In this document: piece after piece, positions 1 through 59,492 of the stretch | How positions within the stretch are numbered: position 1 is the stretch's first letter | Layout: every line of letters starts with the position of its first letter | Source of the DNA: a virus | Length of the DNA: 59,492 nucleotides | Strand: one strand, 5' to 3' | IMG/VR virus record: IMGVR_UViG_3300044940_000188 | Location: 1-59,492 of that record | Position numbers and translations under genes: made by a program | Notes under the pieces: model-generated | What the model was told of the DNA's origin: nothing | Databases searched by the model: none | The model's input: the letters and a program-made list of their open reading frames with translations, nothing else

Positions 1-127
1 AGAAGAGGGCCAAGCCGACTCCGCCACCGGTTGTCGAGGAAGACGAAGACGACGAGGAGGAGGCTCCACCGCCTCCTCCCAAGAAGAGGGCCAAGCCGAC
101 TCCGCCACCGGTTGTCGAGGAAGACGA
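1..127. repeat. Terminal overlap: nt 1-127 are identical to nt 59366-59492 (circular closure or assembly overlap)
   Basis: Base-by-base comparison of the first and last 127 nt shows identity. The reading frame of the ORF starting at 58252 is preserved when 59366 is equated with position 1. Confidence 0.9.
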
Positions 128-170
128 GGAGGAGGCTCCACCGCCTCCTCCCAAGAAGAGGGCCAAGCCG
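1..170 (+). repeat. Coding tandem repeat continuing the array at 59284-59492: one 81-bp unit (lacking its first base), one 72-bp variant at 81-152, and an 18-bp partial unit
   Basis: The unit aagaagagggccaagccgactccgccaccggttgtcgaggaagacgaagacgacgaggaggaggctccaccgcctcctccc encodes KKRAKPTPPPVVEEDEDDEEEAPPPPP. The variant lacks gaagacgac. Confidence 0.9.
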
Positions 171-224
171 GCCGCGGAGGATGACGATATCGGGGCCATG
201 GTAGACAAGCTGCTCGGTCTCTGA
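1..224 (+). CDS. 3' end of the wrap-around SSB-like gene that starts at 58252. It encodes an acidic/Pro/Lys repeat tail ending ...AAEDDDIGAMVDKLLGL*
   Basis: Frame 3 is open from the window start to TGA at 222-224 and continues the 58252 ORF through the 127-nt overlap. The DDDI motif near the C-terminus resembles SSB acidic tails. Confidence 0.7.
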   Translation, partial: KRAKPTPPPVVEEDEDDEEEAPPPPPKKRAKPTPPPVVEEDEEEAPPPPPKKRAKPAAEDDDIGAMVDKLLGL

Positions 225-232
225 GCGGAAAG

Positions 233-255
233 GGGGGAGGGTAGTACCCTCCCCC
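233..255 (+). promoter_or_regulatory. GC-rich hairpin (GGGGGAGGG / CCCTCCCCC, loop TAGTA) between the SSB-like stop and the primase start; no T-run follows
   Basis: Perfect 9-11 bp inverted repeat read directly. It contains the only SD-like purine run upstream of the ATG at 263. Confidence 0.5.
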
Positions 256-262
256 GTCTCCC

Positions 263-3121
263 ATGAACCTAGTCGAGTTCCTACGGGCAGTCACGCCGTC
301 GGGGGCGAAACTTGTCGCTGCCCGAAAGGTACAACGGGTGGACCAAAACGGCCGCCCGTACTCTACCTTTGCCCACACGGTTGTAGACACTCACGAAGAC
401 CTCGCTGCTGTGCTGCAGAAAATCGCAGCCAACGGGGAGGACGCCTATTTCGCCCTCGCTGGGTTCCGGCAGGGGTTCTACAAGAACACCAAAGGCAAAA
501 CAGTAGTTCGCGTCAGGGACAACGTCAGCGCCCTGAAGGCGTTCTGGATGGACATCGACTACAAGGATGGCTACGGTTCGCCCGGTGCCGCCCTGAAGGC
601 TATACGCGCGTTCTGTGACGCGTCTGGCGTGCCCCCGCCGACCATTGTCGTGGCCAGCGGCAACGGGTTGCACGTGTACTGGCCGCTATCCCAGCCCGTG
701 TTGGTCGCCGAGTGGCAGCCGCGGGCAACCCGGCTCAAAAATCTTGCAGCGCAACACGGCCTACGGGCGGACGGGGTCTGCACTGCTGACAGCTGTCGGG
801 TACTTCGGCCACCGTTCACCACGAACTTCAAGGATCCCACGGCCCCGAAGCCTGTCAGGCTTCTGAGTGGGAATGGGGTAACGCGAACTGCCGAACAGGT
901 GGTTCCGTCTGCTACTACCCCATTTGGGCCTGCGGTACTCGGTGACCTCCCCTCGTATGTGCGGCCGGGGGCTGCCGACGCAGACGAGTACACCGGGGGC
1001 ACCGGTACCGCAGCGCCCAAGGGCGTCATGGTTAACATCATCGCGCAATGCGCGGTGATGCAGGAGATCGTCGAGACCAAGGGAGCACACCAGAGAGAGC
1101 CCGAGTGGTCGGCCACCTTGCAGTTGCTGAAGCACTGTGAGGATGGTGAGAACTGGGTGCACAAAGTATCTGAGGGGCACCCTGACTACGAGTACGAGGC
1201 AACGGAGCAAAAGTGGCAAAGCAAGTTGGAGAACACGTCTGGCCCCACTTTGTGCGAAACCTTCCAGCAGTGGCACTCAGCGAAGTGCATTACGTGCCCA
1301 TTCTACGGGAAAATCAAGTCGCCGGTTCAGCTTGAAAGCGTGACGCCCAACAGCCCGGCGGCCAAAGCTGGCGTAGTACTGACTACGTGGCGCCCCGGAG
1401 CCGACGGCCGGTCGATGGAGATGAAGGTCTACAACAAGGAGACCAAAGAGTACTCGTGGCAGAAGGTATTGTCCTACATGATCGACGACGTCAAGGTAGT
1501 CTGCGTCGCCGGCAAGCTCAGCCACGGGCTCGAGTTCCGCGCTCACTTGGGTAACAATTCCAGCAAGCAGGTGTCGCTACCATCCTCAACCCTCGGCAAC
1601 ACGATGAAGCTGCGCGAGGAGATGTTCAGGGTAGGAGTTCCAATCGACGAACAGGAAACGAAGGCATTCGTTAAACTCATGAGTACGTGGCTGAAAAAAA
1701 TGCAGCAGGCCCGGCAGGTCGAGACGCTCTCAGAGCAACTCGGCTGGCTCACGGACGAAAACAACCAGATATCTGGCTTCGGCTGTGCCAACATCACGCT
1801 CAACCGTGACGGCACGGAAAAAACGGGGGTAAGGCCGACCAAGGACTTCGAGGTTTTGACTCGGCACTACACGCCGATTGGCGACCCGAAGGACTGGCGT
1901 GCCGTTGCTGACATGCTTTTGAAAGACGGTTCCCCTACCGCCACGATCATGTTGGCAAGTGCATTCGCGACGCCATTGCTCAGGTTTGCCGGGCTGCAGG
2001 GATCGATTCTTTCGTTTGTGTCAGCACAGTCCGGCGCCGGCAAGACCACGGCGATGCGGGCGGCTCAAGCCGTCTGGGGGTCGCCTACCAAGGCGGTGAA
2101 CTCGGTCGACGATACGGTGCTGTCGGTCGCCAAGAAGGTCGGCTTCATTCAGAATCTGCCGGCCTACTGGGATGAGGTCCGCGGCGAGAAGACGATCGAG
2201 AGCTTCAAAAAGCTGGCTTTCCAGATCACGCAGGGCAAAGAGAAGTCCCGGCTAGACTCGTCTTCGTCGCTGCGTGAGGTCTACGATTGGCAGACGATGG
2301 TGGTGGTCGCCAGCAACGACTCAATCTTCGACGCCATGGCCACGGTCGGTTCCGGCTCAGACGCCGGCGTGCTCCGCACGTTTGAAGTCACGGCCGACGC
2401 TTTGGAGTGCCCGGTCGAGGTCAGTCAACAGGTGCAGCGGGCAGTGGCTGCACTCAACCAGAGCTACGGCTGGGCTGGGGTTGAGTACGCTCGCTACCTC
2501 GTCACGCATCTTGAGCATGTAGAGCAGCTGGTTGAGGCGATGCAGGTCAAAGTATCCAAGGACACCAACGCCCTGCCAGTTGAGCGTTTTTGGGTTGGCA
2601 CGATGGCGGTGCTGCTGGCGGGGGCGCAGCTGGCCAACGAGGCCGGTGTATGCAAGTTCGACGTTCCAAGGTTGTACAAGCAGTTGCGTGCAGTGCTGAC
2701 GAGCATGCGGCAACGGTGGGCCTCCGCAGCCGCAAGTTTCAGCCCGGAGGAAATCATCGCGTCGTTCTTGACGTTCTATCAGTCAGAAGTGCTGGTCACC
2801 GACAAGTATCGGGGTCGCGGAAAGAGCGAGAACCCACGCATCGTCCGGCCACCTAACAACCCGTCGGACAAAATTACCGTTCACCGCTCGGTTGAAGATA
2901 ACCTTGTCAGGTTCCCGATCAAGCTGTTCAACGACTACGCTGAGCGGCAGTTTCGCACGTCGGCTCGAATCATCATTGCTGACATGAGGCGCAAAAAGCT
3001 GCACGCTAAGACGGTTCGCGGGGTACTTGGTGCTGGTACATCGTACGCGCTTCCGCAGATGGGGCTTGTAGAGGTAGAATACACCTCAGACGTCGACGAC
3101 GCCGATCAGCTAACGGAGTAG
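263..3121 (+). CDS. Bifunctional primase-polymerase (AEP-type) fused to an SF3/D5-like helicase
   Basis: N-terminal motifs FWMDIDYKDG and SGNGLHVYWPL are typical of AEP prim-pol. The C-terminal half has Walker A SAQSGAGKTT and downstream YWDEV / VVVASND. The ORF is 952 aa. Confidence 0.8.
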   Translation: MNLVEFLRAVTPSGAKLVAARKVQRVDQNGRPYSTFAHTVVDTHEDLAAVLQKIAANGEDAYFALAGFRQGFYKNTKGKTVVRVRDNVSALKAFWMDIDYKDGYGSPGAALKAIRAFCDASGVPPPTIVVASGNGLHVYWPLSQPVLVAEWQPRATRLKNLAAQHGLRADGVCTADSCRVLRPPFTTNFKDPTAPKPVRLLSGNGVTRTAEQVVPSATTPFGPAVLGDLPSYVRPGAADADEYTGGTGTAAPKGVMVNIIAQCAVMQEIVETKGAHQREPEWSATLQLLKHCEDGENWVHKVSEGHPDYEYEATEQKWQSKLENTSGPTLCETFQQWHSAKCITCPFYGKIKSPVQLESVTPNSPAAKAGVVLTTWRPGADGRSMEMKVYNKETKEYSWQKVLSYMIDDVKVVCVAGKLSHGLEFRAHLGNNSSKQVSLPSSTLGNTMKLREEMFRVGVPIDEQETKAFVKLMSTWLKKMQQARQVETLSEQLGWLTDENNQISGFGCANITLNRDGTEKTGVRPTKDFEVLTRHYTPIGDPKDWRAVADMLLKDGSPTATIMLASAFATPLLRFAGLQGSILSFVSAQSGAGKTTAMRAAQAVWGSPTKAVNSVDDTVLSVAKKVGFIQNLPAYWDEVRGEKTIESFKKLAFQITQGKEKSRLDSSSSLREVYDWQTMVVVASNDSIFDAMATVGSGSDAGVLRTFEVTADALECPVEVSQQVQRAVAALNQSYGWAGVEYARYLVTHLEHVEQLVEAMQVKVSKDTNALPVERFWVGTMAVLLAGAQLANEAGVCKFDVPRLYKQLRAVLTSMRQRWASAAASFSPEEIIASFLTFYQSEVLVTDKYRGRGKSENPRIVRPPNNPSDKITVHRSVEDNLVRFPIKLFNDYAERQFRTSARIIIADMRRKKLHAKTVRGVLGAGTSYALPQMGLVEVEYTSDVDDADQLTE

Positions 3122-3131
3122 CAGACGTGCT

Positions 3132-3323
3132 ATGAACTGGTACCTGTTCCAGATCCACCGCGACGGAAAGACCTACCAAGTCGAAATTTCGGCTGAGTCA
3201 CAGATGGAGGCTGAGGAAATTATCAGCCCCATTCCCTATGCAATGTTCGTGGCGGAGGGAGTCCCCCGGCCCGACGGTACGGGGGTGAGTTACCTAGTGC
3301 AAATGCCTGAACGACTCCAGTAA
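3132..3323 (+). CDS. Hypothetical 63-aa protein, last gene of the plus block
   Basis: The ORF starts 11 nt after the primase stop and has a balanced composition. No motif recognised. Confidence 0.5.
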   Translation: MNWYLFQIHRDGKTYQVEISAESQMEAEEIISPIPYAMFVAEGVPRPDGTGVSYLVQMPERLQ

Positions 3324-3587
3324 TCAGATCGGTTTGTTGTTCTTGTTGCGCTTGTACGACCGGTTCGTGTAGCGGTCGACGATACGCAGGTTGCTCTTGG
3401 CATTGGTGCCGCCGTTGCTCAGAGCCTTTTTGTGGTCGACTTCTTTCCCGTCACCCTTCCTGACCTTACCCTCACGCTCGGCTTCACGGCGCGCAGCGTT
3501 GCGCATGGCGCGCTGCTTCTTTGCCTCTTCTGTGCCATGATACTTATCGTAGTACGCTTTGGTGCTCTCACGTGTCGGCTTCTTCAC
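3324..3587 (-). CDS. Small HNH endonuclease-like protein
   Basis: Motif GKEVDHKKALSNGGTNAKSNLRIV (H-N-N). I prefer GTG 3587, which has GAGGA 8 nt upstream. The ORF is open up to GTG 3629. Confidence 0.7.
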   Translation of the reverse strand: MKKPTRESTKAYYDKYHGTEEAKKQRAMRNAARREAEREGKVRKGDGKEVDHKKALSNGGTNAKSNLRIVDRYTNRSYKRNKNNKPI

Positions 3588-4029
3588 GTTTCGTGTCCTC
3601 GATGGTGTAGTGGTGTGGGTTCCTGTCACTGTGAAGCTGTTTCAGGCTCTCAATGGCAGGCATGAGTGAGTCGATAGCAATGCGGTAATCCGCAACCGGC
3701 GGCCTGTCATCTGTCAGCTTACTGCATTCTCTGGCGTCCAACAGGATGCCGGCGCAGGCGATGATGCTGGCAAGATGAGGAACGTTTGTCTCGGGGTCGG
3801 CCCATTCGCCGTTCTGAAACTTGTGCAGATGTCGATGCATGGCGTCGATGTAGATTGATGCCCGCACCCCCGCAATTCGCCAATTGTACTTGCCGTATTT
3901 CAGTGCACCTTCGAGAAATGCCAGCGAGGCGTAGGTCATCACAGATGACGGTACGAGGTGCATCGGCAGCTTGGTCGCGCCGATGGCGTCCTTGGGATTG
4001 GTGTCTTTTGGTTTCAGAGGATCGTTCAT
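3568..4029 (-). CDS. DUF5664-like protein (dATP/dGTP diphosphohydrolase N-terminal-like fold)
   Basis: KLPMHLVP...LEGALKYGKYNWR...DAMHRHL...HLASIIACAGILLD matches my memory of that family. ATG 4029 overlaps the upstream stop (ATGA), so the longer 4197 start is rejected. Confidence 0.55.
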   Translation of the reverse strand: MNDPLKPKDTNPKDAIGATKLPMHLVPSSVMTYASLAFLEGALKYGKYNWRIAGVRASIYIDAMHRHLHKFQNGEWADPETNVPHLASIIACAGILLDARECSKLTDDRPPVADYRIAIDSLMPAIESLKQLHSDRNPHHYTIEDTKREEADT

Positions 4030-4274
4030 CCAGCAAATCTCCTGACCCAGCGCACTACGGCTTTGTGCAGGTTCGCGTTGAAGAAGCGCCGCCAGATATA
4101 CCCACGAATCACACTGACAACGGTAAAGATGCTGGTGATGCCAAGGTTGGAAGCGATGGTAACTTCGTAGCCAAACAACGGCCCCACCATCTGCCATACT
4201 AGCACACTTAACACGAACCCGGAAGCTACGTTCAGTAGCTGCTCAATCAAGCTGACGAGTTTCGTTTGGCCCAT
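4026..4274 (-). CDS. Small membrane protein with 2 predicted TM segments
   Basis: Hydrophobic stretches VASGFVLSVLVWQMVGPLF and LGITSIFTVVSVI. ATG start at 4274. Confidence 0.6.
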   Translation of the reverse strand: MGQTKLVSLIEQLLNVASGFVLSVLVWQMVGPLFGYEVTIASNLGITSIFTVVSVIRGYIWRRFFNANLHKAVVRWVRRFAG

Positions 4275-4768
4275 GCTCTGAGGTCCTCTGGTAGAAACTT
4301 TGACGAAACCCTCACCTTGTACTTCTTGGCAAGACTACGGAAGCCGGCTTCCGGCATGAGGCGGTACTTCTCCAACATGTGCATATAGACACCCACAAAT
4401 TGAGGCCTGTGTGCCTCTATATGTAATGGGTCGAATTGGTCGACTATCCAATGAGCTAACTCATGTAGCAAGGTAGGGGTGTTGGCTCCATGGTATCCTC
4501 GGTTCAGGACGATCTTTTTGTGATCAGTCCAACCGAACACAGTCTTGTCAGGACGATTCGTGATTACCAACCTCGGCACGGGGACGCCGTAGTACTTGCA
4601 AGCATGCTCAACTATGCCTATCAGGTCGGCCCGCTTGGCGGAGTGGTGTACGCACATCCCGATAATCTCCCGCTCCATGGCGTACACGCGCTCGCGTTGG
4701 GGATCGTATTGTGGCCCCGGCTTGGGGCGTTTTCCCGGGTGTGTAATGAGCTTGGAGATCACGTCCAC
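4247..4768 (-). CDS. Putative zinc metallopeptidase (HExxH, SprT/Wss1-like size)
   Basis: Motif TLLHELAHWIV. GTG 4768, or GTG 4762 which overlaps the upstream stop as GTGA. Confidence 0.65.
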   Translation of the reverse strand: MDVISKLITHPGKRPKPGPQYDPQRERVYAMEREIIGMCVHHSAKRADLIGIVEHACKYYGVPVPRLVITNRPDKTVFGWTDHKKIVLNRGYHGANTPTLLHELAHWIVDQFDPLHIEAHRPQFVGVYMHMLEKYRLMPEAGFRSLAKKYKVRVSSKFLPEDLRAWAKRNSSA

Positions 4769-6384
4769 GTCTTGCCATCAATGATGTTGATGAGCGTTCG
4801 CTTGCCATTGGCGTAGATGACGGCGTGCGTGTTAAGCCAGCTGCTTGGTCCCTGCGTGTAGGACAGCTTCAGATATGTGCTCGTGCCTACTCTGTAGTGC
4901 CCGCCCTCGATGGCAGGGCTGTGACTGTGACCGGAAATTACGCGGACGCCAATTTTGGACAGGTTGTTCACCGAGCCCCTTGCGCCATCCGGGCCGCGAT
5001 GCCCGTGGAAGCCGCATTCTATACCTCCAATGAGGCAAGACTCGTCTGGCTTCAGGCAATGGATATCGTCACCCTCTCTCAGCTGCGACTCCAGCCACAA
5101 GGCGAACGGGTCTGGGTAGCTGGCTCCGCCCTCGGCTACTTTTGCCCGCTCGGCAAGGGCGGTGGCTGTCTTCAGGTAGAAGATGGCGTTGGTGGGGTCT
5201 TTCCGCCAGTCCGAGTCCACCAGCCACCGACGGAAGAAGTCGTCATGGTTGGAAGCGACGACGTAAGCCCTGCGCCCCGCCGACTTTTCGCGGATGAAAC
5301 GCACTGCCTCCGCCACCTCTCGGGCAAAATCAGCGCTTCCATTTTTGTGCCTGGCGACTGCTGCAAACGGATCATGGCGTTCGTGTGGGTTGACCGCAAA
5401 GCCGTCCAGCACATCGTGCCAGACGAGAGCTTGAGGGTTCAACCTGTCGACGATCCCGCCGGGACCGAACGTAGCCTTGACTACCTTTGGATCAATGAAT
5501 CTGACATGTGTGTCACCCATCACCAGTCCTAAGGCCGGAGGAGCAGGGCGGGCCGTGCCGTCTGGCAAATACTCAGTATCCAGGTCGATGAACGAGCCAT
5601 CGTCCATGGCGTTGATTTGCCGAAGGTGAAATCGTGGACCATCTAACTCGACGACGCAGGCCCCGAACACATGGTGAAACTCACCCTTCTTGCCCGCCTT
5701 GCTGTCAGTGTAGTTCTGGACAGTCACCGCACCAGTCGTGGTCATGATCTTAGGCAGGGCACCGTGAGGCGTTGCAATTGTCCGCAAAGCTATCTTTGAA
5801 TGGCCGAGGATGCCTGATTCGCCGTGGGTAATGCCTTCGAACCCGGATAGCGGATGCTGAGCAGTGGGGACGGTCTTGATGTCCCCAAGCAGGATAAGGT
5901 GCTTGCTCAGGCGTTTTCGCTGATTGTGCAGGTACGGCGTGATGGCTGGATCCCACACTTCAGCGTTTTGCTGCGATTCGCTCCACCGGGAAGTAGGGTT
6001 TTTATAACGAGTCGGTATGACTACGAGGTCGGCACCCCAAACCGAACAGTAACCCTTCAGTGCTTCTAGGAACCCCGCATGGACTGGAGTGGCGTTCTGA
6101 GCCGACGTCACTACGAGCCGGCGGCTGGTCAGGTTTCGTTTGAACTGTGGCCGACCGACGCGCTTGTTTGTCCCATTCTGCTTCGCCACGTACCCATCTT
6201 TTGGTGTAGTCGTGCTGTAGCAGTATAAGTCTTCGCCGCCACTTTTTGTCCTACACCCCCACCTCACTCGACCAGAAGGAGTACGGGCTAGGCGGATCAT
6301 TTTGCGCCCACAACGTGGGCACGAGGGGCGGTCGCTATCTGAGGAAGACTGCTTCGCGCGCGAAGACTGCTGCTTGTCGGTCAT
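4759..6384 (-). CDS. Calcineurin-like metallophosphoesterase with an N-terminal zinc ribbon
   Basis: CPRCGRKM...WGCRT at the N-terminus. Phosphoesterase motifs GDTHV, SNHDD, GFHGHRG and SGHSHSP. GGAG lies 9 nt upstream of ATG 6384. Confidence 0.75.
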   Translation of the reverse strand: MTDKQQSSRAKQSSSDSDRPSCPRCGRKMIRLARTPSGRVRWGCRTKSGGEDLYCYSTTTPKDGYVAKQNGTNKRVGRPQFKRNLTSRRLVVTSAQNATPVHAGFLEALKGYCSVWGADLVVIPTRYKNPTSRWSESQQNAEVWDPAITPYLHNQRKRLSKHLILLGDIKTVPTAQHPLSGFEGITHGESGILGHSKIALRTIATPHGALPKIMTTTGAVTVQNYTDSKAGKKGEFHHVFGACVVELDGPRFHLRQINAMDDGSFIDLDTEYLPDGTARPAPPALGLVMGDTHVRFIDPKVVKATFGPGGIVDRLNPQALVWHDVLDGFAVNPHERHDPFAAVARHKNGSADFAREVAEAVRFIREKSAGRRAYVVASNHDDFFRRWLVDSDWRKDPTNAIFYLKTATALAERAKVAEGGASYPDPFALWLESQLREGDDIHCLKPDESCLIGGIECGFHGHRGPDGARGSVNNLSKIGVRVISGHSHSPAIEGGHYRVGTSTYLKLSYTQGPSSWLNTHAVIYANGKRTLINIIDGKTWT

Positions 6385-9300
6385 TCAGGTTCGCTCCATA
6401 GGTTTGCGTGCGCACCTCACGTTCACGCTTGTTTCGCAAAGATTGAAGCAGACCAGTGATGCTTATCGGGGCGTCTGGGTACATTTTATTGTGTCGAACA
6501 GCTTCGCCAATGAGTCTACCGCGTTCGGACGGGTCGGCTTTCAGTATGCGTGTAACAATATCCTGTTTATGCTCGGCGGCAAGGCGCGACCGACTGATGA
6601 GGTATTCCCGCTTGTCGTAGAAACGAGAAACCGACGTCGGGGTAAGGCCAATGCTCTGAACAAACAGGTCAAACGGAGAAACGTCATCCGCTGGAACGAG
6701 TACGTCACCCCGAGTAGACGTGATGCCTTCGGTAGCAAAACGGCCAGCGCGCAGGAAATCGCGGACAATCTTTGGTACGACAAACTCCAAACCACGGAAG
6801 AACCCGCGCACGTCACCGTTGGCAGACGCTTCCATGACTTGCTGGAAGCCACGCCCCCACTGCACGCCGATACCGATCCACGGTCCGCCGAAAGACGTAA
6901 CCGCACTACCAAGGAACGAGTCGGCGTTCTCCGGCCGTAGGTCGGCCATGAAAATGGACCCCATCGAAAGCCGCTTCGACATGTCGACGCCCAGGGCTGC
7001 CGGTATACCCTTGGCAGCAGCTTCAGCCAACGCCGGCGAGCCAGTGATCGCTGCAAGGTTTTTCTGGAACCACCAGTCGAACGCCTGCCCGCTGACCGCC
7101 GACGCCGCATCGTACGGCTCGTCATCGTCGCCAAACAACGCAAGCACCAGACCGGCAGCCCACTTGATTGGCTGGAACATGGTGCCCGTTACGCCGGCAG
7201 CGAGGGTGTGGGTGGCAAGCATGTTTAGGAAGACGCGCTTGGCTTCCTTGTCACCTTTCGTCCACTTGTACAGGTTCATGCCCATCATGGCATACATGTG
7301 CTGAGGCCACTGCATGAACTGTGTCACAAGAGGAGCACCGGCACCGAGAGGCCCGTTCGTCTGGAACCACCGCGGCTTGTTGGCGCCACCGTAGTTGAAC
7401 TGCGTCGTAGAGACAGCGGTCTTGGCGTACATCGTGGCCTGTCGGTCAGCTTCAACCTCACCGACAGCCTCTACCACCTCGTTGTACTTGAGATCGTAGG
7501 CAGCGATGGCCACCAGCACGCGGTTGTTCACCTCGGTCAAGTGGGCCATGATGCGAGAGGCGTCGAGGATACGCTGGGTGGGAGAGAGGTCCTGCCCCTC
7601 AGCAATGTCGCGCAGCTCTGCGATCCACGACAGGTCGATGACGTTGTTCCGCCGCAGCTCAGTCAGCATGGCGATGTACTTCTCCCCCCTGCCGTCCGGC
7701 AGGCTGGAGTCATTCCGGATCTGGTCGATGATCTGGTCGATGACCGAGAACGCCTGCTCAGCCGCCACCTTGCCTGTCAACTTGCGTGCAGCTGCGATAC
7801 CGCCCTTTGAGTCAACTACTGCCTTGAGCAGCGGCGACTTGATGAGATTCTGTGCCATACCCAAGGCAGCGCTAGCGGACCGCCAGCCGTACCGGGCGGC
7901 CAACCACGGCAGCGTGATCAGCCATGGCTGGGTGGCGTTGGTCATCCAGTACGCAGGTGTGGTGAGAGAAATGAACTGCGCGAACTCCGTCCCACGCTTC
8001 ACGATGTTCACAATGTCTGGCAGCTCGGCCATCTGCTCGTCGCGCTGCCTCAGCTCGTTCACCACATCACCCCGTCGCACCGCCGAAATCTCGTCGGTAC
8101 CACGGGTCCGCTTGGCGAACTCGTCCATGTCTCGCAGGTGCCGACCAAGCTGCCAGCCGTACTGCAGCTGTGAGGTGTAGTACGCAGATTGCTTAGCGTA
8201 GTTGGCGAAGTTCCGATGCTGGATGTCGTAGTCCACGCCCAGCCGGTTCTTGCGACGGATCTCATGCTTGCGGAAGCTGGAGTCCGCCAGCGACCGTAGG
8301 TAGAAGTTCTTGATTGCCGCCTGCGCCGCCTTGTTACCTTCCAGATTACCGAGAATGGAGGCAAGAGCCGAGTTCGACTGAATCGCCGCGTCCTGCGTGA
8401 ACTGTGACCGGCGTTGCACGTCGGACACAGCGTCGGCGCCGTAAGTTTCAACCATCCGCTGGCGAATCTCCTCCGCCTCCGTCCGCGACTCAGCTGTACT
8501 GAATTCTTTCTCAGTGACCCGCACTTCGAATTTGTTGTCGACCTTGAACACACCGACATCCAGCGTTGGGTCATCGCCACGCTTTGTCGCGGCATACGCG
8601 AATGCCTCCTTGCTGTCGGTGAACGTCTTGCGCTCTACCTCGCGCGACGCATACACGACAAAGTCACCGTAGCGCATTAGGGGGAAGTAATCACCCTGCC
8701 GCATTTCCGGCAAGCGGGCAAGCTGGGCTATCGTCGCCTTCATATCAGGCGTAGCGATGTCACCGATCATCTCATTCAGCTTCTCCGGGGTAATCCCAGA
8801 GAGCTTCTTGAGCGTGAACGTATCTTCGAACGTCTCTAAGTCGAGCGGAGCGCCGGCGCCAGTGGCCAACACCGCTCGCAGAGCGTTCTGCAGAATCAGA
8901 GTAGATTCCTCGGCAAGCGCGTTGCGGTAGTACGCCTGCAGGTCATCGTACATCTGTCGATACTCTGACGGCATGGCGAGATACCGAGCGTTCAGCTCTG
9001 ACCAGCGCTGCTTCGCCGTCGGTGTAGTCAGATGGCTGTTTCGAGGGCTAGTTACCGCCTCGCCGGGCGACACGCGGTACAGGCTAGCCTCAGTTGCTAC
9101 ACGTGACAGCTCGATAGCCGCTGCAGGGTCCTTCTGTTGCAGCGTAGTCCACCGCTGCATGATTTTCTCGGCACGCTCCATCAAGCGAGAGTTCTCAGCA
9201 GCCCGCTTGAAGTACGCATCCATGTAGGCAGTCAGCGGGTTACCCTGCGGACCTTGGAACCCGTCGGCGTACAGGTCCCGAATTTGCTCCATGGTCATTG

Positions 9301-12300
9301 CACCAAGAGGTGGCACGGCCATGTCACGGATGCGCTTGGTCCACTTGCTTATGCTGGTGTGCTTCTCAAGAATGGCAGCTGCTGGGGCACGAAGTACCGC
9401 GTCTGGCAGACGTACTTCAAGCGCGTCAGTCATGTCTACTTTCTCGCCGGTGAACAGCTCATCGGTCATCGAGAAGATCACGTCGAGCACGCTGGTTTGT
9501 ATCGGCTTGACAGGTTCGGGCAGACCAAGAACTCGCCGCACCAAAGCCTTGAACGCATCCCACGCCGACTGTATTCGTGACCCAAGAGTTGGAGGTGTGA
9601 CGGGCGGAGGAGCTGGCACACGCTTCAGAACCGCGCGCAGTTCCAGATTTGTCCATGCCTCAGCCAAAAACTCGTCAATGGGGTTTGGCCGCCCATCAAT
9701 CTTGGTCCTTTCAAGGCCGTAGCGCACGTACTCAGTCGGTGGCAAACCGCCCATTTTATTTTCAAGATACTGCCGGACGTGCTCACGCAAAGCCGTCAGC
9801 TCAAGAGCAAACCAAGGCTTATTGCGCAGGGCGCCATGAGTTGCTGCATGCGTCAATTCATGCAGTATCGTGTACGATTTTAATGCATCACCACGTGCAC
9901 TAAGTCCGGTGTCACCGTAGAACCTTAGCAGGACCGTCGGGCGCCCGTTCAAGTTGCGGACGAACGCAGCGGCGGCACCCTTCTTAAGACGGCGCCCGAA
10001 GTCGTAGCGAATCACCACATCGTCGAGGTTCGACATCAGCAGGCGCTGAGCGATGGCGTGGAACGGGTGCCCCTTCGGTATCTTCCGCATGAACACGTCA
10101 AGCGCATCATTGGCCGCCATGCCGGAACCAAGCTGGTTGATCGCCGCATCAATCTCGTCAACAACCGCCGCGAACTCCTCACTGTAGAGGTCCGGGTCAA
10201 TCGCCCGCATGAACAGGTCAGTTTCCTCGTCCACCGGAGTAGACCGAGCCTTGGACTCGACAGCGGCAAGCTGCTCACGGGCTTCCGGGCTGGCAGTCCG
10301 CCGGGCCGCGACCACAATGCTTGGCTCTGCCGGCGGCTTGAGGCTCAGCATGATCTCCTTGGCCTGCTGCTTGAGGAGCTTCTTCGACTGCAAGGCATCC
10401 GCAACTAGGCGCACCGAACGAGACTTGTCGCCAATCTTGATGGTACCGATAGCAGGCGTATTACCTTGATGCCACACGCCAAGTGCCTGCAAAGCACGCA
10501 CCAGTCGCTGTTCAGCCCTCACCATGCCATTGATCGTCGTCTTGGTGTTGCTGACACGCTTGAGGAAGCGGTCGATCACTCCAGCAACACGGGAATACAG
10601 CTCAGCCTGCTGCTGAACGTTTGCAGGGATGGCCTGCTCTGCTGCAACAGGTGTCCGCATGAACGTCGTAGCAATATCCGGACGCGCCCATTGCGGCAGG
10701 GGAGTGGTGATTTCTGGGATCTCCATCTCGCGTCCGAGACGACGAATATCCTCCAAAGCCGTGGAAGTGTCACCGGTGAGCCTAGGCTCCACAAGCGGCA
10801 CCTTCACGTCGTACCCGAACGCGCGCACGAGTACAGTAGTATCTTTCTCCTTGCCTACCCCAGGCCGCGCCTCGACTCCAAGCTCTTCAAGGGCTGCAAA
10901 CAGCTTCTGCCCGGCAAGTCGGGCTGCTCCAGTAGTACGAGCAGCAGCGAGGTTGTTGGAATATCGAGTGAGTACTCCGAGCACACGACTGTTGAGGACC
11001 CTGTCGCGGGCGATTTCGGACTGTTCCTTCCTCTCAGCAGACCTAGCGGCGATCTCCCGTGTCTCCTGAATCCGCTTGAAGATGCTTGCAGAAGTGCCTT
11101 CACGGATGAGTGGAGAAGCGGAGACTTCCGGCGTGTACTCCTCGCCAGTAACTCGGTCGACTACACCGAGCAGCGTCTCGTACTTTAGTCGAGCTTGCTT
11201 GTCGAGATTCTCGTCGGTGATCTTGGTGTACCGCTCAAACCGCCGGCGTGGCTTCTGCCCTTCTGGCGGCGGCTCTGAAGACTCTTCGTACTGCAGCACC
11301 CCATTCTCGTCGAACGTGTAACCAAGCTGCAGAAAGTACTTCGCAGTACGCTGCGTCAGCTCAGGAGGAGTGCGTTTGTCGCGCAGCATCCTCTGCAGGG
11401 CGTACTGGACGGAATCCATCTCAGCAACGGTGGGCTGGTACGAAAACCAGCCATCAACCATGAACGAGTCCGCGAACTTTTGCATGACCGGCATGATCAT
11501 GTCACGGAAGTACATGGATTTTTTCATCCCGACGTCCGTGAGTTCCCTGCCGAGCCGAACAGCAGCGACGTGCTTGGCGTGCAGAGCTGCGTCGCGATTA
11601 GCTCTGCTACGGTCGAGCACGAATTTGCGGAATGCCTGATCGCCGGTGATCAAACGGAGGCTGCCACGTAATGAAGATTTCATAACCTTCGCGTAATCAG
11701 CGGCGAAGGCCTCATCAGACATACCGTTGACCTCGTTGAGGAACTCAATCAAGTCCTCAATCTGGTTTAAGGCAGGTGTAGACGGGTTGTTAGCGTTGTA
11801 GGCGAACTGCGCGTAGTCGCGCAGAGAACGCAGATATGCCAAGGCGTACACCAGTTGGGTACGCTTGGCCTGGTCAGTTTCAGCTGGCAGCACTTCGTTG
11901 CGGTACCGCGTCAGCATTTCATCAGTCTTGGCGATAGCAGTAGCCAGCTTGGGACGCAGGCGGTCGGCCCGTGCGACCCGCTTCTTGCGCTCCTCCGGTG
12001 TCTCGTCCTGCACCCGCCAAAAGTTGAGAAGCACGTCAGCAGAGTAGGCAGATGTGACTTCGTAGATGTCAGCGGCTTTCGGCGTGGGCTGTGCTTTCTC
12101 CACCGCCTTGTCCATCTCCGCTATGGCAGCTTCCAAGGACACCCTTTGCAAAGGCGTGACCTCGTTGCCGGCCAGTCGAACGTTTTCAGCTGCATCACTC
12201 AGTTTCTTGAACGCCTCAACGTACAGTCTACGGTTGCGCGGTGCACCAAACTCGACATCCTCGGGAGCGTAGTACCCCTCGACCATCCGCTGCTTCGCCG

Positions 12301-15300
12301 CCTTACGTTCGACGGTCTTCGCACCGGTAGGCATCTGCCCAGAAAACCCGTAACGGTTAGTTCCGCCAGTCTGTTCATCCCGCCGGAACCTCGCCTGCCG
12401 GGCTCGACCGACGTTCTGATTGGTCTGATACATGACCTGAGCACGTTGAATAATCTTGCGTTTCAGACCCGGCGTAGTGGCGCGGTCATACAGCTGTTTG
12501 ACCACATCCTTGTCACCAGTGATGATCTGGCTGACGGAGACGTCAAATTGAATACCCTCATCAGCAAGAGCGCTAGTCAGCTCATGGCTGAGCAGCATTT
12601 CACCGGCCGCAGTGGCGCCCTCCTCGATCTCCTGCTCGGTCAGCTTGTTGGCCCGTTTGACCTCATCCAGAGACTCCAGCCGCATTACGCCAAGCTCATT
12701 AAGCCGCTCGATAGGCTCATCTTGAGTCTCTTCGACAGCAGCTACTGCTTTGAGATAGTCCTTGACGAGCTTCTGCTGAGTATTCCTGAGCGACTCGAGC
12801 TGGGCCTCTAGCTCAGCCGCCTCATTGGACTTCTTTTTCCTACCTTTGAAGGCGGCCAGCTTCTTCTTGACTTCTTCGATCTTGTCGTTGTTCCTGAGAA
12901 CCTTGTTGCCGGCGTTGGCTACCCGTGCAGCGGCGTCCTCTGGGGCACGAGCTCGGCGCGGTAGACCGGCGATGTAGTTGACCGCCTGGGCAAACAGTTC
13001 GTCTAAACGGAAGATAGCCTCGTCCTGCGCCAGCTCCTTCTCCGACGGAAGGGCATTACGCATAACCACACCCGGACGAGTGGCCAACGTCACAAGCCGA
13101 ACAAGCTCGTCTTCCGGTACGAGGTCGACAGTGTCGAACACGCTACGGCTAATATCCTCGCCGACAGGTATATCCAGCTGCCGCGTTTTTGCTTCAGCAG
13201 CCGCCTCCGGCGACAGTTTGGACGCTACCTCAATCGGCCGTGAATCCACTTTCTGCGAGGCACCACCGAGCTTGCGGGTCTTACTAAGTGTGTCCAGAAC
13301 ATCGTCAAGACGCTCAAGCTCGATGGCATAACGGATGCGGTCGCCGACAGTAGCGAACTCCTCAATGTCATCGAACTCATAGATGTTCAGCAAACGGGGC
13401 TTGGCGCCCTTGCGTGGTGTCACAGTCGAAGCGAAATTGACAAACCCACGAAGCTCCTCGAACGCCTTGGCGTACAGGTCGGCATACCGGGCATCACGGA
13501 AGGTAAGATCCTCCGGCGCGAAAAAGCCGCCAATACGACGACTGGCTGCGGCACGCTGAGCCTTGGCGCTGCGAGAAAGTAAGCGGGAGGCAGCGCGGCC
13601 GGGAGTCTTGGACTTGAGGACCTCCTGCTCCTCCTCCGGCGTGATCACCCCCTCCTCAACGAGTTTGTCAGTCTGCTCAAGGAACTCATCACGGGCCTTA
13701 GTCTCGGCACGCTTCTTGGCGCGCTGCTTGCGCTCCTGCTCGATCAGTCGGGCACGACGGCGGAGAGCCTGCTGAGCGGAGATGATGACTGCTCGCTCAC
13801 CGATTTGTTCAGCGAGAGCATCGGCCTCTGCGTACGTACCAACAAGCGTTTCACGGACGACAGCCCCGGTCGGTGTGCGCTCCTGCACGACATACCTGCC
13901 AGCAAGAGGCTTCCCTGCTCCAGCACGTGTGAGAAGACCAAGGATCTCCTGCATGTCCTGACCCTGAGCCTTCAGTTCGAGGGCCATGTCAGCAGTGGGG
14001 CGGTCGCGTACAATTAGCAGACCGCCCTTATCGTCGAAGTTACCAAGCTGCACGCCGCGACCACGAATGACTTCGGAAACACGGTCGCGGTTGAGTCGGG
14101 CAATGTTGTCCCTGGACAGGTACACCCCGAGACGGTCGCTGGTTTCATCCTCCATGTCATCGAGCTGGGCCTCAATGTCAAGGAGCGGCTCGGCCGTAGG
14201 TTCGTCAGGCTGCTTCACCTCCGGAACCGGCTCAGCCTGCTTGCGTAGTTCTGCAGTCGGCACGATGGAGAACTCCACCGTGTTGAACTCGGAGTCCATG
14301 ATGTACCGGGCAAGCGCGGCCTGCGCCGAGTCGGAGTCCGGGTGCGGCTCATTCACCACCACGTTGCCGTCCTCGTCGCGCCCGATAAGCCGGTAGACGT
14401 CGGCGGTAGACCGCTGACGCCGCTGGACCATTACAGTATTTCCAGTTTTCTCGGCTCGACGCCGAAGAGGCTCTGCAGCCGCTTCTGCTTCGGCAAGCGT
14501 CGGGAAAGTCTTTCGTGACTTGACCTGCCGATCACGGTCGACAACGGAGACTTCATACTCGACCGGTGCCTGAGCGGTTTCATCGGGCTGAGTTACCTCT
14601 TCAACAGACTGGACAACCGGCGCCGGCTCAGGGCGCGGAAACGGAGCCTGATCAAAAATTTCGATCTGCCGCTCATCGGGCAGGACGCCGGGCGGCTGTG
14701 ACAGGTCACGCTCCGGGGGCGGCTGCGGCAGCTGGCCGCGGGCGGGCGGCAGCAAACTCATGGTACCGCCGGGGATAGGCTGGGTCAGCTCGCGCTGCTC
14801 GGTAATCGGCCTTGGCGGCGGTGGCGGTAAGTCAAGCTGGTACTGCCGGAGTCCCATCTGGCCCGGGTCAAGCCCGCCATCCTGAATGGACCGCTCGATG
14901 CCCTCCGACCCGGGGATTGGGACGTACTCGAACATGTCCACCTGCGCCTCGTTCGGCGTGGCGGGCGGACGGATCTGCGGTACCTGCTCCAGTAGCTGCT
15001 GGGTGCGGGCCTCCACGGCCTGCTGCCAGCGAGCCTGCGCGGCGGCGGCACGAGCCTTGGCGTCTTTCGGGGCCTTGGGGGAGATAGGCTTCGGCTTGCT
15101 CTTGGCCAGCTCGGCCTCAGCCTGCGCCCTAGCGGTCGCCCGCATGGCCGCCTGCTCACGCTCAGCCTGCAGCTCACCAGAGTCCTGCAACACCACCGGT
15201 CGACCGGTGGGCTTACCCGACCGGTCGTACGGTTGTGCAACACGTGTAGTGAACTGCTCACGGGCGCGCAGGGCAGCGGCAACGGCGGGGTCAACCGCGT

Positions 15301-16576
15301 CCGCGGCGGACTGCCCGGGGGTAAACAGGTCGCCTTGCGTCTGGTTTTGCCCAATGCGGACGCCGCTCGGGGTAGGACCAAACACGGACTCGAACGACTC
15401 GCCGGGAGTACCGCGGTTGACTGCGGCCTGGTCCTCAGTGGAAGCCCCCGACGGCGGAGCCTCGGACGGCACTTTCGGGCGCTGCCGGCGACCAAGCGCC
15501 ACTGAGAAGCCACCACCGATAAGGCCGCCCAGCACGCCGCCCTCAACAGTGGCCTCAAGAACACCCTCGCTCGCTCCGCGGGTCTTGTCATACGTCTGAG
15601 CAGCGATGTTCTGAACGTATTGCTCAACGGCCGACTGCGAAACTTCCTGCGGCGCCTCTGCAATGGCGCCCCGGCCTAGCCGCTGAAGTACAGTACCAGT
15701 CGCACCTTCTCCCACGATAGGTGTCCAGAGACGCCCAGCTGCGGAGGAGATAGCTCCTACAATCAGGCCGGCAAGCAGCGGGCGAACACCCTGAGCCTCG
15801 GCCGCAAGAGCCTCACGCGCCTCAGACTCAGTCATTGTCTTGCGCAACTCGGCGTAGCGAGGAGACTGCATGAGCTCCTCTTCGCGGGCAGACGCTACCT
15901 CCTCATTAATCTGATTGGCGAGGGCGCCCATCGAAATGGTCGCTTCGGACGCTCCAAGGTAGCTAATAGCCGCGGGCGAGGCACCCAAACGGAACATGAT
16001 GATGGACGGCAGCAGAGTGGCTAGCGACGATGGGACGGCTTGCACCAACTTCGTACCAACAGAAGCAGCTGTCTCCAACGGATCGTCGAACTGGAAAATC
16101 GACTTGGTCGGATCAAGCGTAGTCCACTCACGTGAAACGCGTTCGACAACCTCCGGGCGGAGAGTCTTGTACATCTCCTCACGGATGTTACCGAGGTACT
16201 GACGGACAGCACGAAACGGGGTGTCGAGGCCCATCTCCGGAACAATGCCCGGTAAAGCCTCACGAGCTTTGCGCTCCCCCTGTCCTACCAGATACTCGCC
16301 AGCACCGGCCAACGCCTCGCCGACACCAACAAGTTCTGCCCCGAACAGAGTGGAAAGGCCACTCTCGCCCTTGGGCGGGCGCGGCTTGATGCCGCCACCA
16401 AGCTCCCAGAGAGGCGGCAGGGCACGGTCGACCGGAGAAGCGCCGGCACTGTACTGCTCGACAAGGGCATCCGCCTCACCTTGAATGTCGGGCAGAGGCG
16501 GGAGGTCGAGCGGGTCAAGAGCTCGAAGTGGACCGAAATTCTTCTCGTACTGCCGGCGAATGCTTGACATGGTCAC
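6335..16576 (-). CDS. Giant (3413 aa) polyvalent-type virion protein with a zincin HExxH domain and a PLxRFG-like motif
   Basis: Uninterrupted 10.2-kb ORF. ILHELTHAATH is at 9848-9862, with downstream DEFLAEAW. YFPLMRYGDF is at 8666-8683. The N-terminus has Gly-rich hydrophobic segments, Pro-rich linkers follow, and the C-terminus has hydrophobic segments. Confidence 0.85.
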   Translation of the reverse strand: MTMSSIRRQYEKNFGPLRALDPLDLPPLPDIQGEADALVEQYSAGASPVDRALPPLWELGGGIKPRPPKGESGLSTLFGAELVGVGEALAGAGEYLVGQGERKAREALPGIVPEMGLDTPFRAVRQYLGNIREEMYKTLRPEVVERVSREWTTLDPTKSIFQFDDPLETAASVGTKLVQAVPSSLATLLPSIIMFRLGASPAAISYLGASEATISMGALANQINEEVASAREEELMQSPRYAELRKTMTESEAREALAAEAQGVRPLLAGLIVGAISSAAGRLWTPIVGEGATGTVLQRLGRGAIAEAPQEVSQSAVEQYVQNIAAQTYDKTRGASEGVLEATVEGGVLGGLIGGGFSVALGRRQRPKVPSEAPPSGASTEDQAAVNRGTPGESFESVFGPTPSGVRIGQNQTQGDLFTPGQSAADAVDPAVAAALRAREQFTTRVAQPYDRSGKPTGRPVVLQDSGELQAEREQAAMRATARAQAEAELAKSKPKPISPKAPKDAKARAAAAQARWQQAVEARTQQLLEQVPQIRPPATPNEAQVDMFEYVPIPGSEGIERSIQDGGLDPGQMGLRQYQLDLPPPPPRPITEQRELTQPIPGGTMSLLPPARGQLPQPPPERDLSQPPGVLPDERQIEIFDQAPFPRPEPAPVVQSVEEVTQPDETAQAPVEYEVSVVDRDRQVKSRKTFPTLAEAEAAAEPLRRRAEKTGNTVMVQRRQRSTADVYRLIGRDEDGNVVVNEPHPDSDSAQAALARYIMDSEFNTVEFSIVPTAELRKQAEPVPEVKQPDEPTAEPLLDIEAQLDDMEDETSDRLGVYLSRDNIARLNRDRVSEVIRGRGVQLGNFDDKGGLLIVRDRPTADMALELKAQGQDMQEILGLLTRAGAGKPLAGRYVVQERTPTGAVVRETLVGTYAEADALAEQIGERAVIISAQQALRRRARLIEQERKQRAKKRAETKARDEFLEQTDKLVEEGVITPEEEQEVLKSKTPGRAASRLLSRSAKAQRAAASRRIGGFFAPEDLTFRDARYADLYAKAFEELRGFVNFASTVTPRKGAKPRLLNIYEFDDIEEFATVGDRIRYAIELERLDDVLDTLSKTRKLGGASQKVDSRPIEVASKLSPEAAAEAKTRQLDIPVGEDISRSVFDTVDLVPEDELVRLVTLATRPGVVMRNALPSEKELAQDEAIFRLDELFAQAVNYIAGLPRRARAPEDAAARVANAGNKVLRNNDKIEEVKKKLAAFKGRKKKSNEAAELEAQLESLRNTQQKLVKDYLKAVAAVEETQDEPIERLNELGVMRLESLDEVKRANKLTEQEIEEGATAAGEMLLSHELTSALADEGIQFDVSVSQIITGDKDVVKQLYDRATTPGLKRKIIQRAQVMYQTNQNVGRARQARFRRDEQTGGTNRYGFSGQMPTGAKTVERKAAKQRMVEGYYAPEDVEFGAPRNRRLYVEAFKKLSDAAENVRLAGNEVTPLQRVSLEAAIAEMDKAVEKAQPTPKAADIYEVTSAYSADVLLNFWRVQDETPEERKKRVARADRLRPKLATAIAKTDEMLTRYRNEVLPAETDQAKRTQLVYALAYLRSLRDYAQFAYNANNPSTPALNQIEDLIEFLNEVNGMSDEAFAADYAKVMKSSLRGSLRLITGDQAFRKFVLDRSRANRDAALHAKHVAAVRLGRELTDVGMKKSMYFRDMIMPVMQKFADSFMVDGWFSYQPTVAEMDSVQYALQRMLRDKRTPPELTQRTAKYFLQLGYTFDENGVLQYEESSEPPPEGQKPRRRFERYTKITDENLDKQARLKYETLLGVVDRVTGEEYTPEVSASPLIREGTSASIFKRIQETREIAARSAERKEQSEIARDRVLNSRVLGVLTRYSNNLAAARTTGAARLAGQKLFAALEELGVEARPGVGKEKDTTVLVRAFGYDVKVPLVEPRLTGDTSTALEDIRRLGREMEIPEITTPLPQWARPDIATTFMRTPVAAEQAIPANVQQQAELYSRVAGVIDRFLKRVSNTKTTINGMVRAEQRLVRALQALGVWHQGNTPAIGTIKIGDKSRSVRLVADALQSKKLLKQQAKEIMLSLKPPAEPSIVVAARRTASPEAREQLAAVESKARSTPVDEETDLFMRAIDPDLYSEEFAAVVDEIDAAINQLGSGMAANDALDVFMRKIPKGHPFHAIAQRLLMSNLDDVVIRYDFGRRLKKGAAAAFVRNLNGRPTVLLRFYGDTGLSARGDALKSYTILHELTHAATHGALRNKPWFALELTALREHVRQYLENKMGGLPPTEYVRYGLERTKIDGRPNPIDEFLAEAWTNLELRAVLKRVPAPPPVTPPTLGSRIQSAWDAFKALVRRVLGLPEPVKPIQTSVLDVIFSMTDELFTGEKVDMTDALEVRLPDAVLRAPAAAILEKHTSISKWTKRIRDMAVPPLGAMTMEQIRDLYADGFQGPQGNPLTAYMDAYFKRAAENSRLMERAEKIMQRWTTLQQKDPAAAIELSRVATEASLYRVSPGEAVTSPRNSHLTTPTAKQRWSELNARYLAMPSEYRQMYDDLQAYYRNALAEESTLILQNALRAVLATGAGAPLDLETFEDTFTLKKLSGITPEKLNEMIGDIATPDMKATIAQLARLPEMRQGDYFPLMRYGDFVVYASREVERKTFTDSKEAFAYAATKRGDDPTLDVGVFKVDNKFEVRVTEKEFSTAESRTEAEEIRQRMVETYGADAVSDVQRRSQFTQDAAIQSNSALASILGNLEGNKAAQAAIKNFYLRSLADSSFRKHEIRRKNRLGVDYDIQHRNFANYAKQSAYYTSQLQYGWQLGRHLRDMDEFAKRTRGTDEISAVRRGDVVNELRQRDEQMAELPDIVNIVKRGTEFAQFISLTTPAYWMTNATQPWLITLPWLAARYGWRSASAALGMAQNLIKSPLLKAVVDSKGGIAAARKLTGKVAAEQAFSVIDQIIDQIRNDSSLPDGRGEKYIAMLTELRRNNVIDLSWIAELRDIAEGQDLSPTQRILDASRIMAHLTEVNNRVLVAIAAYDLKYNEVVEAVGEVEADRQATMYAKTAVSTTQFNYGGANKPRWFQTNGPLGAGAPLVTQFMQWPQHMYAMMGMNLYKWTKGDKEAKRVFLNMLATHTLAAGVTGTMFQPIKWAAGLVLALFGDDDEPYDAASAVSGQAFDWWFQKNLAAITGSPALAEAAAKGIPAALGVDMSKRLSMGSIFMADLRPENADSFLGSAVTSFGGPWIGIGVQWGRGFQQVMEASANGDVRGFFRGLEFVVPKIVRDFLRAGRFATEGITSTRGDVLVPADDVSPFDLFVQSIGLTPTSVSRFYDKREYLISRSRLAAEHKQDIVTRILKADPSERGRLIGEAVRHNKMYPDAPISITGLLQSLRNKREREVRTQTYGANLNDRQAAVFAREAVFLR

Positions 16577-18501
16577 TGCGTTGGCATAGCGGTACGGTTG
16601 GCGACAGAAGCACGGAGACGCTGCACGTCTTCGGCAAGTTGATCAAGCGTACCATTCTCGTAGTGCTGCATTACCAACGCCGCAATCTCAGCCTCAGTGT
16701 ACTGAGTCCTGTCAGGATACAGCGTCTTAATTTGACCCATCAAATTGCGCAGCTGACGTGCAACAGGAGCAGTAGCAGGGTCAAGCTCGAGTGCCTCGGT
16801 CTCGCTCCTGAAGTAGTCGAGACCTGCTTTGATGTCACTTTGACGGATACCGCCGCCGACACCGCCGCGACGGGCAACGAGAAGGCGAGCAGAGCCATCC
16901 ATAAGATTCGCCTTCGCGTTGGCCAGAGAAGCAGCGGCCTGCGCAGCCTGCAGTCGCATAGTAGACTCTGCCATCGGCTTGTCGATTTCCTGCCGCTGCT
17001 CATCCTGCATGAGCTGTTCACGCCAATCCTTGGTCCACACGCGCCACGCTTTCGGATCGCTGAAGTTCTCGATCATGCTAGCGAGGTACTCGGGGGTGAT
17101 TACCTGCGGATTGCCAACCGGTTTCCCGGTCTTCTCATCAAAACCCATACCGATCAGCTGCCCTTTGTAGACGCCAAAGCGCACGTCAGAACCGTTAGGG
17201 AAGTACTGATACGCAACTGTGAGAGCACGAGTAGCGGCAGGGATATTTCCAGCAGCAAGGTACTGAAAAGCGGCGCGAGCATTCAAATCAAAGCCACGCA
17301 TCTGCATGTTGACTACCGTTCTGTCAACTTCGTCGATGGCTTCGGCCTCTGACTTGCCCATCGCAACCGCGTCAGCAACCATCGCCTCACGCTCTTTCGC
17401 CCACTCCATGGTGGAGTAGCGAGGAATTTCGTCAGGAGAAACCTGAATCTGGTCGTAGGGTATCGGCTCAGCACTTTCACCCGGCATGCTGAGAGTGCGA
17501 TTGCCGGCCTGCGGGTTGGGGGCAACCGACGGAACCGGAAGTGCAACGCTAGGGGTCACAGCGCCACCAGCAGTGGGTTGCGGCTTGGGTTGTGGTTCGG
17601 GCTGCAACTCAAGCTGTGGCTGCTCAACAGGCAAAGCGGACCTGAGCGGCTGACCAGCGTCAGGAGAAGGTCGAAAAACGCCAAGAGTCAGATCATCAGC
17701 AGCACCGAGAGCGCGTACACCAATATCCCCCAGAAGAGTAGGATCCTCATCAGGGCTAAGCTCCATACCGAATCGCTTGCGGTACTCCTCCGTGTCGGTG
17801 CCGGCGACCTTGACGCCAGTATTGGCCAGATGCGAAAGCGCTCCTAGCTGAAGAGCAGCGCCACCGACACCGCCGCGGGCAATTCGACTGCCTTCCGGTA
17901 GCTTGCCCTTCACTGTATCTTTGATCTTGGAGCCCATCGACTTCTTCGTCGTGGTGTCGTTGACGAAGTCGACCGGCCGCTTAGCTGGCCCGCGTTCCAA
18001 CTGTTCCGCGATGCGATTCCTAGGCGGCGATTCACCACGAGCACGGCGAGCCTGACGAGCTTTCCAGTCTTCCAAACTCTCACTGGTTACACGCCCGCCC
18101 TCGGCGTACGGTAGAGCACGACGAAAGTCGAACGGCTGCGAAAGCACAGTGACGGCTTGCTCTGGCACAACGACACCAGCAGGAGTGATCGTCCCCGGAA
18201 GAGCAACGGTTTGCGAAGGAACAACGCCAGGAGCATTGGCACCGAGCTTGCTCTTCAACCACCCAAACAGACGCTCACCGTAGGTCGGCGGAAGCGACCC
18301 GCGACCGCCTTCGCGTAAAGGAAGTCCCGCCCGTTGCCGCGCCCGGTTGACCGCACTAAGCCGTCCCTCGTTCTTCAGCTCACGGTCCTGAATCTCAGTG
18401 GCGAGAAGCCGCTCTTCCTGACGGGCGCGACGAGCATCAGTAGCGGCCTGATAGCCGCTTTGAAGACCTTGTACGAATGCACCGAACGGGTTCTGAGGCA
18501 T
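16573..18501 (-). CDS. Large virion or ejection-type protein (642 aa), function unknown
   Basis: Its stop overlaps the giant gene start (GTGA). Contains a PEPQPKPQP linker. No enzymatic motif recognised. Confidence 0.7.
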   Translation of the reverse strand: MPQNPFGAFVQGLQSGYQAATDARRARQEERLLATEIQDRELKNEGRLSAVNRARQRAGLPLREGGRGSLPPTYGERLFGWLKSKLGANAPGVVPSQTVALPGTITPAGVVVPEQAVTVLSQPFDFRRALPYAEGGRVTSESLEDWKARQARRARGESPPRNRIAEQLERGPAKRPVDFVNDTTTKKSMGSKIKDTVKGKLPEGSRIARGGVGGAALQLGALSHLANTGVKVAGTDTEEYRKRFGMELSPDEDPTLLGDIGVRALGAADDLTLGVFRPSPDAGQPLRSALPVEQPQLELQPEPQPKPQPTAGGAVTPSVALPVPSVAPNPQAGNRTLSMPGESAEPIPYDQIQVSPDEIPRYSTMEWAKEREAMVADAVAMGKSEAEAIDEVDRTVVNMQMRGFDLNARAAFQYLAAGNIPAATRALTVAYQYFPNGSDVRFGVYKGQLIGMGFDEKTGKPVGNPQVITPEYLASMIENFSDPKAWRVWTKDWREQLMQDEQRQEIDKPMAESTMRLQAAQAAASLANAKANLMDGSARLLVARRGGVGGGIRQSDIKAGLDYFRSETEALELDPATAPVARQLRNLMGQIKTLYPDRTQYTEAEIAALVMQHYENGTLDQLAEDVQRLRASVANRTAMPTQ

Positions 18502-18504
18502 GTG

Positions 18505-19530
18505 TTACGACAGCGCGAGACGACGCTGCTCCTTAGCCGGGGTGTGATACTTAGCAACGAGACGATCGAAGAACTCCTGTCCCTTGATCCGCACAACATC
18601 TGCTGGGATGACGTACTCGCCGTCAGACGCCATGATCGGCACAGTGTCGTCGATGCCAGACCCATCACCCAGCCCAGTCGCGATCATACCGTCCGTACCG
18701 TCTGTCTGCACGGCACCGCCGTCGGCGAGACCAGCGGCAGCTCCAATGATAGTGCCAACACCGCCAAGCACACCTGCCTTCTGCCCGAGCCTTGCGTCCC
18801 AATGGGCCATTTGGTTTGCATATCCTTGATTGAGGATGTTGGCCTGCTGACCGTACCCTTGCAGCGCCCCACCGAAGTAAGTAGCCGCACCTTGCATAGC
18901 ACCGGCAGACGTGCCGGTAGTCTGGTTGGCACCGCCAACAGCCGCCTGACCTGCACCGACAGCACCGCCGTAACTCTGAGCCACGTTAGACAGCGAGCCG
19001 CGGCCGAGATTGACGACGTCCGACCGAAGCGCCCGGCCTACATCCTCAACACGCCGGTTAGCAGAGGTGGCAGCGGCAGCTTGAGCGGCGGCTTGCTGCA
19101 CGCGAACGCTGACGTCGAGAGCAGCGTTACGGGTCTGCGATGGGTCTACGCCGTACGACTCAATTCGAGATAGAGCGTTACGCCGCTGAGCGTCAAACTG
19201 CTGACTGACATCAGCAATCGCCGCGGCCCGCTCCTGCGCACGCCGAGCGGCGGTGTCGTACCCTTGAGCCTCGGCGATGAACTGGTCCTCGATAGGACGG
19301 AACACAGTCTCATATCGCTGCCGGTCTTCTCGAGCGATACGGGCTTGCTCTTCCATCGCTGGCAACTGGACGTCGAGCACCCGATTGAGAATCTCGCGGT
19401 TCATCGCGTCCTGCTCTTTGGCCCACGCAAGTTGATCGAGCGCCGTCTGACGCTGAATTTCGGCGACCTCTCTGCTGGCATTGGCGACGCCAGAAAGGTC
19501 AGGCGGAGGAGGCGGATCACTGCAGCACAT
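18505..19530 (-). CDS. Virion or ejection-type protein (341 aa) with coiled-coil and Gly/Ala/Gln-rich regions
   Basis: AGAGGG lies 8 nt upstream of ATG 19530. N-terminus is MCCSDPPPPP; the C-terminus contains SDGEYVIPADVV. Confidence 0.7.
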   Translation of the reverse strand: MCCSDPPPPPDLSGVANASREVAEIQRQTALDQLAWAKEQDAMNREILNRVLDVQLPAMEEQARIAREDRQRYETVFRPIEDQFIAEAQGYDTAARRAQERAAAIADVSQQFDAQRRNALSRIESYGVDPSQTRNAALDVSVRVQQAAAQAAAATSANRRVEDVGRALRSDVVNLGRGSLSNVAQSYGGAVGAGQAAVGGANQTTGTSAGAMQGAATYFGGALQGYGQQANILNQGYANQMAHWDARLGQKAGVLGGVGTIIGAAAGLADGGAVQTDGTDGMIATGLGDGSGIDDTVPIMASDGEYVIPADVVRIKGQEFFDRLVAKYHTPAKEQRRLALS

Positions 19531-20053
19531 CGTTCGAACCCTCTACCTTCTTCGAGTAGAACATCGCCACAGGGCGATATCCTCTGCTTTCCAAAAACGG
19601 CCCGATATCCGGACCACCGACAGGTCCTTTTGAGGACATGCCAATGTACTTGCAGCCGAGCTTCGCGAGGATGTCTTCGGCGTACTTCAGCAGTTTTGAG
19701 GCCAGCCCTTGCCCCCTGACCTCCGGACGCAAGAAAAATGCATCTTCGCGACCGATCAGGGAACCACGGGAGTGGGCATCCCTGTAAACGTAATACTGCA
19801 GGTATCCTACCAGCTTCTTGTCGACACGTACAGTGAACAGAACAAACTTGGCTTCACGTTCCAGCTGTGCCCACTGGGCATAGTCTGGATCAAGCGGGGA
19901 GTCAAGGTACAAGGTCTCAGTCTCTGCATAATGCAAAGCGTGAAGTTCCCGCAATTCGTCCACTACCTGGCTGATTTTCTCAATGCCAACCACGGTGCCG
20001 ACAGCAACATCAAGCGGGGCAAAACCATAATACGTAACCTCAAGTCGGCCCAT
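19517..20053 (-). CDS. GNAT-family N-acetyltransferase
   Basis: FFLRPEVRGQGLASKLLKYAEDIL matches the acetyl-CoA binding R/Q-x-x-G-x-G/A motif. 178 aa. Confidence 0.8.
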   Translation of the reverse strand: MGRLEVTYYGFAPLDVAVGTVVGIEKISQVVDELRELHALHYAETETLYLDSPLDPDYAQWAQLEREAKFVLFTVRVDKKLVGYLQYYVYRDAHSRGSLIGREDAFFLRPEVRGQGLASKLLKYAEDILAKLGCKYIGMSSKGPVGGPDIGPFLESRGYRPVAMFYSKKVEGSNDVLQ

Positions 20054-20408
20054 CTAAGACCTCCGCACACGTAGGCCGTCTGTAACTGTGCTTCGTGCGC
20101 TCCTCGTACTCCCGCTCTTTCTCACTTAGACGAGTCAGGAAGAACTGCTTGGAGGACGCAGAAGTCGACTGGCACAGGCGAATGCGCGCGTCTATGAGCT
20201 GCTCTTCAAGCAGCGACACGTAAATCGAATTGACCTGCTCTGCTCTGGCGAAGCCAGTACCAAATGCCGGAGTTACGAACCACCCTAGCGCCCAGAAGGC
20301 AAAGACCCAAGACGAGACCGCACTGATGAACAGCGCGCTGTGGTAGAACAGTCTAGCCTGCGGATCAGAATCCGCGGCAATGAGCATGTTATAGATCCAC
20401 TTAATCAT
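20040..20408 (-). CDS. Membrane protein (2 TM) downstream of the spanins; possible lysis accessory
   Basis: ATG 20408 overlaps the i-spanin stop (ATGA). The TTG 20441 start in the track is rejected. Hydrophobic segments FYHSALFISAVSSWVFAFWALGWFV. Confidence 0.6.
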   Translation of the reverse strand: MIKWIYNMLIAADSDPQARLFYHSALFISAVSSWVFAFWALGWFVTPAFGTGFARAEQVNSIYVSLLEEQLIDARIRLCQSTSASSKQFFLTRLSEKEREYEERTKHSYRRPTCAEVLDGPT

Positions 20409-20962
20409 CTTGGCGACATCTGCAACAACCGACGCTGACAAGCGCGCAGGCGTTCGCTGACGAGCTTTGCCTGCCCAACGAGGTCGTCTAGTCCACTGAG
20501 ATCGAGTTCAATGATTTCAGAGCGTCCTCCAGCATTGCGTCCCACTCCGCGTCCGAGGGGGGAGGCACCATCACCGAAGGCGGGGGTGGAACCAGAATCT
20601 CCGTCGCGACCGGTGTACATGGCTTTGTCGTCGCACACCCTGACACGAATGATGCGAGGAGGAGCGGTGTCAATCCTATTCTGCAGTTCACGGATCCTCT
20701 CCTGAAGTTCAGATTCAACCTGCATGCTCTGGAAGACCTGAGCAGCCCGGAGTCGCTCACCCGCTGCCACCAGCTCTGACTGGTACGCTTCGTGTTCCTT
20801 GATAAGCGCCGCCACTGCAAGCTGCTCGTGTTTCTTGACATCGTCAATGCGGCCGCTCTGGAGCTTCCACGCTGCACCAAAGCCAGCCAAGAACGACACG
20901 ACAGCAAGGGCAGCGTACGGCCCCCAGTTCAACGCCGGTAACGTGAATTTGAACGGTCCCAT
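20405..20962 (-). CDS. i-spanin (Rz-like)
   Basis: N-terminal TM segment YAALAVVSFLAGFGAAW followed by a coiled-coil periplasmic domain. Sits next to the holin and endolysin. Confidence 0.75.
   Translation of the reverse strand: MGPFKFTLPALNWGPYAALAVVSFLAGFGAAWKLQSGRIDDVKKHEQLAVAALIKEHEAYQSELVAAGERLRAAQVFQSMQVESELQERIRELQNRIDTAPPRIIRVRVCDDKAMYTGRDGDSGSTPAFGDGASPLGRGVGRNAGGRSEIIELDLSGLDDLVGQAKLVSERLRACQRRLLQMSPR
20488..20691 (-). CDS. o-spanin (Rz1-like) embedded in the +1 frame of the i-spanin gene
   Basis: GTG 20691 has AGGAGA 6 nt upstream. The signal plus lipobox reads (M)NCRIGLTPLLLASFVSG|C, and the mature part is Pro-rich. Confidence 0.75.
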   Translation of the reverse strand: MNCRIGLTPLLLASFVSGCATTKPCTPVATEILVPPPPSVMVPPPSDAEWDAMLEDALKSLNSISVD

Positions 20963-21243
20963 TCGTCCAAGTCCGAGCTGTAGTCACGGTCTCGCCAGTA
21001 ATCGTCCCGCTCGTCCCAATGATCGTCCCGATCCGAACGGCGGTTGCGACCCCATTCTACCCTCTTTTGAAACGTCCGGTTAGTCGTGTAGACCCCCAAA
21101 ATGGCAGCGGAGGTCCACCCCCAGACATCGGGCGGAATATGTTCAGTGAACAGAGCAATTGCGGCAGTAATCTGGATGCCTAGCGACTGCCAGAATTCCG
21201 TAGAATTCCACGAGCGGGGCGGGTTTACCGGCGGCTCGCGCAT
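20929..21243 (-). CDS. Putative holin
   Basis: Two hydrophobic segments (FWQSLGIQITAAIALF, WGWTSAAILGVY) and a highly charged C-terminus. Located between the endolysin and the spanins. Confidence 0.6.
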   Translation of the reverse strand: MREPPVNPPRSWNSTEFWQSLGIQITAAIALFTEHIPPDVWGWTSAAILGVYTTNRTFQKRVEWGRNRRSDRDDHWDERDDYWRDRDYSSDLDEWDRSNSRYRR

Positions 21244-21734
21244 CGCTCGGCCAGCAATTCAAGGAAGTGGACACCGCGCCGCTGCCAGCCAGCAATGAAC
21301 GCCGCCTGCGACCGGTCACGCCGAACGAGGTCAGCCCACAGGACAAACCTGTAGCCTAGGACCCGCAGGAAAATCGCTGTGGGGTCCTGCTCGTTGACCG
21401 CAGCAAGGGTCTTGGGGCCGACAACCCCATCCTCGACCGCACCTGCCGCACGTTGGAGCCATTTGGCAGCAAGCCGGACACCATGGTTAACTCCAGCGTC
21501 GACGACTAAGTACCGGAGCAGGTCATCCTCGATCCGATCGAATTTAGGCCGCAGGATGTACTCACGCTCGTAGAACTCCCGGGCTTGAGCTTCGGTGATG
21601 TTGCGGACGTCACCGCCGTAGGCCCGCTCAGTGATGCCCCACTTGGTACGCCCACCCCGATCGCTGGGGTGATCGGTGAACTTGTCACCGCCCTCGTGCT
21701 TCAGGATGTAGGTGATGATCTTCTGATTGTTCAT
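21225..21734 (-). CDS. Endolysin, GH108-type N-terminal domain plus peptidoglycan-binding C-terminal domain
   Basis: ILKHEGGDKFTDHPSDRGGRTKWGIT is the GH108 signature. The C-terminal DGVVGPKTLAAV resembles PG_binding_3. Confidence 0.85.
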   Translation of the reverse strand: MNNQKIITYILKHEGGDKFTDHPSDRGGRTKWGITERAYGGDVRNITEAQAREFYEREYILRPKFDRIEDDLLRYLVVDAGVNHGVRLAAKWLQRAAGAVEDGVVGPKTLAAVNEQDPTAIFLRVLGYRFVLWADLVRRDRSQAAFIAGWQRRGVHFLELLAERCASRR

Positions 21735-23584
21735 ACGGCCGCCAGCCCCTTCGGGGTCTCAGCAATCTGCACGCTGTACACAGTCGTGTTGCCAGTCAGT
21801 TCCACTTGCCACCGGTCGGACTTAAAGCCGGTCGACGGACGAAGAATTCGCTCGGTACTGATGACTCGGTCGAAGGCTACGAACCGGTTACCGTTCTTGT
21901 CCCATGCATATAGGGTACACCGCACAGCTGGGGTTTGCACGGACTGAAAGCCGATGTCATACAACAGTCCGCCACACAGCGGCTGCTTAATCTCTGGCTC
22001 TGTCCAATCAAGGACCTCGCCAGCAGCTTGCGCCGGGAACCCGCACAGTACGTGCCCACCGAGCGTGTCAATCGGCACGTTGGCAGCGATGAGGGCAGCG
22101 TTGTACGTACCGTAGTACTCCTCGGCATCGTCAGACACGTCGTTGTCAGACGCATCAAACTGAATGCGGATGGCCCCGAAATTGACAGGCTTCGGGGTCT
22201 GGTAAACCTTCGACTGCCACCGCCAGTAAAGCCTCTCTACTTGCTCCGGGTCCCACTCCCACAAACGGTCCTGATAAATCAGATTCACGTTACCGGTGTA
22301 CCGGTCGGTCTCAATACCAACCACACCAGAAAACCCAGAAAGAGTCACCAGCTTGACGGTTGGTTCAGTAGGGGTGAACACCAAACCGTTGGAGCTGTCG
22401 GAAAACGCGATGTACTGCAACCCTAGCTGCGCAGCAAACATGTTGGACGGGTTGTAGGCCGCCCACTCTTCCTTCGTCAGAATGTCCTGCGTAATGACTT
22501 GTGCACCACCAGAATTGGCCATCACCAGACCATTGATCGAGGCGTAATAGACGCCCGCAGTTGTGGCGACCATGCTGCGCTTCGACAGGCAAGGTTCAAC
22601 AGCGTCCATCTTCTCAAGCGTGAACCCGGCGGGTGTCGTACCCTGCCCGAAGTACGGCTTCGACTCGGTGCCAATGACGACAGTAGAACCCCACACGGCC
22701 GCACCGACGATCGGGAACTCGGTGGACAGCTCGTACTCGGCAGGCCATGCGTGCGGACGGTACGGCTCAGAGAACAGCAGTCGCCGGCCCTTCCACCCAA
22801 TCAAGTAGCCATTTGGCATAGCGACAATGCCGTCAAGGTCGGAAGGTGGCTCAGCCCACGTCGTGGACTCAAGCAGCTCATTGGCCGCAACGGTAGCGTC
22901 CGACTGGTTGTCGTTGTACGTGGCCACATTCAACGGGATCTCGGCTACAAAAAAGAACGCCGTCGACACTTCACCAGCCACAGTGCGATAGATGCGCTTC
23001 TTGACGATGTTACGGTCTGCAGCGTTTGGTACGGTAGTGTCCATCCCACTGATGGTCCACGTAGAGGTACCGTCACCGTCCACCAGTGTCGGATCCGACG
23101 GCTGCCCCTCCTCACCGTAAGCAGACACGAACGTGTAGACGTAGGACCTAGTATCGTTACCGATCGACCCAGGCACTACGATCGGAGCGTTGACCGGGCG
23201 AGGTACACCAAGGATGAGCGGCGGAAGGCCGTTATGGATGCGGCTGTACGTGGTCATAGAAGTGCGCTCGCCGCCACCAGCGATGTAGTATCGGTCGAAC
23301 GCGTCGTTGACCAGCGGAGAGCGAACTACGTCAACGTTGCGGTCACCAAACACCAACCACTTGTCGTCGTAGTAGTCGCCCTCATCTGGAACGACAAACG
23401 CACGGCGGACGGTGAAATACTCATCGAACCGAGTAATTTCACGCGGCGCGCGGAACCCGCGAATCTCACCGTTCAGCAGCTTCGTGTTCTGGGCAACCGT
23501 GGCTGCCATGGGGGCCAGCAGGCGCTCGGATACCCGAGGCGCCAGCCCCTGAAACATCTCCAGCTTGATGCCGATACCAGCCAT
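21731..23584 (-). CDS. Tail structural protein (617 aa; nozzle or tubular-type by position)
   Basis: ATG overlaps the upstream stop. Lies between the fibre genes and the lysis cassette. No motif recognised. Confidence 0.6.
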   Translation of the reverse strand: MAGIGIKLEMFQGLAPRVSERLLAPMAATVAQNTKLLNGEIRGFRAPREITRFDEYFTVRRAFVVPDEGDYYDDKWLVFGDRNVDVVRSPLVNDAFDRYYIAGGGERTSMTTYSRIHNGLPPLILGVPRPVNAPIVVPGSIGNDTRSYVYTFVSAYGEEGQPSDPTLVDGDGTSTWTISGMDTTVPNAADRNIVKKRIYRTVAGEVSTAFFFVAEIPLNVATYNDNQSDATVAANELLESTTWAEPPSDLDGIVAMPNGYLIGWKGRRLLFSEPYRPHAWPAEYELSTEFPIVGAAVWGSTVVIGTESKPYFGQGTTPAGFTLEKMDAVEPCLSKRSMVATTAGVYYASINGLVMANSGGAQVITQDILTKEEWAAYNPSNMFAAQLGLQYIAFSDSSNGLVFTPTEPTVKLVTLSGFSGVVGIETDRYTGNVNLIYQDRLWEWDPEQVERLYWRWQSKVYQTPKPVNFGAIRIQFDASDNDVSDDAEEYYGTYNAALIAANVPIDTLGGHVLCGFPAQAAGEVLDWTEPEIKQPLCGGLLYDIGFQSVQTPAVRCTLYAWDKNGNRFVAFDRVISTERILRPSTGFKSDRWQVELTGNTTVYSVQIAETPKGLAAV

Positions 23585-26430
23585 TAGGTCACCTCATTCT
23601 CCCAATCGTAGGCTGAGTAGCCGACGGGCTGGTCTATGAACGGTCCAGTGAAGTTAACCGTGACCTTGCGCTCAATAGAGTTAAGGTTTGAGGCCATAAT
23701 CAGCGGACGCAGAGGAACGTTCTGATACAAGGCACCGATCGGTACGGTTTCTACCAGCACGCGCGAGCCAGAAACAATCTTCCAGAACTTGATCTCGTTG
23801 GCTGCAAAGTCGATACCAACACCAACCGTATCACCGGCGGTGAACGTAATTGTAGAGTTGGAGTACACAGAACCGTCTGCGTACACCGTGCCCTTGTCAC
23901 CGTACGTGTAGGTCCCAACCCTGTTCTCCATAAAGGAGCCAAACAGCACGGCGGTACCAACCAACGTGTGACCCTGATGGGCTGTGCAGACGCCAACAAA
24001 CGTGCGACTGCTCGAAGAGGTCTCGAACGGCGACGTCGCAACAGTAACCTCAAAGTAGTATTTGTCTGGCCCGTACGCAGGATGAACAACATGCAACGGA
24101 AACCCAGTAACGCGCGGCACGTTGAACACCGAAGGTCCGACAGTGAGCCCGTCTCCCGTCTCGCTAAACCCAAGATAGTCACCACCAGATACTCGGGCTG
24201 GCTCAGCAATCTGCCCGACTGGAATTAGCTCGAATGCACAACCAAGCACATATTCACTATTAGAAACAACCCCGTTTATGCGCCTGCGCCCAACGCCCGC
24301 TGCGGACGTGATCGCCGAACCGCTGGTACGAATCTGCCCCTTGGACAGCGACGGCAAGAACTCACCTTCATACAGGCCAAGCCAGCCACCCTGCGTATTG
24401 GCATGCGTGGGAGTAGCAGCCGGACTAATGTCGGATGTCTCGCTATTGGTGGACCCGAACGCAACACGGTAAGTACCGGTCGAAGGCGGAGTGAAGGTAC
24501 CAGACACAGTATGCCCCGGTGCAACTGCCCCGGGATTCGATCCAGCGGAAAACGAGGCATTGCTCAGCCCGCTACCAATATCAGCGGTCTTAGTACGGCC
24601 AGTCGATCCAGAATTGAAAATCATGCCCGCGGTGAAAGAGCCACCACTAGGCACGTTGGTAACTCGCATGTAGTTGTACGTCGAAGCCCCAGACTCGCAC
24701 ATGGCGGCCGCCAACGTGTAGACCTGCCCACCCGTCAAAGTGACATCAAAATACACCTCATGCCGTGAGTTAGCAGTCTCGGTGGGGTTCAACGACGACG
24801 GGGTATTACTGGTAGCATTGTCTGTCACAACCATCGCTGTATTGGACAGCGACGCAAGGTTTCGATGGTTGTAGGGTACAAGGTTCTGCAGCTCGTCTTG
24901 ATCCGGAGTAACGACAGCAGTCACAAGCCCGTACCGCGCGTTACCGGAAGGTGGGACACGGTTATGCCCCTCAAGAAAGTCTGGCGTATCACCAACCATC
25001 TGAAGAGTACCGATCGGGTTGATACTATCAGTTCGCATTACCGACGTAACAAACACAAACTTACCACCGGGGGCAAGGTTGTCCATGTACGGCGTAGTGA
25101 CGAACGATCCAGAATCCAAATTGGCGGCAGCAGTTATAGGTGGACTGAGCGTCGGAGCTATCTGCCCAATAGGACGAGACACTCTAACCCCACGAAACGC
25201 ATGAATGCAGGAAATGAGATACGAAGTGGCGTCAGTGATCGTGAGCGTCCAAGTCGTATCACCAGCGGCCAAAAACCGGTAGGCATAAAGCAACTCAAAA
25301 TTGCCATTCTGAGACGAAGAGCGATCACCGTGCGTAGAGTCGTTATTCCCATTCCGCTGATTTAGAAGAGTCCACCCAGCCGGCAAGGTAGTGGCATTAC
25401 TCTTCTTGACCAACATGCACCACAACAGGAAATCGCCTTCCTCAGCATCGTCAGGCGGACTGATGGTGACGTTGGACGTCGGGTTAGTATTGATGCACAC
25501 GGAGTCAACGTAGATCAGGTCGCCCCAGCCCACGATGTTGGAGTTAGGCCCTTCGCCGGCGAAAGTACCGACCGCCCTGACATACCAGTCGTAGCGGTTC
25601 TCACCGAGGTCAGCGATGGTGTCGGTGTATGTCGTAGTGGGTGCAGCCACCGTTGCCAGCAATGTATACGGCCCACCATTTACTCGCCGGTAAACCTTGT
25701 ACGAAGCCAGTGTGTCACCGGGACCGGGCGTGGCGGCAGTCCACGTCAGATCGTAGTCATCACCATCTCGTGTGCCGGTCAACACCGGCGCAGAAGGCGG
25801 CAGGTAGCTGATTTGCGGCTGGTTCACGACGTTGGAAGCCGTACCATCACCACCAAACAGACCGACCGGTACAACATACCAATCGTAGCTGTTGCTCAAA
25901 GCGTTGATAGGAGTGTCGGTGTACGCCGTCACATCACCATCGACCTCAGCAAGCAAGCTGTAGGCACCAGCATTCACCCGCCGGTATATCTCATACCGAA
26001 GGATGATGTCGTCCGTGTCCGGAGTAGCTGCGGTCCAGCTAAGCTGAAAAGACGTACCAACAAGAGAGCCAGACAGTACAACGGTCGACGGAGCGGTCGC
26101 AACAACTGACAGTTGATCCAAGAAACCTTTCGTTACCGTGTGCACAACATCGGCGCCGGCCGGAAAAGCACGCGCGACGGTGCCTTCCTTCCCGCGCTCT
26201 ACGGTCAGGCTGTCACCAGACCGTCCGGTGCAGTAGCAAACCTCAAAGTTGCCGGCGTCATCAAAAATGACCAGACTGAAAATGGTGTCTGGATACGAAG
26301 CTGTAGACGGCGACGGAAATAGTGCACCGCTACCAGTCAAAAGCGAAATGGTCGAATCGCTTGCTAAAACAGATGTCGCAAGTGTAGACCGAGCAAAGTT
26401 CTTGAACAGGAACTTGCGGAACTCCAACAT
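23584..26430 (-). CDS. Tail fibre: shared N-terminal anchor, two FN3-like repeats and a C-terminal SPRY/B30.2-like domain
   Basis: The duplicated segment SWTAATP...Y.(I/V)YRRVN.G.Y.LLA...YTDT...YDWYV looks like FN3. The C-terminal KYYFEVTV...GDTVGVGIDFAANEIKFWK looks like SPRY. Confidence 0.75.
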   Translation of the reverse strand: MLEFRKFLFKNFARSTLATSVLASDSTISLLTGSGALFPSPSTASYPDTIFSLVIFDDAGNFEVCYCTGRSGDSLTVERGKEGTVARAFPAGADVVHTVTKGFLDQLSVVATAPSTVVLSGSLVGTSFQLSWTAATPDTDDIILRYEIYRRVNAGAYSLLAEVDGDVTAYTDTPINALSNSYDWYVVPVGLFGGDGTASNVVNQPQISYLPPSAPVLTGTRDGDDYDLTWTAATPGPGDTLASYKVYRRVNGGPYTLLATVAAPTTTYTDTIADLGENRYDWYVRAVGTFAGEGPNSNIVGWGDLIYVDSVCINTNPTSNVTISPPDDAEEGDFLLWCMLVKKSNATTLPAGWTLLNQRNGNNDSTHGDRSSSQNGNFELLYAYRFLAAGDTTWTLTITDATSYLISCIHAFRGVRVSRPIGQIAPTLSPPITAAANLDSGSFVTTPYMDNLAPGGKFVFVTSVMRTDSINPIGTLQMVGDTPDFLEGHNRVPPSGNARYGLVTAVVTPDQDELQNLVPYNHRNLASLSNTAMVVTDNATSNTPSSLNPTETANSRHEVYFDVTLTGGQVYTLAAAMCESGASTYNYMRVTNVPSGGSFTAGMIFNSGSTGRTKTADIGSGLSNASFSAGSNPGAVAPGHTVSGTFTPPSTGTYRVAFGSTNSETSDISPAATPTHANTQGGWLGLYEGEFLPSLSKGQIRTSGSAITSAAGVGRRRINGVVSNSEYVLGCAFELIPVGQIAEPARVSGGDYLGFSETGDGLTVGPSVFNVPRVTGFPLHVVHPAYGPDKYYFEVTVATSPFETSSSSRTFVGVCTAHQGHTLVGTAVLFGSFMENRVGTYTYGDKGTVYADGSVYSNSTITFTAGDTVGVGIDFAANEIKFWKIVSGSRVLVETVPIGALYQNVPLRPLIMASNLNSIERKVTVNFTGPFIDQPVGYSAYDWENEVT

Positions 26431-26738
26431 CAGAGGTCCCTCAAGTACTCAAGAATCCCCGCAGTAATCGGCATTGTGACTTGAGCGCCAACAGGAAACG
26501 ACTGCGCAGTAGTGCCTTCCCGCGCCCGCAAAACAGACAGCACGTTGTACTCGCGCTGGTCGCAGTACATGATCTCGCGGACACCGGTGGCGGGGTCGCG
26601 GACCACGATCACAAACTCGTCGTAGTACGGGTCAGGGTCAGGGAAAAGATCCCCGTTAGAGACCGTAATCGTGGTATCGCCGGCAGCGATCGCCACAGTC
26701 GTAACATCCGACACGTTGTTAGCAAAGATGAAGGCCAT
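26430..26738 (-). CDS. Stand-alone copy (102 aa) of the fibre N-terminal anchor module
   Basis: Contains the motif LSVLRAREGTTAQSFPVGA, comparable to LTVVRGQEGTTAQSW and LTVERGKEGTVARAF in the two neighbouring fibre genes. Confidence 0.6.
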   Translation of the reverse strand: MAFIFANNVSDVTTVAIAAGDTTITVSNGDLFPDPDPYYDEFVIVVRDPATGVREIMYCDQREYNVLSVLRAREGTTAQSFPVGAQVTMPITAGILEYLRDL

Positions 26739-27796
26739 CAGCTTGCCACCTTCATGATGTAGTAGATGCCGGTGTACGGCGGCACGATGGTGCTTGTAGG
26801 AACGGAGTGCTGGTGCGCGCTCGCCGCCGTCATAGTGGAAGAGTGCGTGTGCGCCTCACCACCACCAGTTTGCTCAATGATCCTGTTGTTGTCGCCGGTG
26901 AACGTGATGTAGCTAGAGAACTGAGCGTTGTTCCCGTCACCAGTAGCACCCACGGTTGTCAAAGTAAGTGAGCGCGGTGCAGTACCAGAACCGGGAGTAG
27001 CCCAGATTCTGTGACCGTGGGCGGGCATTTGATCAACCGTCAGAGCGGTGGAACCAATGGTCAGTGAGTGGGTATGACCACCACCAGGATCGACGTTGAC
27101 CGACGAACCAGTCCACCCGCCCGTCTCGTTGAGTGCAGTAGGGCCGCCAGCACCGCGAACAAAACGACCGCGCAGGTCTGGAGTACCGTTCGTACCGTCA
27201 CAAAGCGCCCACCCAGCCGGGATAGACAACAACGAACCGAACCACATGATGATGGCGCCGGTCGGAAACCGGGACATCACTGGGTCGGTCTCAACCACTA
27301 TCTTCTGCCCACCAGCAGTAGCGCGAGTACCATCACCAGGCACGACAATTTGATTGGACGAATCGTTCTCCGCCCCGCGCATCGCAGTGCCAACAAGAAC
27401 GCCACCCTCAACAACAGTAGTTCCGGTAAGACGAGCGTTCTTAAGTTTGTTACCGGCGAGATCAATGTCACCGGTAACGGTGTCACCACCTTTCTGCACA
27501 AAATTGTTCATGGTGCCGGAGGTAAGTCTCAGCTCCACACGCGTCGTGTTCAGAGTCCACGACTGAGCTGTAGTGCCCTCCTGCCCACGCACCACCGTCA
27601 GCAGGTTACCGGTTCTACTGGTGCACTTCACAATTTCAAGATCGCCATCAGCATTCACAAGGGCGACCATGAAGTAATCGCCACCAGCCGGACTGGGAAA
27701 CGCCGCCCCAGACGCGACCTGAATCGTCGTAGTGGTCGGAGTAATGCTGGCAGCAAGAAGACTGCTCGCATTGTTCGAGAAGAGCTGCTTAGCCAC
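26738..27796 (-). CDS. Tail fibre with a phage tail-collar domain
   Basis: AIIMWFGSLLSIPAGWALCDGTNGTPDLRGRFVRGAG matches the tail-collar pattern. GxHxH repeats and C-terminal PPYTGIYYIMKV. GAGGGAG lies 7 nt upstream of GTG 27796. Confidence 0.75.
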   Translation of the reverse strand: MAKQLFSNNASSLLAASITPTTTTIQVASGAAFPSPAGGDYFMVALVNADGDLEIVKCTSRTGNLLTVVRGQEGTTAQSWTLNTTRVELRLTSGTMNNFVQKGGDTVTGDIDLAGNKLKNARLTGTTVVEGGVLVGTAMRGAENDSSNQIVVPGDGTRATAGGQKIVVETDPVMSRFPTGAIIMWFGSLLSIPAGWALCDGTNGTPDLRGRFVRGAGGPTALNETGGWTGSSVNVDPGGGHTHSLTIGSTALTVDQMPAHGHRIWATPGSGTAPRSLTLTTVGATGDGNNAQFSSYITFTGDNNRIIEQTGGGEAHTHSSTMTAASAHQHSVPTSTIVPPYTGIYYIMKVAS

Positions 27797-28109
27797 GCTG
27801 AATCTCCCTCACGTCGAATAGGATCTCGTCCTCTCGAGTCTGACCGGCGCTAGTGGTCACCGTGAACGTAACGGTGTACTCTTCACCACTAACCCCGCCC
27901 TCAGCGTAATACGCAAAGCGGTCCGAATCTGGACCGATCACGATGTCAGTGATTTCAAACGGCGGAGTAGTCGCATTGTCGACCGTCGCAGTTACCGTAG
28001 TGATGCGCTCACCTTCCTCCAGCCAACGAGAATAGTTCACCAGCCGGCGACGAACTTCGTTCGGCTGCTGAACATAACGCCCAAGGATGCTGTAGGCCCC
28101 TATGCGCAT
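27789..28109 (-). CDS. Small virion protein (106 aa)
   Basis: ATG 28109 has GAGG 6 nt upstream. The longer 28166 start is rejected. Confidence 0.6.
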   Translation of the reverse strand: MRIGAYSILGRYVQQPNEVRRRLVNYSRWLEEGERITTVTATVDNATTPPFEITDIVIGPDSDRFAYYAEGGVSGEEYTVTFTVTTSAGQTREDEILFDVREIQRG

Positions 28110-28726
28110 GACGACCTCGAGATCACCGGCTGGCAACAAGATTCTACCCCAGATCGCGGTGCGCACGCACGATCACTGGCAAGCAGACGGCGGCCAAGAT
28201 AAACATCAAAAGCCAGCAGGGCTGATTCACCAAGAGTCTCGCCAAGCGTCAAATTGTCGGCGAGCGGCGTGGTAGAAAGCTGGCCTACTGTCTCCCCAGG
28301 AACAATCCGAAAGTACCCACCATTCTCCGTAAACGCGTACAGAAAGTAGTCCTCTCCGTCCACTTCCAGTGGAGCGCCGAGAATACTGTCAGAATCCCAG
28401 TAAACCAGAAGGCGCGAAGTAGCGGCTGTACCAGTGTCCTCAAACAGGACTACGTGGTGAGCAGAACGGTCATCAAAAATCTGCGCCCACTTTATAGGTG
28501 ACCGCGCAGAATAAACCCGAGCGTCTCCTTCGCCGATCACATCGGGTACATCGACAGCGCTGCTCGTATCAATCACAAACGTGTTACTTATATCGCTACG
28601 ATACACATGGGATGCGCTGTACACAAAACCTTGTGCAAGGAGAAGCGCCTTGAAAGTACCACCTTCCCATTCAAGGGTCCCATCGACCAGAGCCTGAGCC
28701 GCAACAGGGTAAACACGTGCTGCCAT
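28100..28726 (-). CDS. Virion or tail protein (208 aa)
   Basis: ATG 28726 overlaps the upstream stop (TGATG). Confidence 0.6.
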   Translation of the reverse strand: MAARVYPVAAQALVDGTLEWEGGTFKALLLAQGFVYSASHVYRSDISNTFVIDTSSAVDVPDVIGEGDARVYSARSPIKWAQIFDDRSAHHVVLFEDTGTAATSRLLVYWDSDSILGAPLEVDGEDYFLYAFTENGGYFRIVPGETVGQLSTTPLADNLTLGETLGESALLAFDVYLGRRLLASDRACAPRSGVESCCQPVISRSSCA

Positions 28727-29424
28727 CAATGTCTCGCCACGTTCCATCCACCGGGGAACACCCAGTTCTGAGTCCCGTTGAAACCAGTGTCAGCCTCAGA
28801 ACGCCAGCGACCGATCTCTGACATGAACCGTCGACGGTGCTCACCGGCAAGAATGAGATTTGAGTACGGTTTATTGGGGTGCAAAAGGACCCTCGACAAG
28901 TACCCATTGAGGATCGCGTCGTAGAACTTGATCGCGGCAATACGAGGCAAATGCTCGACAGATTGCTTCGGAGTCAGAGCAACGTCCACAGCCAACGTAC
29001 CAAGGCCGTTTGACTCAAGTTGCGGGTACAATTTGATTGCGTCAGGCGGGTGGCTGACGTAGTACACCACCGGACGGTTCGTAGTCGAGTCTGTCTCAAG
29101 TGGCGGGGAGGCAATCGGCGCTAGCTGACTGTAAGCATTCGTGTCAGTAGGCTTAAACATGACACGAAGGACAGCCACCACATTGGAGAACTCGTCGTAC
29201 GGCGAGAGCCAGTACTCCTTGTCACCGGTCCGGGCAGCGATGTTGGACATGCGTACGCGCCATGCGTAGGACCGCTCGAAAAACTCGCGGGCAGCGAGGA
29301 CAAGCTCGCGGGCAGCGACAGCGCGCACCAGCCCGGGCGTCAGCGGGAGCGCATCCTTGAGCCACGTATCTAGCGTGACGTCGCACTCGCACCCAGTACC
29401 TTCGAGGAAGACCGAGTCAGTCAT
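28726..29424 (-). CDS. Virion protein (232 aa), head-tail joining region by position
   Basis: Compact spacing within the late operon; no motif recognised. Confidence 0.6.
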   Translation of the reverse strand: MTDSVFLEGTGCECDVTLDTWLKDALPLTPGLVRAVAARELVLAAREFFERSYAWRVRMSNIAARTGDKEYWLSPYDEFSNVVAVLRVMFKPTDTNAYSQLAPIASPPLETDSTTNRPVVYYVSHPPDAIKLYPQLESNGLGTLAVDVALTPKQSVEHLPRIAAIKFYDAILNGYLSRVLLHPNKPYSNLILAGEHRRRFMSEIGRWRSEADTGFNGTQNWVFPGGWNVARH

Positions 29425-29426
29425 GA

Positions 29427-29795
29427 TCAGATCCCCAACAGCGTCGAGCGAAACTGCTGAAGCAACATCATCGCACGACCGTCCTCAGTAAACTCGTCGT
29501 TTGTAATCTCTGTGACTGCAACAACGTAGTTCACGAGTGCGGGGATGAACTGCTCCTCGATCTCAATCTCGGCGGACAAAGCAGTCTCACCGGTACCGGG
29601 AGTCCCGGCAGCAATGCGAGGTACGTTCAGGGAGTTTGCGTCGTACAGAGAGTAGAACGCATCAGGACGCAGGCGTGCAAGTTCCAGCAAGCCGCGGTTG
29701 AGTACGGCTACGAGGTCGGCGTCCGAAAACCGGTTATCTACCGTGTCCTGAAGCAGAACCCGGCTATCGTCTATGATCGTCTGATACGTAGCCAT
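29427..29795 (-). CDS. Putative head-tail connector or adaptor (122 aa)
   Basis: First gene after the MCP terminator, with GGGAGGAG upstream. N-terminus ...LLQDTVDNRFSDADLVAVLNRGL is typical of head-completion proteins. Confidence 0.6.
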   Translation of the reverse strand: MATYQTIIDDSRVLLQDTVDNRFSDADLVAVLNRGLLELARLRPDAFYSLYDANSLNVPRIAAGTPGTGETALSAEIEIEEQFIPALVNYVVAVTEITNDEFTEDGRAMMLLQQFRSTLLGI

Positions 29796-29809
29796 GGGCT
29801 CCTCCCGTT

Positions 29810-29843
29810 AAGAAACCCGGGGGGCCTGTTACAGCCCCCCGGG
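29810..29843 (-). terminator. Intrinsic terminator downstream of the major capsid gene
   Basis: 10-bp stem CCCGGGGGGC / GCCCCCCGGG with an 8-nt loop, followed on the minus strand by TTTCTT. Confidence 0.7.
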
Positions 29844-29854
29844 TCCGTCAGGGC

Positions 29855-30841
29855 TTAGCCCTTGGCGACAACACCGCGACCAATCGCGACGCCATTCACC
29901 ACCTTGAAGCCGTAGACCTGTAGGCCACGGAGCAGGTTGGAGAAGGACCGCTCGGAGCGAATCGTCTCCATCTTGGTGAACTGCGCAGCAAAAGTCAGCG
30001 CCGCACTGGTACCAAACAGGATCGGATACTCGTCGTCGTAGTCATCCTGCGGGAGCAGCAGATTCGACAGGTACAGCGTGAACCGGTCAATCATGCCAAT
30101 CCGCCCATTCCGCAGAATGCTCGTGCCATCACCAGACAGCGAAGCATCCTTCAGTTCGGACTTTTTGATCTTCGCAGCAATCCACGCAGGCACAACCATC
30201 CACCGACCAGTCTCGGGAATGTTTTGCTCATCAAGGACCTGACCACACTCAACGATGTAGTCAACAATGGCCTTGTCGTTGGAGCTGTTATTACCGGACC
30301 CCGTACCCTGCGAAGCAGAGTTGACGAAGACCGGCACGCCATACTCACCGAGGTTGATATCCCCCGACACCTTACCAGCAGCAAGTCCCCGATTGAGAGA
30401 GTTGATGTCAGTAGTGGTGGCGAGGTAGTTCAGCACGTCGGTGTCGACAGCGATCTTCATCTGCTCGGCAGCATCTTCAGCCCACACAGAGAGCAAATCA
30501 ATGTCCGACTGGATCTCCATCACGTCATCAAGAGCAAGGTTGAAGTACTTACCCTTGTTGATCAACAGCTCGACGACATTGCTACCCGGCCGACGAACCG
30601 TAAGGTCCTGATTAGCAGAGTAGTTGTCAATCTGAATCGTCGGACGCGTGCGAATCTTGACGATATCGCCTTGGTTCCGAATCTCACCTTCGTAGTCCGT
30701 ATTCGCGATGGCGCCAAGCACCGTCGCTGCATAGAACTTCTCGATGAGCTTGCCAGACCAAACCTCAGGGATGAACGTACCCGAGTAGGCCGGAGACGGG
30801 TTAAGTCCAGACCACGGGGTACCAACTACAGGATAAGCCAT
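29855..30841 (-). CDS. Major capsid protein (HK97-fold type)
   Basis: IPEVWSGKLIEKFYAATVLGAIANTDYEGEIRNQGDIVKI is a typical N-terminal MCP signature. It follows the scaffold gene and is followed by a terminator. Confidence 0.85.
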   Translation of the reverse strand: MAYPVVGTPWSGLNPSPAYSGTFIPEVWSGKLIEKFYAATVLGAIANTDYEGEIRNQGDIVKIRTRPTIQIDNYSANQDLTVRRPGSNVVELLINKGKYFNLALDDVMEIQSDIDLLSVWAEDAAEQMKIAVDTDVLNYLATTTDINSLNRGLAAGKVSGDINLGEYGVPVFVNSASQGTGSGNNSSNDKAIVDYIVECGQVLDEQNIPETGRWMVVPAWIAAKIKKSELKDASLSGDGTSILRNGRIGMIDRFTLYLSNLLLPQDDYDDEYPILFGTSAALTFAAQFTKMETIRSERSFSNLLRGLQVYGFKVVNGVAIGRGVVAKG

Positions 30842-30868
30842 TGCAGTTACTCCTCAAACTAAAAACGG

Positions 30869-31951
30869 TCAACCAACAACCCGGCCTTCAGCGAGAGCTT
30901 TCGCGAGTTCCCGTTCCTCCTTCTGGAGATAGTCGGGGATTGGCTTCCCACGACGGGTATACTCGTTCCTCTTCGCATACAAAGCACGGAGTTCAGCGCG
31001 GGTCCACACCCGCTTACCGCCTTCATTGGGAGCGCCTGCTGGCCCGGTTTTTGGCGTTCCGGGAGCCGTGAACTCACTCAGGTCACGCTGTGATTCCTCG
31101 CCTTTAGGCTTCGGAGCAGCGCGGCCGTCACTAGATGCAGTCACAGCAGCGTTTTCCTGCAGAAAGCGCGTGAAGAAAGCGATCACCCTTTGGGCATCAT
31201 TCTTTCCGTACGCATCTCTGAGCATCTGACCGCGGACCTGACCAGAGAAAGGATCCACCTGATCCAGCCACGCCAAGAACTTCGGATCGCTGTTCAGCTC
31301 GTTCCAGTTCGGAACTTCCTCAGTCAAAGCCGCAAACAAACGCTCACGAGCAGATTGTGCCACAGAAGTAGCGGCAGTGGAAGCGGTCTCCTCCACCTTC
31401 TGGATTTTTGACTTAAGTTCAGCGGTTTGGTCTTCAGCCTGCTTGGCCGCAATCTGCGCTGCAGTGCGCAGGATGAAATCGTAGAGGTCAGGACCAAACG
31501 CCTTGATTTCTTCCTCTGTGACAGGTGCCAGAGAGGTCTTGGTCGGCGTTTTGTTGGACGAAGCGGCAACCTTGATCTCGAGTTCCGCCAGCCGATTGCG
31601 CAGTTCCGCATTGACGGCCATCAAATCGTTCACCTGCGCCGTTAGACGTGGCACCTCCGCATTGTACTTGCCCTGAAGAACGTTGTACCGCTGCTTGTAA
31701 TCGTCAGCAGAAGTACCTGCACTACCATCCGGCGCTTGTGCAGCAGGCTCACTCTTCTGGGGAGCAGTCGCCGGAGGAGATGTAGGATCACCTCCCTCCG
31801 CAGCCTTCGATTCCGGCTCAGGTTTCACCGGCTCATCGTCGGCAGGGGGCGAACCTGCTTGCGCTTTCTTGATCTCCTCTGCGATTTGGTTTGCTTTGGC
31901 GATCTGGTCTCGTACGGCACGTGGAAGGTTAGTAGCAGGCAGAGCACTCAC
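30869..31951 (-). CDS. Scaffolding protein
   Basis: Coiled-coil, Ala/Glu/Lys/Pro-rich, 360 aa, immediately upstream of the MCP. GGGGGA lies 6 nt upstream of GTG 31951. Confidence 0.7.
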   Translation of the reverse strand: MSALPATNLPRAVRDQIAKANQIAEEIKKAQAGSPPADDEPVKPEPESKAAEGGDPTSPPATAPQKSEPAAQAPDGSAGTSADDYKQRYNVLQGKYNAEVPRLTAQVNDLMAVNAELRNRLAELEIKVAASSNKTPTKTSLAPVTEEEIKAFGPDLYDFILRTAAQIAAKQAEDQTAELKSKIQKVEETASTAATSVAQSARERLFAALTEEVPNWNELNSDPKFLAWLDQVDPFSGQVRGQMLRDAYGKNDAQRVIAFFTRFLQENAAVTASSDGRAAPKPKGEESQRDLSEFTAPGTPKTGPAGAPNEGGKRVWTRAELRALYAKRNEYTRRGKPIPDYLQKEERELAKALAEGRVVG

Positions 31952-31974
31952 GTGTATTCCCCCTGACGGTTACG

Positions 31975-32232
31975 TTACTCCCTAGAGCTGGCGGCGGTTC
32001 CCTTGAACCGCTCAACAGTCTCCGGGGCCTCGGTGTTGGCCTTGACGAACTCGCGCAAAGCACGGATAAACCCTTGCTCACGGTAGAAGGACGTAGGAAT
32101 GTCCGTCGTAAGCAGGGCGTCCATGCTCTGCTTGTCGGCCGCCTGCAGCCAGTCAAGTACAGCCTCAAAATCCGGATTGCCCCGCAGGCGGGACAACGCC
32201 TCAGCAGCACGTTCAGTCAGTACAAGTCTCAC
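31975..32232 (-). CDS. Hypothetical 85-aa protein
   Basis: GTG overlaps the upstream stop (GTGA). Balanced composition. Confidence 0.55.
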   Translation of the reverse strand: MRLVLTERAAEALSRLRGNPDFEAVLDWLQAADKQSMDALLTTDIPTSFYREQGFIRALREFVKANTEAPETVERFKGTAASSRE

Positions 32233-32432
32233 AGCACAAACATCTTCTGATACCGAGCATCGCGCGCCTTGTCGTCATCGAAGACGCCACTACGGGCGGC
32301 GGCAACAGCTTTGCCGTTCTTCGAGAAATCGCGTTGCATACGCGCGTTCCACTCAGCAGGACCAAAGTTGATGTCGCGCGCGCCATCGAGATCACGAAGA
32401 CGCGCGTCCTTGATGACCCTACTGTTCTTCAT
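32229..32432 (-). CDS. Hypothetical 67-aa protein
   Basis: GAGGA lies 6 nt upstream of ATG 32432. Confidence 0.55.
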   Translation of the reverse strand: MKNSRVIKDARLRDLDGARDINFGPAEWNARMQRDFSKNGKAVAAARSGVFDDDKARDARYQKMFVL

Positions 32433-32441
32433 GGTAGGTCC

Positions 32442-32621
32442 TCACTTGCCGCCAGAACGATTCGGCGGCAAATCACGGTTACCCTTGGTGCCACCGGCGA
32501 ACTTGCCGCCAAGACCAGCAGCACCCTTGTGTGACTCACCGGAACCGCCATGACCGCCTTTCGACAGGTTGTGATTCATGTCGCGATTGCCTTTGGTGTC
32601 ACCGAGAAACTTGCCCTTCAT
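32442..32621 (-). CDS. Gly-rich 59-aa protein with an internal repeat GKF.G(D/G)TKGNRD
   Basis: ATG 32621 has GAGGG 8 nt upstream. The repeat is read from the translation. Confidence 0.5.
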   Translation of the reverse strand: MKGKFLGDTKGNRDMNHNLSKGGHGGSGESHKGAAGLGGKFAGGTKGNRDLPPNRSGGK

Positions 32622-32675
32622 GTTACAAACCCTCGCAGTTGAAAAGTGGAAGACAGAGAAACTATACCACAATTG

Positions 32676-32870
32676 TCAGGCACCAAGGTCTTCAAGTTGC
32701 TGCCGACGCCTGTTCTGAAGGATGTCCCGGGTACTGCCAGTAGGCGGAGACGCCTTGGGCGGTGCCTTGGGCGGCGGCCGGCGGGGGCCGCGGTTATTAC
32801 TGTTGCGCACGACACCGCCATCGGCGTACATAACCTTGGACTTTTTCGTAGCGCACTTTTTGCCACGCAT
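32676..32870 (-). CDS. Highly basic 64-aa protein directly after the portal gene
   Basis: GGAGG lies 5 nt upstream of ATG 32870. Rich in K, R and P. Confidence 0.55.
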   Translation of the reverse strand: MRGKKCATKKSKVMYADGGVVRNSNNRGPRRPPPKAPPKASPPTGSTRDILQNRRRQQLEDLGA

Positions 32871-32871
32871 A

Positions 32872-34995
32872 TCAACCTCCCATCCTCATACCGGGACGTC
32901 CGGTAGGTCCAACAAACTCACCCTCGACAGGGCGCCGTACCTCCTCGGCGGCAGCGCGGGCTTCCGCGGGGCTGGGCTGTTGCCCGGTGGGGATCATGCC
33001 CGGCGGGCCGGCGCCGGGGGAAGGCCCACCGGGAGGTACGGCATTCATCTGGGCTGCCAGCTCCTCATCAGACGGCACAGTGCGCTCGTGGTCCAGTCCA
33101 AGATTCTGGGCAACGCTACGCAGCACAGTAGCTCGCCCCTGCGGGCCGACAATCGCCATATCGATAGGGTTGGCAGTCAGCTGCAGGAACTCCAACTGCC
33201 GCATCCGATCCTGCTCACGCTTCACAGCATGGTTGACACCACGCACGTCAATGACCTCATCACCGCGGAGAACGCCGGGTTGCGTCAGCATCACCATGTC
33301 GTACAAATTCGTGATGAGTGGTTCAATGACGTCTCGGTCAATGGTGGCAGCAACATTCTGCAAAGTCTTGCTAGCGTTGCCCATAAGCATGGCCAGACCG
33401 GACGCCGTACGCCCTGCACCTCCAACCCGCTCATTACCGAGCATGTAACGCGGCAGGGAGCTGATCTCGTCGGCCATGATAGAAAACTTCTCGTAGACCA
33501 TCAGCAAGTCCTGAGAGTTCGAATTGGGCTGGAAAAACTCGACCGGGCTGCGACCGGAAGACGCGACATTGGGATCGTAACTGACCTCCCACCGCTTCCA
33601 CGGGTACAAAGACGTCTCAGCACCCGGAAGAAGGGCTTCACGGTTGATGACTACCTGCGGACCAGAGGATATGGACAGGTTGTTGACAAGTGAACGAACC
33701 GTGGCGTTACAGACGGTCTGAACATCCTCAAGAAGCTCTGGCAGGCCGGCACCGATCAAGCCACCTGGAATTTTCTCGAAGGACGAAATGTAGTAGGGGG
33801 CTCGCTGTGTCGTGTAGGGATTGATCTGAACCTTGATGATCCAGCGGTCAATAAGCCACGCCGTGACAAAATACTCCTCAACCTCGTCAGGCACTTTCTC
33901 CTCGGGCATCCCCCAGTCACGCAACAGGCGTCCAGAAACAAAACCGGTAAACTCGGCACAGTCAATCAGCGTCGATGACGTAGCCCGACCCCACCTCTCG
34001 CGTTCCTCAAGATCGCGTCGTTCAGCCTCCACGGAACTCCACCACTCAGAGAGCCCGCTGTTCCAAAACCGCTCCAATACCTGCGTGATGGCGTCGTCGT
34101 CATACCCAGGAACTCCTCTCAGCTGTGTCAAATCAGCCCTCGAAAGGCGTATGCGTTCGATGAAATTGGCGTGCTGAACGCGACTGGCACCGGGCGACCA
34201 GTACAAGTCAAATGGTGACACGCGCTCCCAGAACATCTTCGGAACACGCTGTTGGATGGGCGCGCCATTCTGCCACTTGGTCTGAACAACGTTCCTGACC
34301 ACGGGACCCTTGATGACCGCGTACGGAAAGATTGGCAGGTCGATGAGAAACTCAGCTAGGGCCTCGTAATAACCGCCCTCTACCAATATGTCGTTAAGTA
34401 GGCTGGTTGCGGCCGCAGCTTCCTCGGTGGCTTTCTTCTTGCTTGCACGCTTGGCAGCCTTGCGCAACTGCGTCACACGGTCGTCGATCATCTGCTGGTC
34501 GACTGACTGACCGTTCTTCTGAAGGGTAGCAACCTCGGCGTTAACCAACTCGTCGATACTGCGGTTGATATCGTCCGGGATCACCGGTTCTGGGGTTGGG
34601 GTCAACGCCCAGTGCGGCTCAGGACCAAGGTAGACGTCACGCAGCAGGGCGGTGGCAGCCCGGCACTTGGTAGCAGTCAAACGGGCATAGACTTCACTAC
34701 CTCCAAACTTCTTGATCTCGGTTAGGATGTGCGGTGGGTACTGACCGCGGTAGGTCCGAAGTGAGTCAATCAGGCGCTGGGCGATGCCCTCAGAATCGCG
34801 GAAATTCCGCATCTCTGCCAGCTGCCCACGAACAAACGACGCAAGCTGGGAAAGGCTGGCCTCTTCCTCCTGAGCAGCGGCGGCTGCAGCTTCAGCGCGG
34901 TCACGCTCAGCCAGCTGTTGAGGCGACACCACCCGCAACAGGGAACCGGTCTGAGTAGCAACGGGGATAGCCGGAGGGGTAGCCATTAGACCCAT
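32872..34995 (-). CDS. Portal protein
   Basis: 707 aa and located in the terminase-to-scaffold interval. Assigned by size and position; no strict motif. Confidence 0.75.
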   Translation of the reverse strand: MGLMATPPAIPVATQTGSLLRVVSPQQLAERDRAEAAAAAAQEEEASLSQLASFVRGQLAEMRNFRDSEGIAQRLIDSLRTYRGQYPPHILTEIKKFGGSEVYARLTATKCRAATALLRDVYLGPEPHWALTPTPEPVIPDDINRSIDELVNAEVATLQKNGQSVDQQMIDDRVTQLRKAAKRASKKKATEEAAAATSLLNDILVEGGYYEALAEFLIDLPIFPYAVIKGPVVRNVVQTKWQNGAPIQQRVPKMFWERVSPFDLYWSPGASRVQHANFIERIRLSRADLTQLRGVPGYDDDAITQVLERFWNSGLSEWWSSVEAERRDLEERERWGRATSSTLIDCAEFTGFVSGRLLRDWGMPEEKVPDEVEEYFVTAWLIDRWIIKVQINPYTTQRAPYYISSFEKIPGGLIGAGLPELLEDVQTVCNATVRSLVNNLSISSGPQVVINREALLPGAETSLYPWKRWEVSYDPNVASSGRSPVEFFQPNSNSQDLLMVYEKFSIMADEISSLPRYMLGNERVGGAGRTASGLAMLMGNASKTLQNVAATIDRDVIEPLITNLYDMVMLTQPGVLRGDEVIDVRGVNHAVKREQDRMRQLEFLQLTANPIDMAIVGPQGRATVLRSVAQNLGLDHERTVPSDEELAAQMNAVPPGGPSPGAGPPGMIPTGQQPSPAEARAAAEEVRRPVEGEFVGPTGRPGMRMGG

Positions 34996-35016
34996 CCTGT
35001 GGTTAGAATCGTGTCC

Positions 35017-35523
35017 ATGGAAACTGAACTCACCAAATCAGCCCTATCCCAAGAAGTGGCTCTGCCGCAAATCGAAGCATCCGTCGGTCTAGAGCACCTC
35101 TCGGCCACAATCTGCGCTGAACTGGCCGCCGGACTGTCAGAGCCGGCGGACATCCGGGCGAAGTATAACATCAGCAAGGAGCAATGGGACACCCTGCGCC
35201 ACTCGCCAGTTTTCCGGGCTATGATACGGGAAGCGGTCGAGAAGTTCGCCGGAGACTCCAACGCCGGCCGCCGCATCACGATGAAAGCCGAAATCGCCCT
35301 AGAAGACTCAATCCCCACGATATACAGCATGGTACATAACCGGGAAGTGCCGGCCGCCTCACGGCTGGACGCTGCCAAAATTCTGGCAACCCTCGCCAAC
35401 CGCACCGGCAAGATGGCGGAAAACAATAGCAGTGGCGTAGGGTTCTCCGTAAACATCCACATAAACACCGGTGAGAAGAAGGGCGTGGTCATCAACGGTG
35501 AATCAAGTCCACCCACGGACTGA
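35017..35523 (+). CDS. Small-terminase-like or DNA-binding protein encoded on the opposite strand between portal and TerL
   Basis: The plus-frame product has a balanced K/E/D composition and an ...ASRLDAAKILATLANRTGK... segment typical of TerS-like proteins. The co-extensive minus ORF (34986-35516) has 1 Lys in 176 aa and is Ser/Ala/Arg-rich. Start is uncertain: ATG 35017, GTG 35011 or GTG 34999. Confidence 0.6.
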   Translation: METELTKSALSQEVALPQIEASVGLEHLSATICAELAAGLSEPADIRAKYNISKEQWDTLRHSPVFRAMIREAVEKFAGDSNAGRRITMKAEIALEDSIPTIYSMVHNREVPAASRLDAAKILATLANRTGKMAENNSSGVGFSVNIHINTGEKKGVVINGESSPPTD

Positions 35524-36924
35524 CGGCGGCTGCTGTGGAGGCACCGGGTTCAGCCTTGCCATAATCTTCCCCACACTATTCGAGCTAACGCTCAGCGCCA
35601 TGTACTGAAGGCAGTCGGCCAAATCCGACCACGGATGGGTTTTCTCAGGCCTGTCCTCAAGCTCCCCGGTTTTCTTGCGCCGATACCGATACCCATGTTT
35701 CAGAGCGTGAACAAGCGTCGGGCACCCAGGTCCGGAAATCATCAACGCAGGACCGCCATCAATCTGCTGCAGGAACAGCTGCTCCACTGCCCTGATCCGC
35801 GGGTCGATGTCATTGGTCACAGCCGGAAACGCGTCAAAACCGAGGCGTTTAAGGGCCTTGATCGGGGATTCCTCGCCAATCGGTCCTTTGGCGTTGCCGG
35901 CCGGATCGCACACCACGAAGATGCGGCGCCCCATGTAGTGCTGATAGATTAATGGGCGCGTTTCCGTAATAGTGAACTGCTCCAGCCCTTTGTCAGTGCT
36001 GAACAGCTCCCGCATGATCACCAACCGCCCCCGATTCGTAACCTGACCAAACAAACAGGCGGGAGTGCGACCAAAGTCGTGCCCAATCATGATCGGAATA
36101 TGGTCCTGCGGCTCTATGTACTCGTTGACCACGTGAAACTCAGGCTTGAAGCTGGCTCTCCACACAGCCTGCCCACTTAACGACTTGCCATATTTGGCAT
36201 GAACGTGAACATCAACCCAGTCAGGACTGTTGTTCGCTACAAGTAGATCGTAGTACCCGTCTGGTAGGTTCTCGACATTCTCAGCGTTTGGTTCAGTACC
36301 GCCCGGCTGACGGAAGATCGTCCAATTAGGCGGCTTGTCCTTCTCCAGCTTGTGGTACCACTCACTATCCTCGTCCGGGGGGTTCGACTCAGCAACGATA
36401 CCCTTCCACGAGCATGGGGCAATAGCTTTGGCAGGGAATCGCCCAAGACGACCAGAAAGGGCGTCAATGAGCGACGGGGAGACTTCACGAAACTCAGACA
36501 CCCACGCTCCGGTCAGGTTCAGCGACAGCAACCGCTGCTGATCTTCCTTGGTATCTAACGGAATGAGCATCCAATCCGATACCACTTTGGTACCGTCAGG
36601 CAGTGGGGTACGAATCTGGATGGTGTTCTCGGCAACCTTGAAGGTCATGATCGGCCCAAGCCACAGCTGGATGTCCGCCAAACACGTCTGACGAAGTTGC
36701 GGGAGCGTGTTGCGAATGATCGCAAACCGGGTGAGCCGTCGCCCACGGGCATCCGGCGCCTGCATCTTGGCACGACGCAGAAGCTCCATGAAACAACCAG
36801 CCGACTTACCCGAGCCAACCGGACCGATGATGAGTCGAACGAACGACTCGTCAAGCATGAATCGCCCGATGGTTGGAGGGGTAACGTAGTTGAGAACCGA
36901 CGGGTTAGGGTCGTTGGAACTCAC
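35503..36924 (-). CDS. terL: Terminase large subunit
   Basis: Walker A GPVGSGKSAG and Walker B-like GAWVSEFRE. Nuclease acidic motifs IGHDFG, VCDPAG and HPWSDLADC. Confidence 0.9.
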   Translation of the reverse strand: MSSNDPNPSVLNYVTPPTIGRFMLDESFVRLIIGPVGSGKSAGCFMELLRRAKMQAPDARGRRLTRFAIIRNTLPQLRQTCLADIQLWLGPIMTFKVAENTIQIRTPLPDGTKVVSDWMLIPLDTKEDQQRLLSLNLTGAWVSEFREVSPSLIDALSGRLGRFPAKAIAPCSWKGIVAESNPPDEDSEWYHKLEKDKPPNWTIFRQPGGTEPNAENVENLPDGYYDLLVANNSPDWVDVHVHAKYGKSLSGQAVWRASFKPEFHVVNEYIEPQDHIPIMIGHDFGRTPACLFGQVTNRGRLVIMRELFSTDKGLEQFTITETRPLIYQHYMGRRIFVVCDPAGNAKGPIGEESPIKALKRLGFDAFPAVTNDIDPRIRAVEQLFLQQIDGGPALMISGPGCPTLVHALKHGYRYRRKKTGELEDRPEKTHPWSDLADCLQYMALSVSSNSVGKIMARLNPVPPQQPPSVRGWT

Positions 36925-38858
36925 CCGTAATCCTCGACAGCGTAGTAGCCGTTAAGAGCTGACACGACTGCAGTAGTGGTAGTCGTACCCGTATTAGCCC
37001 ACACAACCGGACCAAGTCCAACATTTGCGGCCGGCAAGTCGGACGTTACGTTGGATAGAGTGTAGACCATCCCAGTCTCTAGGTTCACAAGCTCGAGATC
37101 GGCGCGACCGCCACCTGGCGGAACGTACACCCGTAGTTCCAGCAAGGCATCTGCAAAACTGGTTTTAGCCACGCCGATGCTGGTCTTGGTCACAGTACCA
37201 AAGCCGTCATTTCGCATCCACTGAAGGTTGGTGTCGCTTTGATCTGCACCGATGCCAAGGCAATTGAGAAAAGCTGACGGCTCACCGGCTGTATTCATGG
37301 CCGTATACATGCCCATAAATAGGCGCTGGTCCGAACGCACGCTAGGCCAACCGCCACGAATCATGGCAAAGAACCCGCCAGCGGCCGAGCTGCCGCTACA
37401 GCTAACGTAAACCACATTCTGCACGGCATAGCTATTCAAACCAACGGACCCGATGGCGTTCGCCGTCGCATCGGACGTACCAGTGCGACGCATAACCTGC
37501 CCAAGCAGTGTCGTGGCGGAAGGAGAGCGGTTGGAAGTCGCTTGCGTACCAGTACCGGAAATACCGCCGAGACCCTGCAGGTCCATCGTCGTACCGCTGT
37601 ACACCCGAAGCCATCGCTCACGCTTGCCAAGCTGCCCGTTGAACATGGCAAACGGACGCCCATTGGCAGCCCGGAACGACGGCAATGACAAAGCCCCGTA
37701 ATCGTGACCGTACGCACGAGCCGATCCAACGGCGGGGGCAGAAGGCATGGGGGTGGAATCAAAACGGGCATGAGCAGTAAAGCGTGGATTACCACCATCA
37801 TTGACCAACCCGGACAGACCAGCAAAAGTCCCCGCATTGTTGTACTGGACTTGGGTATCCAGGCCACCAGGAAAACCATTGACCCCCGAAACAGAAAGGG
37901 TAGTACCGGACATGCTGAGACCGGAACCAAGGTTAATGGGCGAGACATTCCCAGTGGAACCGCGCCCAAGCAATTGGCTGGGTCCTATCGGTATGTCGTT
38001 GAGAGGTCCAGATGTAGCCGCCGCTCGACCGAGTACCGAGTTGGCTACTGCAGGGTAAAATCTGTCATACGCAAGAACGTTAGGCTTGACAATCCACACA
38101 CCAAGCTCGATAGCAATGTGGCCCTTGTCCCCCTCAGTTATGAAGTCTGCAAACGTCGCATGTGCCCCATCAATAGAAAAGCCAGATACATCAGCATAAC
38201 CGGCGTTACCAAACACCGGAGGCGAAGAAGGACCAGTCGAACGTAACACCTGCCCGACAGCACCAAGCGGCACTTCAACAATTTGCCCAGACCCGTTGCT
38301 GTAGAACACCTTCCAATTACCAGCAGTGTGGTCATTGGTAGAGGTAATAGCGTGCGAACGTTGGTGGAACCCGCTCGAAATCGATGAATCAATCGTCCAA
38401 ACAGTCCCGCCGCCGCTGACCACTATGTCGCCGTAGTCACCATCTGGCACTCCACCAGTCACCGCCGCAAACGACGGTGCAGCGGACGGCCCGTTCGACT
38501 TCAAGACCGTGCCGGACGCACCGAGAGCAAGCTCAGTAACCTGCCCAGCCCCGTTGCTGTAGAACACCTTCCAATTACCAGCAGTGTGGTCATCAGTGCT
38601 GGTCATCGTGTGCTGGCGATCGTGAGAGTTAGCAGACTCCTGTACGATCAGCTCCATCTGGTCGCCGTTGATCTTGATGAGCCCAAGGTCTTCCAGCTCC
38701 TCAAGACGGACAAACGACGGGCGCGGGTCGCGGACGCGCCGCTCGTAAATGTTGAGCGACGAGATTATGAGCTGCAACGCAAGCGTATGCGACCGAATGG
38801 CGTCCGTAACAGTCGGCCGCGATGGGTATGCCCGGGAGGTTTTGATCTTTACCGCCAT
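36921..38858 (-). CDS. Fibre-like or receptor-binding-type protein with an internal 86-aa duplication
   Basis: The repeat H..TS..DHTAGNWKVFYSNG.GQ..E..LG..G.VL.S.GPS..P.F occurs twice. A 44-nt stretch is identical at 38292-38335 and 38550-38593. Confidence 0.7.
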   Translation of the reverse strand: MAVKIKTSRAYPSRPTVTDAIRSHTLALQLIISSLNIYERRVRDPRPSFVRLEELEDLGLIKINGDQMELIVQESANSHDRQHTMTSTDDHTAGNWKVFYSNGAGQVTELALGASGTVLKSNGPSAAPSFAAVTGGVPDGDYGDIVVSGGGTVWTIDSSISSGFHQRSHAITSTNDHTAGNWKVFYSNGSGQIVEVPLGAVGQVLRSTGPSSPPVFGNAGYADVSGFSIDGAHATFADFITEGDKGHIAIELGVWIVKPNVLAYDRFYPAVANSVLGRAAATSGPLNDIPIGPSQLLGRGSTGNVSPINLGSGLSMSGTTLSVSGVNGFPGGLDTQVQYNNAGTFAGLSGLVNDGGNPRFTAHARFDSTPMPSAPAVGSARAYGHDYGALSLPSFRAANGRPFAMFNGQLGKRERWLRVYSGTTMDLQGLGGISGTGTQATSNRSPSATTLLGQVMRRTGTSDATANAIGSVGLNSYAVQNVVYVSCSGSSAAGGFFAMIRGGWPSVRSDQRLFMGMYTAMNTAGEPSAFLNCLGIGADQSDTNLQWMRNDGFGTVTKTSIGVAKTSFADALLELRVYVPPGGGRADLELVNLETGMVYTLSNVTSDLPAANVGLGPVVWANTGTTTTTAVVSALNGYYAVEDYG

Positions 38859-38870
38859 GCGCCAAGTCTA

Positions 38871-39575
38871 TCAGAAGTAATGGTCCAACACCCACGGATG
38901 ACTTTGGCGGACATCCTCATCCCACGGCTTGCGAAGCCCGTGGAACGAAACAAGCCGAGCACCCTTTGGGAGCCGACCAAGATTACGGAAAGTCCTGAAC
39001 GCGTGCACCCCGTCCTTGTCGGTCCACGTCGCTTCGTTCGGACCGAGGATGTAGTTCAACCACGCTTGGTCAGACCCAGCAAAGCCGGCCTCTCTGGCAG
39101 CGAGGGGAGACTTCACGGGGTCGAACTCCGTCCACACCTGCGGTCGGGCATCATAATTCATCATCCACATCGTACCGTTGTAGACCGTGTTCTTGAACGG
39201 CCACGCCCAGATGATGAAATCTTCCTCCCGGTCGAAAAGCGGCGTCAGGTCACCAGTGATGACTACATCGAGGTCAATGCTCACGAACCTTTTTGCGATC
39301 GTCGCCGCGACCGCTGGATCAAAAATGCGTAAACGACGATAGCAGGAAGGCTGAAGAGGACCATTAAGAGACTTAAGGTCAGCATGGTCGCTCCAAATAG
39401 GCACAGTGCGAACGCCCGGAAGAAAACCCCCCTGGCGGTCCGTAATGCAGACAAAATCGAACGGCTTCGCATAGTGCCGAGCAACCATCCTAAACAGCGT
39501 GTTAACGTGTGTCTGGTCGAACTGCGAGCGATAGCGCGTCAGTGGCGTCCAGAGCCAGCATACTACGGTAATCAC
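38871..39575 (-). CDS. GT-A type (DxD) nucleotide-sugar glycosyltransferase, paralog of 41257-41985
   Basis: Motifs SCYRRLRIF, IDLDVVITGDL and GSDQAWLNY. GTG 39575 has AGGAGA upstream and overlaps the upstream stop (GTGA). Confidence 0.7.
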   Translation of the reverse strand: MITVVCWLWTPLTRYRSQFDQTHVNTLFRMVARHYAKPFDFVCITDRQGGFLPGVRTVPIWSDHADLKSLNGPLQPSCYRRLRIFDPAVAATIAKRFVSIDLDVVITGDLTPLFDREEDFIIWAWPFKNTVYNGTMWMMNYDARPQVWTEFDPVKSPLAAREAGFAGSDQAWLNYILGPNEATWTDKDGVHAFRTFRNLGRLPKGARLVSFHGLRKPWDEDVRQSHPWVLDHYF

Positions 39576-39751
39576 GCTGATCTCCTCAACACGTGCCGCA
39601 CAATCTCAGCAACATCCTTGCGATCGTACTTCACAAGTACCTGCAACGCCCCGCGCAAGTATGACTTTGCCCGGGCGTCACCCATCGCAGCCGCCCGGCA
39701 CTTGGCCTTAAGAACATCTCCGTCAGGAAGGCTGGCAAACGGGTCCTTCAT
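39572..39751 (-). CDS. 59-aa ORF inside the glycosyltransferase operon (below the ORF-track cutoff)
   Basis: ATG 39751 overlaps the upstream stop (ATGA) and its own stop overlaps the next start (GTGA). Translation: MKDPFASLPDGDVLKAKCRAAAMGDARAKSYLRGALQVLVKYDRKDVAEIVRHVLRRSA. Confidence 0.45.
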   Translation of the reverse strand: MKDPFASLPDGDVLKAKCRAAAMGDARAKSYLRGALQVLVKYDRKDVAEIVRHVLRRSA

Positions 39752-40515
39752 ATCCGCAATTTCCCGTCAAAGTACAGAACGTCGTAGTGCTTGCTGAGAA
39801 AATCACGCATCTCCTCCGCCGTGACGTCCTTCGGACGCCGCAGGACAACCCTAACCGCCGGACCATTGTCCATGGAAGCTAGCTTGAGCAGGAACCCGCC
39901 GGCAGAACCAAGATCAACAGCATGAACACCATCGGCCGCCAGACGCGCCGCTATGCACGTCGCAGCGGGACCACAGGACAACACGACGAGATTGGCACCC
40001 TGCACTTGCCTAACGAGCTTGTCAGCAACCTTGTAGGACTGATGCGACGGACAAACGACGTGGGTCACAGAAGCCGCAGTCATACTGATCACAGCGAGCA
40101 GGGAGTTGCCTTTTTCACACACGACGTGCACATCTTTACCATCCCACAGCTGCTGTACAAGGACCAAATACTCCTTGCACAAGATCCACGGCGAGCTGTC
40201 GGGCCGGCTCACGAATGCCGACCCATAAACCCGGCCCATGTCTACGTACTCCGCGAACGACGTCATGTGCCGCACCCACCCGTCCAGCTTTGGTCCGTCC
40301 TTGTGCATGGTCGGGATAGCTGGCAGAAGATTGGGCGGCGGGTGTTTCAGGATGTGCCGCAGCTCGGCTGCAAGCTCCTCGTTGGCCGGCTCACGCACCT
40401 GCGAGCTACCGCGCATGAGCTTGAGTTCACCATCGCCGTAGCGAGACAGCGACATACCACCCACCACCCTCTTCATGGTCTCGAACTCGTCGAGAACCTT
40501 TGGCCATGTCCTCAC
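39748..40515 (-). CDS. GT-D (DUF1792-like) glycosyltransferase
   Basis: Motifs SLSRYGDGELKL and LSCGPAATCIAARLAADGVHAVDLGSAG. GTG 40515 overlaps the GT2 stop (GTGA) and has GGGAGAGG upstream. Confidence 0.65.
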   Translation of the reverse strand: MRTWPKVLDEFETMKRVVGGMSLSRYGDGELKLMRGSSQVREPANEELAAELRHILKHPPPNLLPAIPTMHKDGPKLDGWVRHMTSFAEYVDMGRVYGSAFVSRPDSSPWILCKEYLVLVQQLWDGKDVHVVCEKGNSLLAVISMTAASVTHVVCPSHQSYKVADKLVRQVQGANLVVLSCGPAATCIAARLAADGVHAVDLGSAGGFLLKLASMDNGPAVRVVLRRPKDVTAEEMRDFLSKHYDVLYFDGKLRI

Positions 40516-41264
40516 AGCGGCACCCTCTCCCACGTGAAATTCAACGGTATCGCCTTCGGCAGCTTTTCTCGGTTTTTCCGTCGCCGAATCTCACTGTACC
40601 GACTCGTGTCCCGACTGAGCACGGTCTCAGACGCGTCAGGCACGGAGTGAGTAGTATGCACATGCAACGGCATGGAGGCGGGCAGAAGCCGCGGCTCAAC
40701 GATGGCCGTCAGGTCCCGAAGGAATGGCGTCCCGCCACCCAGCGACCCGGAGTAGTCCTCGTCGTAGCCACCAGCCCGCCAGTACAGCTCTCTGGTGATG
40801 AGGTATGAGTCCACGTGCGGGTGAATCTCCACGAACGTCGCAGCCGGGTCCGCAGCGTCCTTCTTGCGCGTGAAATCAGCCGCCCCAACCCGCCACCGGC
40901 AGAACCGGTACCACCGCTCCGAGTCAAGCTCAATGTTGATGGCAGCAGCCATGGTCTCGGGCGGCACCGTGTGGTCGACATCGACGTGCAAAAGCCACGG
41001 CGTCTTGGCTACGTAGGCCCCAAGGTTACGCGCCCCACCCCGGTTCCACGGAATGTCCTCCTTGATGCGGTACAGCTCCACCGGCAGGGCGCGGACCATG
41101 CACCGCAAGGCCTCCTCTGCCGTCATATCAGGGCTGCCGTCGTCAACCACGATGATGTGAAGCCGCTTGAGCACCGCCGGGTCGTACTGCTCCCACACGT
41201 CGACATGCTTCCTGAGCATCCAGAAGTTCCGGTAGTACGGGATGATGAGGGAGATGTCATTCAC
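40512..41264 (-). CDS. Family-2 glycosyltransferase
   Basis: Motifs SLIIPYYRN, HIIVVDDGSPD, HVDVDH and AGGYDEDY. Confidence 0.8.
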   Translation of the reverse strand: MNDISLIIPYYRNFWMLRKHVDVWEQYDPAVLKRLHIIVVDDGSPDMTAEEALRCMVRALPVELYRIKEDIPWNRGGARNLGAYVAKTPWLLHVDVDHTVPPETMAAAINIELDSERWYRFCRWRVGAADFTRKKDAADPAATFVEIHPHVDSYLITRELYWRAGGYDEDYSGSLGGGTPFLRDLTAIVEPRLLPASMPLHVHTTHSVPDASETVLSRDTSRYSEIRRRKNREKLPKAIPLNFTWERVPL

Positions 41265-41985
41265 GCCAGTAGTCCTTGATCCATGGGTACCGTTTCTGTG
41301 CCTGCCGGCACCACGGCTTGAGTGCCCCCGGGGTACTAACCACAGTAGTCCCCGGCGCTGGACCGTCAGGCGACAACCACTTGAGGTACGCCAGCCCGTC
41401 GGCCGCAGTGAACCCCGCCGTGGGTGGATACAACCGGTAAGACAACCACCCTTGGTCCGACCCGAAGCACCGTGCCTTCCGCGCCTCTGCCGGCGACTTC
41501 TCCGGGTCGAACTCGTCCCAGATGTAAGTCATTGTACCCGGCTTGTGAAAGTACAGCCCACCAGCCACCTTCCGCCAGACGAACCGCCGGTCCACCCACC
41601 CGACGAAGTTCTCGGCACGGGTGAGCAGATGGTCAATGTTGCCAGTGATGATGACGTCGACGTCGATGGCAAGGATGCGCGGTCCGAGCACATTGGCAGC
41701 CTCGGCAGAGAAGTTCCACAACCGACGGTAGCAGGAGGGGAACAGCTCCCCGTGAGGGCTGCGGGCATGACTGACATTTGTCGGGTCCATGACCACGCGT
41801 ATTTCGGGCCGCAGGCCCGTGGGGTCGTCGGTTACGCAGACCAGCTCCCACGGCAAAGTAATGTGCCGGGCCAGCATCGCATAGAGGATGTTGTAGTAGT
41901 CCGGCAGGAATGAGGTACCGCGCTCGTGTTTTGGATCGGTCCACTTCCAGACGACTATGCTGGTAATCTGCCCTGACTCGTGCAC
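41257..41985 (-). CDS. GT-A type (DxD) glycosyltransferase, paralog of 38871-39575
   Basis: SCYRRLWNF, IDVDVIITGNI, GSDQGWLSY and the C-terminal KPW...YPWIKDYW align with the paralog. The start is set to GTG 41985 because the alignment begins at ITSIVVW; the track start 42201 would overlap the methyltransferase by 247 nt. Confidence 0.65.
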   Translation of the reverse strand: MHESGQITSIVVWKWTDPKHERGTSFLPDYYNILYAMLARHITLPWELVCVTDDPTGLRPEIRVVMDPTNVSHARSPHGELFPSCYRRLWNFSAEAANVLGPRILAIDVDVIITGNIDHLLTRAENFVGWVDRRFVWRKVAGGLYFHKPGTMTYIWDEFDPEKSPAEARKARCFGSDQGWLSYRLYPPTAGFTAADGLAYLKWLSPDGPAPGTTVVSTPGALKPWCRQAQKRYPWIKDYWRE

Positions 41986-42596
41986 AGCTGGAGCCAGTGC
42001 AAGATCCTCTCCCGATGAGTCGCGCCAACCATCGCGGTACGACTTGTGAGCACGCGTGGGGGCGGGTACGGCGCCAACCGACGAAGAACCTCCTCCTGCC
42101 GATGTCGCAGCTCCCGAATCTTCCGCACGTCGAAGTCCACCATCACGTAGGTGACTTTTTCGAATTCGCCGCTGTCTAATAGGTCGTCGAGGATGTCGCA
42201 TTCCGCACCTTCGCAGTTCAGTTTCAGGAACACGGTGGCAGGAGAGACGAGATTCTCACGAAACCAAGTTGAAGCCTTGACGAAATTGCACAACACTGGC
42301 TCGTAACCACGGTCAGTCCAATTGGTCTTTTTCCACAGGCTAGCACCCTTGCTACCTGCGTCAATAAGCTCTGCCTGCGTGTCCCGATCCCACAGCCCGA
42401 AACGGTGAACGACTGTCGTGCGGGTATCAGCAATCTCCTGCAAGTGTGCCCAACAGAACGGCGCCGGCTCGAAACAGTGAATCTCGTCAAACCCCCACTC
42501 TTGGGCAACGGCGAGTGACTGCCCGATGTTGGCACCGACATCAAGGAACACTTGCGGAAGGTGCAAGTATTCAGTATGCTCCGCTCCGTTGGTCAT
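41955..42596 (-). CDS. FkbM-family SAM-dependent methyltransferase
   Basis: Motifs VFLDVGANIGQS and HCFEPAP. Confidence 0.8.
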   Translation of the reverse strand: MTNGAEHTEYLHLPQVFLDVGANIGQSLAVAQEWGFDEIHCFEPAPFCWAHLQEIADTRTTVVHRFGLWDRDTQAELIDAGSKGASLWKKTNWTDRGYEPVLCNFVKASTWFRENLVSPATVFLKLNCEGAECDILDDLLDSGEFEKVTYVMVDFDVRKIRELRHRQEEVLRRLAPYPPPRVLTSRTAMVGATHRERILHWLQLCTSQGRLPA

Positions 42597-42608
42597 GTGC
42601 TTCCTCTT

Positions 42609-42634
42609 AGGCCCCCGAAAAGGGGGCCTTTTTT
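42609..42634 (+). terminator. Canonical hairpin plus T6 oriented for the PLUS strand, inside the minus-strand operon
   Basis: AGGCCCCC gaaaa GGGGGCCT followed by TTTTTT on the plus strand. On the minus strand the hairpin is preceded by an A-run and followed by TAAGAGGAAGC with no U-tract. Confidence 0.5.
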
Positions 42635-42926
42635 ATTCCGGAGGGATGATCCGCGGGTGTGGCACGAGAGGCTCCGGCTCAGCCTCCAGAGGCTCAACCG
42701 TATCGACCGGACCCATGTCGACGAGCTTCAGTATTACAGGCGAGCAGCCGTAGACCGGCTTCTGCTCGGCCGCACGACTAAGCACAGCCCGCTGGGCATC
42801 GACACGCCGCCGGGCCGCTACCGCGATGACCACCGGTACGTGCACGACTGCGTGATAAATGTGCACGGGCGGGAGAGAGTGGGTAGGAGAAACGGCATCG
42901 TCGTCTGAATCGTCGTCAGTACTCAC
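42633..42926 (-). CDS. Hypothetical 97-aa protein with an acidic N-terminus and one hydrophobic segment
   Basis: GTG overlaps the upstream stop (GTGA). The alternative plus ORF 42552-42908 is Arg-rich and looks spurious. Confidence 0.45.
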   Translation of the reverse strand: MSTDDDSDDDAVSPTHSLPPVHIYHAVVHVPVVIAVAARRRVDAQRAVLSRAAEQKPVYGCSPVILKLVDMGPVDTVEPLEAEPEPLVPHPRIIPPE

Positions 42927-43180
42927 TGGTCACCCCCGGTGATGTTGACCTTCATAGGACGAGACTTGAGGAGCCGCTCGCGCAATTCGTTGAGGTCACC
43001 GTAGGTGTAGACCAGCAACAGCTTAAAGCCCATGAACGCGATGGTCAGATTGAAGTTGTTGAGGACGTGCTCATGCTCGATGGTGAGTTCGACGAAGGTG
43101 AAGTCGACCCAGTTGTAACGGGACGGGAAGAACAGCGCCATCCACTGAATCTCGAGCGATGCCATGAACCGTACTGGCAT
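42923..43180 (-). CDS. Hypothetical 85-aa protein
   Basis: ATG 43180 is the first start after the RHH stop, with GGAGG 14 nt upstream. The track start 43291 overlaps the RHH gene by 86 nt. Confidence 0.5.
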   Translation of the reverse strand: MPVRFMASLEIQWMALFFPSRYNWVDFTFVELTIEHEHVLNNFNLTIAFMGFKLLLVYTYGDLNELRERLLKSRPMKVNITGGDQ

Positions 43181-43205
43181 GTAGGCAACGTCTACCTCCG
43201 TAGGC

Positions 43206-43400
43206 TCAAGATCGGGATTTGGCACGGGCGGCTTCCTTCTTGGCAGCGGAAAGAACACGCTCGATGTACTGGCGCACGGCCGCGCGGACATGTTCGCTGA
43301 CAGTCAGGCCAGTCTTGTCTGACAGCCGATGAAGCTCGGCAATGTCATCGTCGGGGACAATCACATGGATGCGGGTTCCGTTCAGGGACGGGCGTGGCAT
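43206..43400 (-). CDS. Ribbon-helix-helix (Arc/CopG-like) DNA-binding protein, first gene of the minus block
   Basis: TRIHVIVPDDDIAELHRLSDKTGLTVSEHVRAAVRQYIERV shows a beta-alpha-alpha pattern. AAGGAGG lies 7 nt upstream of the ATG. Confidence 0.7.
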   Translation of the reverse strand: MPRPSLNGTRIHVIVPDDDIAELHRLSDKTGLTVSEHVRAAVRQYIERVLSAAKKEAARAKSRS

Positions 43401-43517
43401 AGGTGTACCTCCTTGGTTGGCATAGTGTGGGCCTATTGGGGTGTGGTGTCAAGGGGTGAGTTTCGTGGGTCTGTTTGGATTTGGGGCTGACATATTTGCG
43501 AAGGCCATAAGCAGGAT

Positions 43518-43562
43518 CCCCACCCCCCACCCCCCTTGGCCCGGTACCCCCTACCCCCGCCC
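43518..43562 (-). other. Run of seven G-tracts on the minus strand (C-tracts on plus) in the divergent control region; G-quadruplex or i-motif potential
   Basis: Plus strand reads CCCC A CCCCCC A CCCCCC TTGG CCC GGTA CCCCC TA CCCCC G CCC. Confidence 0.5.
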
Positions 43563-43654
43563 ACTGACGCCCGACAGCCCGAGGCGTTCCTAAGTCACGG
43601 TATATGAAGGGCGCGCATGGTGCATGCCCGCAATCGCTGCACACGCGCAGCGAC

Positions 43655-43669
43655 TTACAAACCTTGTAA
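43655..43669. promoter_or_regulatory. Palindrome S1: TTACAAACCTTGTAA
   Basis: Exact inverted repeat. Ends 2 nt before the GGAG SD of gene 43683. Confidence 0.9.
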
Positions 43670-43682
43670 CTGGAGTACTGAC

Positions 43683-44225
43683 ATGACTAAGCAGACCAAC
43701 ACGATCACGAATCCTGCCGAACTGTCGCGTATCGCGAAAACGTTCGCGCGAGCCTACACGCTCAACGTGTCGGCGGCCGACATCCTGACGGAGTCGGCAA
43801 GCATGTTCGCGGCGCGTCTGAAGCGCGAGGAACGTGCCAGCACGAAGGAAGAAATCAACTTCATGGTCGCCGAAATCGTCGCACTCTGCGGCTTGCAGAA
43901 GCTACCGTCGCGGGCGGTGCGCGAGTCGGAAATCCGCAGCGTGTTCCGGAACGCGGCGGCTTTCACGGCCGTGATGCAGAAGATCGGCAACACGCGCATC
44001 GGCTACGCGCCGGCGATCCAGCTGGCGCGGAAGTGCGATAGCCTGCCGGTCGCCGACGTCGTGGCATGGTACAAGTCCGGTAAGCCGATCGCAGGAACCG
44101 CGACGCCGAAGGCGAAGCGCGCACGCGCCGTGAAGACGTTGACGCACCTGTGCGACGAAAAGTCGTTGCCGCGCGACTTCCGCGACGCGCTGGCGCGGCT
44201 CATGGCGAAGTACTCGCTGGCCTGA
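43683..44225 (+). CDS. First early gene, 180-aa hypothetical protein
   Basis: ATG 43683 has GGAG 7 nt upstream; the track start 43617 is rejected. Bracketed by palindromes S1 and S2. Confidence 0.65.
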   Translation: MTKQTNTITNPAELSRIAKTFARAYTLNVSAADILTESASMFAARLKREERASTKEEINFMVAEIVALCGLQKLPSRAVRESEIRSVFRNAAAFTAVMQKIGNTRIGYAPAIQLARKCDSLPVADVVAWYKSGKPIAGTATPKAKRARAVKTLTHLCDEKSLPRDFRDALARLMAKYSLA

Positions 44226-44226
44226 G

Positions 44227-44241
44227 TTACAAGGCTTGTAA
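44227..44241. promoter_or_regulatory. Palindrome S2: TTACAAGGCTTGTAA (17 bp including the G...C flanks)
   Basis: Exact inverted repeat starting 1 nt after the stop codon. Confidence 0.9.
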
Positions 44242-44256
44242 CTCACGTCCCTTCAC

Positions 44257-44285
44257 CCCCACGGCTTCACGGCCGTGGGGTTTTT
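44257..44285 (+). terminator. Intrinsic terminator
   Basis: Stem CCCCACGGC / GCCGTGGGG followed by TTTTT. Confidence 0.8.
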
Positions 44286-44310
44286 CGCTTCATGCTCTGG
44301 GAAAATCACG

Positions 44311-44547
44311 ATGACCCCGCACATTGACGGTCATGACTTGACGCCCACGGAACTGATGAACCTTGCGCTTTCATGGCTGGAAGTTTTCAACGAAACCTGC
44401 GACGAGCATGCGTGGCGCGTGGCCGCCAGCATCTACAACGATCTCGCCGAACGGCGACAGGAAGCCATTCGGCTGAACCTCGAAAGCTCCACCTACATCG
44501 GGATGGTAGCTGATGACTTGAGCCGCGAACTGATGTCGTGGACCTGA
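44311..44547 (+). CDS. Hypothetical 78-aa protein
   Basis: ATG 44311 lies downstream of the terminator. The SD is weak. Confidence 0.55.
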   Translation: MTPHIDGHDLTPTELMNLALSWLEVFNETCDEHAWRVAASIYNDLAERRQEAIRLNLESSTYIGMVADDLSRELMSWT

Positions 44548-44564
44548 GCCTACCTGACACACGT

Positions 44565-44579
44565 TTACAAGCCTTGTAA
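44565..44579. promoter_or_regulatory. Palindrome S3: TTACAAGCCTTGTAA, with flanks extending to an imperfect 29-bp palindrome
   Basis: Sequence cacacgtTTACAAGCCTTGTAAacatgtg. Confidence 0.9.
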
Positions 44580-44593
44580 ACATGTGCCTGCAA

Positions 44594-44623
44594 CCCCACG
44601 GCCTGACAGCCGTGGGGTTTTTT
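44594..44623 (+). terminator. Intrinsic terminator with the same stem as 44257-44285
   Basis: Stem CCCCACGGC / GCCGTGGGG followed by TTTTTT. Confidence 0.8.
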
Positions 44624-44780
44624 GTGTGCACATTTCGTAGGGACTCCGTTTATGCGCCCATTTTTCGCCGTATGCCGGGCTGGCGGGCTGGCGGGCCGGA
44701 GGGGGCGGAGGCAGTGAGGAGAGGCGCCGCCTCTGGCGGCGTTATCATCGGCGCAAATCATGAGCCGTGGGGCTGAAGTA

Positions 44781-45171
44781 TTTGTAGTGGTTTGCAGTCA
44801 GAGGCAGCGAGGGCGGATCACTACAAACAAACCCAGGCGGAGAGCGGTCTATAAATATATATAGTTATTATAGTATTTATAGTGATGTCTCCGCCGAGAA
44901 CCTACGTAAGGCTTTTCGGTTTCGTGGGTTTGAATTGATGGGGTGTGTGTAGAAGATTAGGGTCTTCTATTTCTAAAGCGCGCTATAAATACTATTATTC
45001 GTTTTTTCTTTAGAAACAATGACTTCTAACCCAGCTGCTGAACTGCGCTTCGAGGGTTTATAGCAGCGCGCTGCTTTTAACCCCCACAGCCCCACAAACT
45101 CTCCCTCTGCCACTTAACAACCCGATTATTTATAGTCATCGAAACAGCCCTACTATAATTACTATAAATAC
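44781..45171. repeat. AT-rich non-coding island with 5 exact CTATAAATA copies in both orientations, nested in short inverted repeats
   Basis: CTATAAATA at 44849-57 (+), 44874-82 (-), 44983-91 (+), 45127-35 (-) and 45162-70 (+). Inverted-repeat pairs: 44781-89/44819-27, 44836-43/44888-95, 44950-56/44963-69 and 44971-78/45008-15. A 14-bp palindrome lies at 45062-75. Confidence 0.85.
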
Positions 45172-45207
45172 CCAGCCTTTCTCAACAGGTGATTTCAGCA
45201 TCACTTG

Positions 45208-45222
45208 TTACAAAATTTGTAA
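45208..45222. promoter_or_regulatory. Palindrome S4: TTACAAAATTTGTAA
   Basis: Exact inverted repeat in the leader of the early operon. Confidence 0.9.
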
Positions 45223-45259
45223 ATTTCCGAGTCTCTAAACAAGTCTCGGAAATCTTTTT
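45223..45259 (+). terminator. Terminator or attenuator-like hairpin in the 5' leader of gene 45303
   Basis: Stem ATTTCCGAG / CTCGGAAAT, 13-nt loop, then CTTTTT. Confidence 0.55.
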
Positions 45260-45302
45260 CACAGTGCCTACTCCCTAAACAAACCATGAAGGAGAAATCA
45301 TC

Positions 45303-45521
45303 ATGAACCGTACCAACCTGATCGAAGTCATCGCTGGTGCCGCCGAAACGATTGCTGACACGGTGGGCCAGCACCTGTCCACCCTGCCACCCGACCACCT
45401 GTTCGCACTGGAGTCGGCGTACTACGACCTGACGGGAAACCCGCTCTTCAGTGAGGCGCAACGCCAGCAGCTGCTTGCCCGTGCCAACCGCCCCCCCGCC
45501 GCTGGCGTGGGTCGCTTCTGA
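45303..45521 (+). CDS. Hypothetical 72-aa early protein
   Basis: AAGGAG lies 8 nt upstream of the ATG. Confidence 0.6.
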   Translation: MNRTNLIEVIAGAAETIADTVGQHLSTLPPDHLFALESAYYDLTGNPLFSEAQRQQLLARANRPPAAGVGRF

Positions 45522-45536
45522 TCGTGGGGTATCAAC

Positions 45537-46121
45537 ATGTTCATCATCTATTTCCAGTTGGTCCCCCACCCCGCTGGTGAGCCGGGTGAAGTGCCGGAGC
45601 TGTTCACTGATCATCTGCTCTACCCGCTGGTCCGTCCGGTTGAGTTCGGCAAGGTCCGTGCCAACAGCCCCACAGCCCCCCGCCCGTGTCGTGCCAGTGA
45701 GCCGTCCTACTTGCAGAACGACGAGCTGAACCAGCTGAGGACAAAGATGATGGTTGACTACTCACTGCGGTCCGGGCGCTTCTACCCTAGCGACTTGACT
45801 GAACAGTACCCTGCCGGCGTGCGGGCGATACTGAGTACAGCGCCGTTCTATCTGCAGCACTCCGACATCTACGAGATCGGCCTGCTGCTTGGCTGGTTAC
45901 GGCCCACCAGTCTTGGGTACTACTGGGGCATTGGTCTTGGTAGCACGCTGGTTGACGTGTTCAGTCGGACTGATCCGCACATCGAATTCCAGTTCGAAAA
46001 CGAGGAAGACGTTCTGCGTTGTGCAGAGCTGTCAGTGAAAGGAGGTGAGCGCTACTACTTCGCCCTGCCTGAAAAACCGTCACATACCACGCTCCGTTAC
46101 GTGGCACTGTTCACGTACTGA
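45537..46121 (+). CDS. Hypothetical 194-aa early protein
   Basis: ORF with typical composition; weak SD. Confidence 0.6.
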   Translation: MFIIYFQLVPHPAGEPGEVPELFTDHLLYPLVRPVEFGKVRANSPTAPRPCRASEPSYLQNDELNQLRTKMMVDYSLRSGRFYPSDLTEQYPAGVRAILSTAPFYLQHSDIYEIGLLLGWLRPTSLGYYWGIGLGSTLVDVFSRTDPHIEFQFENEEDVLRCAELSVKGGERYYFALPEKPSHTTLRYVALFTY

Positions 46122-46150
46122 AACACACCTACACATGAGGAGACACAACC

Positions 46151-46552
46151 ATGAAAATCAACGACGCAGCAATCGGCTCTCGCTCCAGCTTCAGTCTCGT
46201 CTACGAGGACTTCGTGAACTCTGTTCTGTTCATGATCATCATCGCCGCCTGCTTGATCGCTGGGGTAGTCAACACTGACGCCGGCTGGACGGTGGCAGGG
46301 CTGGCGCTCTGGGTTGTCAGGCTGGACGATCAGATCACCCGTGCCAGACGGCGGCTGCTGGTGTACGGCGAGACGGTGTTCCTGTCTGAAGCACTGATGT
46401 ATGCGCTGAAGCTGGACCCCGACAATGGCAAGCAGTTCCTGCAGAAGCTGGTGGAGGAAGGGTACGTCCGTGAGGAGATACTGGCGGAGGTGCTTGAACG
46501 CACCGTCGAAGCCTTTGGCCTGAACAAGAAAAAGACCAACAACGAGGAGTAA
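46151..46552 (+). CDS. Early membrane protein (133 aa)
   Basis: GAGGAG SD. Hydrophobic segments VLFMIIIAACLIAGVV and WTVAGLALWVV. Confidence 0.65.
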   Translation: MKINDAAIGSRSSFSLVYEDFVNSVLFMIIIAACLIAGVVNTDAGWTVAGLALWVVRLDDQITRARRRLLVYGETVFLSEALMYALKLDPDNGKQFLQKLVEEGYVREEILAEVLERTVEAFGLNKKKTNNEE

Positions 46553-46557
46553 CAGCA

Positions 46558-46767
46558 ATGAAAAGCTGCAACACCTGCCGACACTACTACCGTCCGCTGT
46601 TTGCCCGTCTACTGAACACTGGACGGGTGGAGTGTCACCATCCGAAAGTCAACGAGCTTGCCAGCAACCATCTGTTTGCCGTGCACGGGCAGTTCGGCAT
46701 CGACTGCCTGGGAGCGCGGCGTCTTTATTGCCGTGACGGCAGCATGCATGAGGAGAAAAAACCATGA
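46558..46767 (+). CDS. Cys/His-rich 69-aa protein, possibly a zinc finger
   Basis: CNTC...CHH...C...C pattern. GAGGAG SD. Confidence 0.6.
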   Translation: MKSCNTCRHYYRPLFARLLNTGRVECHHPKVNELASNHLFAVHGQFGIDCLGARRLYCRDGSMHEEKKP

Positions 46768-46907
46768 AAAGGAAGGACAAGTGGATGCGCAGACGGGAGC
46801 GCCGGCGTGCCGAGAAGTGGCTGCGCCTGCAGCGGCAGGCTGCTGAGCGGCAGCGGCTGAGGGAGCAGTCCGGGTTGATCGTTGCCGCTGAGGAGACGTC
46901 GCGATGA
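46764..46907 (+). CDS. Arg-rich 47-aa ORF (below the track cutoff)
   Basis: ATGA overlaps at both ends and AGGAG lies 8 nt upstream. Translation: MKRKDKWMRRRERRRAEKWLRLQRQAAERQRLREQSGLIVAAEETSR. Confidence 0.45.
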   Translation: MKRKDKWMRRRERRRAEKWLRLQRQAAERQRLREQSGLIVAAEETSR

Positions 46908-47212
46908 GCAGTAGCTATCAACCTCTATCCGGACTCGTGACGGAGCCGGACGGTACGCAGGCCATGTATTTGTTGGGCACTGCCGTCCTGACGGTGTATC
47001 CGTCCGGGACTGTCCGCATCGACACTGATGACTGGCGTGGGCATGTAGTTAGTACCCGCATCAACTACGCCGCTGCCAAATTACGGTTGAACCTGCGGAT
47101 CTTCTTTTCCAAGAACGGTGATCTGCTGCTTGTCTACAAAAACAGAGAGATGAACCTCCGCAAGGCCAGCGTCGTGGTACTCCACGATGGTGCCGTGCTG
47201 GAGGTAGCGTGA
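46904..47212 (+). CDS. Hypothetical 102-aa protein
   Basis: GAGGAG SD and coupled start. Confidence 0.6.
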   Translation: MSSSYQPLSGLVTEPDGTQAMYLLGTAVLTVYPSGTVRIDTDDWRGHVVSTRINYAAAKLRLNLRIFFSKNGDLLLVYKNREMNLRKASVVVLHDGAVLEVA

Positions 47213-47222
47213 CGTGCCTACC

Positions 47223-47237
47223 TTACAAACCTTGTAA
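47223..47237. promoter_or_regulatory. Palindrome S5: TTACAAACCTTGTAA (17-mer identical to S1)
   Basis: Exact inverted repeat, 7 nt upstream of the AAGGAG SD of the ATPase gene. Confidence 0.9.
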
Positions 47238-47256
47238 CCAAACTAAGGAGACAGAC

Positions 47257-48321
47257 ATGAACATCAAGAATGCGAAAACCATGATTAAGGCCCTCTACAA
47301 ACGTCAGGTGGAGACCGGTGTGCGGTACTCGGTGATGCTCCAGTCTGGCCCTGGGCTGGGCAAGTCGGAGGGTGTGGCGCAGGCGGTGGCAGAGCTGTCG
47401 CAGGAGATGAAACAGCCATTCGGGCTGAAGACCTTCCTGCTGTCCACGGTTGAGTCGCCGGACCTGCGTGGGTTCGGCATTCCGGCCAAAGACACCGACG
47501 GCACGCCCATAATGACGTATACCCGTGCGCCGTGGGGGCTGCGTGCTGGTGACCCGCAGCACGGGATACTGTTCCTCGACGAGTTCAGGCAGGCGAGCCA
47601 CGACGTTCAGAAACCGGCTGCCGAGCTACTGCTCAACGGGCGTGTGGGCGAGACCGTGCTGCCCATCACCTACATGGTAGTCGCGGCGAGCAACCGGGAC
47701 ACCGACCGCTCAGGCGTGCAACGGGAGATGGCGTTCATTACCAATCGTCTGCTGACGGTTGACGTGCACGCTGACCTCGACGCGTGGGTGGAGTGGGCCG
47801 AGAAGTCGCGGGTGCACTGGATGGCAGTGGCGTTCGCCAAGGCCAACCCGAGCGACGTGTTTGCTGACCGGGTGCCCGACAAGCCGGGTCCGTTCTGCAC
47901 GCCGCGCACGCTGGTCAAGGTGGCCAACCTGATCGACGCTGGGCTGCCTCAGAACATGTTCGGTGAGGTTGCTGCTGGTCTCATCGGTGAGGGCACGGCG
48001 ACAAAACTGGTGGCGTTCATGCGGGTCATCGACGAGCTGCCCACGTTCGAGGAGATCGTCAAGGACCCAGAGAACTGCCGCCTGCCGCCAGTTTCTCGGC
48101 CCGACGCGCAGTACGCTGCCATGCAAATGGTGGCGCACCGGGTGACCCCGGCCACCTCTCGGGCAGTGTTCACCTACCTGCTCCGCCTGCCGCGTGAGTT
48201 CCAGTTGGCCGGCCTGCGGGCAGCCCTGCGTGTGGCACCACAGGTGTTGCACAACAAGGAGTTCGCCGACTGGATGCGGTCGAACAGCCAGCTGCTCGCT
48301 GCTGTCGCCGCTGCTTCGTAA
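47257..48321 (+). CDS. MoxR/CobS-like AAA+ ATPase
   Basis: Walker A SGPGLGKSEG, Walker B ILFLDEF and sensor-1 VVAASNRD. ATG 47257 has AAGGAG upstream; GTG 47209 would read through palindrome S5. Confidence 0.85.
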   Translation: MNIKNAKTMIKALYKRQVETGVRYSVMLQSGPGLGKSEGVAQAVAELSQEMKQPFGLKTFLLSTVESPDLRGFGIPAKDTDGTPIMTYTRAPWGLRAGDPQHGILFLDEFRQASHDVQKPAAELLLNGRVGETVLPITYMVVAASNRDTDRSGVQREMAFITNRLLTVDVHADLDAWVEWAEKSRVHWMAVAFAKANPSDVFADRVPDKPGPFCTPRTLVKVANLIDAGLPQNMFGEVAAGLIGEGTATKLVAFMRVIDELPTFEEIVKDPENCRLPPVSRPDAQYAAMQMVAHRVTPATSRAVFTYLLRLPREFQLAGLRAALRVAPQVLHNKEFADWMRSNSQLLAAVAAAS

Positions 48322-48350
48322 TCTACTAACATCTGTAAGGAGACATGACC

Positions 48351-49691
<1,341 letters not shown>

Positions 49692-49755
49692 TGACACGTG
49701 TAGACCTCACCAACGGTACCAATTACCTGACTATCGAAGTAACGAAGGAGTAGAC

Positions 49756-50976
49756 ATGAGTAGCCAGAGGTTTACAGAAATGAAGTCGGCCGTGCTGATG
49801 CACGTGCCGTTCTTCGCTGCGCTCTTGCTTGACCGGATGACGATGAAGGTTGGCAAGTTCCCCAACATCCCGACGGCCGGCACCGATGGCAAGACGGTCT
49901 GGTTCGACGAGGATTTTCTCAACAGCCTGACACTCAAGGAGGCGATGTTCGTGTGCTGCCATGAGGTAGCGCACGCCATGTGGATGCACATGGACCGGGC
50001 CAAGAAATACGAGAGGCTCGGCACTGTGAACGGCAGGCCTTTCAATGCCATGAAGTGGAACACTGCCGCTGACTACGTCATCAACTATCTGCTGGTGGAG
50101 GCTGGCATTGGCAAAATGCCTGCAGGCGGACTGTACGACGGCCGGTACACGTCGAGCATGTCGGTAGAGGAGGTGTACGCACAGCTGCCGGACCCGCCAC
50201 CGTCTGGAGGTGGTGGCGGTAGTACTGGTGACGGCGGTGACAATGGCGACGGTGACGGCAGTGACGGCGGTGGCGGCCGTGACGCCATGCCGGGGTTCGA
50301 CGTGCACGTACCTGCTCAGTCCGAGGTTTCCCAAGAAGAGTGGAAGCGCGCTGTCGCTAGCGCCGTGCAGGCTGCCAAGACCGCCGGCAAGCTGCCCGGC
50401 GCACTGGAGCGGTTCGCTGAGGCATTACTTAACCCGCAGGTCACGTGGCAGGAGGTGCTGCGCCGACGACTGACGGCGCTGGTGGGGCGCGACGCGCGCA
50501 CGTGGGCAAAGCTGCATCGGCGCCGGCTGGTGGCACAGGGGGTAGTTATGCCAGGTTACGCCGGTCATAGGGCCGGCACGGTGGTGGTTGTTGTGGACAC
50601 GTCCGGGTCTATCAGCAGTCAGGAGCTTACGGTGTTCCTGACAGAGGTACAGGCAATTCTCGACGACGTGCAGCCGCAGGAGACCGTCCTCGTTGCGTGC
50701 GACACCAAAGTGCAAGATGTGCACACGCTGTATCCAGGCGATAGCCTCACAGCCCTGCAGCTCAAGCTGGGTGGAGGCGGCGGCACGTCCTTCGTCCCGC
50801 CATTCGAGTGGGTGGCGGAGCAGAGTGTGTACCCCGACACGCTGGTGTACCTAACCGACATGCACGGTACGTTCCCTGCTGACCCGGGCTACCCGGTCAT
50901 CTGGTGTGCGACGAGTGACCGGGAAGGACCGTTCGGCGAGACGATTCGTCTTGAGGTTGGAGGTGGGCTGCTGTGA
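49756..50976 (+). CDS. VWA-domain protein with an N-terminal DUF2201-type metallopeptidase-like domain (CobT-like partner)
   Basis: HEVAHAMWMH, a Gly/Asp linker, and the MIDAS motif VVVVDTSGSIS. ATG 49756 has GAAGGAG upstream. Confidence 0.8.
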   Translation: MSSQRFTEMKSAVLMHVPFFAALLLDRMTMKVGKFPNIPTAGTDGKTVWFDEDFLNSLTLKEAMFVCCHEVAHAMWMHMDRAKKYERLGTVNGRPFNAMKWNTAADYVINYLLVEAGIGKMPAGGLYDGRYTSSMSVEEVYAQLPDPPPSGGGGGSTGDGGDNGDGDGSDGGGGRDAMPGFDVHVPAQSEVSQEEWKRAVASAVQAAKTAGKLPGALERFAEALLNPQVTWQEVLRRRLTALVGRDARTWAKLHRRRLVAQGVVMPGYAGHRAGTVVVVVDTSGSISSQELTVFLTEVQAILDDVQPQETVLVACDTKVQDVHTLYPGDSLTALQLKLGGGGGTSFVPPFEWVAEQSVYPDTLVYLTDMHGTFPADPGYPVIWCATSDREGPFGETIRLEVGGGLL

Positions 50977-51602
50977 GAAAGCGCACTAGGTCTAGCCCGT
51001 TCGAAGGCTATCAGGTGTGTTGGAACTGGATGCAGACCAGCCGCATGTCCGTACCGATACCACTTACAAACGCCCAAATTCAGAGCATGTTAGAACGACT
51101 GGCGGCAGTGTCTGTCTCCGGCACGTCAATAGAAGTGCACAACCGAAACATGGCTGTGCATTACTCGAACACGTCCGTGATCAAGCTGGAAGGTATGTCC
51201 ACCACTGCCGCATTGCATGCCGGTGGATTGAAGATCCCGTCGCCACGCGAGTTCTTCATTGTGCCGAAGAGTGCGTCAGAGTATGCCGTCCTGCAGGACT
51301 GGGTAACCAAAGCGTGCGAGTATGAAGACAGACTTCAGCACAACCTTGCCATCTTGCACACACAGCTGTCGAGTGAAGAAGGTGTTCATCCAATGCTGGC
51401 TGATTTACTGGAACCGTTTTGGAAGCTGCGTGTAAACAAGCACGATTCGACGCCCGGCATCCACGATCTTCTAAAAATGCTGACAGACGGACTGGCGCTT
51501 CAGACTGTCATCGGTATGGACGTGGTTGTGAGACCTGTGACTCCGGTAGATGGTGGTTGGAGTGCAGGCGATTCAACGGTTGTTATTTCGTGGGTGGAGT
51601 AG
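50973..51602 (+). CDS. Hypothetical 209-aa protein; lower GC than surrounding genes
   Basis: GTG overlaps the VWA stop (GTGA). The exact start is uncertain. Confidence 0.55.
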   Translation: MRKRTRSSPFEGYQVCWNWMQTSRMSVPIPLTNAQIQSMLERLAAVSVSGTSIEVHNRNMAVHYSNTSVIKLEGMSTTAALHAGGLKIPSPREFFIVPKSASEYAVLQDWVTKACEYEDRLQHNLAILHTQLSSEEGVHPMLADLLEPFWKLRVNKHDSTPGIHDLLKMLTDGLALQTVIGMDVVVRPVTPVDGGWSAGDSTVVISWVE

Positions 51603-51606
51603 AACA

Positions 51607-52455
51607 ATGACCAGACTGTCAACAAAACCAATGGCCTATAAGGTCAATCATTGCCTGCGAAAAGAAGCTGAGCGCTACATAGTAGCTACACGCCCGCTCG
51701 TACCATTCCCGCTTGACCCGGTGAAGCACCTTCTGATCCCTGCAATCGGCAAAGAACGGCTGGCATTTTTACTTGATATGTGCACGTCGTATGAAGATCG
51801 CAAGAACAGAAAGCAGCCGTGGTTCGCCGTTAACGGTCACGGGTTTGCGGCATGCTATCCGGACATAACTATTACCTTCGACCGGGACTCTTTGCGGCAT
51901 GTGGCTAGTACATACCCGCTACCGCTGGACCGCCAGTTCTTGAACGTCCGCTCAATGGTGCTGGACATGATTGACTCAGGCTGGAGTATTGCCATTGATG
52001 TCCGGCTACCAACCATGTTCGAAGGCCGTCTGTGTGATGTAGGTATCCACTCTTCCAACCTTCCACCTGAAATTGCAGAGGCGGTGGCGTTGTTTGTGGT
52101 GAGTCGGTCTATCGTCACGTGCAACATCTATACAGCTTTTCAGCTGGTAGAGATGATGTACTCCGATCGCAAGAACATACGTGTTCTGGCTAACATCTTT
52201 CCATCTTTGAGGAAGACGTTAAGCGAGTTGGTGGGATATGCTATCCCGGAGGAGAAAGTCAATTTGATGCGTTGTATTAAGAACAGTCGGCTGCGGAATT
52301 TAATTCCCGGTATCAACGCTGTTCTGGCCGTCAAACACCTGATCCCCAAAGTTGAAACAGACGACGCCACACAGATACCGTACCCAGACATCTACTACTC
52401 GATGTCGCCCAGTGCCAGATTACTTGATCTATGGCTGGCACGCCAGCCGGGTTAG
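51607..52455 (+). CDS. Hypothetical 282-aa protein; lower GC
   Basis: ATG 51607 has GGTGGAG upstream; the track start 51550 is rejected. Confidence 0.6.
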   Translation: MTRLSTKPMAYKVNHCLRKEAERYIVATRPLVPFPLDPVKHLLIPAIGKERLAFLLDMCTSYEDRKNRKQPWFAVNGHGFAACYPDITITFDRDSLRHVASTYPLPLDRQFLNVRSMVLDMIDSGWSIAIDVRLPTMFEGRLCDVGIHSSNLPPEIAEAVALFVVSRSIVTCNIYTAFQLVEMMYSDRKNIRVLANIFPSLRKTLSELVGYAIPEEKVNLMRCIKNSRLRNLIPGINAVLAVKHLIPKVETDDATQIPYPDIYYSMSPSARLLDLWLARQPG

Positions 52456-52461
52456 CCAAAC

Positions 52462-52476
52462 TTACAAGCCTTGTAA
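52462..52476. promoter_or_regulatory. Palindrome S7: TTACAAGCCTTGTAA
   Basis: Exact inverted repeat, 6 nt after the stop codon. Confidence 0.9.
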
Positions 52477-52481
52477 CTTTC

Positions 52482-52516
52482 AGGCCCACGGTCCCCGCGG
52501 ACCGTGGGCCTTTTTT
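52482..52516 (+). terminator. Strong intrinsic terminator
   Basis: 13-bp stem AGGCCCACGGTCC / GGACCGTGGGCCT, 4-nt loop, then TTTTTT. Confidence 0.85.
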
Positions 52517-52533
52517 GTGCCTTTTTCTTGCGC

Positions 52534-52562
52534 TTGACACGCCCCGTCGGCCCCGCTACATT
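52534..52562 (+). promoter_or_regulatory. Sigma70-like promoter candidate upstream of the DNA polymerase gene
   Basis: TTGACA, a 17-nt spacer, then TACATT. Located immediately after the terminator. Confidence 0.5.
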
Positions 52563-52673
52563 AGCACCCACGTTACTTGCCGACGGTGGTCGCATGGATT
52601 TCCTCATCGCTTTGCTCGTCTGCTCGTGGCCGGTCTGGCTGCCCGTTATCATCAGCTGGTGGGAGGATTCGAG

Positions 52674-54527
52674 ATGAGAATCTTCACCATCGACTTCGAG
52701 ACGTACTACGACCAGGAGTACAGTCTCCGCAAGATGACTACCGAGGAGTACGTATGTGATCCACGTTTTGAGATCATTCTGGTCTCGGTGGCGGTGGATG
52801 ACGACCCACCGCTGACTTTTTCTGCTGACACGCTTGAGGAGTACGCGAACTTCTTGCGTGGTCTCGGTATCGAGGACGGCGCGGTACTGGCTCACAACAC
52901 GATGTTCGACGGACTGATCCTGACGGCCCGTCTTGACATCTACCCAAAGCTGTGGCTAGACACAAGGTCTATGGCGTCGGCTGTGGACAAGCCGGAGCAC
53001 AGTTCGGTCTCGCTCGACAGTTGCCTGAAACGCCGGCCGCATCTGAACATACTCAAGGGCGACTACATTCACAACATGCTCGGTGTGCACCGTCGTGACA
53101 TGAGTCCTGAGCAGTTCGACGCGTATGCCCGTTACTGCACAATCGATACTGTTGGCTGCCGGGCACTGTTCCGCGACCTGCTGCCCTCTATCCCGAAAGA
53201 AGAGCTGCGGGTCATCGACTTGACTCTGCGAATGTACCTTGAGCCGCAGCTGGAACTAGACGAAGACCTTCTGGCCCGGATTGTGGCGGACGAGGAAACA
53301 AAGAATGCTACGGCACTGGCGTCAATCGAGAAGATTCTCGGCCCCGAGGCCCAGAAGATCGTCCGATCCAATGACAAGTTCGCTGCCCTTTTGACACGCA
53401 TGGGTGTAGAGGTCCCGATGAAGTACTCCGTCGCCAAGAAGACTATGGTCCCTGCGTTGGCCAAAACCGACGAAGGGTGGACTCAGCTGTGTGACATGTA
53501 CGAGGATCATTCCACCATCGGTCCGCTGCTCAAAGTGCGCCTCAGACAGAAGTCCACTAACGTCTTGACACGTTCCAAGAGGCTGCTGGCGATTGCACAG
53601 CGGTTCAAACGCTTCCGCGTCCCGCTGGTCTACTATGCGGCCCATACTGGCCGATACGGCGGCACGGAGAAGATCAATCCCCAGAACCTGAAACGTGTTG
53701 ACAAAAAAGCTGGCCCCCTCCAAATTCGGTACGCAATTACGCCGCCGGACGATCACCTCATTATCACGGCCGATCTGGCGCAAATCGAGGCGCGCATCAA
53801 CGCCCATCTTTCCGGCGAGGATACGCTTGTGCACGCATTCGCTACTGGCGAGGACGTTTACAGCGCATTCGCTTCCAAACTGTTCGGCAGACCGATCACG
53901 AAAGCTGACCACAGCGAGAGGTTTATTGGAAAGTGCTGTATTCTTGGCCTTGGATACGGCATGGGGGGCGAGCGGCTTCGGTTGTTTCTGCTCCAGAGCG
54001 GTGTCCGTGTCGACTTGAGTACGGCCGAGCGATACGTCACTACGTATCGGAACACGTACCGAAACATTGTGAAGATGTGGACCATTGCTGAGCGAATGCT
54101 CGGCTCGATTCAGCGTGGTGATATGCTGAACTACAAGTACCTCAGCATCACGCCTCACGGCATTGGTCTGCCCAATGGCATGGTTGTGAAGTACCCCAAC
54201 CTCACTTACGGCGACACCACGAATAGCTACGTGGCGATCTACGACGGGACTGTCCGGCACCTTTGGGGTGGCATGATCGTGGAGAACGTAGTGCAGGCAC
54301 TGGCACGGACAATAATCATCCAGCATATGCTTGCCATCTACAAGGAACTCGGGCTGCGGCCAGCTCTGCAAGTGCACGACGAGCTTGTGTACGTGGTGCC
54401 TCACAAGAAGGCCCACATCCTAGCCGCCCGCATCAACACCATCATGTCCACGCCACCTGAGTGGGCACCCACCTTGCCTATCGCTGCCGAAGTAGGCATC
54501 GGGGCAAACTACGGAGACGCGAAGTGA
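52674..54527 (+). CDS. Family A DNA polymerase with a 3'-5' exonuclease domain
   Basis: Exo motifs FTIDFETYY, HNTMFDGLIL and YCTIDT. Pol motifs DLAQIEARI, RFIGKCCILGLGYGMG and QVHDELVY. ATG 52674 has GGGAGG 7 nt upstream. Confidence 0.9.
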   Translation: MRIFTIDFETYYDQEYSLRKMTTEEYVCDPRFEIILVSVAVDDDPPLTFSADTLEEYANFLRGLGIEDGAVLAHNTMFDGLILTARLDIYPKLWLDTRSMASAVDKPEHSSVSLDSCLKRRPHLNILKGDYIHNMLGVHRRDMSPEQFDAYARYCTIDTVGCRALFRDLLPSIPKEELRVIDLTLRMYLEPQLELDEDLLARIVADEETKNATALASIEKILGPEAQKIVRSNDKFAALLTRMGVEVPMKYSVAKKTMVPALAKTDEGWTQLCDMYEDHSTIGPLLKVRLRQKSTNVLTRSKRLLAIAQRFKRFRVPLVYYAAHTGRYGGTEKINPQNLKRVDKKAGPLQIRYAITPPDDHLIITADLAQIEARINAHLSGEDTLVHAFATGEDVYSAFASKLFGRPITKADHSERFIGKCCILGLGYGMGGERLRLFLLQSGVRVDLSTAERYVTTYRNTYRNIVKMWTIAERMLGSIQRGDMLNYKYLSITPHGIGLPNGMVVKYPNLTYGDTTNSYVAIYDGTVRHLWGGMIVENVVQALARTIIIQHMLAIYKELGLRPALQVHDELVYVVPHKKAHILAARINTIMSTPPEWAPTLPIAAEVGIGANYGDAK

Positions 54528-55189
54528 AGAATCCCCCATGGAGCTACTCGGCTCTATCGACGTTCGAGCAGTGCCCCAAGAAGTACTACCATCTGCGCAT
54601 TGCAAAGGACGTCAAGGATGAGGACAGCGAAGATGCAGCGGAAGGCAGGGCGGTCCACGAGGCGCTGTACGCGCGTGTTGTGAAAGGTACACCCCTCCCT
54701 CTGCCTATGCGGGTGTACGAGCGGATGGCTCTCAAGTTCATCTCTCTGCCCGGCACGAAGTCAGGCGAGCTTAAGCTGGCGCTCAACGAAAACCTTGAGC
54801 CAACCGGGTTTTTCGCCAAGGACGTCTGGGTGCGGGCAGTAGCGGACCTCGTGATCGACCATCCGAGTGGCTGCGTGATCGTTGACTGGAAGACCGGCAA
54901 GCAGAAGGACAGCTGGGACCAGCTGGTTTTGTCTGCCGCTGTGCTGGCACAGCACATGCCGGAGGCCGATAACTTCCGCTTGGTGTACGCGTGGCTTCGT
55001 GATGGTCAATGCACCGGCAGGCGGTTCACGCGTGCCGAGCTGCTTGGTACGTGGAGCGGTTACATCGAGCGGGTCAACAAGATGTACGCAGCCGGCAAGA
55101 CGACAAATTTCCCCGCCCGCAGCAGTCGCCTCTGCGGCTGGTGCCCGGTGAAGCAGTGTCCGCATTGGTTTGATAGGAGTGAACGATGA
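54524..55189 (+). CDS. PD-(D/E)XK nuclease, Cas4/RecB-like, with Cys ligands for an Fe-S cluster
   Basis: FEQCPKKYY, then DLVID...IVDWKTGK, then CGWCPVKQCPHW. GTG overlaps the polymerase stop (GTGA) and has GGAG upstream. Confidence 0.8.
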   Translation: MKNPPWSYSALSTFEQCPKKYYHLRIAKDVKDEDSEDAAEGRAVHEALYARVVKGTPLPLPMRVYERMALKFISLPGTKSGELKLALNENLEPTGFFAKDVWVRAVADLVIDHPSGCVIVDWKTGKQKDSWDQLVLSAAVLAQHMPEADNFRLVYAWLRDGQCTGRRFTRAELLGTWSGYIERVNKMYAAGKTTNFPARSSRLCGWCPVKQCPHWFDRSER

Positions 55190-55698
55190 ATGCACCAAGT
55201 TCCGGACCGATCACGACGGCAGGCAAGGGCAATACGATTAGCCCCAGTTTTTTCACGGTGGAAGATATCGCCCGATGGCTTGAAACCCTTGCACGGTTCG
55301 AGGCGACCGATCCTGACCCTTCGCCTTACGCCATCGCAGCGGACACAATACGCCAGCTGCTGGACGTCATTGACTCACTGGAGCAACGACTGGAACACGC
55401 CGCCAAAGTCCACGCGCACCAGCGAGAGCGGGCGGCGATCGAAGAAGCGTACGGTTGGGCAAAGAAAAAATATCCCTTCGGCTTGGCTGGTGTACGAGCA
55501 TTGCGCAGTCCCTCTCAGCTTGATCTTTTCAACGATCAAGTACGTACGGAAGTGCGACCCATCAGTGCTGTCCTCAATGACGGCCCGGCGGGCGTATTTC
55601 AGGACCGTATCAGTGCTGCGCAGCCCGCAGGTGTATCGCCTGCACATAACCAAGCACGGGTTACGTCTGCTGGTCCCACTACGGAGAAAACCCGATGA
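55186..55698 (+). CDS. Hypothetical 170-aa protein
   Basis: ATGA overlap with the nuclease stop and an AGGAG SD. Preferred over the out-of-frame ORF 55190-55708. Confidence 0.55.
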   Translation: MNAPSSGPITTAGKGNTISPSFFTVEDIARWLETLARFEATDPDPSPYAIAADTIRQLLDVIDSLEQRLEHAAKVHAHQRERAAIEEAYGWAKKKYPFGLAGVRALRSPSQLDLFNDQVRTEVRPISAVLNDGPAGVFQDRISAAQPAGVSPAHNQARVTSAGPTTEKTR

Positions 55699-55832
55699 AC
55701 TCGCGTGAGTTGATGGCACTATTCTTCACGTTCGCTGTTTGCTACGCTACGGTTTTAATCGTGTTCAGATTAGTGCAGGATGTGCTGAGCTGGTGGAAGA
55801 ACTTCCATGCCAAGAAAACCCGTTCTTCGTGA
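55695..55832 (+). CDS. 45-aa single-TM ORF (below the track cutoff)
   Basis: ATGA overlap and GGAG 8 nt upstream. Translation: MNSRELMALFFTFAVCYATVLIVFRLVQDVLSWWKNFHAKKTRSS. Confidence 0.4.
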   Translation: MNSRELMALFFTFAVCYATVLIVFRLVQDVLSWWKNFHAKKTRSS

Positions 55833-56058
55833 TGCGTGTGCCAAGGTCGGGCTGGCGACCAGTACGTACTGGAAGCGCCGGCGTTCAGGCATGTCTCACG
55901 AAGAAGCGCTCGCCATGCCGGTATTACCTAGCCGCGCCCGTGCCGCTTCTGCCCGTGCCGCCGTCGACAGACGCATGCAAGAAGAGGCCAAACATGAGGC
56001 CGACGTACGACTCATAAACCGAGTGCTGCGCAGTTGGAGGTTGATCCGTGACCCCTGA
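55807..56058 (+). CDS. Small HTH-like DNA-binding protein (83 aa)
   Basis: LRDACAKVGLATSTYWKRRRSGMSHEEAL resembles a helix-turn-helix. Confidence 0.55.
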   Translation: MPRKPVLRDACAKVGLATSTYWKRRRSGMSHEEALAMPVLPSRARAASARAAVDRRMQEEAKHEADVRLINRVLRSWRLIRDP

Positions 56059-56353
56059 AGGCAAAGTCAAGAAGCAGGTGAAGGCTTTGCTATCCACGTA
56101 CAAAGACCTGTACCAAGAATGGCCGGTGCCGGGCGGCTACGGCAAGTCGGGGCTTGATGCTCACTGCTGCTACCGCGGCCGGTACTTTGCGATCGAGACC
56201 AAAGCACCCGGCAAGAAGCTGACGCCGCGGCAGGAACTAGCGGCGGCCTACATCAATCAGGCCGGCGGAGCAGTGTTTGTAATAGACGGGTCCACCGAGA
56301 AGCTGGCTGAGCTGAAAGCATGGCTGGATGCTTGTGAACAACTCCCCGTCTAA
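56048..56353 (+). CDS. VRR-NUC domain nuclease
   Basis: GLDAHCCYRGRYFAIETKAPGKKLTPRQ fits the D...ExK...Q pattern. GGAGG lies 8 nt upstream of GTG 56048. Confidence 0.7.
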   Translation: MTPEGKVKKQVKALLSTYKDLYQEWPVPGGYGKSGLDAHCCYRGRYFAIETKAPGKKLTPRQELAAAYINQAGGAVFVIDGSTEKLAELKAWLDACEQLPV

Positions 56354-57869
56354 GCTCAAGATCCACAACGGCAATATCGTCGCGCCAGATCACCCGACGC
56401 TGCGTTCATTGCGAATTGGCACCCCACAGCCCGACGGCACCGTACACGTGCCGCATGAGGAGGATGCGGTGCGCCTGCTCCGCAACTTAGGGTTCGTCGT
56501 ACCGGCGCCGATCATGAGTAAGTACAAGTGGCCCGGCCCCAAGCCGTTCCGCGTGCAGCGAGTGACGGCCGCCGCTGCGACGATGAACAAGCGGCTCTAC
56601 ATCCTGTCAGAGATGGGCACCGGCAAGACGCGGGCTGCTCTGTACGCCGCTGACTACTTGCTACAGCAAGGTCTTGCCAGACGTGTGCTGGTAGCTGCCC
56701 CGCTGTCTACGCTGTCACAGGTGTGGGACCGGGAAGTGTTCGAGTTCTTCCCCCACCTAGAAGTTGCAGTGCTGCACGGGACGCGTGACAAGCGACTGCA
56801 GAAACTTGCCAGCGGTGCTTCCATCTGCGTGATCAACCACGACGGAGTGCAGACCATCCTGAAGGAACTGATCAACGCGAATTTCGACGTGATCGTTCTC
56901 GACGAAGCCTCAGTGTACCGGAACAAGCGCACCGAGCGCTGGAAAGCCATGAACGCCCTCGTGGTCAACGCACCCTACGTCTGGGCGCTTACCGGCAGCC
57001 CGGCACCCAACGCCGCCACCGATGCTTGGGGGTTGGCGCGCCTGGTAACGCCCGCCACCGTGCCGAAGCACTTCAACGCGTTTCGTGACCTGACCCAAAT
57101 CAGAGTGTCTACTTTCCGCTGGGTCAACAAACCTGACGCGATCGAGAAGGTCTACGAGGCCCTACAGCCCGCCGTCCGGTTCAAGCGGGACGACTGCGTA
57201 GAACTGCCGCCGACTACCTACATCGACCACAAGATAGACCCGTCGCCCCGGGTGGCAGAGGTGTATCGGGAGCTGAGCACAGCACTACGCAAGGAGTTCG
57301 CTGAGGGCACCGTCACCGCTGCCAACGAGGGAGTGCTGATGTCGAAGTTGTTGCAGGTGTCGACCGGCTTTGTGTACACACGTGACAAGAAAACGGTGGC
57401 ACTCGGCTGTCAGGATCGAATGGACGCACTGCAGACGTACTACTACTCCACCTCAAACAAGCTGTTGGTGTTCTGCGCATTCACGCACACGGCAGAGGCG
57501 GTGTACGAAGACATGCTCCGTCGGAAGCTGTCGGTGGCACTGGTGACGGGGTCGACGCCAAAAGCCAAGCGGGACGAAATCTTCGGGGCTTTCAACCGGG
57601 ACTCGCAGCCCCGCATGATCGTGGCCCATCCGCAGTGCATGAGCCACGGTTTGACACTTGTCGCGGCCGATACCGTGGTGTGGTTTTCCCCGGTCCCATC
57701 ACTTGAAACCTACGAGCAGGCATGTGCTAGAATTATCCGGCCGGGACAGAAGCACAAGCAGTACATTATTCACTTGCACTCTACCCCGATAGAGCGTAAG
57801 GTCTACGCTCGGCTGAAAAACAGAGCGTCGGTACAAGGCGCCTTGCTTGATTTATTCAACGACGAATGA
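56328..57869 (+). CDS. SNF2-family (SF2) helicase or translocase
   Basis: Motifs SEMGTGKTRAAL, VLDEASVYRN, LTGSPAPN and QACARIIRPGQK. Confidence 0.85.
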   Translation: MLVNNSPSKLKIHNGNIVAPDHPTLRSLRIGTPQPDGTVHVPHEEDAVRLLRNLGFVVPAPIMSKYKWPGPKPFRVQRVTAAAATMNKRLYILSEMGTGKTRAALYAADYLLQQGLARRVLVAAPLSTLSQVWDREVFEFFPHLEVAVLHGTRDKRLQKLASGASICVINHDGVQTILKELINANFDVIVLDEASVYRNKRTERWKAMNALVVNAPYVWALTGSPAPNAATDAWGLARLVTPATVPKHFNAFRDLTQIRVSTFRWVNKPDAIEKVYEALQPAVRFKRDDCVELPPTTYIDHKIDPSPRVAEVYRELSTALRKEFAEGTVTAANEGVLMSKLLQVSTGFVYTRDKKTVALGCQDRMDALQTYYYSTSNKLLVFCAFTHTAEAVYEDMLRRKLSVALVTGSTPKAKRDEIFGAFNRDSQPRMIVAHPQCMSHGLTLVAADTVVWFSPVPSLETYEQACARIIRPGQKHKQYIIHLHSTPIERKVYARLKNRASVQGALLDLFNDE

Positions 57870-57876
57870 GGCACAC

Positions 57877-58251
57877 ATGAACACACAGGAGAAAATCGAG
57901 GCCTACATCAGGCTTCGCGATTACAAGAAGCGAGCCAAGGAAGAATTCGAGAAGTCTCTCGAAAAGGTCAACGCAGCGATGGAGGTTCTCGAAAACCAGC
58001 TGCTTGCCGATCTGAACGAACTTGGCAGTGAGAGCGTACGTTCAAAGTCTGGCACCGTCTACAAGCGGGTCGAGACTTCGGTCAGCGTCGAAGACAAGGA
58101 AGCGTTCCGCGCTTTTGCCGAAGAGTACGGTCCGGAGATCATGGACATCCGTGCGAACAAAACGGTCGTCCGCGAATTGATGGAGTCCGGCGTCACTGTA
58201 CCCGGTGTGAAAATTACCTCAACTACCCTTATTGGTGTTAGGAGCAAGTAA
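57877..58251 (+). CDS. Coiled-coil 124-aa protein of the replication/recombination module
   Basis: ATG 57877 has GAGG 5 nt upstream; the track start 57847 is rejected. Confidence 0.6.
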   Translation: MNTQEKIEAYIRLRDYKKRAKEEFEKSLEKVNAAMEVLENQLLADLNELGSESVRSKSGTVYKRVETSVSVEDKEAFRAFAEEYGPEIMDIRANKTVVRELMESGVTVPGVKITSTTLIGVRSK

Positions 58252-59492
58252 GTGAGCAAGACTGTAGCCCGCAAGAATCTGGTCCCTACGGCTGAAGTGC
58301 CGGCCTACCTGCGCAACGTGATTGCGCGGACCAAGACCGAAGACTTCTCGGAGTTCACCGACGGTGTGACGTCTGGCTTTGGGATCATCAGCTACCGTGG
58401 AAAGGTGTGGCGTGTCCGCAAGGGCGGCGAGGAGCAGCAGTACCTTGACGAGAACGGCGACGCGATGCCGTCGATTGAAGTTGTGTTCATCAAGGCTAAC
58501 CGCCTGCCGTCTAAGCTGTACTACGGAGCGAAGTACGTCGAGGGCGACAACAGCCCGCCGAAGTGCTACTCCACCGACGGCGTGCGGCCAGACGTCGCTG
58601 TACTGGAACCGGTGTCCGAGTTGTGCGCCACCTGCCCGAACAACGTCTGGGGCAGCCGCATTACCGATGACGGCAAGAAGTCACGTGCTTGTCAGGACAG
58701 CCGTAGGACGGTTGTCGTCTTTTCTCACCATCTGGTTGACGCGACGCCCTACAGCCCGCCGGAAGTGTTCATGCTTCGGGTGCCGCCCGCGAGCTTGAAC
58801 CCGTTGAAAGAGTTTGTCGAGAAAATTCTCAAGCCGAAAGGTATTCCTCTGTACTCGGTCGTGGTCCGTGTCGGGTTCGACAAAGACGCGTCCTTCCCGA
58901 AGTTTACCTTCCGGGTGGTGCGGTTTGTTACCGAGGAAGAGTACGAGATCATCGAGCAGCTGCGCGCTTCTGATGAAGTGGCGCGGATCCTCACGCAGGA
59001 GGGGGCTGCCGTCGAGCAGGGCGCGGGGGGAATTACTGCAGGCAGCGAGGTAGCGTCTGGTGCACCGGCCGGGCGCCGGGCTGAAGCGACCCCTGCAGCT
59101 CCCCCCGCCTCTTCCAAGAAAGCCAAGCTGGTTCCGGTCGAGGAGGAAGTCGAGGAGGATGTCGAGGAGGATGTCGAAGAAGAGGAAAACGAGGACGACG
59201 CTTTCCCTCCACCGCCGGTGCGCGCTGCCGCCCGTGAAGCGGACGTAGAGAACGACGAAGAGGAGGCTCCACCGCCTCCTCCCAAGAAGAGGGCCAAGCC
59301 GACTCCGCCACCGGTTGTCGAGGAAGACGAAGACGACGAGGAGGAGGCTCCACCGCCTCCTCCCAAGAAGAGGGCCAAGCCGACTCCGCCACCGGTTGTC
59401 GAGGAAGACGAAGACGACGAGGAGGAGGCTCCACCGCCTCCTCCCAAGAAGAGGGCCAAGCCGACTCCGCCACCGGTTGTCGAGGAAGACGA
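58252..59492 (+). CDS. SSB-like protein with a Cys4 motif and a long acidic/Pro/Lys repeat tail. Runs off the window and finishes at 224 (445 aa in the closed circle)
   Basis: GTG 58252 has GGAG 7 nt upstream. The frame is open to the window end. Contains CYSTDG...CATCPNN...ACQD. Not in the ORF track because it has no in-window stop. Confidence 0.7.
   Translation, partial: MSKTVARKNLVPTAEVPAYLRNVIARTKTEDFSEFTDGVTSGFGIISYRGKVWRVRKGGEEQQYLDENGDAMPSIEVVFIKANRLPSKLYYGAKYVEGDNSPPKCYSTDGVRPDVAVLEPVSELCATCPNNVWGSRITDDGKKSRACQDSRRTVVVFSHHLVDATPYSPPEVFMLRVPPASLNPLKEFVEKILKPKGIPLYSVVVRVGFDKDASFPKFTFRVVRFVTEEEYEIIEQLRASDEVARILTQEGAAVEQGAGGITAGSEVASGAPAGRRAEATPAAPPASSKKAKLVPVEEEVEEDVEEDVEEEENEDDAFPPPPVRAAAREADVENDEEEAPPPPPKKRAKPTPPPVVEEDEDDEEEAPPPPPKKRAKPTPPPVVEEDEDDEEEAPPPPPKKRAKPTPPPVVEED
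59284..59492 (+). repeat. Perfect 81-bp coding tandem repeat: 2 full units (59284-59364, 59365-59445) and a 47-nt partial unit that continues at the window start
   Basis: Period 81 verified by position (59284, 59365, 59446). Confidence 0.9.

Follow-up and report, generated by a model that had tools for sequence, protein, structure and literature searches.

The giant gene of the window, a 59,492-bp sequence from an uncultured virus, most probably (about 0.7) encodes a virion-packaged ejection protein of a ~60-kb podovirus that belongs to the PLxRFG/LPD39 class and whose delivery scaffold resembles that of N4 gp50. The protein is a new, enzyme-poor variant of this known class of giant ejected virion proteins, and profile comparisons showed that its delivery scaffold has both ends in common with the injected 3500-aa virion RNA polymerase (vRNAP) of phage N4. 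As an initial annotation had it, the gene is a single 10.2-kb ORF, of 3413 codons from a GTG start and taking up 17.2% of the window (Table 1). This start codon and the stop of the 642-aa ORF upstream have 4 nt in common (GTGA), an ATG follows as codon 3, where the database copies begin, and the JGI/IMG entry reads 'hypothetical protein'. Megablast of the gene against known phages and tblastn of aa 1-2359 against phages gave no match.

Table 1. Features of the giant gene and its surroundings (positions in the window; residues of the 3413-aa protein).
Feature	Residues (aa)	Position	Strand	Remarks
Acetyltransferase		19517..20053	(-)	syntenic marker of this phage group
Rz-like spanin		20405-20962		lysis cassette
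GH108 endolysin		21225-21734		lysis cassette
341-aa virion structural protein		18505..19530	(-)	phrog_8003; 43% identical to RHph_TM27A 362-aa protein
642-aa ORF upstream of giant		16573..18501	(-)	stop overlaps giant's start
Giant ORF		6335..16576	(-)	3413 aa from GTG; 3411 aa from ATG at 16570
541-aa 'DNA transfer protein' downstream of giant		4759..6384	(-)	phrog_1745
Block A	60-445	15242..16399	(-)	Gly/Ala-rich hydrophobic N-terminal module; conserved in family
TM-like helix (LVQAVPSSLATLLPSIIMF)	177-195	15992..16048	(-)	
Block A core	~216-360	15497..15931	(-)	homologous to NTD of N4-like vRNAPs
Second TM-like segment	263-285	15722..15790	(-)	
Pro-rich linker	446-780	14237..15241	(-)	poorly conserved
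Block B	788-1000	13577..14215	(-)	small alpha/beta units and long helix
Variable region	1050-1520	12017..13429	(-)	not conserved even among family members
Block C	1525-1795	11192..12004	(-)	weakly conserved, 21-34% identity
Zincin-type HExxH domain	~2150-2345	9542..10129	(-)	equivalent of N4 vRNAP C1; AF2, PDB profiles, hhalign
HELTH (H2239, E2240, H2243)		9848..9862	(-)	invariant
EFLAE (E2302, F2303, E2306)		9659..9673	(-)	invariant
LPD39 domain	2415-2571	8864..9334	(-)	Pfam PF18858, E=1.5e-12
PLMRYG (context G.YFPLMRYGDF)	2632-2637	8666..8683	(-)	family PLxR[FY]G motif
'tail-700' PLxRFG C-terminal domain	2690-3401	6374..8509	(-)	NCBIfam NF032893, E=2.8e-84

The giant gene is placed in a late/virion block with conserved synteny, with the lysis cassette just upstream in transcription order and virion and 'DNA transfer' genes on either side, in agreement with what had been noted from the sequence. 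The comparison drawn at that time with Bcep22-like phages also holds at the level of gene order, which is common to Bcep22-, LASTA-, Parlo- and RHph_TM27A-type phages. By its position the 642-aa upstream ORF is a candidate co-ejected partner. It is close in length to N4 gp51 (644 aa), and we considered an N4-like three-gene ejection operon, which we dropped as evidence because BLASTP of the neighbours against gp51-gp59 gave nothing significant; the neighbouring genes have no similarity to N4 gp51 or gp52, and a three-protein N4-like ejectosome is therefore not demonstrated.

The C-terminal 1270 residues represent the fixed core of giant virion proteins of the known "PLxRFG / LPD39" kind, arranged in the order zincin, LPD39, PLxRFG motif and a tail of ~700 residues. 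LPD39 scored 48.1 bits (cutoff 27) and the NCBIfam 'tail-700' model 283.9 bits (curated cutoff 100), with profile positions 24-679 of 681 covered. These scores, together with a match to the C-terminal part of PHROG 10089, bear out the membership in the giant polyvalent/virion class that had been proposed at the outset, and the "polyvalent family" assignment of the protein is supported. The name 'PLxRFG' had been attributed to Iyer, Burroughs, Anand, de Souza and Aravind 2017 (PMC5512222), which is incorrect: the term is NCBIfam's, and the name that Iyer et al. use for the adjacent domain is LPD39. The string YFPLMRYGDF, picked out at the outset as PLxRFG-like, lies at aa 2630-2639 (8660-8689), and its PLMRYG is an F-to-Y variant that aligns with GPYFPLxRFGD of the LASTA, Parlo, POI1126, Skulduggery and Pavtok giants; G.YFP..R[FY]G is almost invariant among 30 aligned members of the family. 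In each of the six annotated giants an HExxH precedes GPYFPLxRFGD by 380-520 aa, and GPYFPLxRFGD itself stands ~680 aa from the C-terminus; from PLMRYG to the C-terminus we count 781 aa here versus ~683 aa in the five giants just named. A PDB profile search with the tail (aa 2400-3413) gave no match, and hhalign of the tail against N4 C2 gave 9.3% (E=0.0035, score 39.6 versus 24.3 for the reversed control), at most suggestive of homology.

The protein contains one HExxH (composition-based expectation per protein: 0.010 HExxH, 0.006 PLxR[FY]G), located within ILHELTHAATH at aa 2237-2247 (9836-9868) and followed downstream by DEFLAEAW at aa 2301-2308 (9653-9676), both as first described. The six residues listed for these motifs in Table 1 are invariant among the 30 aligned family members (33-41% identity). 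E2302, 59 residues past the second His, is likely the third metal ligand, and the equivalent Glu is retained in N4, LUZ19 gp37 and PhiM1 gp48. The domain is homologous to the HExxH domain of N4 vRNAP: hhalign against the N4-like C1 gave 98.5% and E=1.6e-15 with a clean reversed control, and it is this N4 domain that Iyer et al. describe as a zincin-like MPTase (PMC5512222). PDB profiles matched the solved ejection proteins 9sfn_G (2.8e-14), 23sg_S (6e-8) and 8vb2_A (1.2e-7), the first and last being LUZ19 gp37 and gp48 of Pectobacterium phage PhiM1, while a single-sequence PDB search gave no match and the Pfam MPTase-PolyVal model had none in the whole protein or in windows of it at E<=10. The AF2 model of the domain is confident (pLDDT 81-94) and has zincin topology; the top Foldseek matches with this model were all zincins, at E-values below significance (best E=0.038).

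At the other end, the core of block A aligned by hhalign with N4 aa ~300-442 at 96.9% (E=1.7e-10; 139 columns, 29% identical), compared to 0.1% for the reversed control, and in the block A comparison the actual N4 segment scored 34.3 bits versus <=8.7 bits in 2000 shuffles. Block A HMM matches were also found in the giants of Parlo (3e-26), Pavtok (5e-24) and RHph_TM27A (2e-17). The first TM-like helix aligns in register with the predicted membrane-spanning helices of N4 (residues 224-278). The profile data indicate that block A is homologous to the N-terminal domain of N4 gp50, a membrane-inserting domain that enters nanodiscs (PMC13434306) and docks onto the periplasmic-tunnel protein. The hydrophobic segments and linkers reported earlier are likewise real: two TM-like stretches in block A, a Pro content of 12-14% over aa 401-800, and a Gly-rich uncharged run at aa 3220-3238.

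A Pfam scan at E<=10, run on the full-length protein and on ten windows of 400 aa that overlapped, found LPD39 alone, with neither MPTase-PolyVal nor another LPD; CARD and DAO matches fell below cutoff and were taken as noise. Methyltransferase, helicase, ART, lysozyme and nuclease domains were absent from the Pfam, NCBIfam and block B and C searches, leaving the zincin as the sole enzyme-type domain. Block B has 24 invariant residues, including those of a Gly-rich loop with a conserved Lys (G..T.AG.GK at aa 880-889). We rejected a Walker-A reading of it, as GLLTRAGAGKP is unlike GxxxxGK[ST] and the loop is of low confidence in the model. A PDB profile search with block B gave no match, nor did a fold search against solved structures (best E=0.76), while in BFVD it matched only segments of other giant phage proteins. 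Block C had no match in any library searched, PDB profiles included. The stretch aa 440-2150 (~1700 residues) could hold an activity invisible to the tools used.

The initial annotation had cast the protein as an injected effector that counters host defences, and this is the alternative that survives best, although we consider it unlikely. Blocks B and C, perhaps together with LPD39 and the zincin, would in that case be new domains of enzymatic or inhibitory action, injected against host restriction or other immunity, and the scaffold their delivery vehicle only. Relatives in the class do bear methylase, helicase, ART or InPase cargo, LPD39 is placed among 'potentially enzymatic' domains by Iyer et al. 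(PMC5512222), block B with its invariant residues turns up in giant phage proteins from about 300 clusters (at residues ~400-900), and a gene that occupies 17% of the genome is costly, implying a strong benefit. However, the enzyme domains of relatives (SLT, N6A-methylase, SNF2 helicase, ART, InPase) are absent here, searches of Pfam, NCBIfam, PHROGs, PDB profiles and folds revealed no sign of an enzyme or inhibitor in blocks B and C, and the stretches between blocks are not conserved even inside the family. Moreover, block B adjoins block A at a fixed position across very different giants, which fits a part of the scaffold better than a swappable effector, and the parts that are conserved are those common to ejection proteins, namely the N-terminal domain and C1 of N4 gp50, LUZ19 gp37 and PhiM1 gp48. 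The anti-defence role is not supported here.

Far less probable is a DarB-like antirestriction role in which the protein would protect the incoming DNA from type I restriction by methylating or remodelling it. Its best PHROG match is phrog_10089 'DarB-like antirestriction' (E=4e-51), and relatives are annotated likewise, but the match is confined to the shared tail (profile positions 3775-4634 of 4647) and does not extend to the methylase/helicase part. Methyltransferase and helicase domains, readily found in LASTA and Parlo, were undetected here, and no P1 record was among the tblastn matches of the tail. As the match is limited to the tail, and the conserved part is a delivery scaffold with ends homologous to N4 gp50, the usual 'DarB-like antirestriction' label should change; the PHROG and GenBank names of relatives are no basis for transferring function to this protein. 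A divergent N4-type vRNAP that transcribes early genes after injection would account for the near-equal size (3413 versus 3500 aa), the near-equal HExxH position (aa 2239 versus aa 2228 in N4) and the homologous N-terminal module and C1 zincin, but it is effectively refuted, as phmmer with its filters disabled matched the N4 RNAP domain (aa 998-2103) neither to this protein nor to any of 180 related giants, blocks B and C gave hhalign values of 0.1% and 0.8% against N4 RNAP, there was no PDB match to mini-vRNAP structures and no vRNAP PHROG match, and conservation within the family is lowest in the region that corresponds to the polymerase, whereas a polymerase should show the reverse.

We thus favour the ejection protein with an N4-gp50-like scaffold, whose course during infection can be sketched by homology and analogy. 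A few copies, loosely folded like beads on a string, would be packed inside the capsid and leave through the tail ahead of the DNA or together with it. Anchored in the inner membrane, the N-terminal module would make up the innermost section of the conduit, and the remainder of the protein would pass into the cytoplasm. The putative metal site of the zincin may be structural, serving packaging and refolding, or may belong to an autoprotease that separates modules. On this scaffold relatives carry transglycosylase, methylase and helicase, and N4 its polymerase; the protein described here has only Pro-rich linkers and blocks B and C.

More tentatively, and with the odds somewhat against it, the PLxRFG giants and the vRNAPs of Schitoviridae may derive from one ancestral 'ejection scaffold' (N-terminal module and C1 zincin, possibly the whole CTD) into which varied cargo was inserted; the N4 vRNAP would then be a polyvalent protein with a polymerase as cargo, and the giant described here a near-minimal or novel-cargo form. 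If such a common scaffold existed, blocks B and C would represent new activities delivered by injection or else parts of the conduit with no enzymatic role, and the protein would offer a natural enzyme-free model for the threading of megadalton proteins through a phage tail. Giant virion proteins make up a sixth to a quarter of such phage genomes, and the present one links two lines of research, on polyvalent proteins and on podovirus ejectosomes. The A-B-C-zincin-tail architecture occurs in at least 37 clusters at 50% identity, and this enzyme-poor subfamily could help to tell what belongs to the scaffold (packaging, threading, membrane anchoring, the task of the invariant HExxH site) from what belongs to the cargo.

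Among known systems, the polyvalent proteins of Iyer et al. share with this protein LPD39, a zincin of the kind they term MPTase in N4 vRNAP, the late-gene/virion context and block B, which is common to ART-PolyVal/InPase/LPD38 giants, whereas their defining mix of several catalytic activities is not detectable here. The PLxRFG/'DarB-like' giants of ~60-kb podoviruses include those of LASTA and SopranoGao (Klebsiella), Parlo (Serratia) and Pavtok (Erwinia), Bcep22 gp75, JC1 gp69, a homologue found in virions by mass spectrometry (PMC9144972), and the giants of Ochrobactrum phage POI1126 and Rhizobium phage RHph_TM27A. They have the same C-terminal core (22-26% tail identity by tblastn) and the same genome position, after the acetyltransferase and virion proteins, and block A recurs in three of them, as described above. 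Unlike the giants of LASTA and Parlo, the present one is without SLT transglycosylase, N6A-methylase and SNF2/ResIII helicase and has blocks B and C in place of this enzyme cargo; two members of the family, P0004 and P0009, do contain an SLT domain. The zincin of the present giant belongs to the HExxHAAT (N4/gp16-like) subtype, whereas LASTA, POI1126 and Skulduggery have HEaFHSG.

The tetrameric ejection (internal virion) proteins of the T7-gp16 type reside inside the capsid and, once ejected, build the inner section of the conduit for the DNA (PMC11440229). With two of them, LUZ19 gp37 and PhiM1 gp48, the giant shares the HExxHAAT...E[FLM] zincin-type domain and no detectable similarity beyond it; these proteins have only ~1250-1340 aa, and the N-terminal lytic transglycosylase of the gp16 type has no counterpart here, where lysozyme and SLT domains are lacking. 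N4 gp50 (Schitoviridae) is a gp16 analogue with a beads-on-a-string organisation and a CTD composed of C1 (HExxH) and C2 (PMC13434306). It has an RNA polymerase domain that is absent from the giant of this window and is without the PLxRFG motif that is present there, whereas the two proteins are alike in overall size and module order, in the N-terminal membrane-associated module and the C1 HExxH domain, and in the long helical region after the zincin. By analogy with N4 gp50, the giant protein is probably organised as beads on a string with long linkers.

The giant protein is encoded by a single minus-strand ORF (6335..16576; 3413 codons from a GTG, 17.2% of the 59,492-bp window), and a search of 5.8 billion proteins returned 29 relatives, all of 2583-3610 aa and mostly on contigs of ~60-65 kb, which, mapped onto the giant, delineate four conserved blocks A-D with unconserved linkers between them (see Table). 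tblastn with its last 1054 residues retrieved 37 phage records at 22-26% identity, including Rhizobium phage RHph_TM27A, Sinorhizobium phage PBC5, Ochrobactrum phage POI1126, Agrobacterium phage Atu_ph08, Klebsiella phages LASTA and SopranoGao ('PLxRFG protein'), Serratia phage Parlo and Pseudomonas phage Skulduggery; these phages are ~60 kb in size and carry the giant gene at the equivalent position, preceded by an acetyltransferase and virion proteins. The six giants extracted (2307 to ~5000 aa) all have GPYFPLxRFGD ~680 aa before the C-terminus and an HExxH 380-520 aa upstream of it; the HExxH (zincin) domain, LPD39, PLxRFG and tail therefore constitute the class's invariant core. G.YFP..R[FY]G is nearly invariant among relatives at 33-41% identity, and composition predicts only 0.006 PLxR[FY]G motifs per protein of the giant's size. 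These matches place the giant in the PLxRFG/LPD39 class. The initial annotation was right to assign it to the polyvalent giants, as borne out by LPD39, NF032893 and a zincin homologous to the C1 domain of gp50, the virion RNA polymerase (vRNAP) of phage N4; its attribution of 'PLxRFG' to Iyer et al. was incorrect. A homologue from a Bcep22-like phage, JC1 gp69 (4515 aa), has been detected in purified virions by mass spectrometry (PMC9144972), where earlier mass-spectrometry work on Bcep22 virions is cited.

Table. Features of the giant (aa, residues of the giant) and of neighbouring genes (window positions, strand)
Feature	Position	Remarks
Block A	aa ~60-445	conserved among relatives
Block B	aa ~785-1045	conserved among relatives
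Block C	aa ~1525-1790	weakly conserved
Block D	aa ~2000/2160 to C-terminus	order: zincin, LPD39, PLxRYG, tail-700
HExxH domain	aa ~2150-2345	first part of block D
LPD39 (Pfam)	aa 2415-2571	E=1.5e-12
PLxRYG motif	aa 2632-2637	within YFPLMRYGDF, aa 2630-2639
NCBIfam NF032893 'PLxRFG domain-containing protein / tail-700'	aa 2690-3401	284 bits vs cutoff 100
541-aa 'DNA transfer protein'	4759-6384 (-)	phrog_1745, E=2e-149
642-aa ORF	16573-18501 (-)	directly upstream of giant
Lysis cassette	20040-21734 (-)	amid virion-gene block, between internal virion protein and acetyltransferase
Rz-like spanin	20405-20962 (-)	lysis cassette
GH108 + PG_binding_3 endolysin	21225-21734 (-)	lysis cassette

The motifs quoted in the initial annotation are all present: ILHELTHAATH (aa 2237-2247) holds the sole HExxH of the giant, against ~0.01 expected by composition alone in a protein of this size, DEFLAEAW occupies aa 2301-2308, and H2239, E2240, H2243, E2302, F2303 and E2306 are invariant among relatives at 33-41% identity. 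An AlphaFold2 model of aa 2140-2420, built on a 22-sequence alignment, is confident across its first 215 residues (pLDDT 81-94) and has the zincin layout of N-terminal helices, a three-stranded sheet, a long HExxH helix and EF..E helices. Foldseek found no significant match to this model in the PDB (best E=0.038, anthrax lethal factor); the top-ranked nonsignificant matches (lethal factor, ACE2, the BlaR1 protease domain and Ste24) are all HExxH zincins, and the lethal factor structure is the link by which Iyer et al. connected the N4 HExxH domain to zincins (PMC5512222). Using a profile of the region, we retrieved the PDB chains 9sfn_G ('Internal virion protein', E=2.8e-14), 23sg_S ('gp10', E=6e-8) and 8vb2_A ('Tetrameric ejection protein (gp48)', E=1.2e-7). 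9sfn_G is LUZ19/phiKMV gp37, whose HExxH segment matches N4-like vRNAPs (tblastn, 5e-8), and 8vb2 is the ejectosome of Pectobacterium phage PhiM1, with gp48 as its T7-gp16-type core protein (PMC11440229). N4 gp50 is itself treated as a T7 gp16 analogue, and its C-terminal domain consists of C1 (residues 2124-2375, HExxH) and C2 (residues 2376-3500, helical, with no structural homologue) (PMC13434306, 2026). The sole HExxH of gp50 lies at aa 2228 of 3500 (LIHELVHAST...NEFMAWGLAN), compared to aa 2239 of 3413 in the giant, and when 36 PLxRFG-giant zincins were compared as a profile with that of nine N4-like C1 domains, the probability was 98.5% (E=1.6e-15; reversed control 0.2%). At the sequence level, these data establish that the giant has a conserved zincin-type domain with homology to N4 C1 and gp16-type ejection proteins. 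The glutamate kept across the giant, N4, LUZ19 gp37 and PhiM1 gp48 is the first one, E2302, the putative third metal ligand. The HE..HAAT subtype occurs in these four proteins, RHph_TM27A and an extra Parlo copy, and the HEaFHSG subtype in LASTA, POI1126, Skulduggery and the core Parlo copy; the Parlo giant (locus L004:7340-18634) thus carries two zincins of differing subtype, the former (aa ~1095-1335) matching the giant's zincin at 1e-21 and the latter at aa 2557.

Comparison of the full-length C-terminal region with N4 yielded 95.8%, colinear across 1005 columns. With zincins excluded, the ~1000-aa tail matched C2 only weakly (hhalign, 9%, E=0.0035, score 39.6; reversed control 24.3), and its profile found no match among PDB sequences; the full-length value is therefore driven by C1. 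phrog_10089 ('DarB-like antirestriction') matches the tail only (profile positions 3775-4634 of 4647), and the giant should not inherit the name 'DarB-like' from its relatives.

At the other end, the HMM of block A matches Parlo (aa 339-643, 3e-26), Pavtok (5e-24), RHph_TM27A (2e-17) and also N4 gp50 (aa 296-518). Since the region is Gly/Ala-rich, we subjected the N4 match to controls: the N4 segment scored 34.3 bits, whereas none of 2000 composition-matched shuffles exceeded 8.7 bits, and block A aligned by hhalign with eight N4-like N-terminal domains (NTDs) gave 96.9% (E=1.7e-10; reversed control 0.1%), the 139 aligned columns (giant ~216-360, N4 ~300-442) being 29% identical. Among N4-like NTDs, that of Salmonella phage UTK0001 had the highest individual HMM score, 45 bits. 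In gp50, residues 224-278 are predicted to form membrane-spanning helices, and the NTD on its own inserts into nanodiscs (PMC13434306); in alignment register these residues correspond to giant ~140-194, overlapping the first of the two TM-like hydrophobic segments (aa 177-195 and 263-285) that, like the Pro-rich linker (aa ~400-800), the initial annotation had correctly noted. Judged by these alignments, the N-terminal module is homologous to the membrane-inserting NTD of N4.

In the middle ~1700 residues of the giant, block B (aa 788-1000) was modelled confidently (pLDDT 84) as small alpha/beta units with a long helix. A fold search found no relative among solved structures (best E=0.76), and its sole matches were stretches of further phage giants, one of which bears the name 'Large polyvalent protein associated domain-containing protein'. 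When 1.84 billion representatives were searched exhaustively with a block B profile, 302 clusters contained the domain, and nearly all full-length matches were giants of 2000-6600 aa (the largest reaching 6641 aa) with the domain at residues ~400-900. The 95 matches that are 2000 aa or longer include 37 with the complete A-B-C-zincin-tail architecture and 27 with B, zincin and tail. P0091 and P0072, two of the larger database matches, which were scanned with Pfam, belong to a different class (4400-4700 aa) with InPase directly after block B, an SNF2-type helicase, ART-PolyVal and a C-terminal LPD38 replacing LPD39/PLxRFG, plus a methylase domain in P0091. On these results, block B is an unnamed module that is shared and keeps its position, rather than a lineage-specific effector. 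Its invariant Gly-rich loop G..T.AG.GK (aa 880-889; window 13910-13939 (-)), the lowest-confidence loop of the model, is not a Walker A motif and might serve to bind a ligand or be a site of processing.

Block C had no PDB or Pfam match, and the N4 RNA-polymerase domain as query found nothing in the giant or in ~180 related giants. The LASTA and Parlo giants, which are fully polyvalent, share LPD39 with the window giant, but their N-terminal SLT transglycosylase, N6-adenine methylase and SNF2/ResIII helicase were not found in it by Pfam and NCBIfam scans. The giant thus has no recognisable enzyme cargo, and the proposal that it is an anti-defence effector is not supported. The giant is a real feature and of a known kind; its enzyme-poor architecture, common to several dozen uncultured phage lineages, is unusual.

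The giant lies among late or virion genes, after the lysis genes as initially described: the transcription order is GH108 endolysin, spanin-like gene, acetyltransferase, 341-aa virion protein, 642-aa ORF, giant and 541-aa protein, and the rest of the window is podovirus-type (capsid protein, portal, terminase, tail fibres, DNA polymerase, primase and helicase). The lysis cassette, which also holds 104-aa and 133-aa ORFs, precedes the giant gene, whereas lysis genes follow it in Parlo, Skulduggery and Pavtok. The stop of the 642-aa ORF and the GTG start of the giant have a 4-nt overlap (GTGA; window 16570-16576 (-)), suggesting translational coupling. An ATG at codon 3 is the start in database copies (3411 aa, 'hypothetical protein' in JGI/IMG), and no clear Shine-Dalgarno sequence was seen before either start. 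Neither PHROGs nor Pfam gave a match for the 642-aa ORF, which is also dissimilar to the 962-aa protein at the equivalent position in RHph_TM27A; its length is near that of N4 gp51 (644 aa), yet the sequences are dissimilar. The longest form of the 541-aa ORF overlaps the final 50 nt of the giant ORF, and its true start may be further downstream because the phrog_1745 match begins at residue 81; L024, the one relative's contig compared, has no gene of ~541-aa size after its giant. A 209-aa protein (3568-4197 (-)) matches the dATP/dGTP diphosphohydrolase N-terminal domain (PF18909, E=7.9e-24), a nucleotide-pool enzyme that may hint at modified bases in the phage DNA; the label of its best PHROG, 'endolysin; inhibits RNA polymerase', looks misleading.

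By homology and analogy, the giant would be packaged in the head and then ejected, its N-terminus anchoring it in the inner membrane as the innermost ejectosome component and its C-terminal block being carried into the cytoplasm. The putative metal site would have either a structural or an autoproteolytic role; N4 gp50, as stated by Iyer et al. (PMC5512222), is packaged without processing. The most interesting outcome is the homology to N4 gp50 at both ends of the giant, which suggests that polyvalent giants and virion RNA polymerases share one delivery scaffold.

Follow-up and report, generated by a model that had tools for sequence, protein, structure and literature searches.

The window analysed here is the whole stretch of 59,492 nt of viral DNA, a 59.4-kb contig that represents a complete genome with ends overlapping by 127 nt. 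The phage is a podovirus with an apparently virulent lifestyle, and no integrase or recombinase match was found among the ORFs scanned. Six consecutive, co-directional ORFs, described in an earlier note on this DNA as a glycosylation cluster, are all present at 38871-42596, just upstream of the DNA-packaging and head genes in a leftward (minus-strand) block. The features of the region are as follows:

43206..43400, minus strand: RHH (CopG-type) protein, 64 aa (PF01402 RHH_1, E=4.6e-8)
42633..43291, minus strand: two small ORFs between the RHH gene and the cassette (ORF list)
42609..42629, no strand assigned: G+C-rich hairpin AGGCCCCC-GAAAA-GGGGGCCT (terminator-like scan and sequence)
41955..42596, minus strand: FkbM-family SAM-dependent methyltransferase, 213 aa (NCBIfam TIGR01444, phrog_8156)
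41257..41985, minus strand: paralogue 1 of the GT8-like GT-A glycosyltransferases (retaining type), 242 aa from GTG 41985 (DxD motif DVD)
40512..41264, minus strand: short soluble GT2 (GT-A) glycosyltransferase, 250 aa (PF00535, E=7.7e-11)
39748..40515, minus strand: GT-D fold (DUF1792) glycosyltransferase, 255 aa from GTG 40515 (PF08759, E=2.5e-22)
39572..39751, minus strand: orf59, 59 aa, translationally coupled at both ends (ATGA, GTGA)
38871..39575, minus strand: paralogue 2 of the GT8-like GT-A glycosyltransferases (retaining type), 234 aa, whose gene is the signature of the cassette family
36921..38858, minus strand: 645-aa protein resembling tail fibres or receptor-binding proteins, with two DUF5907-type repeats of ~48 aa (weak DUF5907 match)
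35503..36924, minus strand: large terminase subunit, terL (phrog_2, E=8e-25), with which the packaging and head module begins

The flanks agree with the earlier description, with the RHH gene on one side and the fibre-like gene followed by terL downstream. The RHH gene is the first of the leftward block and divergent from the rightward early genes, which begin at 43617. It is context, possibly encoding a regulator, and not a cassette enzyme; it also heads the same arrangement in two relatives (L003 and L004), where two small genes likewise lie between it and the cassette. In the window these are 42923-43291 (122 aa, or 100 aa with an internal start) and 42633-42926 (97 aa), neither of which has a match in Pfam, PHROG or NCBIfam. 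The hairpin is located 13 nt 5' of the methyltransferase start codon, with its T-run on the plus strand, i.e. opposite to the cassette genes; overall, promoter- and terminator-like sites were no more numerous than in shuffled sequence. The terL product is 46% identical to terL of Rhizobium phage RHph_TM3_14A.

Overlapping ATGA or GTGA junctions had been proposed for the entire cluster. They are present between GT2 and GT-D (GTGA, with the GT-D start at GTG 40515 and not 40533), between GT-D and orf59 (ATGA), and between orf59 and paralogue 2 (GTGA), but not at the two remaining junctions. Between the methyltransferase and paralogue 1, neither motif is found: the longest ORF of paralogue 1 (ATG 42201) would overlap the methyltransferase gene by 247 nt, whereas a start at GTG 41985, also called on the independent contig L003, gives a 31-nt overlap and retains the conserved N-terminal strand. 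Paralogue 1 and GT2 overlap by 8 nt (GTGAATGA). The cluster is separated from the 645-aa gene by a gap of 12 nt, and the latter overlaps terL by 4 nt. Since conserved homologues number in the hundreds, the cluster genes are not chance ORFs.

Enzymes encoded by the cassette

The family assignments of the earlier note are backed by profile searches (NCBIfam, Pfam, PHROG, PDB), and all motifs that it named are found in the translations. The methyltransferase contains QVFLDVGANIGQS and the SAM motif VFLDVGANIGQS. It matches TIGR01444 (E=2.8e-15, 57 bits, cutoff 37.7) and phrog_8156 (2.7e-9), while the 18.6 bits scored against Pfam PF05050 remain under the gathering score of 22.7. Its predicted role is the O-methylation of a sugar, as a cap.

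GT2 contains IVVDDGSPD, HVDVDH and GGYDEDYSG, and its AF2 model (pLDDT 94.6) has GT-A structural matches. It resembles polysaccharide synthases and wall-teichoic-acid glycosyltransferases; the PDB matches include 5HEA, deposited as 'Putative glycosyltransferase (GalT1)'. Profile alignment (hhalign) with the mycobacteriophage proteins Corndog gp37 (Prob 91%, E=1e-6, 183 columns) and Che8 gp109 (Prob 82%, E=1e-5) indicates a distant, near full-length homologue of both, whereas alignment with generic GT2 enzymes of the PDB is limited to the N-terminal ~110 residues.

GT-D contains SRYGDGE and aligns, GDGE motif included, with the DUF1792 structure of GalT1/dGT1 from Streptococcus parasanguinis (4PHR, E=3.5e-19); a match to TIGR03728 (SP_1767 family; 5e-22) falls far under the model cutoff of 290.75 bits. 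The small orf59 has no family match in Pfam, PHROG or NCBIfam and is seen only in L003 and in three near-identical relatives (L009-L011).

The two DxD enzymes, containing AIDVDV and SIDLDV, are paralogues with 36% identity (E=1.5e-45). Both match phrog_1962 'glycosyltransferase' (4e-17 and, for paralogue 1, 4e-6); paralogue 1 has no Pfam match, and none of the more than 1,111 homologues of paralogue 2 carries a Pfam domain. The family comprises 3,874 clusters at 50% identity, and no Pfam model covers it. Its fold is predicted to be GT8-like and nearest to LgtC, glycogenin and GlyE: the AF2 model of paralogue 2 (pLDDT 94.3) retrieves LgtC as best Foldseek match in the PDB (4e-10), along with GlyE (3e-9), glycogenin and Skp1 alpha-GalT, and the family profile matches glycogenin at E=0.03, an alignment that pairs the DxD, GxDQ and KPW motifs.

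None of the six proteins has a transmembrane segment. The cluster encodes no polymerase, initiating phosphoglycosyl transferase or flippase, nor a recognisable initiating protein O-glycosyltransferase or GtfA/B-type enzyme.

Recurrence of the cassette in other phages

Relatives of the GT8-like gene were found in 415 IMG/VR stretches. A GT2 gene accompanies it in 66 of 83 loci, in most cases immediately preceding it. GT2 followed by the GT8-like gene is the conserved core of the cassette. Together with the ~3,900 clusters at 50% identity, these numbers contradict the earlier view that multi-enzyme clusters are rare.

The position of the cassette recurs as well. It lies directly upstream of terL, portal and major capsid protein (MCP) genes in 24 loci of SU10-like podoviruses. 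In 34 loci of HK97-type siphoviruses it stands between capsid and tail genes, preceded by portal, protease and MCP genes and followed by head-completion, tail-terminator or tail-tube genes. Further carriers with such a position are an HK97-like contig and Tetraselmis viridis virus S20; in a lambda-like contig the cassette is flanked by terminase and portal genes, and in Citrobacter phage phiNP terS comes right after it. Among 117 downstream neighbours, all non-enzyme Pfam families that recur (at least 2 members) are virion or assembly proteins (tail tube 11, Tail_completion_gp17 10, Phage_HCP 8, SU10_portal 6); single matches include two HNH endonuclease families. Upstream neighbours are additional sugar-modifying enzymes, followed by Phage_capsid (8), S78 protease (6) and portal (4). 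Unrelated backbones carry the cassette at similar identity (52-55%) with its position kept; it moves between them.

Related cassettes include extra glycosyltransferases, methyltransferases of several families and a sulfotransferase. MptE-like domains are added in 12 members, and fusions of such domains to the GT8-like fold exist; the Maf flagellin glycosyltransferase belongs to the MptE-like Pfam family. A PagL lipid A deacylase match was seen in one related cassette neighbourhood.

Possible function and acceptor

Our judgement leans slightly towards a module that acts in the cytoplasm, before or during assembly, and O-glycosylates a virion protein with a short glycan capped by a methyl group. 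Together with the fibre-like gene, terL and the other genes of the leftward structural block, the cassette would form one transcription unit, with translational coupling at most junctions. As the genome is without sugar-activation genes, the enzymes would draw on nucleotide sugars of the host. The core pair (GT2 and paralogue 2) would attach the inner sugars to Ser, Thr or Tyr residues in the acceptor, GT-D and paralogue 1 would extend or branch the chain to about four sugars, and the methyltransferase would O-methylate a sugar, probably as the cap. The nature of the acceptor, the order of enzyme action and the size of the glycan are inferred. In favour of this reading are the recurrent position in morphogenesis modules of unrelated backbones, the solubility of the enzymes without flippase or polymerase, the complete genome free of integrase matches, and the alignment of GT2 with Corndog gp37 and Che8 gp109; the missing initiating protein O-glycosyltransferase and the lack of similarity to Che8 gp110 and Corndog gp38 speak against it. 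The enzyme kinds match those known from protein O-glycosylation in the bacterial cytoplasm: the Fap1 adhesin pathway contains a homologue of GT-D, dGT1/GalT1, the GT8-like fold is near GlyE of the PsrP adhesin pathway, and the MptE-like domains of related cassettes fit as well. Accessory decoration of the virion would moreover predict non-essential genes in late operons, which pmgO and pmgQ of Escherichia phage P1 fit; their operon is transcribed from a late promoter and both are non-essential by CRISPRi (PMC10695390).

A methylated glycan on a virion protein had been one option of the earlier note, and the evidence favours it; the adjacent fibre as its obvious acceptor does not hold up. Only the near-identical relatives L009-L011 have the fibre gene beside the cassette, and in 21 of the 24 SU10-like loci the cassette adjoins terL without it. 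Homologues of the 645-aa protein are mosaic and carry PF18454 (Mtd_N), PF19264 (DUF5907) and PF12789 (PTR). It is a possible acceptor that is not specifically implicated. The MCP of the window matches that of a cassette-less Rhizobium phage in length and in the kind of C-terminus. Short Ser/Thr C-terminal tails of the siphovirus MCPs discriminate nothing, because cassette-less HK97 gp5 has them too.

LPS core and polysaccharide pathways use GT8 and GT2 enzymes just as typically, which speaks against a virion target. Soluble enzymes could act at the inner membrane face on lipid A-core or an undecaprenyl-linked polysaccharide intermediate, placing methylated sugars on LPS, EPS or capsule, so that superinfection is blocked or progeny are kept off debris. 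The top structural match of the GT8-like enzymes, LgtC, is a LOS galactosyltransferase, and GT8 enzymes that act on the core (WaaI/WaaJ type) are soluble or peripheral and work without a flippase of their own. The similarity of GT2 to polysaccharide synthases and teichoic-acid enzymes, its weak match to GtrB-like phrog_841 (N-terminal half, E=2.4e-4) and the single PagL match point in the same direction. However, GtrA/GtrC, Wzx/Wzy and any other membrane protein or flippase component are absent, unrelated backbones hold the cassette between capsid and tail or packaging genes and not beside lysogeny or lysis modules, and the structurally solved GT-D homologues stem from a protein-glycosylation pathway. 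We consider envelope remodelling unlikely. The lysogenic seroconversion raised earlier is weakened in particular, since the genome is complete and has no integrase match.

Somewhat less probable still is another soluble target, i.e. a host cytoplasmic protein or small molecule (for takeover, or disarming of a function or defence) or a free or secreted glycoconjugate. Late operons are known to receive morons with unrelated functions, and the position would then be an accident of such an insertion. The solubility of the enzymes and the dispensability of P1 pmgO and pmgQ for plaque formation are consistent with this. Yet the cassette was inserted independently, at equivalent head or tail-block sites, into at least three unrelated backbones, which speaks for a tie to virion assembly, and so varied a set of add-on enzymes is more readily explained by a diversifying glycan exposed on a surface than by one host target.

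Hypermodification of the phage DNA, in which a modified base would carry a methylated oligosaccharide to escape restriction, appears highly improbable, in line with the earlier note: phage DNA glycosylation by multiple glycosyltransferases occurs elsewhere (Pyle et al. 2024, as cited in PMC12619734) and a MazZ-like dATP/dGTP diphosphohydrolase domain (3568-4197; PF18909, E=8e-24) suggests that some nucleotide-pool manipulation may occur, but the ORFs scanned contain no hydroxymethyl-base pathway (dCMP/dUMP hydroxymethylase), thymidylate-synthase-like, PurZ or DpdA-type enzyme, none of the four glycosyltransferases matched a DNA glycosyltransferase by structure or profile, and the cassette lies in morphogenesis, not replication, modules. 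The only DpdA 'match' was the RHH segment (E=0.02).

Comparison with known systems

Gtr clusters (GtrA/GtrB/GtrC), which convert the O-antigen and belong to temperate phages, are likewise phage-encoded and overlap weakly with the cassette in GT2. Their products are embedded in the membrane (flippase, bactoprenol glycosyltransferase, periplasmic transferase) and their genes are neighbours of lysogeny modules, whereas the cassette proteins are all soluble and their genes lie in a morphogenesis block. A064R of chlorovirus PBCV-1 combines cytoplasmic GT-A glycosyltransferase domains with a methyltransferase domain and builds a methylated glycan on the major capsid protein. PBCV-1 is a eukaryotic giant virus, and A064R, a single multidomain protein acting on an N-linked glycan, differs from the cassette in this; it was not among the top structural matches.

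The late operon pmgO-pmgP-ppp-pmgQ of phage P1 is annotated with a 'putative morphogenetic function'. PmgQ belongs, distantly, to the GT8-like family (22% identity to paralogue 2, E=1.6e-10; 43% to the phiNP homologue), and PmgO has 'sialyltransferase-like' relatives in the cassette of Tetraselmis viridis virus S20. The P1 genes have diverged much further, and BLAST with pmgN, pmgO, pmgP and pmgQ returned no counterpart of GT2, GT-D or the methyltransferase.

In streptococcal O-glycosylation of serine-rich-repeat adhesins, dGT1/GalT1 (DUF1792) acts on Fap1 and GlyE (GT8) on PsrP. GT-D is a clear homologue of the former, the GT8-like model matches the latter, and in both systems soluble enzymes would act in turn on a protein that is still in the cytoplasm and leaves the cell later. 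The initiating pair GtfA/GtfB and the accessory Sec system are absent here, and no gene for a serine-rich-repeat acceptor was recognised. The likeness is one of enzyme toolkit, not of pathway membership.

Mycobacteriophage operons for virion glycosylation (Che8 gp108-110; Corndog, including gp37/gp38; Myrna) have been described (Freeman et al. 2023, as cited in PMC12363180 and PMC12619734), and glycosylated virion proteins were identified in both Che8 and Corndog (PMC12363180). Annotation of actinophages links a methyltransferase with such clusters (PMC13313380). Hosts of these phages are actinobacteria, while those of the present group are diderm bacteria (Bradyrhizobium and proteobacterial MAGs). 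No similarity was detected to Che8 gp110 and Corndog gp38, reported as essential, or to gp108 and gp36, and the GT8-like and GT-D proteins match none of Che8 gp107-111 and Corndog gp33-38. Like the cassette, these are phage-encoded operons with several glycosyltransferases. The genes of the GT2 relatives Corndog gp37 and Che8 gp109 sit within the glycosyltransferase clusters of their phages, and in Corndog this cluster is part of the structural module and immediately precedes the genes for capsid protease and MCP. The uncharacterised cassette of the window recurs in hundreds of unrelated environmental phages, within the gene blocks that build the particle, so virions with a sugar coat may be common far beyond the mycobacteriophages.

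Gene arrangement and enzymes of the cassette

The six minus-strand ORFs described in the earlier note, together with the motifs quoted for them, are all present in the window sequence. The genes concerned are:

38871-42596 (-): six-gene cassette, in the order FkbM methyltransferase, first DxD enzyme (GT8-like paralogue 1), GT2, GT-D, a 59-aa ORF (orf59), second DxD enzyme (GT8-like paralogue 2)
36921-38858 (-): fibre-like neighbour of 645 aa, between the cassette and terL

Junctions between successive genes, in 5' to 3' order on the minus strand
Methyltransferase to first DxD enzyme: 31-nt overlap, start GTG at 41985
First DxD enzyme to GT2: 8-nt overlap (GTGAATGA)
GT2 to GT-D: GTGA, start at 40515
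GT-D to orf59: ATGA
orf59 to second DxD enzyme: GTGA
Second DxD enzyme to 645-aa gene: 12-nt gap
645-aa gene to terL: 4-nt overlap

With GTG at 41985 as its start the first DxD enzyme retains its conserved N-terminal strand, and in an independent contig (L003) this enzyme is called from the equivalent codon. A promoter and terminator scan of 34500-45500 yielded sites no more numerous than in shuffled sequence, so that the boundaries of transcription units were inferred from gene overlaps. A strong G+C-rich hairpin at 42609-42629 separates the small RHH-led ORFs from the start of the methyltransferase gene; its T-run is on the plus strand, antisense to all adjoining genes. Two similar plus-strand terminator-like hairpins occur at 44257-44280 and 44592-44619.

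The enzyme classes proposed earlier held up, by profile for FkbM, GT2 and GT-D, and by fold for the DxD pair, which is GT8-like. The methyltransferase matches the NCBIfam FkbM profile TIGR01444 with 57 bits (cutoff 37.7, E=2.8e-15). Hence, with 18.6 bits against Pfam PF05050, under the gathering score of 22.7, it is a divergent FkbM member. Residues 16-27 (VFLDVGANIGQS) carry motif I, V/I-x-D-x-G-A-x-x-G, which we take to be the SAM-binding motif of the FkbM family. A sequence search of the PDB returned no relative of this protein. The GT-D protein matches PF08759 with 80.2 bits (gathering score 27, E=2.5e-22) and, over residues 6-204, PDB entries 4PHR/4PFX, the DUF1792 domain of Streptococcus parasanguinis GalT1/dGT1 (E=3.5e-19). 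Its YGDGE aligns with FGDGE of 4PHR and thus contains the DXE motif, presumably metal-binding as in the dGT1 structure. The GT2 protein is a bona fide GT2, with 42.6 bits against PF00535 (gathering score 23.3), the DVD motif in place and an AF2 model of GT-A fold (pLDDT 94.6) whose structural matches are all GT-A enzymes of families GT2 and GT27. This structure search offered no clue to the acceptor, as only generic GT-A enzymes came up (polysaccharide synthases, WrtF, TarP, ppGalNAc-T). Beyond near-identical contigs orf59 has no relatives. None of the six cassette proteins contains a transmembrane segment, the top 19-residue hydropathy (1.69) lying in a Rossmann-type strand.

The two DxD enzymes are paralogues with 36% identity. 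Neither matched any Pfam or NCBIfam profile, PF01501 (Glyco_transf_8) included, and the listed homologues have no precomputed Pfam domain. The family is large, comprising more than 1,111 homologues at 90% clustering, all of them unnamed, and 3,874 clusters at 50% identity (1,690 of these at E<=1e-10). The model (pLDDT 94) resembles GT8 retaining-type GT-A enzymes: its best Foldseek matches are all GT8, namely LgtC (4e-10), GlyE, glycogenin, Skp1 alpha-GalT and 3TZT, with TM 0.55-0.69. The family profile aligns with glycogenin at E=0.03, matching the DLD/DAD, GSDQ/GGDQ and KPW columns. The GT8-type fold is thus found together with the DxD, GxDQ and C-terminal (H)xGxxKPW motifs, the His before G-x-x-KPW being absent from paralogue 1. 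Among viral structures, BFVD matches include uncultured-phage proteins annotated "Glycosyl transferase, family 8" as well as proteins in which this fold is fused to an MptE-like domain.

Genome context and related cassettes

The window represents an entire JGI metagenome contig. The 127 nt at its start recur exactly at its end, so that it is a circularly assembled, complete genome of about 59.4 kb. The virus is an SU10-like podovirus. Its terL shares 46% identity with terL of Rhizobium phage RHph_TM3_14A, and it encodes a major head protein, internal virion proteins and T7-type fibre N-termini; SU10 portal and adaptor domains are found in the relative L004. The replication module comprises DNA polymerase A, primase-helicase, SNF2 and PD-(D/E)XK proteins. 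No integrase or recombinase match was obtained for any window ORF scanned, the window contains no tRNAs, and the genome is apparently virulent. At the nucleotide level none of 50,697 phage records matched 36900-43400; this stretch therefore has no close cultured relative.

Several further features of the genome were recorded:

6335-16576 (-): ORF of 3,413 aa, 17% of the genome, with a match to the DarB-like antirestriction family phrog_10089 (E=4e-51) in its C-terminal ~950 residues
1-127 and 59252-59492 (junction): tandem repeat with a unit of 81 bp (27 codons), present in about 3 copies at the 3' end and running on into the 5' end, shortly before the primase-helicase gene 263-3121; a coding repeat and an origin/iteron array are both possible
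3568-4197 (-): 209-aa protein with PF18909 (dATP/dGTP diphosphohydrolase N-terminal domain, MazZ-like; E=7.9e-24)
34986-35523, between portal and terL: two near-coextensive opposite-strand ORFs of 174 aa (+) and 176 aa (-), one of them a possible small terminase gene
48446-48517 (+): hexanucleotide tandem repeat TGAGCC x12 within a 448-aa ORF (48345-49691) that has no Pfam match
49600-50976 (+): DUF2201 protein in the early/replication block, with putative metallopeptidase and VWA-like domains (E=2e-35 and 6e-30)

The MazZ-like domain is the sole nucleotide-pool enzyme found among the ORFs scanned, which include no PurZ-like or other base-replacement enzyme. The ORF between portal and terL shows no similarity to the putative small terminase gene upstream of terL in RHph_TM3_14A. 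Relative to the portal, the terL unit is inverted in L004 and in a further relative, L015.

Relatives of the GT8-like gene were found in 415 IMG/VR stretches, and 83 loci were compared (80 from IMG/VR, plus L002, L004 and L006). In 66 of the 83 the GT8-like gene has a GT2 gene close by, mostly directly upstream with overlapping or abutting codons; GT-D is present in 32 of the 83, and many have a second GT8-like copy. Additional enzymes are encoded just upstream.

Add-on enzymes just upstream of the recognised cassette, with counts
MptE-like: 12
Methyltransf_24: 10
FkbM: 8
Methyltransf_23: 4
CmcI-type rhamnosyl O-methyltransferase: 2
Sulfotransferase: 1
Radical SAM (radical SAM/SPASM protein): 1

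L004 additionally encodes a CMP-sugar-type cytidylyltransferase (PF02348, 4558-5235). The add-ons of sister cassettes hint at chemically diverse glycans, possibly with nonulosonic acids, and by analogy with bacterial surface glycans the variable periphery suggests that the glycan may be under diversifying selection. Three collagen-repeat proteins also occur among the upstream neighbours of sister cassettes. A Thermodesulfobacteriota MAG contig (L095, 2900-6019) contains all four enzymes of the window (E=1e-61 to 1e-72) in the order GT8-like, FkbM, GT2, GT-D, with another GT8-like gene 5 kb downstream; as this order differs from that of the window, the order of the cassette genes is shuffled from lineage to lineage. 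The bacterial genomes that carry the cassette are from diderms, namely Bradyrhizobium and MAGs of Steroidobacteraceae, Alpha- and Betaproteobacteria, Binatia, Thermodesulfobacteriota and Phycisphaerae.

The position of the cassette recurs across backbones. In 24 SU10-like loci it lies directly upstream of terL, portal and the major capsid protein (MCP) gene, and in 34 HK97-type siphovirus loci it is flanked by portal/protease/MCP on one side and by head-completion, tail-terminator or tail-tube genes on the other. It is found between terminase and portal in a lambda-like contig, and between the putative MCP gene and a head-closure gene in Tetraselmis viridis virus S20. An HK97-like contig from an NCBI assembly is a further carrier, and Citrobacter phage phiNP has a reduced pmgP-like and pmgQ-like pair just upstream of terS. 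In Pfam scans, neighbours of the cassette belong almost exclusively to virion and assembly families. Identity of the GT8-like enzyme to that of the window is even (52-55%) across unrelated backbones, so that the cassette is mobile and yet keeps its position.

Proposed function and alternatives

Based on this dataset, putative cytoplasmic glycosylation of a virion protein is the best-supported function of the cassette. This reading is favoured by the conserved position inside morphogenesis modules, by enzyme kinds shared with bacterial cytoplasmic protein O-glycosylation, by the lack of any membrane, flippase, polymerase or initiating phosphoglycosyl transferase component, by the apparently virulent genome, and by a probable distant homology, over nearly the full length, of the GT2 to Corndog gp37 and Che8 gp109. 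The conserved inner portion of the glycan would come from the GT2 and GT8-like pair; GT-D and the other GT8-like enzyme would lengthen or branch it, and the FkbM enzyme would add a methyl cap. No sugar-activation family was matched among the window ORFs scanned, in contrast to L004 with its cytidylyltransferase; the sugar donors are therefore probably nucleotide sugars of the host.

As acceptor, the earlier note had regarded the adjacent fibre as an obvious candidate. The 645-aa neighbour is a mosaic protein of fibre/receptor-binding type (homologues carry Mtd_N, DUF5907 and PTR domains), but it accompanies the cassette only in three near-identical relatives (L009-L011), so that it is a possible acceptor and not an obvious one. 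The 704-aa gene next to terL in RHph_TM3_14A shows no similarity to it. Other candidate acceptors of the window are the MCP at 29855-30841, the portal and the tail fibres at 23584-27796. Special Ser/Thr-rich C-terminal MCP tails beside cassettes, as in mycobacteriophage acceptors, were considered and failed the control, being non-discriminating: several cassette-adjoining siphovirus MCPs end in ..GSVGSPA, ..IGSTT or ..AGTSNT, HK97 gp5, which has no cassette, ends in ..GTFSSGS, and the window MCP equals that of a cassette-less Rhizobium phage in length and C-terminus.

Alternatively, the cassette may remodel LPS or another polysaccharide of the host, with which the GT8 and GT2 families are compatible. 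We consider this unlikely, since it fits poorly with a virulent lifestyle, with exclusively soluble enzymes and with the position in the genome. Systems for O-antigen conversion of the Gtr type differ: the cassette has no GtrA flippase, membrane-anchored GtrB or polytopic GtrC, none of the window ORFs scanned has an integrase match, and the cassette lies in a morphogenesis block rather than in a lysogeny context. Somewhat less probable still is another soluble target, or a moron of unrelated function. Glycosylation of DNA, which the earlier note had already judged less likely, is very improbable, as Pfam identified no partner enzyme for hydroxymethylated or otherwise activated bases among the ORFs scanned.

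Returning to virion-protein glycosylation, we tentatively propose, at somewhat less than even chances, that the window represents one case of an unrecognised, widespread and modular system in phages of diderm bacteria, with a core of GT2 and a GT8-like PmgQ-type enzyme, moving among podovirus and siphovirus backbones and always in the head/tail block. The swappable periphery of such a system would include GT-D, further copies of the GT8-like gene, MptE-like (Maf-type) domains, a sulfotransferase and methyltransferases of several families. If so, glycan coats on tailed-phage particles would be common in soil and water, and the long-unexplained pmgO-pmgQ genes of phage P1 would be a reduced version of this system. 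Coating of virions by the cassette would imply that glycan-coated particles are widespread in phages infecting Gram-negative bacteria of soil and water, with bearing on adsorption, particle stability, aggregation, environmental persistence and immune recognition in therapy, and on the reading of virion proteomics and cryo-EM densities. It would also assign a function to a Pfam-less family of about 3,900 clusters at 50% identity. The cassette is widespread and its putative glycosylation role is directly testable in cultured phages, carriers at hand being Tetraselmis viridis virus S20/SI1, with the full cassette, P1 (pmgO/pmgQ) and Citrobacter phage phiNP.

Comparison with known systems

Phage-encoded glycosylation of virions is known from mycobacteriophages (Freeman et al. 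2023, as cited in PMC12363180, PMC12619734 and PMC13313380), where it shields particles from antibodies. In the searchable literature, virion glycosylation of tailed phages is attributed to mycobacteriophages only, and searches on capsid/virion glycosylation, DUF1792 with phage, and pmgQ returned no description of the cassette or the GT8-like family. No cluster protein had a significant BLASTP match among Che8 gp107-111 and Corndog gp33-38, and for Che8 gp110 and Corndog gp38, which are reportedly essential for capsid glycosylation, there was nothing below E=1; hhalign of the GT8-like family against Che8 gp110 gave a Prob of 0.4%. The GT2 family, on the other hand, aligns with Corndog gp37 (Prob 91%, E=1e-6, 183 columns) and Che8 gp109 (Prob 82%, E=1e-5, 193 columns), each template being a single sequence and the link being seen only by profile comparison. 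Generic GT2 structures match only the N-terminal ~110 residues of the window GT2, and the gp37 and gp109 alignments reach further. The signature enzymes of the cassette thus differ from those of the mycobacteriophage systems, whose essential glycosyltransferases have no counterpart here.

Likenesses are also found among protein-modifying pathways. The GT-D kind of the Fap1 pathway is also present in the window cassette, which shares its GT8 kind with GlyE of the PsrP pathway and with self-glucosylating glycogenin. Sister cassettes contain MptE-like (Maf-type) domains of bacterial protein O-glycosylation.

Phage P1 carries pmgO, pmgP and pmgQ (L098, record 79592-82150) in a late-promoter operon, with homologues in environmental cassettes. 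The pmgO product matches gene 49 of Tetraselmis viridis virus S20 (1e-19), and that of pmgQ the window GT8-like enzyme (1.6e-10) and its phiNP homologue (43% identity). All three P1 genes are non-essential (PMC10695390). These classic "putative morphogenetic" genes may represent a reduced glycosylation module.

Follow-up and report, generated by a model that had tools for sequence, protein, structure and literature searches.

An uncultured phage genome, analyzed here as a window of 59.5 kb (the whole stretch of DNA under study), contains seven exact copies of a 15-base palindrome, TTACAANNNTTGTAA (TTACAA-N3-TTGTAA), and 15 related metagenomic phages each carry a palindrome of their own, in 4-11 copies. 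The sites are non-random, confined to the early block, conserved in position, and change symmetrically and in concert between phages; judged from these sequence comparisons, the palindrome appears to be a real, fast co-evolving control signal of the early block. Our best guess is that the palindromes are a set of operators through which a regulator encoded by the phage controls the early transcription unit. The more specific reading, that they are dispersed sites of one phage-encoded, sequence-specific factor governing the rightward early transcription unit, likely as operators on duplex DNA, is put forward tentatively, at somewhat below an even chance.

The palindrome and its setting in the early block

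An exact scan of the window recovered the seven copies of the original prediction, at 43655, 44227, 44565, 45208, 47223, 48709 and 52462 (S1-S7, given without strand), with the central triplets ACC, GGC, GCC, AAT, ACC, GCC and GCC, in that order. The motif, which had been predicted not to arise by chance, gave 0 matches in 100 dinucleotide-preserving shuffles. With one or two mismatches allowed, the 59.5 kb yielded no additional site (0.66 expected), which makes the motif all-or-none; the window holds no copy outside 43655-52476 and, as predicted, none in the late arm. The ORF positions agree with the claim that six of the seven copies are intergenic, the exception being S6, which falls in a low-complexity linker of ORF 48345-49691. 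The identity of S1 and S5 as 17-mers (C TTACAAACCTTGTAA C) adjoining a Shine-Dalgarno sequence can likewise be read in the sequence; they end 13 and 19 nt, respectively, before an ATG. The proposed extension of the motif to 17 bp, with G or C on the 5' side and C on the 3' side, applies at some sites but fails at others: the 5' flanking bases of S1-S7 are C, G, T, G, C, G and C, and the 3' flanking bases are C, C, A, A, C, C and C, with the departures at S3 (T and A) and S4 (3' A). No conserved signal flanks the palindromes, which argues that each is a stand-alone site and not part of a promoter.

The two arms of the genome diverge at a conserved C-rich element, CCTTGGCCCGGTACCCC (43534-43550, plus strand), which is exact in relatives whose proteins are only ~55-60% identical; direct reading of the sequence then gives a conserved early promoter-like block, TTCCT-N9-TATATG-AAGGG (43587-43612, plus strand). 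S1 (TTACAAACCTTGTAA, 43655-43669) lies ~48 nt 3' of this block and precedes the first early gene (43683-44225, plus strand; 180 aa, here family F1), which occupies the interval between S1 and S2. S2 (TTACAAGGCTTGTAA, 44227-44241) begins 1 nt past the stop codon of that gene and ends 15-16 nt before the stem of an intrinsic-type terminator-like hairpin with a T run (44257-44285, plus strand), and S3 (TTACAAGCCTTGTAA, 44565-44579), the dyad of which is lengthened by its flanks (cacgt...acatg), lies past the stop codon of gene 44311-44547 and 12-15 nt before another hairpin of this type (44592-44625, plus strand). S4 (TTACAAAATTTGTAA, 45208-45222) is located in a 5' leader, ~65 nt past a promoter-like site, CTGCCA-18-TATAGT (45107-45136, plus strand), in an AT-rich non-coding stretch, and directly abuts a weaker terminator- or attenuator-like hairpin (45223-45260, plus strand; dG -12.6, CTTTTTC) that precedes gene 45303-45521; the S4 counterpart in a 97%-identical relative, L001, has the center GGT. 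S5 (TTACAAACCTTGTAA, 47223-47237) precedes the gene for a MoxR-like ATPase, a homolog of N4 gp24, and its position is syntenic in most relatives, the L001 copy being degenerate by one base. S6 (TTACAAGCCTTGTAA, 48709-48723) provides the codons V-T-S-L-V-T in the acidic linker, and relatives carry their own palindrome in the linker or at the start of the orthologous gene. S7 (TTACAAGCCTTGTAA, 52462-52476), the palindrome position most conserved in the clade, follows the stop codon of the last early gene and is itself followed, after 5-7 nt, by the strong terminator at the end of the early block (52482-52517, plus strand; dG about -27), beyond which a sigma-70-like promoter, TTGACA-17-TACATT (52534-52562, plus strand), opens the DNA polymerase/replication block.

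At four sites, S2, S3, S4 and S7, the stem of an intrinsic-terminator-like hairpin with a T run thus follows the end of the palindrome by 1-16 nt, and these hairpins are all four of the intergenic ones in the early block. A fifth terminator-like hairpin, at 49869 inside the DUF2201 gene, has no palindrome nearby. The site-before-terminator pattern had been missed in the original prediction.

Palindromes of related phages

Among 185,579 representative genomes, no relative turned up. In the metagenomic relatives, the ATPase is 54-60% identical (28% in one case), and the palindromes include TTAACAG-S-CTGTTAA, TTACACA-S-TGTGTAA, TTGCTAG-S-CTAGCAA and TCACACA-S-TGTGTGA. All 109 palindrome sites fall within early spans, and the 113.6 kb of late or replication DNA flanking these spans contain none. 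Syntenic positions are found beside the first early gene, abutting Shine-Dalgarno sequences including that of the ATPase gene, within the linker encoded by the 448-aa gene, and 3-17 nt upstream of the closing terminator of the early block (11 of 12 phages). The majority of intergenic sites lie immediately 5' of the Shine-Dalgarno sequence and end 11-21 nt short of a start codon, and in most relatives the first palindrome comes within 10-20 nt after the CCTTGGCCCGGTACCCC element. Relatives retain the palindromic layout, the number of copies, the restriction to the early block and several positions in synteny, and the sequence itself shifts symmetrically and in concert, in line with the predicted phage-specific recognition element. 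Such concerted symmetric change at maintained positions suggests a signal that is read by a co-evolving phage factor.

A looser form of the motif, GTTAC-N6-8-GTAAC, is present in 46 copies in a cultured Rhizobium phage, genome-wide at ~1 per 1.3 kb and also inside genes. This distribution could fit a DNA transaction other than transcription control, such as primase-helicase priming or single-stranded DNA initiation, recombination or module-exchange hot spots, pausing during entry or ejection at the leading genome end, or the spread of small selfish palindromic repeats. The tolerance of sites within disordered linkers and coding sequence, the coincidence of some homology-block boundaries between relatives with sites, and the probable entry of the early block into the cell ahead of other DNA, by analogy with N4, are compatible with such roles. 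However, in the window clade the sites lie strictly within the early transcription unit and are bounded by its terminator, most homology breakpoints are away from sites, the gaps between sites are irregular (138 to 3753 bp), and positions are kept while the sequence shifts, unlike in selfish spread. An explanation of this kind accordingly appears improbable.

Duplex DNA or RNA stem-loop

Several features favor duplex DNA as the target. Among 87 15-mers from 12 phages, the center-adjacent positions, which a hairpin with a 1-nt loop would have to leave unpaired, are complementary in 78, across all eight motif families, and several relatives have spacer-less perfect palindromes (TTACACC/GGTGTAA in L006 and TTACACAG/CTGTGTAA in L009), such that dyad symmetry is complete. 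The arms are AT-rich in genomes of 55-60% GC, making an RNA hairpin marginal (-1.1 to -3.7 kcal/mol for the window sites). In several relatives, the first palindrome is located 18-26 nt upstream of a -10-like hexamer and not downstream of it; in eight (L003, L011, L013, L015, L030, L031, L035 and L037) it overlaps the -35 region just 5' of the conserved -10-like hexamer, and is probably not transcribed. Finally, two copies in L012 share the same uncompensated change in one arm, and the missing flanking signal points in the same direction.

The principal alternative, possible although rather unlikely in our assessment, is that the palindrome works as a stem-loop in early RNA that would be read by a phage factor, perhaps F1, and would control the adjacent signal, through local terminator read-through of the nut/N kind, removal of a protective hairpin or processing between cistrons, or translation of the abutted cistron. 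All sites share one transcription direction, and the coupling of sites to the four intergenic terminator-like hairpins and, across the clade, to the closing terminator is readily accommodated by this possibility, as is the location of S4, which follows a promoter-like site and precedes a terminator-like hairpin within a leader. A roadblock just before the closing terminator, in contrast, has no obvious use, and the location of many sites shortly upstream of start codons suggests a role at the RNA level; both observations weaken the operator reading. So does the variation of arm spacing, which a rigid dimer on B-DNA would not tolerate: spacings of 1-4 nt occur both within and between close relatives, as a loop would permit, the TTACACA/TGTGTAA arms of L030 being 1, 2, 2 and 3 nt apart, with 14- and 15-mers mixed in L015 and one 16-mer among the 15-mers of L031. 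In the Rhizobium phage, 15- and 16-mers are mixed as well, the inner 6-8 nt are not symmetric, and wobble pairs on the sense strand prevail 8:4 and UUCG-type loops 7:1. In L006, a U·G wobble occurs in the functional-looking site at 11008. Against an RNA element, the summed folding energies in the Rhizobium phage are equal for sense and antisense, and the central base of the 15-mers, G or C in 82 of 87, has no consistent orientation (the strand bias is mild, 51:31). Furthermore, in relatives the terminator after F1 usually has a site on its 3' rather than its 5' side.

The layout promoter, S1, first gene, S2, terminator is reminiscent of pL-nutL-N-tL1 in phage lambda, where a small palindromic signal also follows the early promoter just before early terminators, the first early gene adjoins the first site, and specificity pairs differ between related phages. 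Lambda, however, has two nut sites, compared to 4-11 sites here, and boxB is recognized through its loop, whereas the palindromes combine invariant stems with variable loops, the reverse of boxB and most protein-hairpin operators, and their symmetry exceeds what a hairpin can use. Neither a boxA nor an arginine-rich N-like peptide was identified in the window phage.

Under the operator reading, the phage would be a virulent, N4-like-organized podophage depending on the host RNA polymerase. Most likely, duplex DNA would be bound symmetrically, with one subunit per 6-7-bp arm and a flexible joint. The sites would act as operators or roadblocks, one at the early promoter (at about -43 or about +45), one at the early/replication boundary and others in the very short gaps preceding early cistrons, and jointly they might let the phage time or shut down its early genes. 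We infer DNA, not RNA, as the target, a repressive effect of binding, and the F1 product as the reader.

Candidate readers and known systems

The F1 product (43683-44225) is plausibly the best candidate for the factor. It is basic (30 K+R versus 16 D+E, net charge +14), and the family is conserved as the first early gene, with the phage's own palindrome often embedded in its codons or flanking it. In L011 and L015, the one close pair with differing palindromes, F1 is only 33% identical and by far the most diverged ortholog, compared with 89-96% for the ATPase, DUF2201 and PolA, whereas in L007 and L008, which share a palindrome, F1 is 60% identical; this covariation comes from only two pairs of phages, and hypervariability is general among early genes. 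The predicted structure of F1 is all-alpha, a new fold matching no known one, and no protein with a recognizable DNA-binding fold covaries with the motif, which weakens the operator reading.

The ribbon-helix-helix (RHH, CopG-type) protein encoded at 43206-43400 (minus strand), originally proposed as a possible reader, shows no covariation with the palindrome: the beta-strand by which it contacts DNA, N-G-x-R-x-H-V-I, hardly changes between phages whose palindromes differ, and the gene was not detected in L003, where nearly 2.9 kb upstream of the first site is present. This candidate is therefore not supported, and the gene is probably outside the palindrome system.

The palindromes might also be N4-type early promoters, that is, template-strand hairpins read by an injected virion RNA polymerase. 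N4 early promoters have 5-7-bp stems (at least 4 bp in LUZ7, which has nine such promoters) and 3-nt loops (PMC4496689, PMC9163698), a form that resembles the window palindromes. Like P1-P3 of N4 and their LUZ7 counterparts, these are short inverted repeats with a ~3-nt center, similar in copy number and in position at gene starts, found in several copies at the start of the early region in a podophage whose replication genes are N4-like and which has a giant virion protein; the genome is organized like that of N4, with diverging arms and homologs of N4 gp24 and gp25, and residues 167-530 of the 3413-aa virion protein match the "virion RNA polymerase" PHROG (E 1.5e-11). However, the similarity to the N4 polymerase covers the N-terminal (ejection) domain only. 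The region where the polymerase would be expected has no match in PHROGs, Pfam, PDB sequences or 5.8 billion proteins and is made up of charged helical repeats, with an HExxH (metallopeptidase-like) motif and an LPD39 domain C-terminal of it; the polymerase domain that N4 promoters require is thus not detectable in this protein. Moreover, the loop of N4 promoters is GC-rich and conserved, as are bases up to +1, and the start is fixed, whereas the palindromes have variable loops, AT-rich stems and flanks without conservation; transcription beginning 11-14 nt from the center would often cut into the Shine-Dalgarno sequence, four sites run straight into terminators, and sigma-70-like promoters are present. 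This disfavored interpretation is largely refuted, and we consider it very improbable.

As our best guess, the palindromes belong with known dispersed phage palindromes such as the 17-bp repeats of Cluster O mycobacteriophages, TGTTCGG-N3-CCGAACA, for which a dimeric DNA-binding protein was predicted (PMC4351075). This 7-N3-7 precedent supports the operator reading; the repeats occur in dozens of near-perfect copies with very few one-mismatch variants, in phages that are not obviously temperate, and have been compared with stoperators (PMC4351075). Both sets have invariant inverted arms (7 bp in Cluster O) around a variable center without meaningful orientation, and in both many copies lie between genes or close to gene 5' ends, with some inside genes. 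The Cluster O repeats, however, are spread genome-wide and do not differ among the five cluster members, whereas in the window clade the sites are limited to one early transcription unit, the arm sequence differs per phage, the distance between arms may vary inside a single genome, and one site shows tight coupling to a terminator.

Other dispersed operator sets include the stoperators of Cluster A (L5 gp71 sites), the conserved inverted repeats of phiC31, the C1 operators of P1 and the KorA/KorB sites of RK2; in stoperators and similar sets, one phage or plasmid protein reads the sites to silence or time whole operons. Many copies of a short site in small intergenic gaps of transcription units, with specificity that differs between related elements, are common to these systems and the window clade. 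Stoperators, in contrast to the palindromic window sites, are asymmetric, oriented with transcription and found in temperate phages; in the window phage no repressor was identified, and the ORFs scanned include no integrase gene.

Start-associated sequences (SAS/ESAS) have been described in Cluster K mycobacteriophages (PMC4351075). Like the palindromes, they are phage-specific repeats immediately 5' of many gene starts. The SAS is asymmetric, however, and reportedly contains the ribosome-binding site, at 3-8 bp from the start codon. The window palindrome, by comparison, ends 11-21 nt upstream, leaves the Shine-Dalgarno sequence outside, and is also found before terminators and within genes.

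A palindrome confined to the early transcription unit

The late genes of the phage, among them those for the portal, large terminase, tail fibre and a 3413-aa virion protein, occupy the minus strand at ~3.5-42.6 kb of the window, and the early and replication genes run on the plus strand from 43.6 kb, across the window junction, to 3.1 kb. The early/replication arm opens with small uncharacterized early genes and includes those for a MoxR-like ATPase homologous to N4 gp24, a DUF2201/VWA protein homologous to N4 gp25, a family A DNA polymerase (PolA), an exonuclease, a helicase and a primase-helicase. No near-identical DNA was found among GenBank phages; the nearest cultured relatives, Pseudomonas phage KPP25 and Rhizobium phages of the RHph_TM3_14A type, share 31-33% identity in PolA, and the Rhizobium phages show this level in the ATPase as well. 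The scanned window ORFs, a set that omits several ORFs of the late arm and the ends, included no member of an integrase or repressor family; no tRNAs or Rfam families were found, and a search of 185,579 representative bacterial genomes revealed no relative of the ATPase. The phage looks virulent, and operators of lysogenic immunity were rejected as the role of the palindromes given that no integrase was found among the scanned ORFs and no prophage relative was found. An 81-bp tandem repeat (~5-6 copies at 59261-59492, continuing into 1-224; AGGAGGC-N6-GCCTCCT core at 59261, 59342, 59423, 58 and 130) crosses the window junction and reads as an acidic, proline-rich 27-aa coding repeat, EEEAPPPPPKKRAKPTPPPVVEEDEDD; thus, the window looks like a circularly permuted assembly cut in a repeat-containing gene, which is located just upstream of the primase-helicase gene.

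An exact search for TTACAANNNTTGTAA gave seven matches in the window, at 43655, 44227, 44565, 45208, 47223, 48709 and 52462 (hereafter S1 to S7), reproducing every copy and central triplet of the original prediction. All 12 arm bases are constant in the seven sites and the arms are invariably separated by N3, with ACC, GGC, GCC or AAT in the centre. The absence of copies from the late block, previously judged by eye, extends to the most permissive scan: with up to two mismatches allowed, no additional site appears anywhere in the 59.5-kb window, where 0.66 would be expected by chance, so that the palindrome is all-or-none and restricted to 8.8 kb. None of 100 dinucleotide-preserving shuffles contained a match, and chance or base composition as the origin of the palindromes is ruled out by the shuffles together with the mismatch scan.

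The sites occupy distinctive positions. S1 lies between an early promoter-like block and the first early gene, and both S1 and S5 are directly followed by a Shine-Dalgarno sequence, with an ATG 13 and 19 nt past the end of the site, respectively. A terminator-like hairpin stem with a T run starts 1-16 nt after S2, S3, S4 and S7, a coupling that was absent from the original prediction; these are all four intergenic terminator-like hairpins of the early block, and a fifth terminator-like call, at 49869 within the DUF2201 gene, has no palindrome nearby. S6 is inside the ORF at 48345-49691, in the proline-/acid-rich linker of its product.

Several features of this region are observations in their own right. 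The 448-aa product of 48345-49691 and its orthologues (e.g. L005 11083-12387) form a conserved family encoded between the gp24-like ATPase and gp25-like DUF2201 genes. These proteins carry D-F-D-x-D-I-x-S-L-L as an N-terminal motif, contain a long, acidic and disordered linker, and have a conserved C-terminal domain (DIRNFATLVTLNTxRWHAKVKDR); Pfam and PHROGs searches yielded nothing informative for them, for the family encoded upstream of the ATPase or for the tandem paralogues of 220-290 aa. The segment 44640-45290, a 650-bp AT-rich non-coding stretch in a genome of 58% GC, contains repeated TATAAATA/TATAGT-like blocks (e.g. tatttatagtgatg and ttatttatagtcat) similar to the conserved early -10-like block, and its 3' end consists of S4 and the accompanying hairpin; it could represent either a group of strong early promoters or a region of non-coding RNA. 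A Cys/His-rich 69-aa early protein encoded at 46558-46767 (CNTC...ECHH...C...C), which is not conserved in the relatives examined, may bind zinc.

Conserved positions and re-written sequences in related phages

Related phages were represented by 19 IMG/VR loci fetched via the ATPase and by further contigs collected later via the first early gene. In L001 (97% identical), six sites are exact, S5 has one substitution, and the centre of S4 changes from AAT to GGT. Each of the more distant relatives that holds enough sequence (ATPase 54-60% identical, in one case only 28%) has its own palindrome of the same build, in 4-11 copies: TTAACAG-S-CTGTTAA in L002; TTACACA-S-TGTGTAA in L003, L031 and L037; TTACAAC-S-GTTGTAA in L004 and L005; TTACACC/GGTGTAA in L006; TTGCTAG-S-CTAGCAA in L007 and L008; TTACACAG/CTGTGTAA in L009; ACACACA-S-TGTGTGT in L010 and L011; TCACACA-S-TGTGTGA in L012 and L015; TCACACG-NN-CGTGTGA in L013; TTACTCA-S-TGAGTAA in L016; TCACGAC-W-GTCGTGA in L018; and CTTACAA-CGCA-TTGTAAG in L035. 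No palindrome of this kind was found in KPP25 or L019. All 109 sites of 15 relatives are within early spans, and the late-arm and replication DNA that flanks these spans in the loci, 113.6 kb in all, contains none; a search with the portal for late arms in distant relatives yielded no contigs other than ~96%-identical ones, so that the absence from late DNA in the relatives rests on 44 kb of late-arm flanks.

The main syntenic position, occupied in 11 of 12 phages, is 3-17 nt 5' of the terminator at the end of the early block, which is followed by a sigma-70-like promoter for the polymerase block. Other recurrent positions are beside a conserved C-rich element and the promoter-like block at the point of arm divergence, within or adjoining the first early gene, directly 5' of the Shine-Dalgarno sequence of the ATPase gene, and within the 448-aa gene, either in its linker or at its start. 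Hence, relatives that would lack the motif at syntenic positions, which the original prediction named as a possible refutation, are not what was found: positions and architecture are kept and the sequence covaries. The palindrome is a genuine signal under selection and specific to each phage; it is restricted to the early transcription unit, keeps its positions, and changes in concert and symmetrically between related phages.

In the copies adjacent to gene starts, 11-21 nt, including the Shine-Dalgarno sequence, separate the end of the palindrome from the start codon; many copies are located elsewhere. The first site neighbours a conserved -10-like hexamer of a predicted promoter and lies either 18-26 nt upstream of this hexamer or 29-49 nt downstream of it; in eight relatives, it has the upstream placement and overlaps the -35 position, so that it is probably not transcribed there. 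Among 116 aligned sites, no positional or flank signal is detectable from -70 to +50, and on these grounds the palindrome was rejected as part of a sigma-70 or other fixed promoter. Recombination hot spots were likewise rejected, the boundaries of blastn blocks between same-motif pairs meeting the sites only occasionally; some other DNA transaction appears improbable.

The vicinity of the divergence point has additional peculiarities. The C-rich element, CCTTGGCCCGGTACC(CC) between C runs (window 43534-43550, L003 2862-2876, L015 4932-4946, L031 9900-9914), with G runs on the opposite strand, lies at the early/late arm divergence, just 5' of the first palindrome in most relatives. It is exact between phages whose proteins are only ~55-60% identical and could mark a genome end, serve as a packaging signal or bind a protein. 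In relatives, precomputed Pfam hits assign some of the leftward genes beside the divergence point (L033 2984-3277, L034 1592-1951, L035 3846-4076, L036 4186-4416) to Acb2/Tad1-like and Tad2-like anti-defence proteins, and no palindromes were found in these leftward genes. Five independent metagenomic contigs that carry the first early gene (L033-L036 and L030) end 0.2-1.2 kb past it, suggesting that strain-level hypervariability just downstream of this gene breaks the assemblies.

A related, looser motif, (G)TTAC-N6-8-GTAA(C), is present in the cultured Rhizobium phage RHph_TM3_14A in 46 copies, compared with 1.6 expected, of which 31 are in the 27.7-kb rightward (early/replication) arm, where they are more densely spaced, and 15 elsewhere; about half are within genes.

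Duplex DNA or RNA as the target

Bases flanking the centre of the palindrome are complementary in 78 of the 87 15-mers (12 phages), in every motif family, and the centre itself is G or C in 82 of these, with a mild sense-strand bias (C:G, 51:31). The inner complementary pairs cannot form around a 1-nt loop, and several phages have perfect palindromes without any spacer, which argues for recognition of duplex DNA. The same is suggested by the marginal stability of the window motif as an RNA hairpin (just -1.1 kcal/mol, or -3.7 including the flanking G-C pair), by the probable location of the first site upstream of the transcript in the eight relatives, and by a single uncompensated one-arm change shared by two copies in L012. 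We therefore tentatively favor a set of duplex-DNA operators for a symmetric, flexibly linked regulator that would time or shut off the early unit. Dyad symmetry with conserved half-sites and a freer centre, as in an operator set, is found throughout; the half-site spacing, however, is fixed in the window but not in the relatives. Within single genomes, the arms are separated by 1, 2, 2 and 3 nt (L030), 14- and 15-mers are mixed (L015), 15-mers coexist with one 16-mer (L031), and the sites of the Rhizobium phage mix 15- and 16-mers with unsymmetric centres. Moreover, the close coupling of the sites to terminators and Shine-Dalgarno sequences is hard to account for by a roadblock on DNA.

The variable spacing, the unsymmetric centres in the Rhizobium phage, and the tight placement by terminators and Shine-Dalgarno sequences are more readily compatible with an RNA stem-loop that acts on the adjoining terminator, cistron boundary or ribosome-binding site. 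There are also weak strand-specific hints in this direction, namely, one L006 site with a U·G wobble and, in the Rhizobium phage, an excess of wobble on the sense strand (8:4) and of UUCG loops (7:1), where the summed energies of the strands are equal. Given that the symmetry reaches positions unable to pair around a 1-nt loop and that the window hairpin is of such low energy, a stem-loop nevertheless seems somewhat less likely than the operator set. A 'seed/target' pairing of RNA between terminator-adjacent and Shine-Dalgarno-adjacent copies would account for both the full symmetry and the spacer tolerance, but complementarity of the centre bases between these classes is not significant (19:13), and such pairing is at best a remote possibility.

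Comparable dispersed action is exerted by stoperators, the phiC31 inverted repeats, P1 C1 operators and KorA/KorB sites. The closest described counterpart is the 17-bp 7-N3-7 repeat of Cluster O mycobacteriophages, which has constant arms, a variable unoriented centre and >30 copies, and for which a dimeric DNA-binding protein has been predicted (PMC4351075). Unlike this repeat and other dispersed sets, the system described here is restricted to one early unit, re-written in sequence in each related phage, flexible in arm spacing and coupled to a terminator. L5-type stoperators are asymmetric, oriented with transcription and bound by the immunity repressor of a temperate phage, in contrast to the palindromic sites of this clade, where the centre is oriented no more strongly than the C:G counts indicate and where no integrase or repressor was found among the scanned window ORFs. 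The lambda N/nut system shares the position alone, that is, between the promoter-like block and the gene for S1 and before terminator-like hairpins for S2, S3, S4 and S7, whereas boxB, which acts with boxA and Nus factors, is recognized by its conserved loop and the window sites have variable loops on constant, weakly folding stems. The start-associated sequence of Cluster K is asymmetric, includes the ribosome-binding site and lies 3-8 bp from the start codon, unlike the palindromes, which end farther upstream and are often not at gene starts. Thus, this system lacks the features that define N4 promoters, stoperators, boxB/nut or Cluster K start-associated sequences.

A candidate reader and the early programme

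In N4-like phages, DNA hairpins with 3-nt loops are early promoters for an injected RNA polymerase, with nine such promoters in LUZ7 (PMC4496689, PMC9163698); they have a stem of 5-7 bp, a GC-rich region around a 3-nt loop that is conserved, and further conservation of bases between -17 and +1 (PMC4496689). The giant 3413-aa virion protein of the window (6335-16576, minus strand) has a segment, residues 167-530, that matches the 'virion RNA polymerase' PHROG, though only in its N-terminal part (profile positions 219-592 of 3406), and corresponds to the N4 gp50 N-terminal domain. Its C-terminus contains a DarB-like PHROG match and LPD39. The central 1100 residues, for which no match was found in PHROGs, Pfam, PDB sequences or a search of 5.8 billion proteins, are charged helical repeats; a metallopeptidase-type HELTH motif lies C-terminal of them, and internal repeats of the form YAPED..F...R..LY..AF..L are also present. 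Sequence and profile searches detected no T7-like single-subunit RNA polymerase domain, and the protein looks like an N4-like ejection protein without the polymerase. Together with the variable loops, constant AT-rich stems and unconserved flanks in the window, this makes hairpin promoters of the N4 type very improbable, and this possibility was largely rejected. The lineage thus has the genome plan of N4 and the ejection domain known from the N4 giant protein, with no detectable virion RNA polymerase, so that it must run the early programme with the host polymerase, and the palindromes are the only obvious lineage-specific signal in this programme.

Two phage proteins had been proposed to read the palindrome. 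One, the ribbon-helix-helix (RHH) protein encoded at 43206-43400 on the minus strand, is present in seven relatives. The beta-strand is the base-contacting part of RHH proteins, and here this strand, N-G-x-R-x-H-V-I, is almost constant across phages with quite different palindromes; furthermore, the protein was not detected in L003, a locus that holds nearly 2.9 kb upstream of the first site. Lacking covariation with the palindrome, the RHH protein was dismissed as the reader.

The other proposal, the first early gene (43683-44225), fared better. The palindromes appear to be read by a phage-encoded factor, and the best candidate, from comparative evidence, is the 180-aa product of this gene, F1, which alone among the genes of the leftmost early region has a clade-wide family (46 metagenomic homologues). 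F1 is the most basic early protein (30 K+R vs 16 D+E) and contains no Pfam domain; many members encode the palindrome of their own phage at codons 35-40 (e.g. V-I-T-Q-C-V from TTACACAGTGTGTAA and I-H-T-V-C from TCACACAGTGTG). Between L011 and L015, the palindromes of which differ in the outermost base pair and in spacing, the ATPase is 95-96%, PolA 91% and DUF2201 89% identical, in contrast to only 33% for F1; in L007 and L008, which share the same palindrome, the first gene is 60% identical. This covariation involves two phage pairs only, in a setting of generally hypervariable early genes, so that F1 is a promising yet unproven reader. An AlphaFold2 model of F1 built from 42 sequences is all-helical and confident (pLDDT 85.7); Foldseek gave no significant match for it in the PDB or BFVD, and a profile search of PDB sequences returned only noise.

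On the favored operator reading, F1 or another phage factor would bind the dispersed palindromes on duplex DNA. It is also conceivable, if unlikely, that the palindrome and F1 form a new, fast-evolving specificity pair that acts on elongating host RNA polymerase or early transcripts rather than on promoters, with F1 being, e.g., a local antiterminator or RNA-processing factor loaded a few bases before each terminator and ahead of many cistrons. If so, the pair would be the early-to-middle switch of an N4-related lineage that lost the virion RNA polymerase, and its mode of nucleic-acid recognition could be unusual, given that 1-4 nt between the arms are tolerated despite the full dyad symmetry.

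Dispersed phage-specific palindromes were known before, notably in Cluster O mycobacteriophages, and their function has never been worked out. What is new here is a comparative series of some twenty related phages in which the architecture and positions of the sites are kept while the sequence is re-written, sometimes between genomes with core proteins 90-96% identical, a natural specificity-swap experiment that yields one strong candidate reader, the first early gene. With its related motif, the cultured RHph_TM3_14A makes the question open to experiment. The record of this phage (L022-L024, MN988472.1) includes a 1027-aa 'putative integrase' at the place that the primase-helicase has in the window, and annotates attL and attR as 14-bp features within genes.
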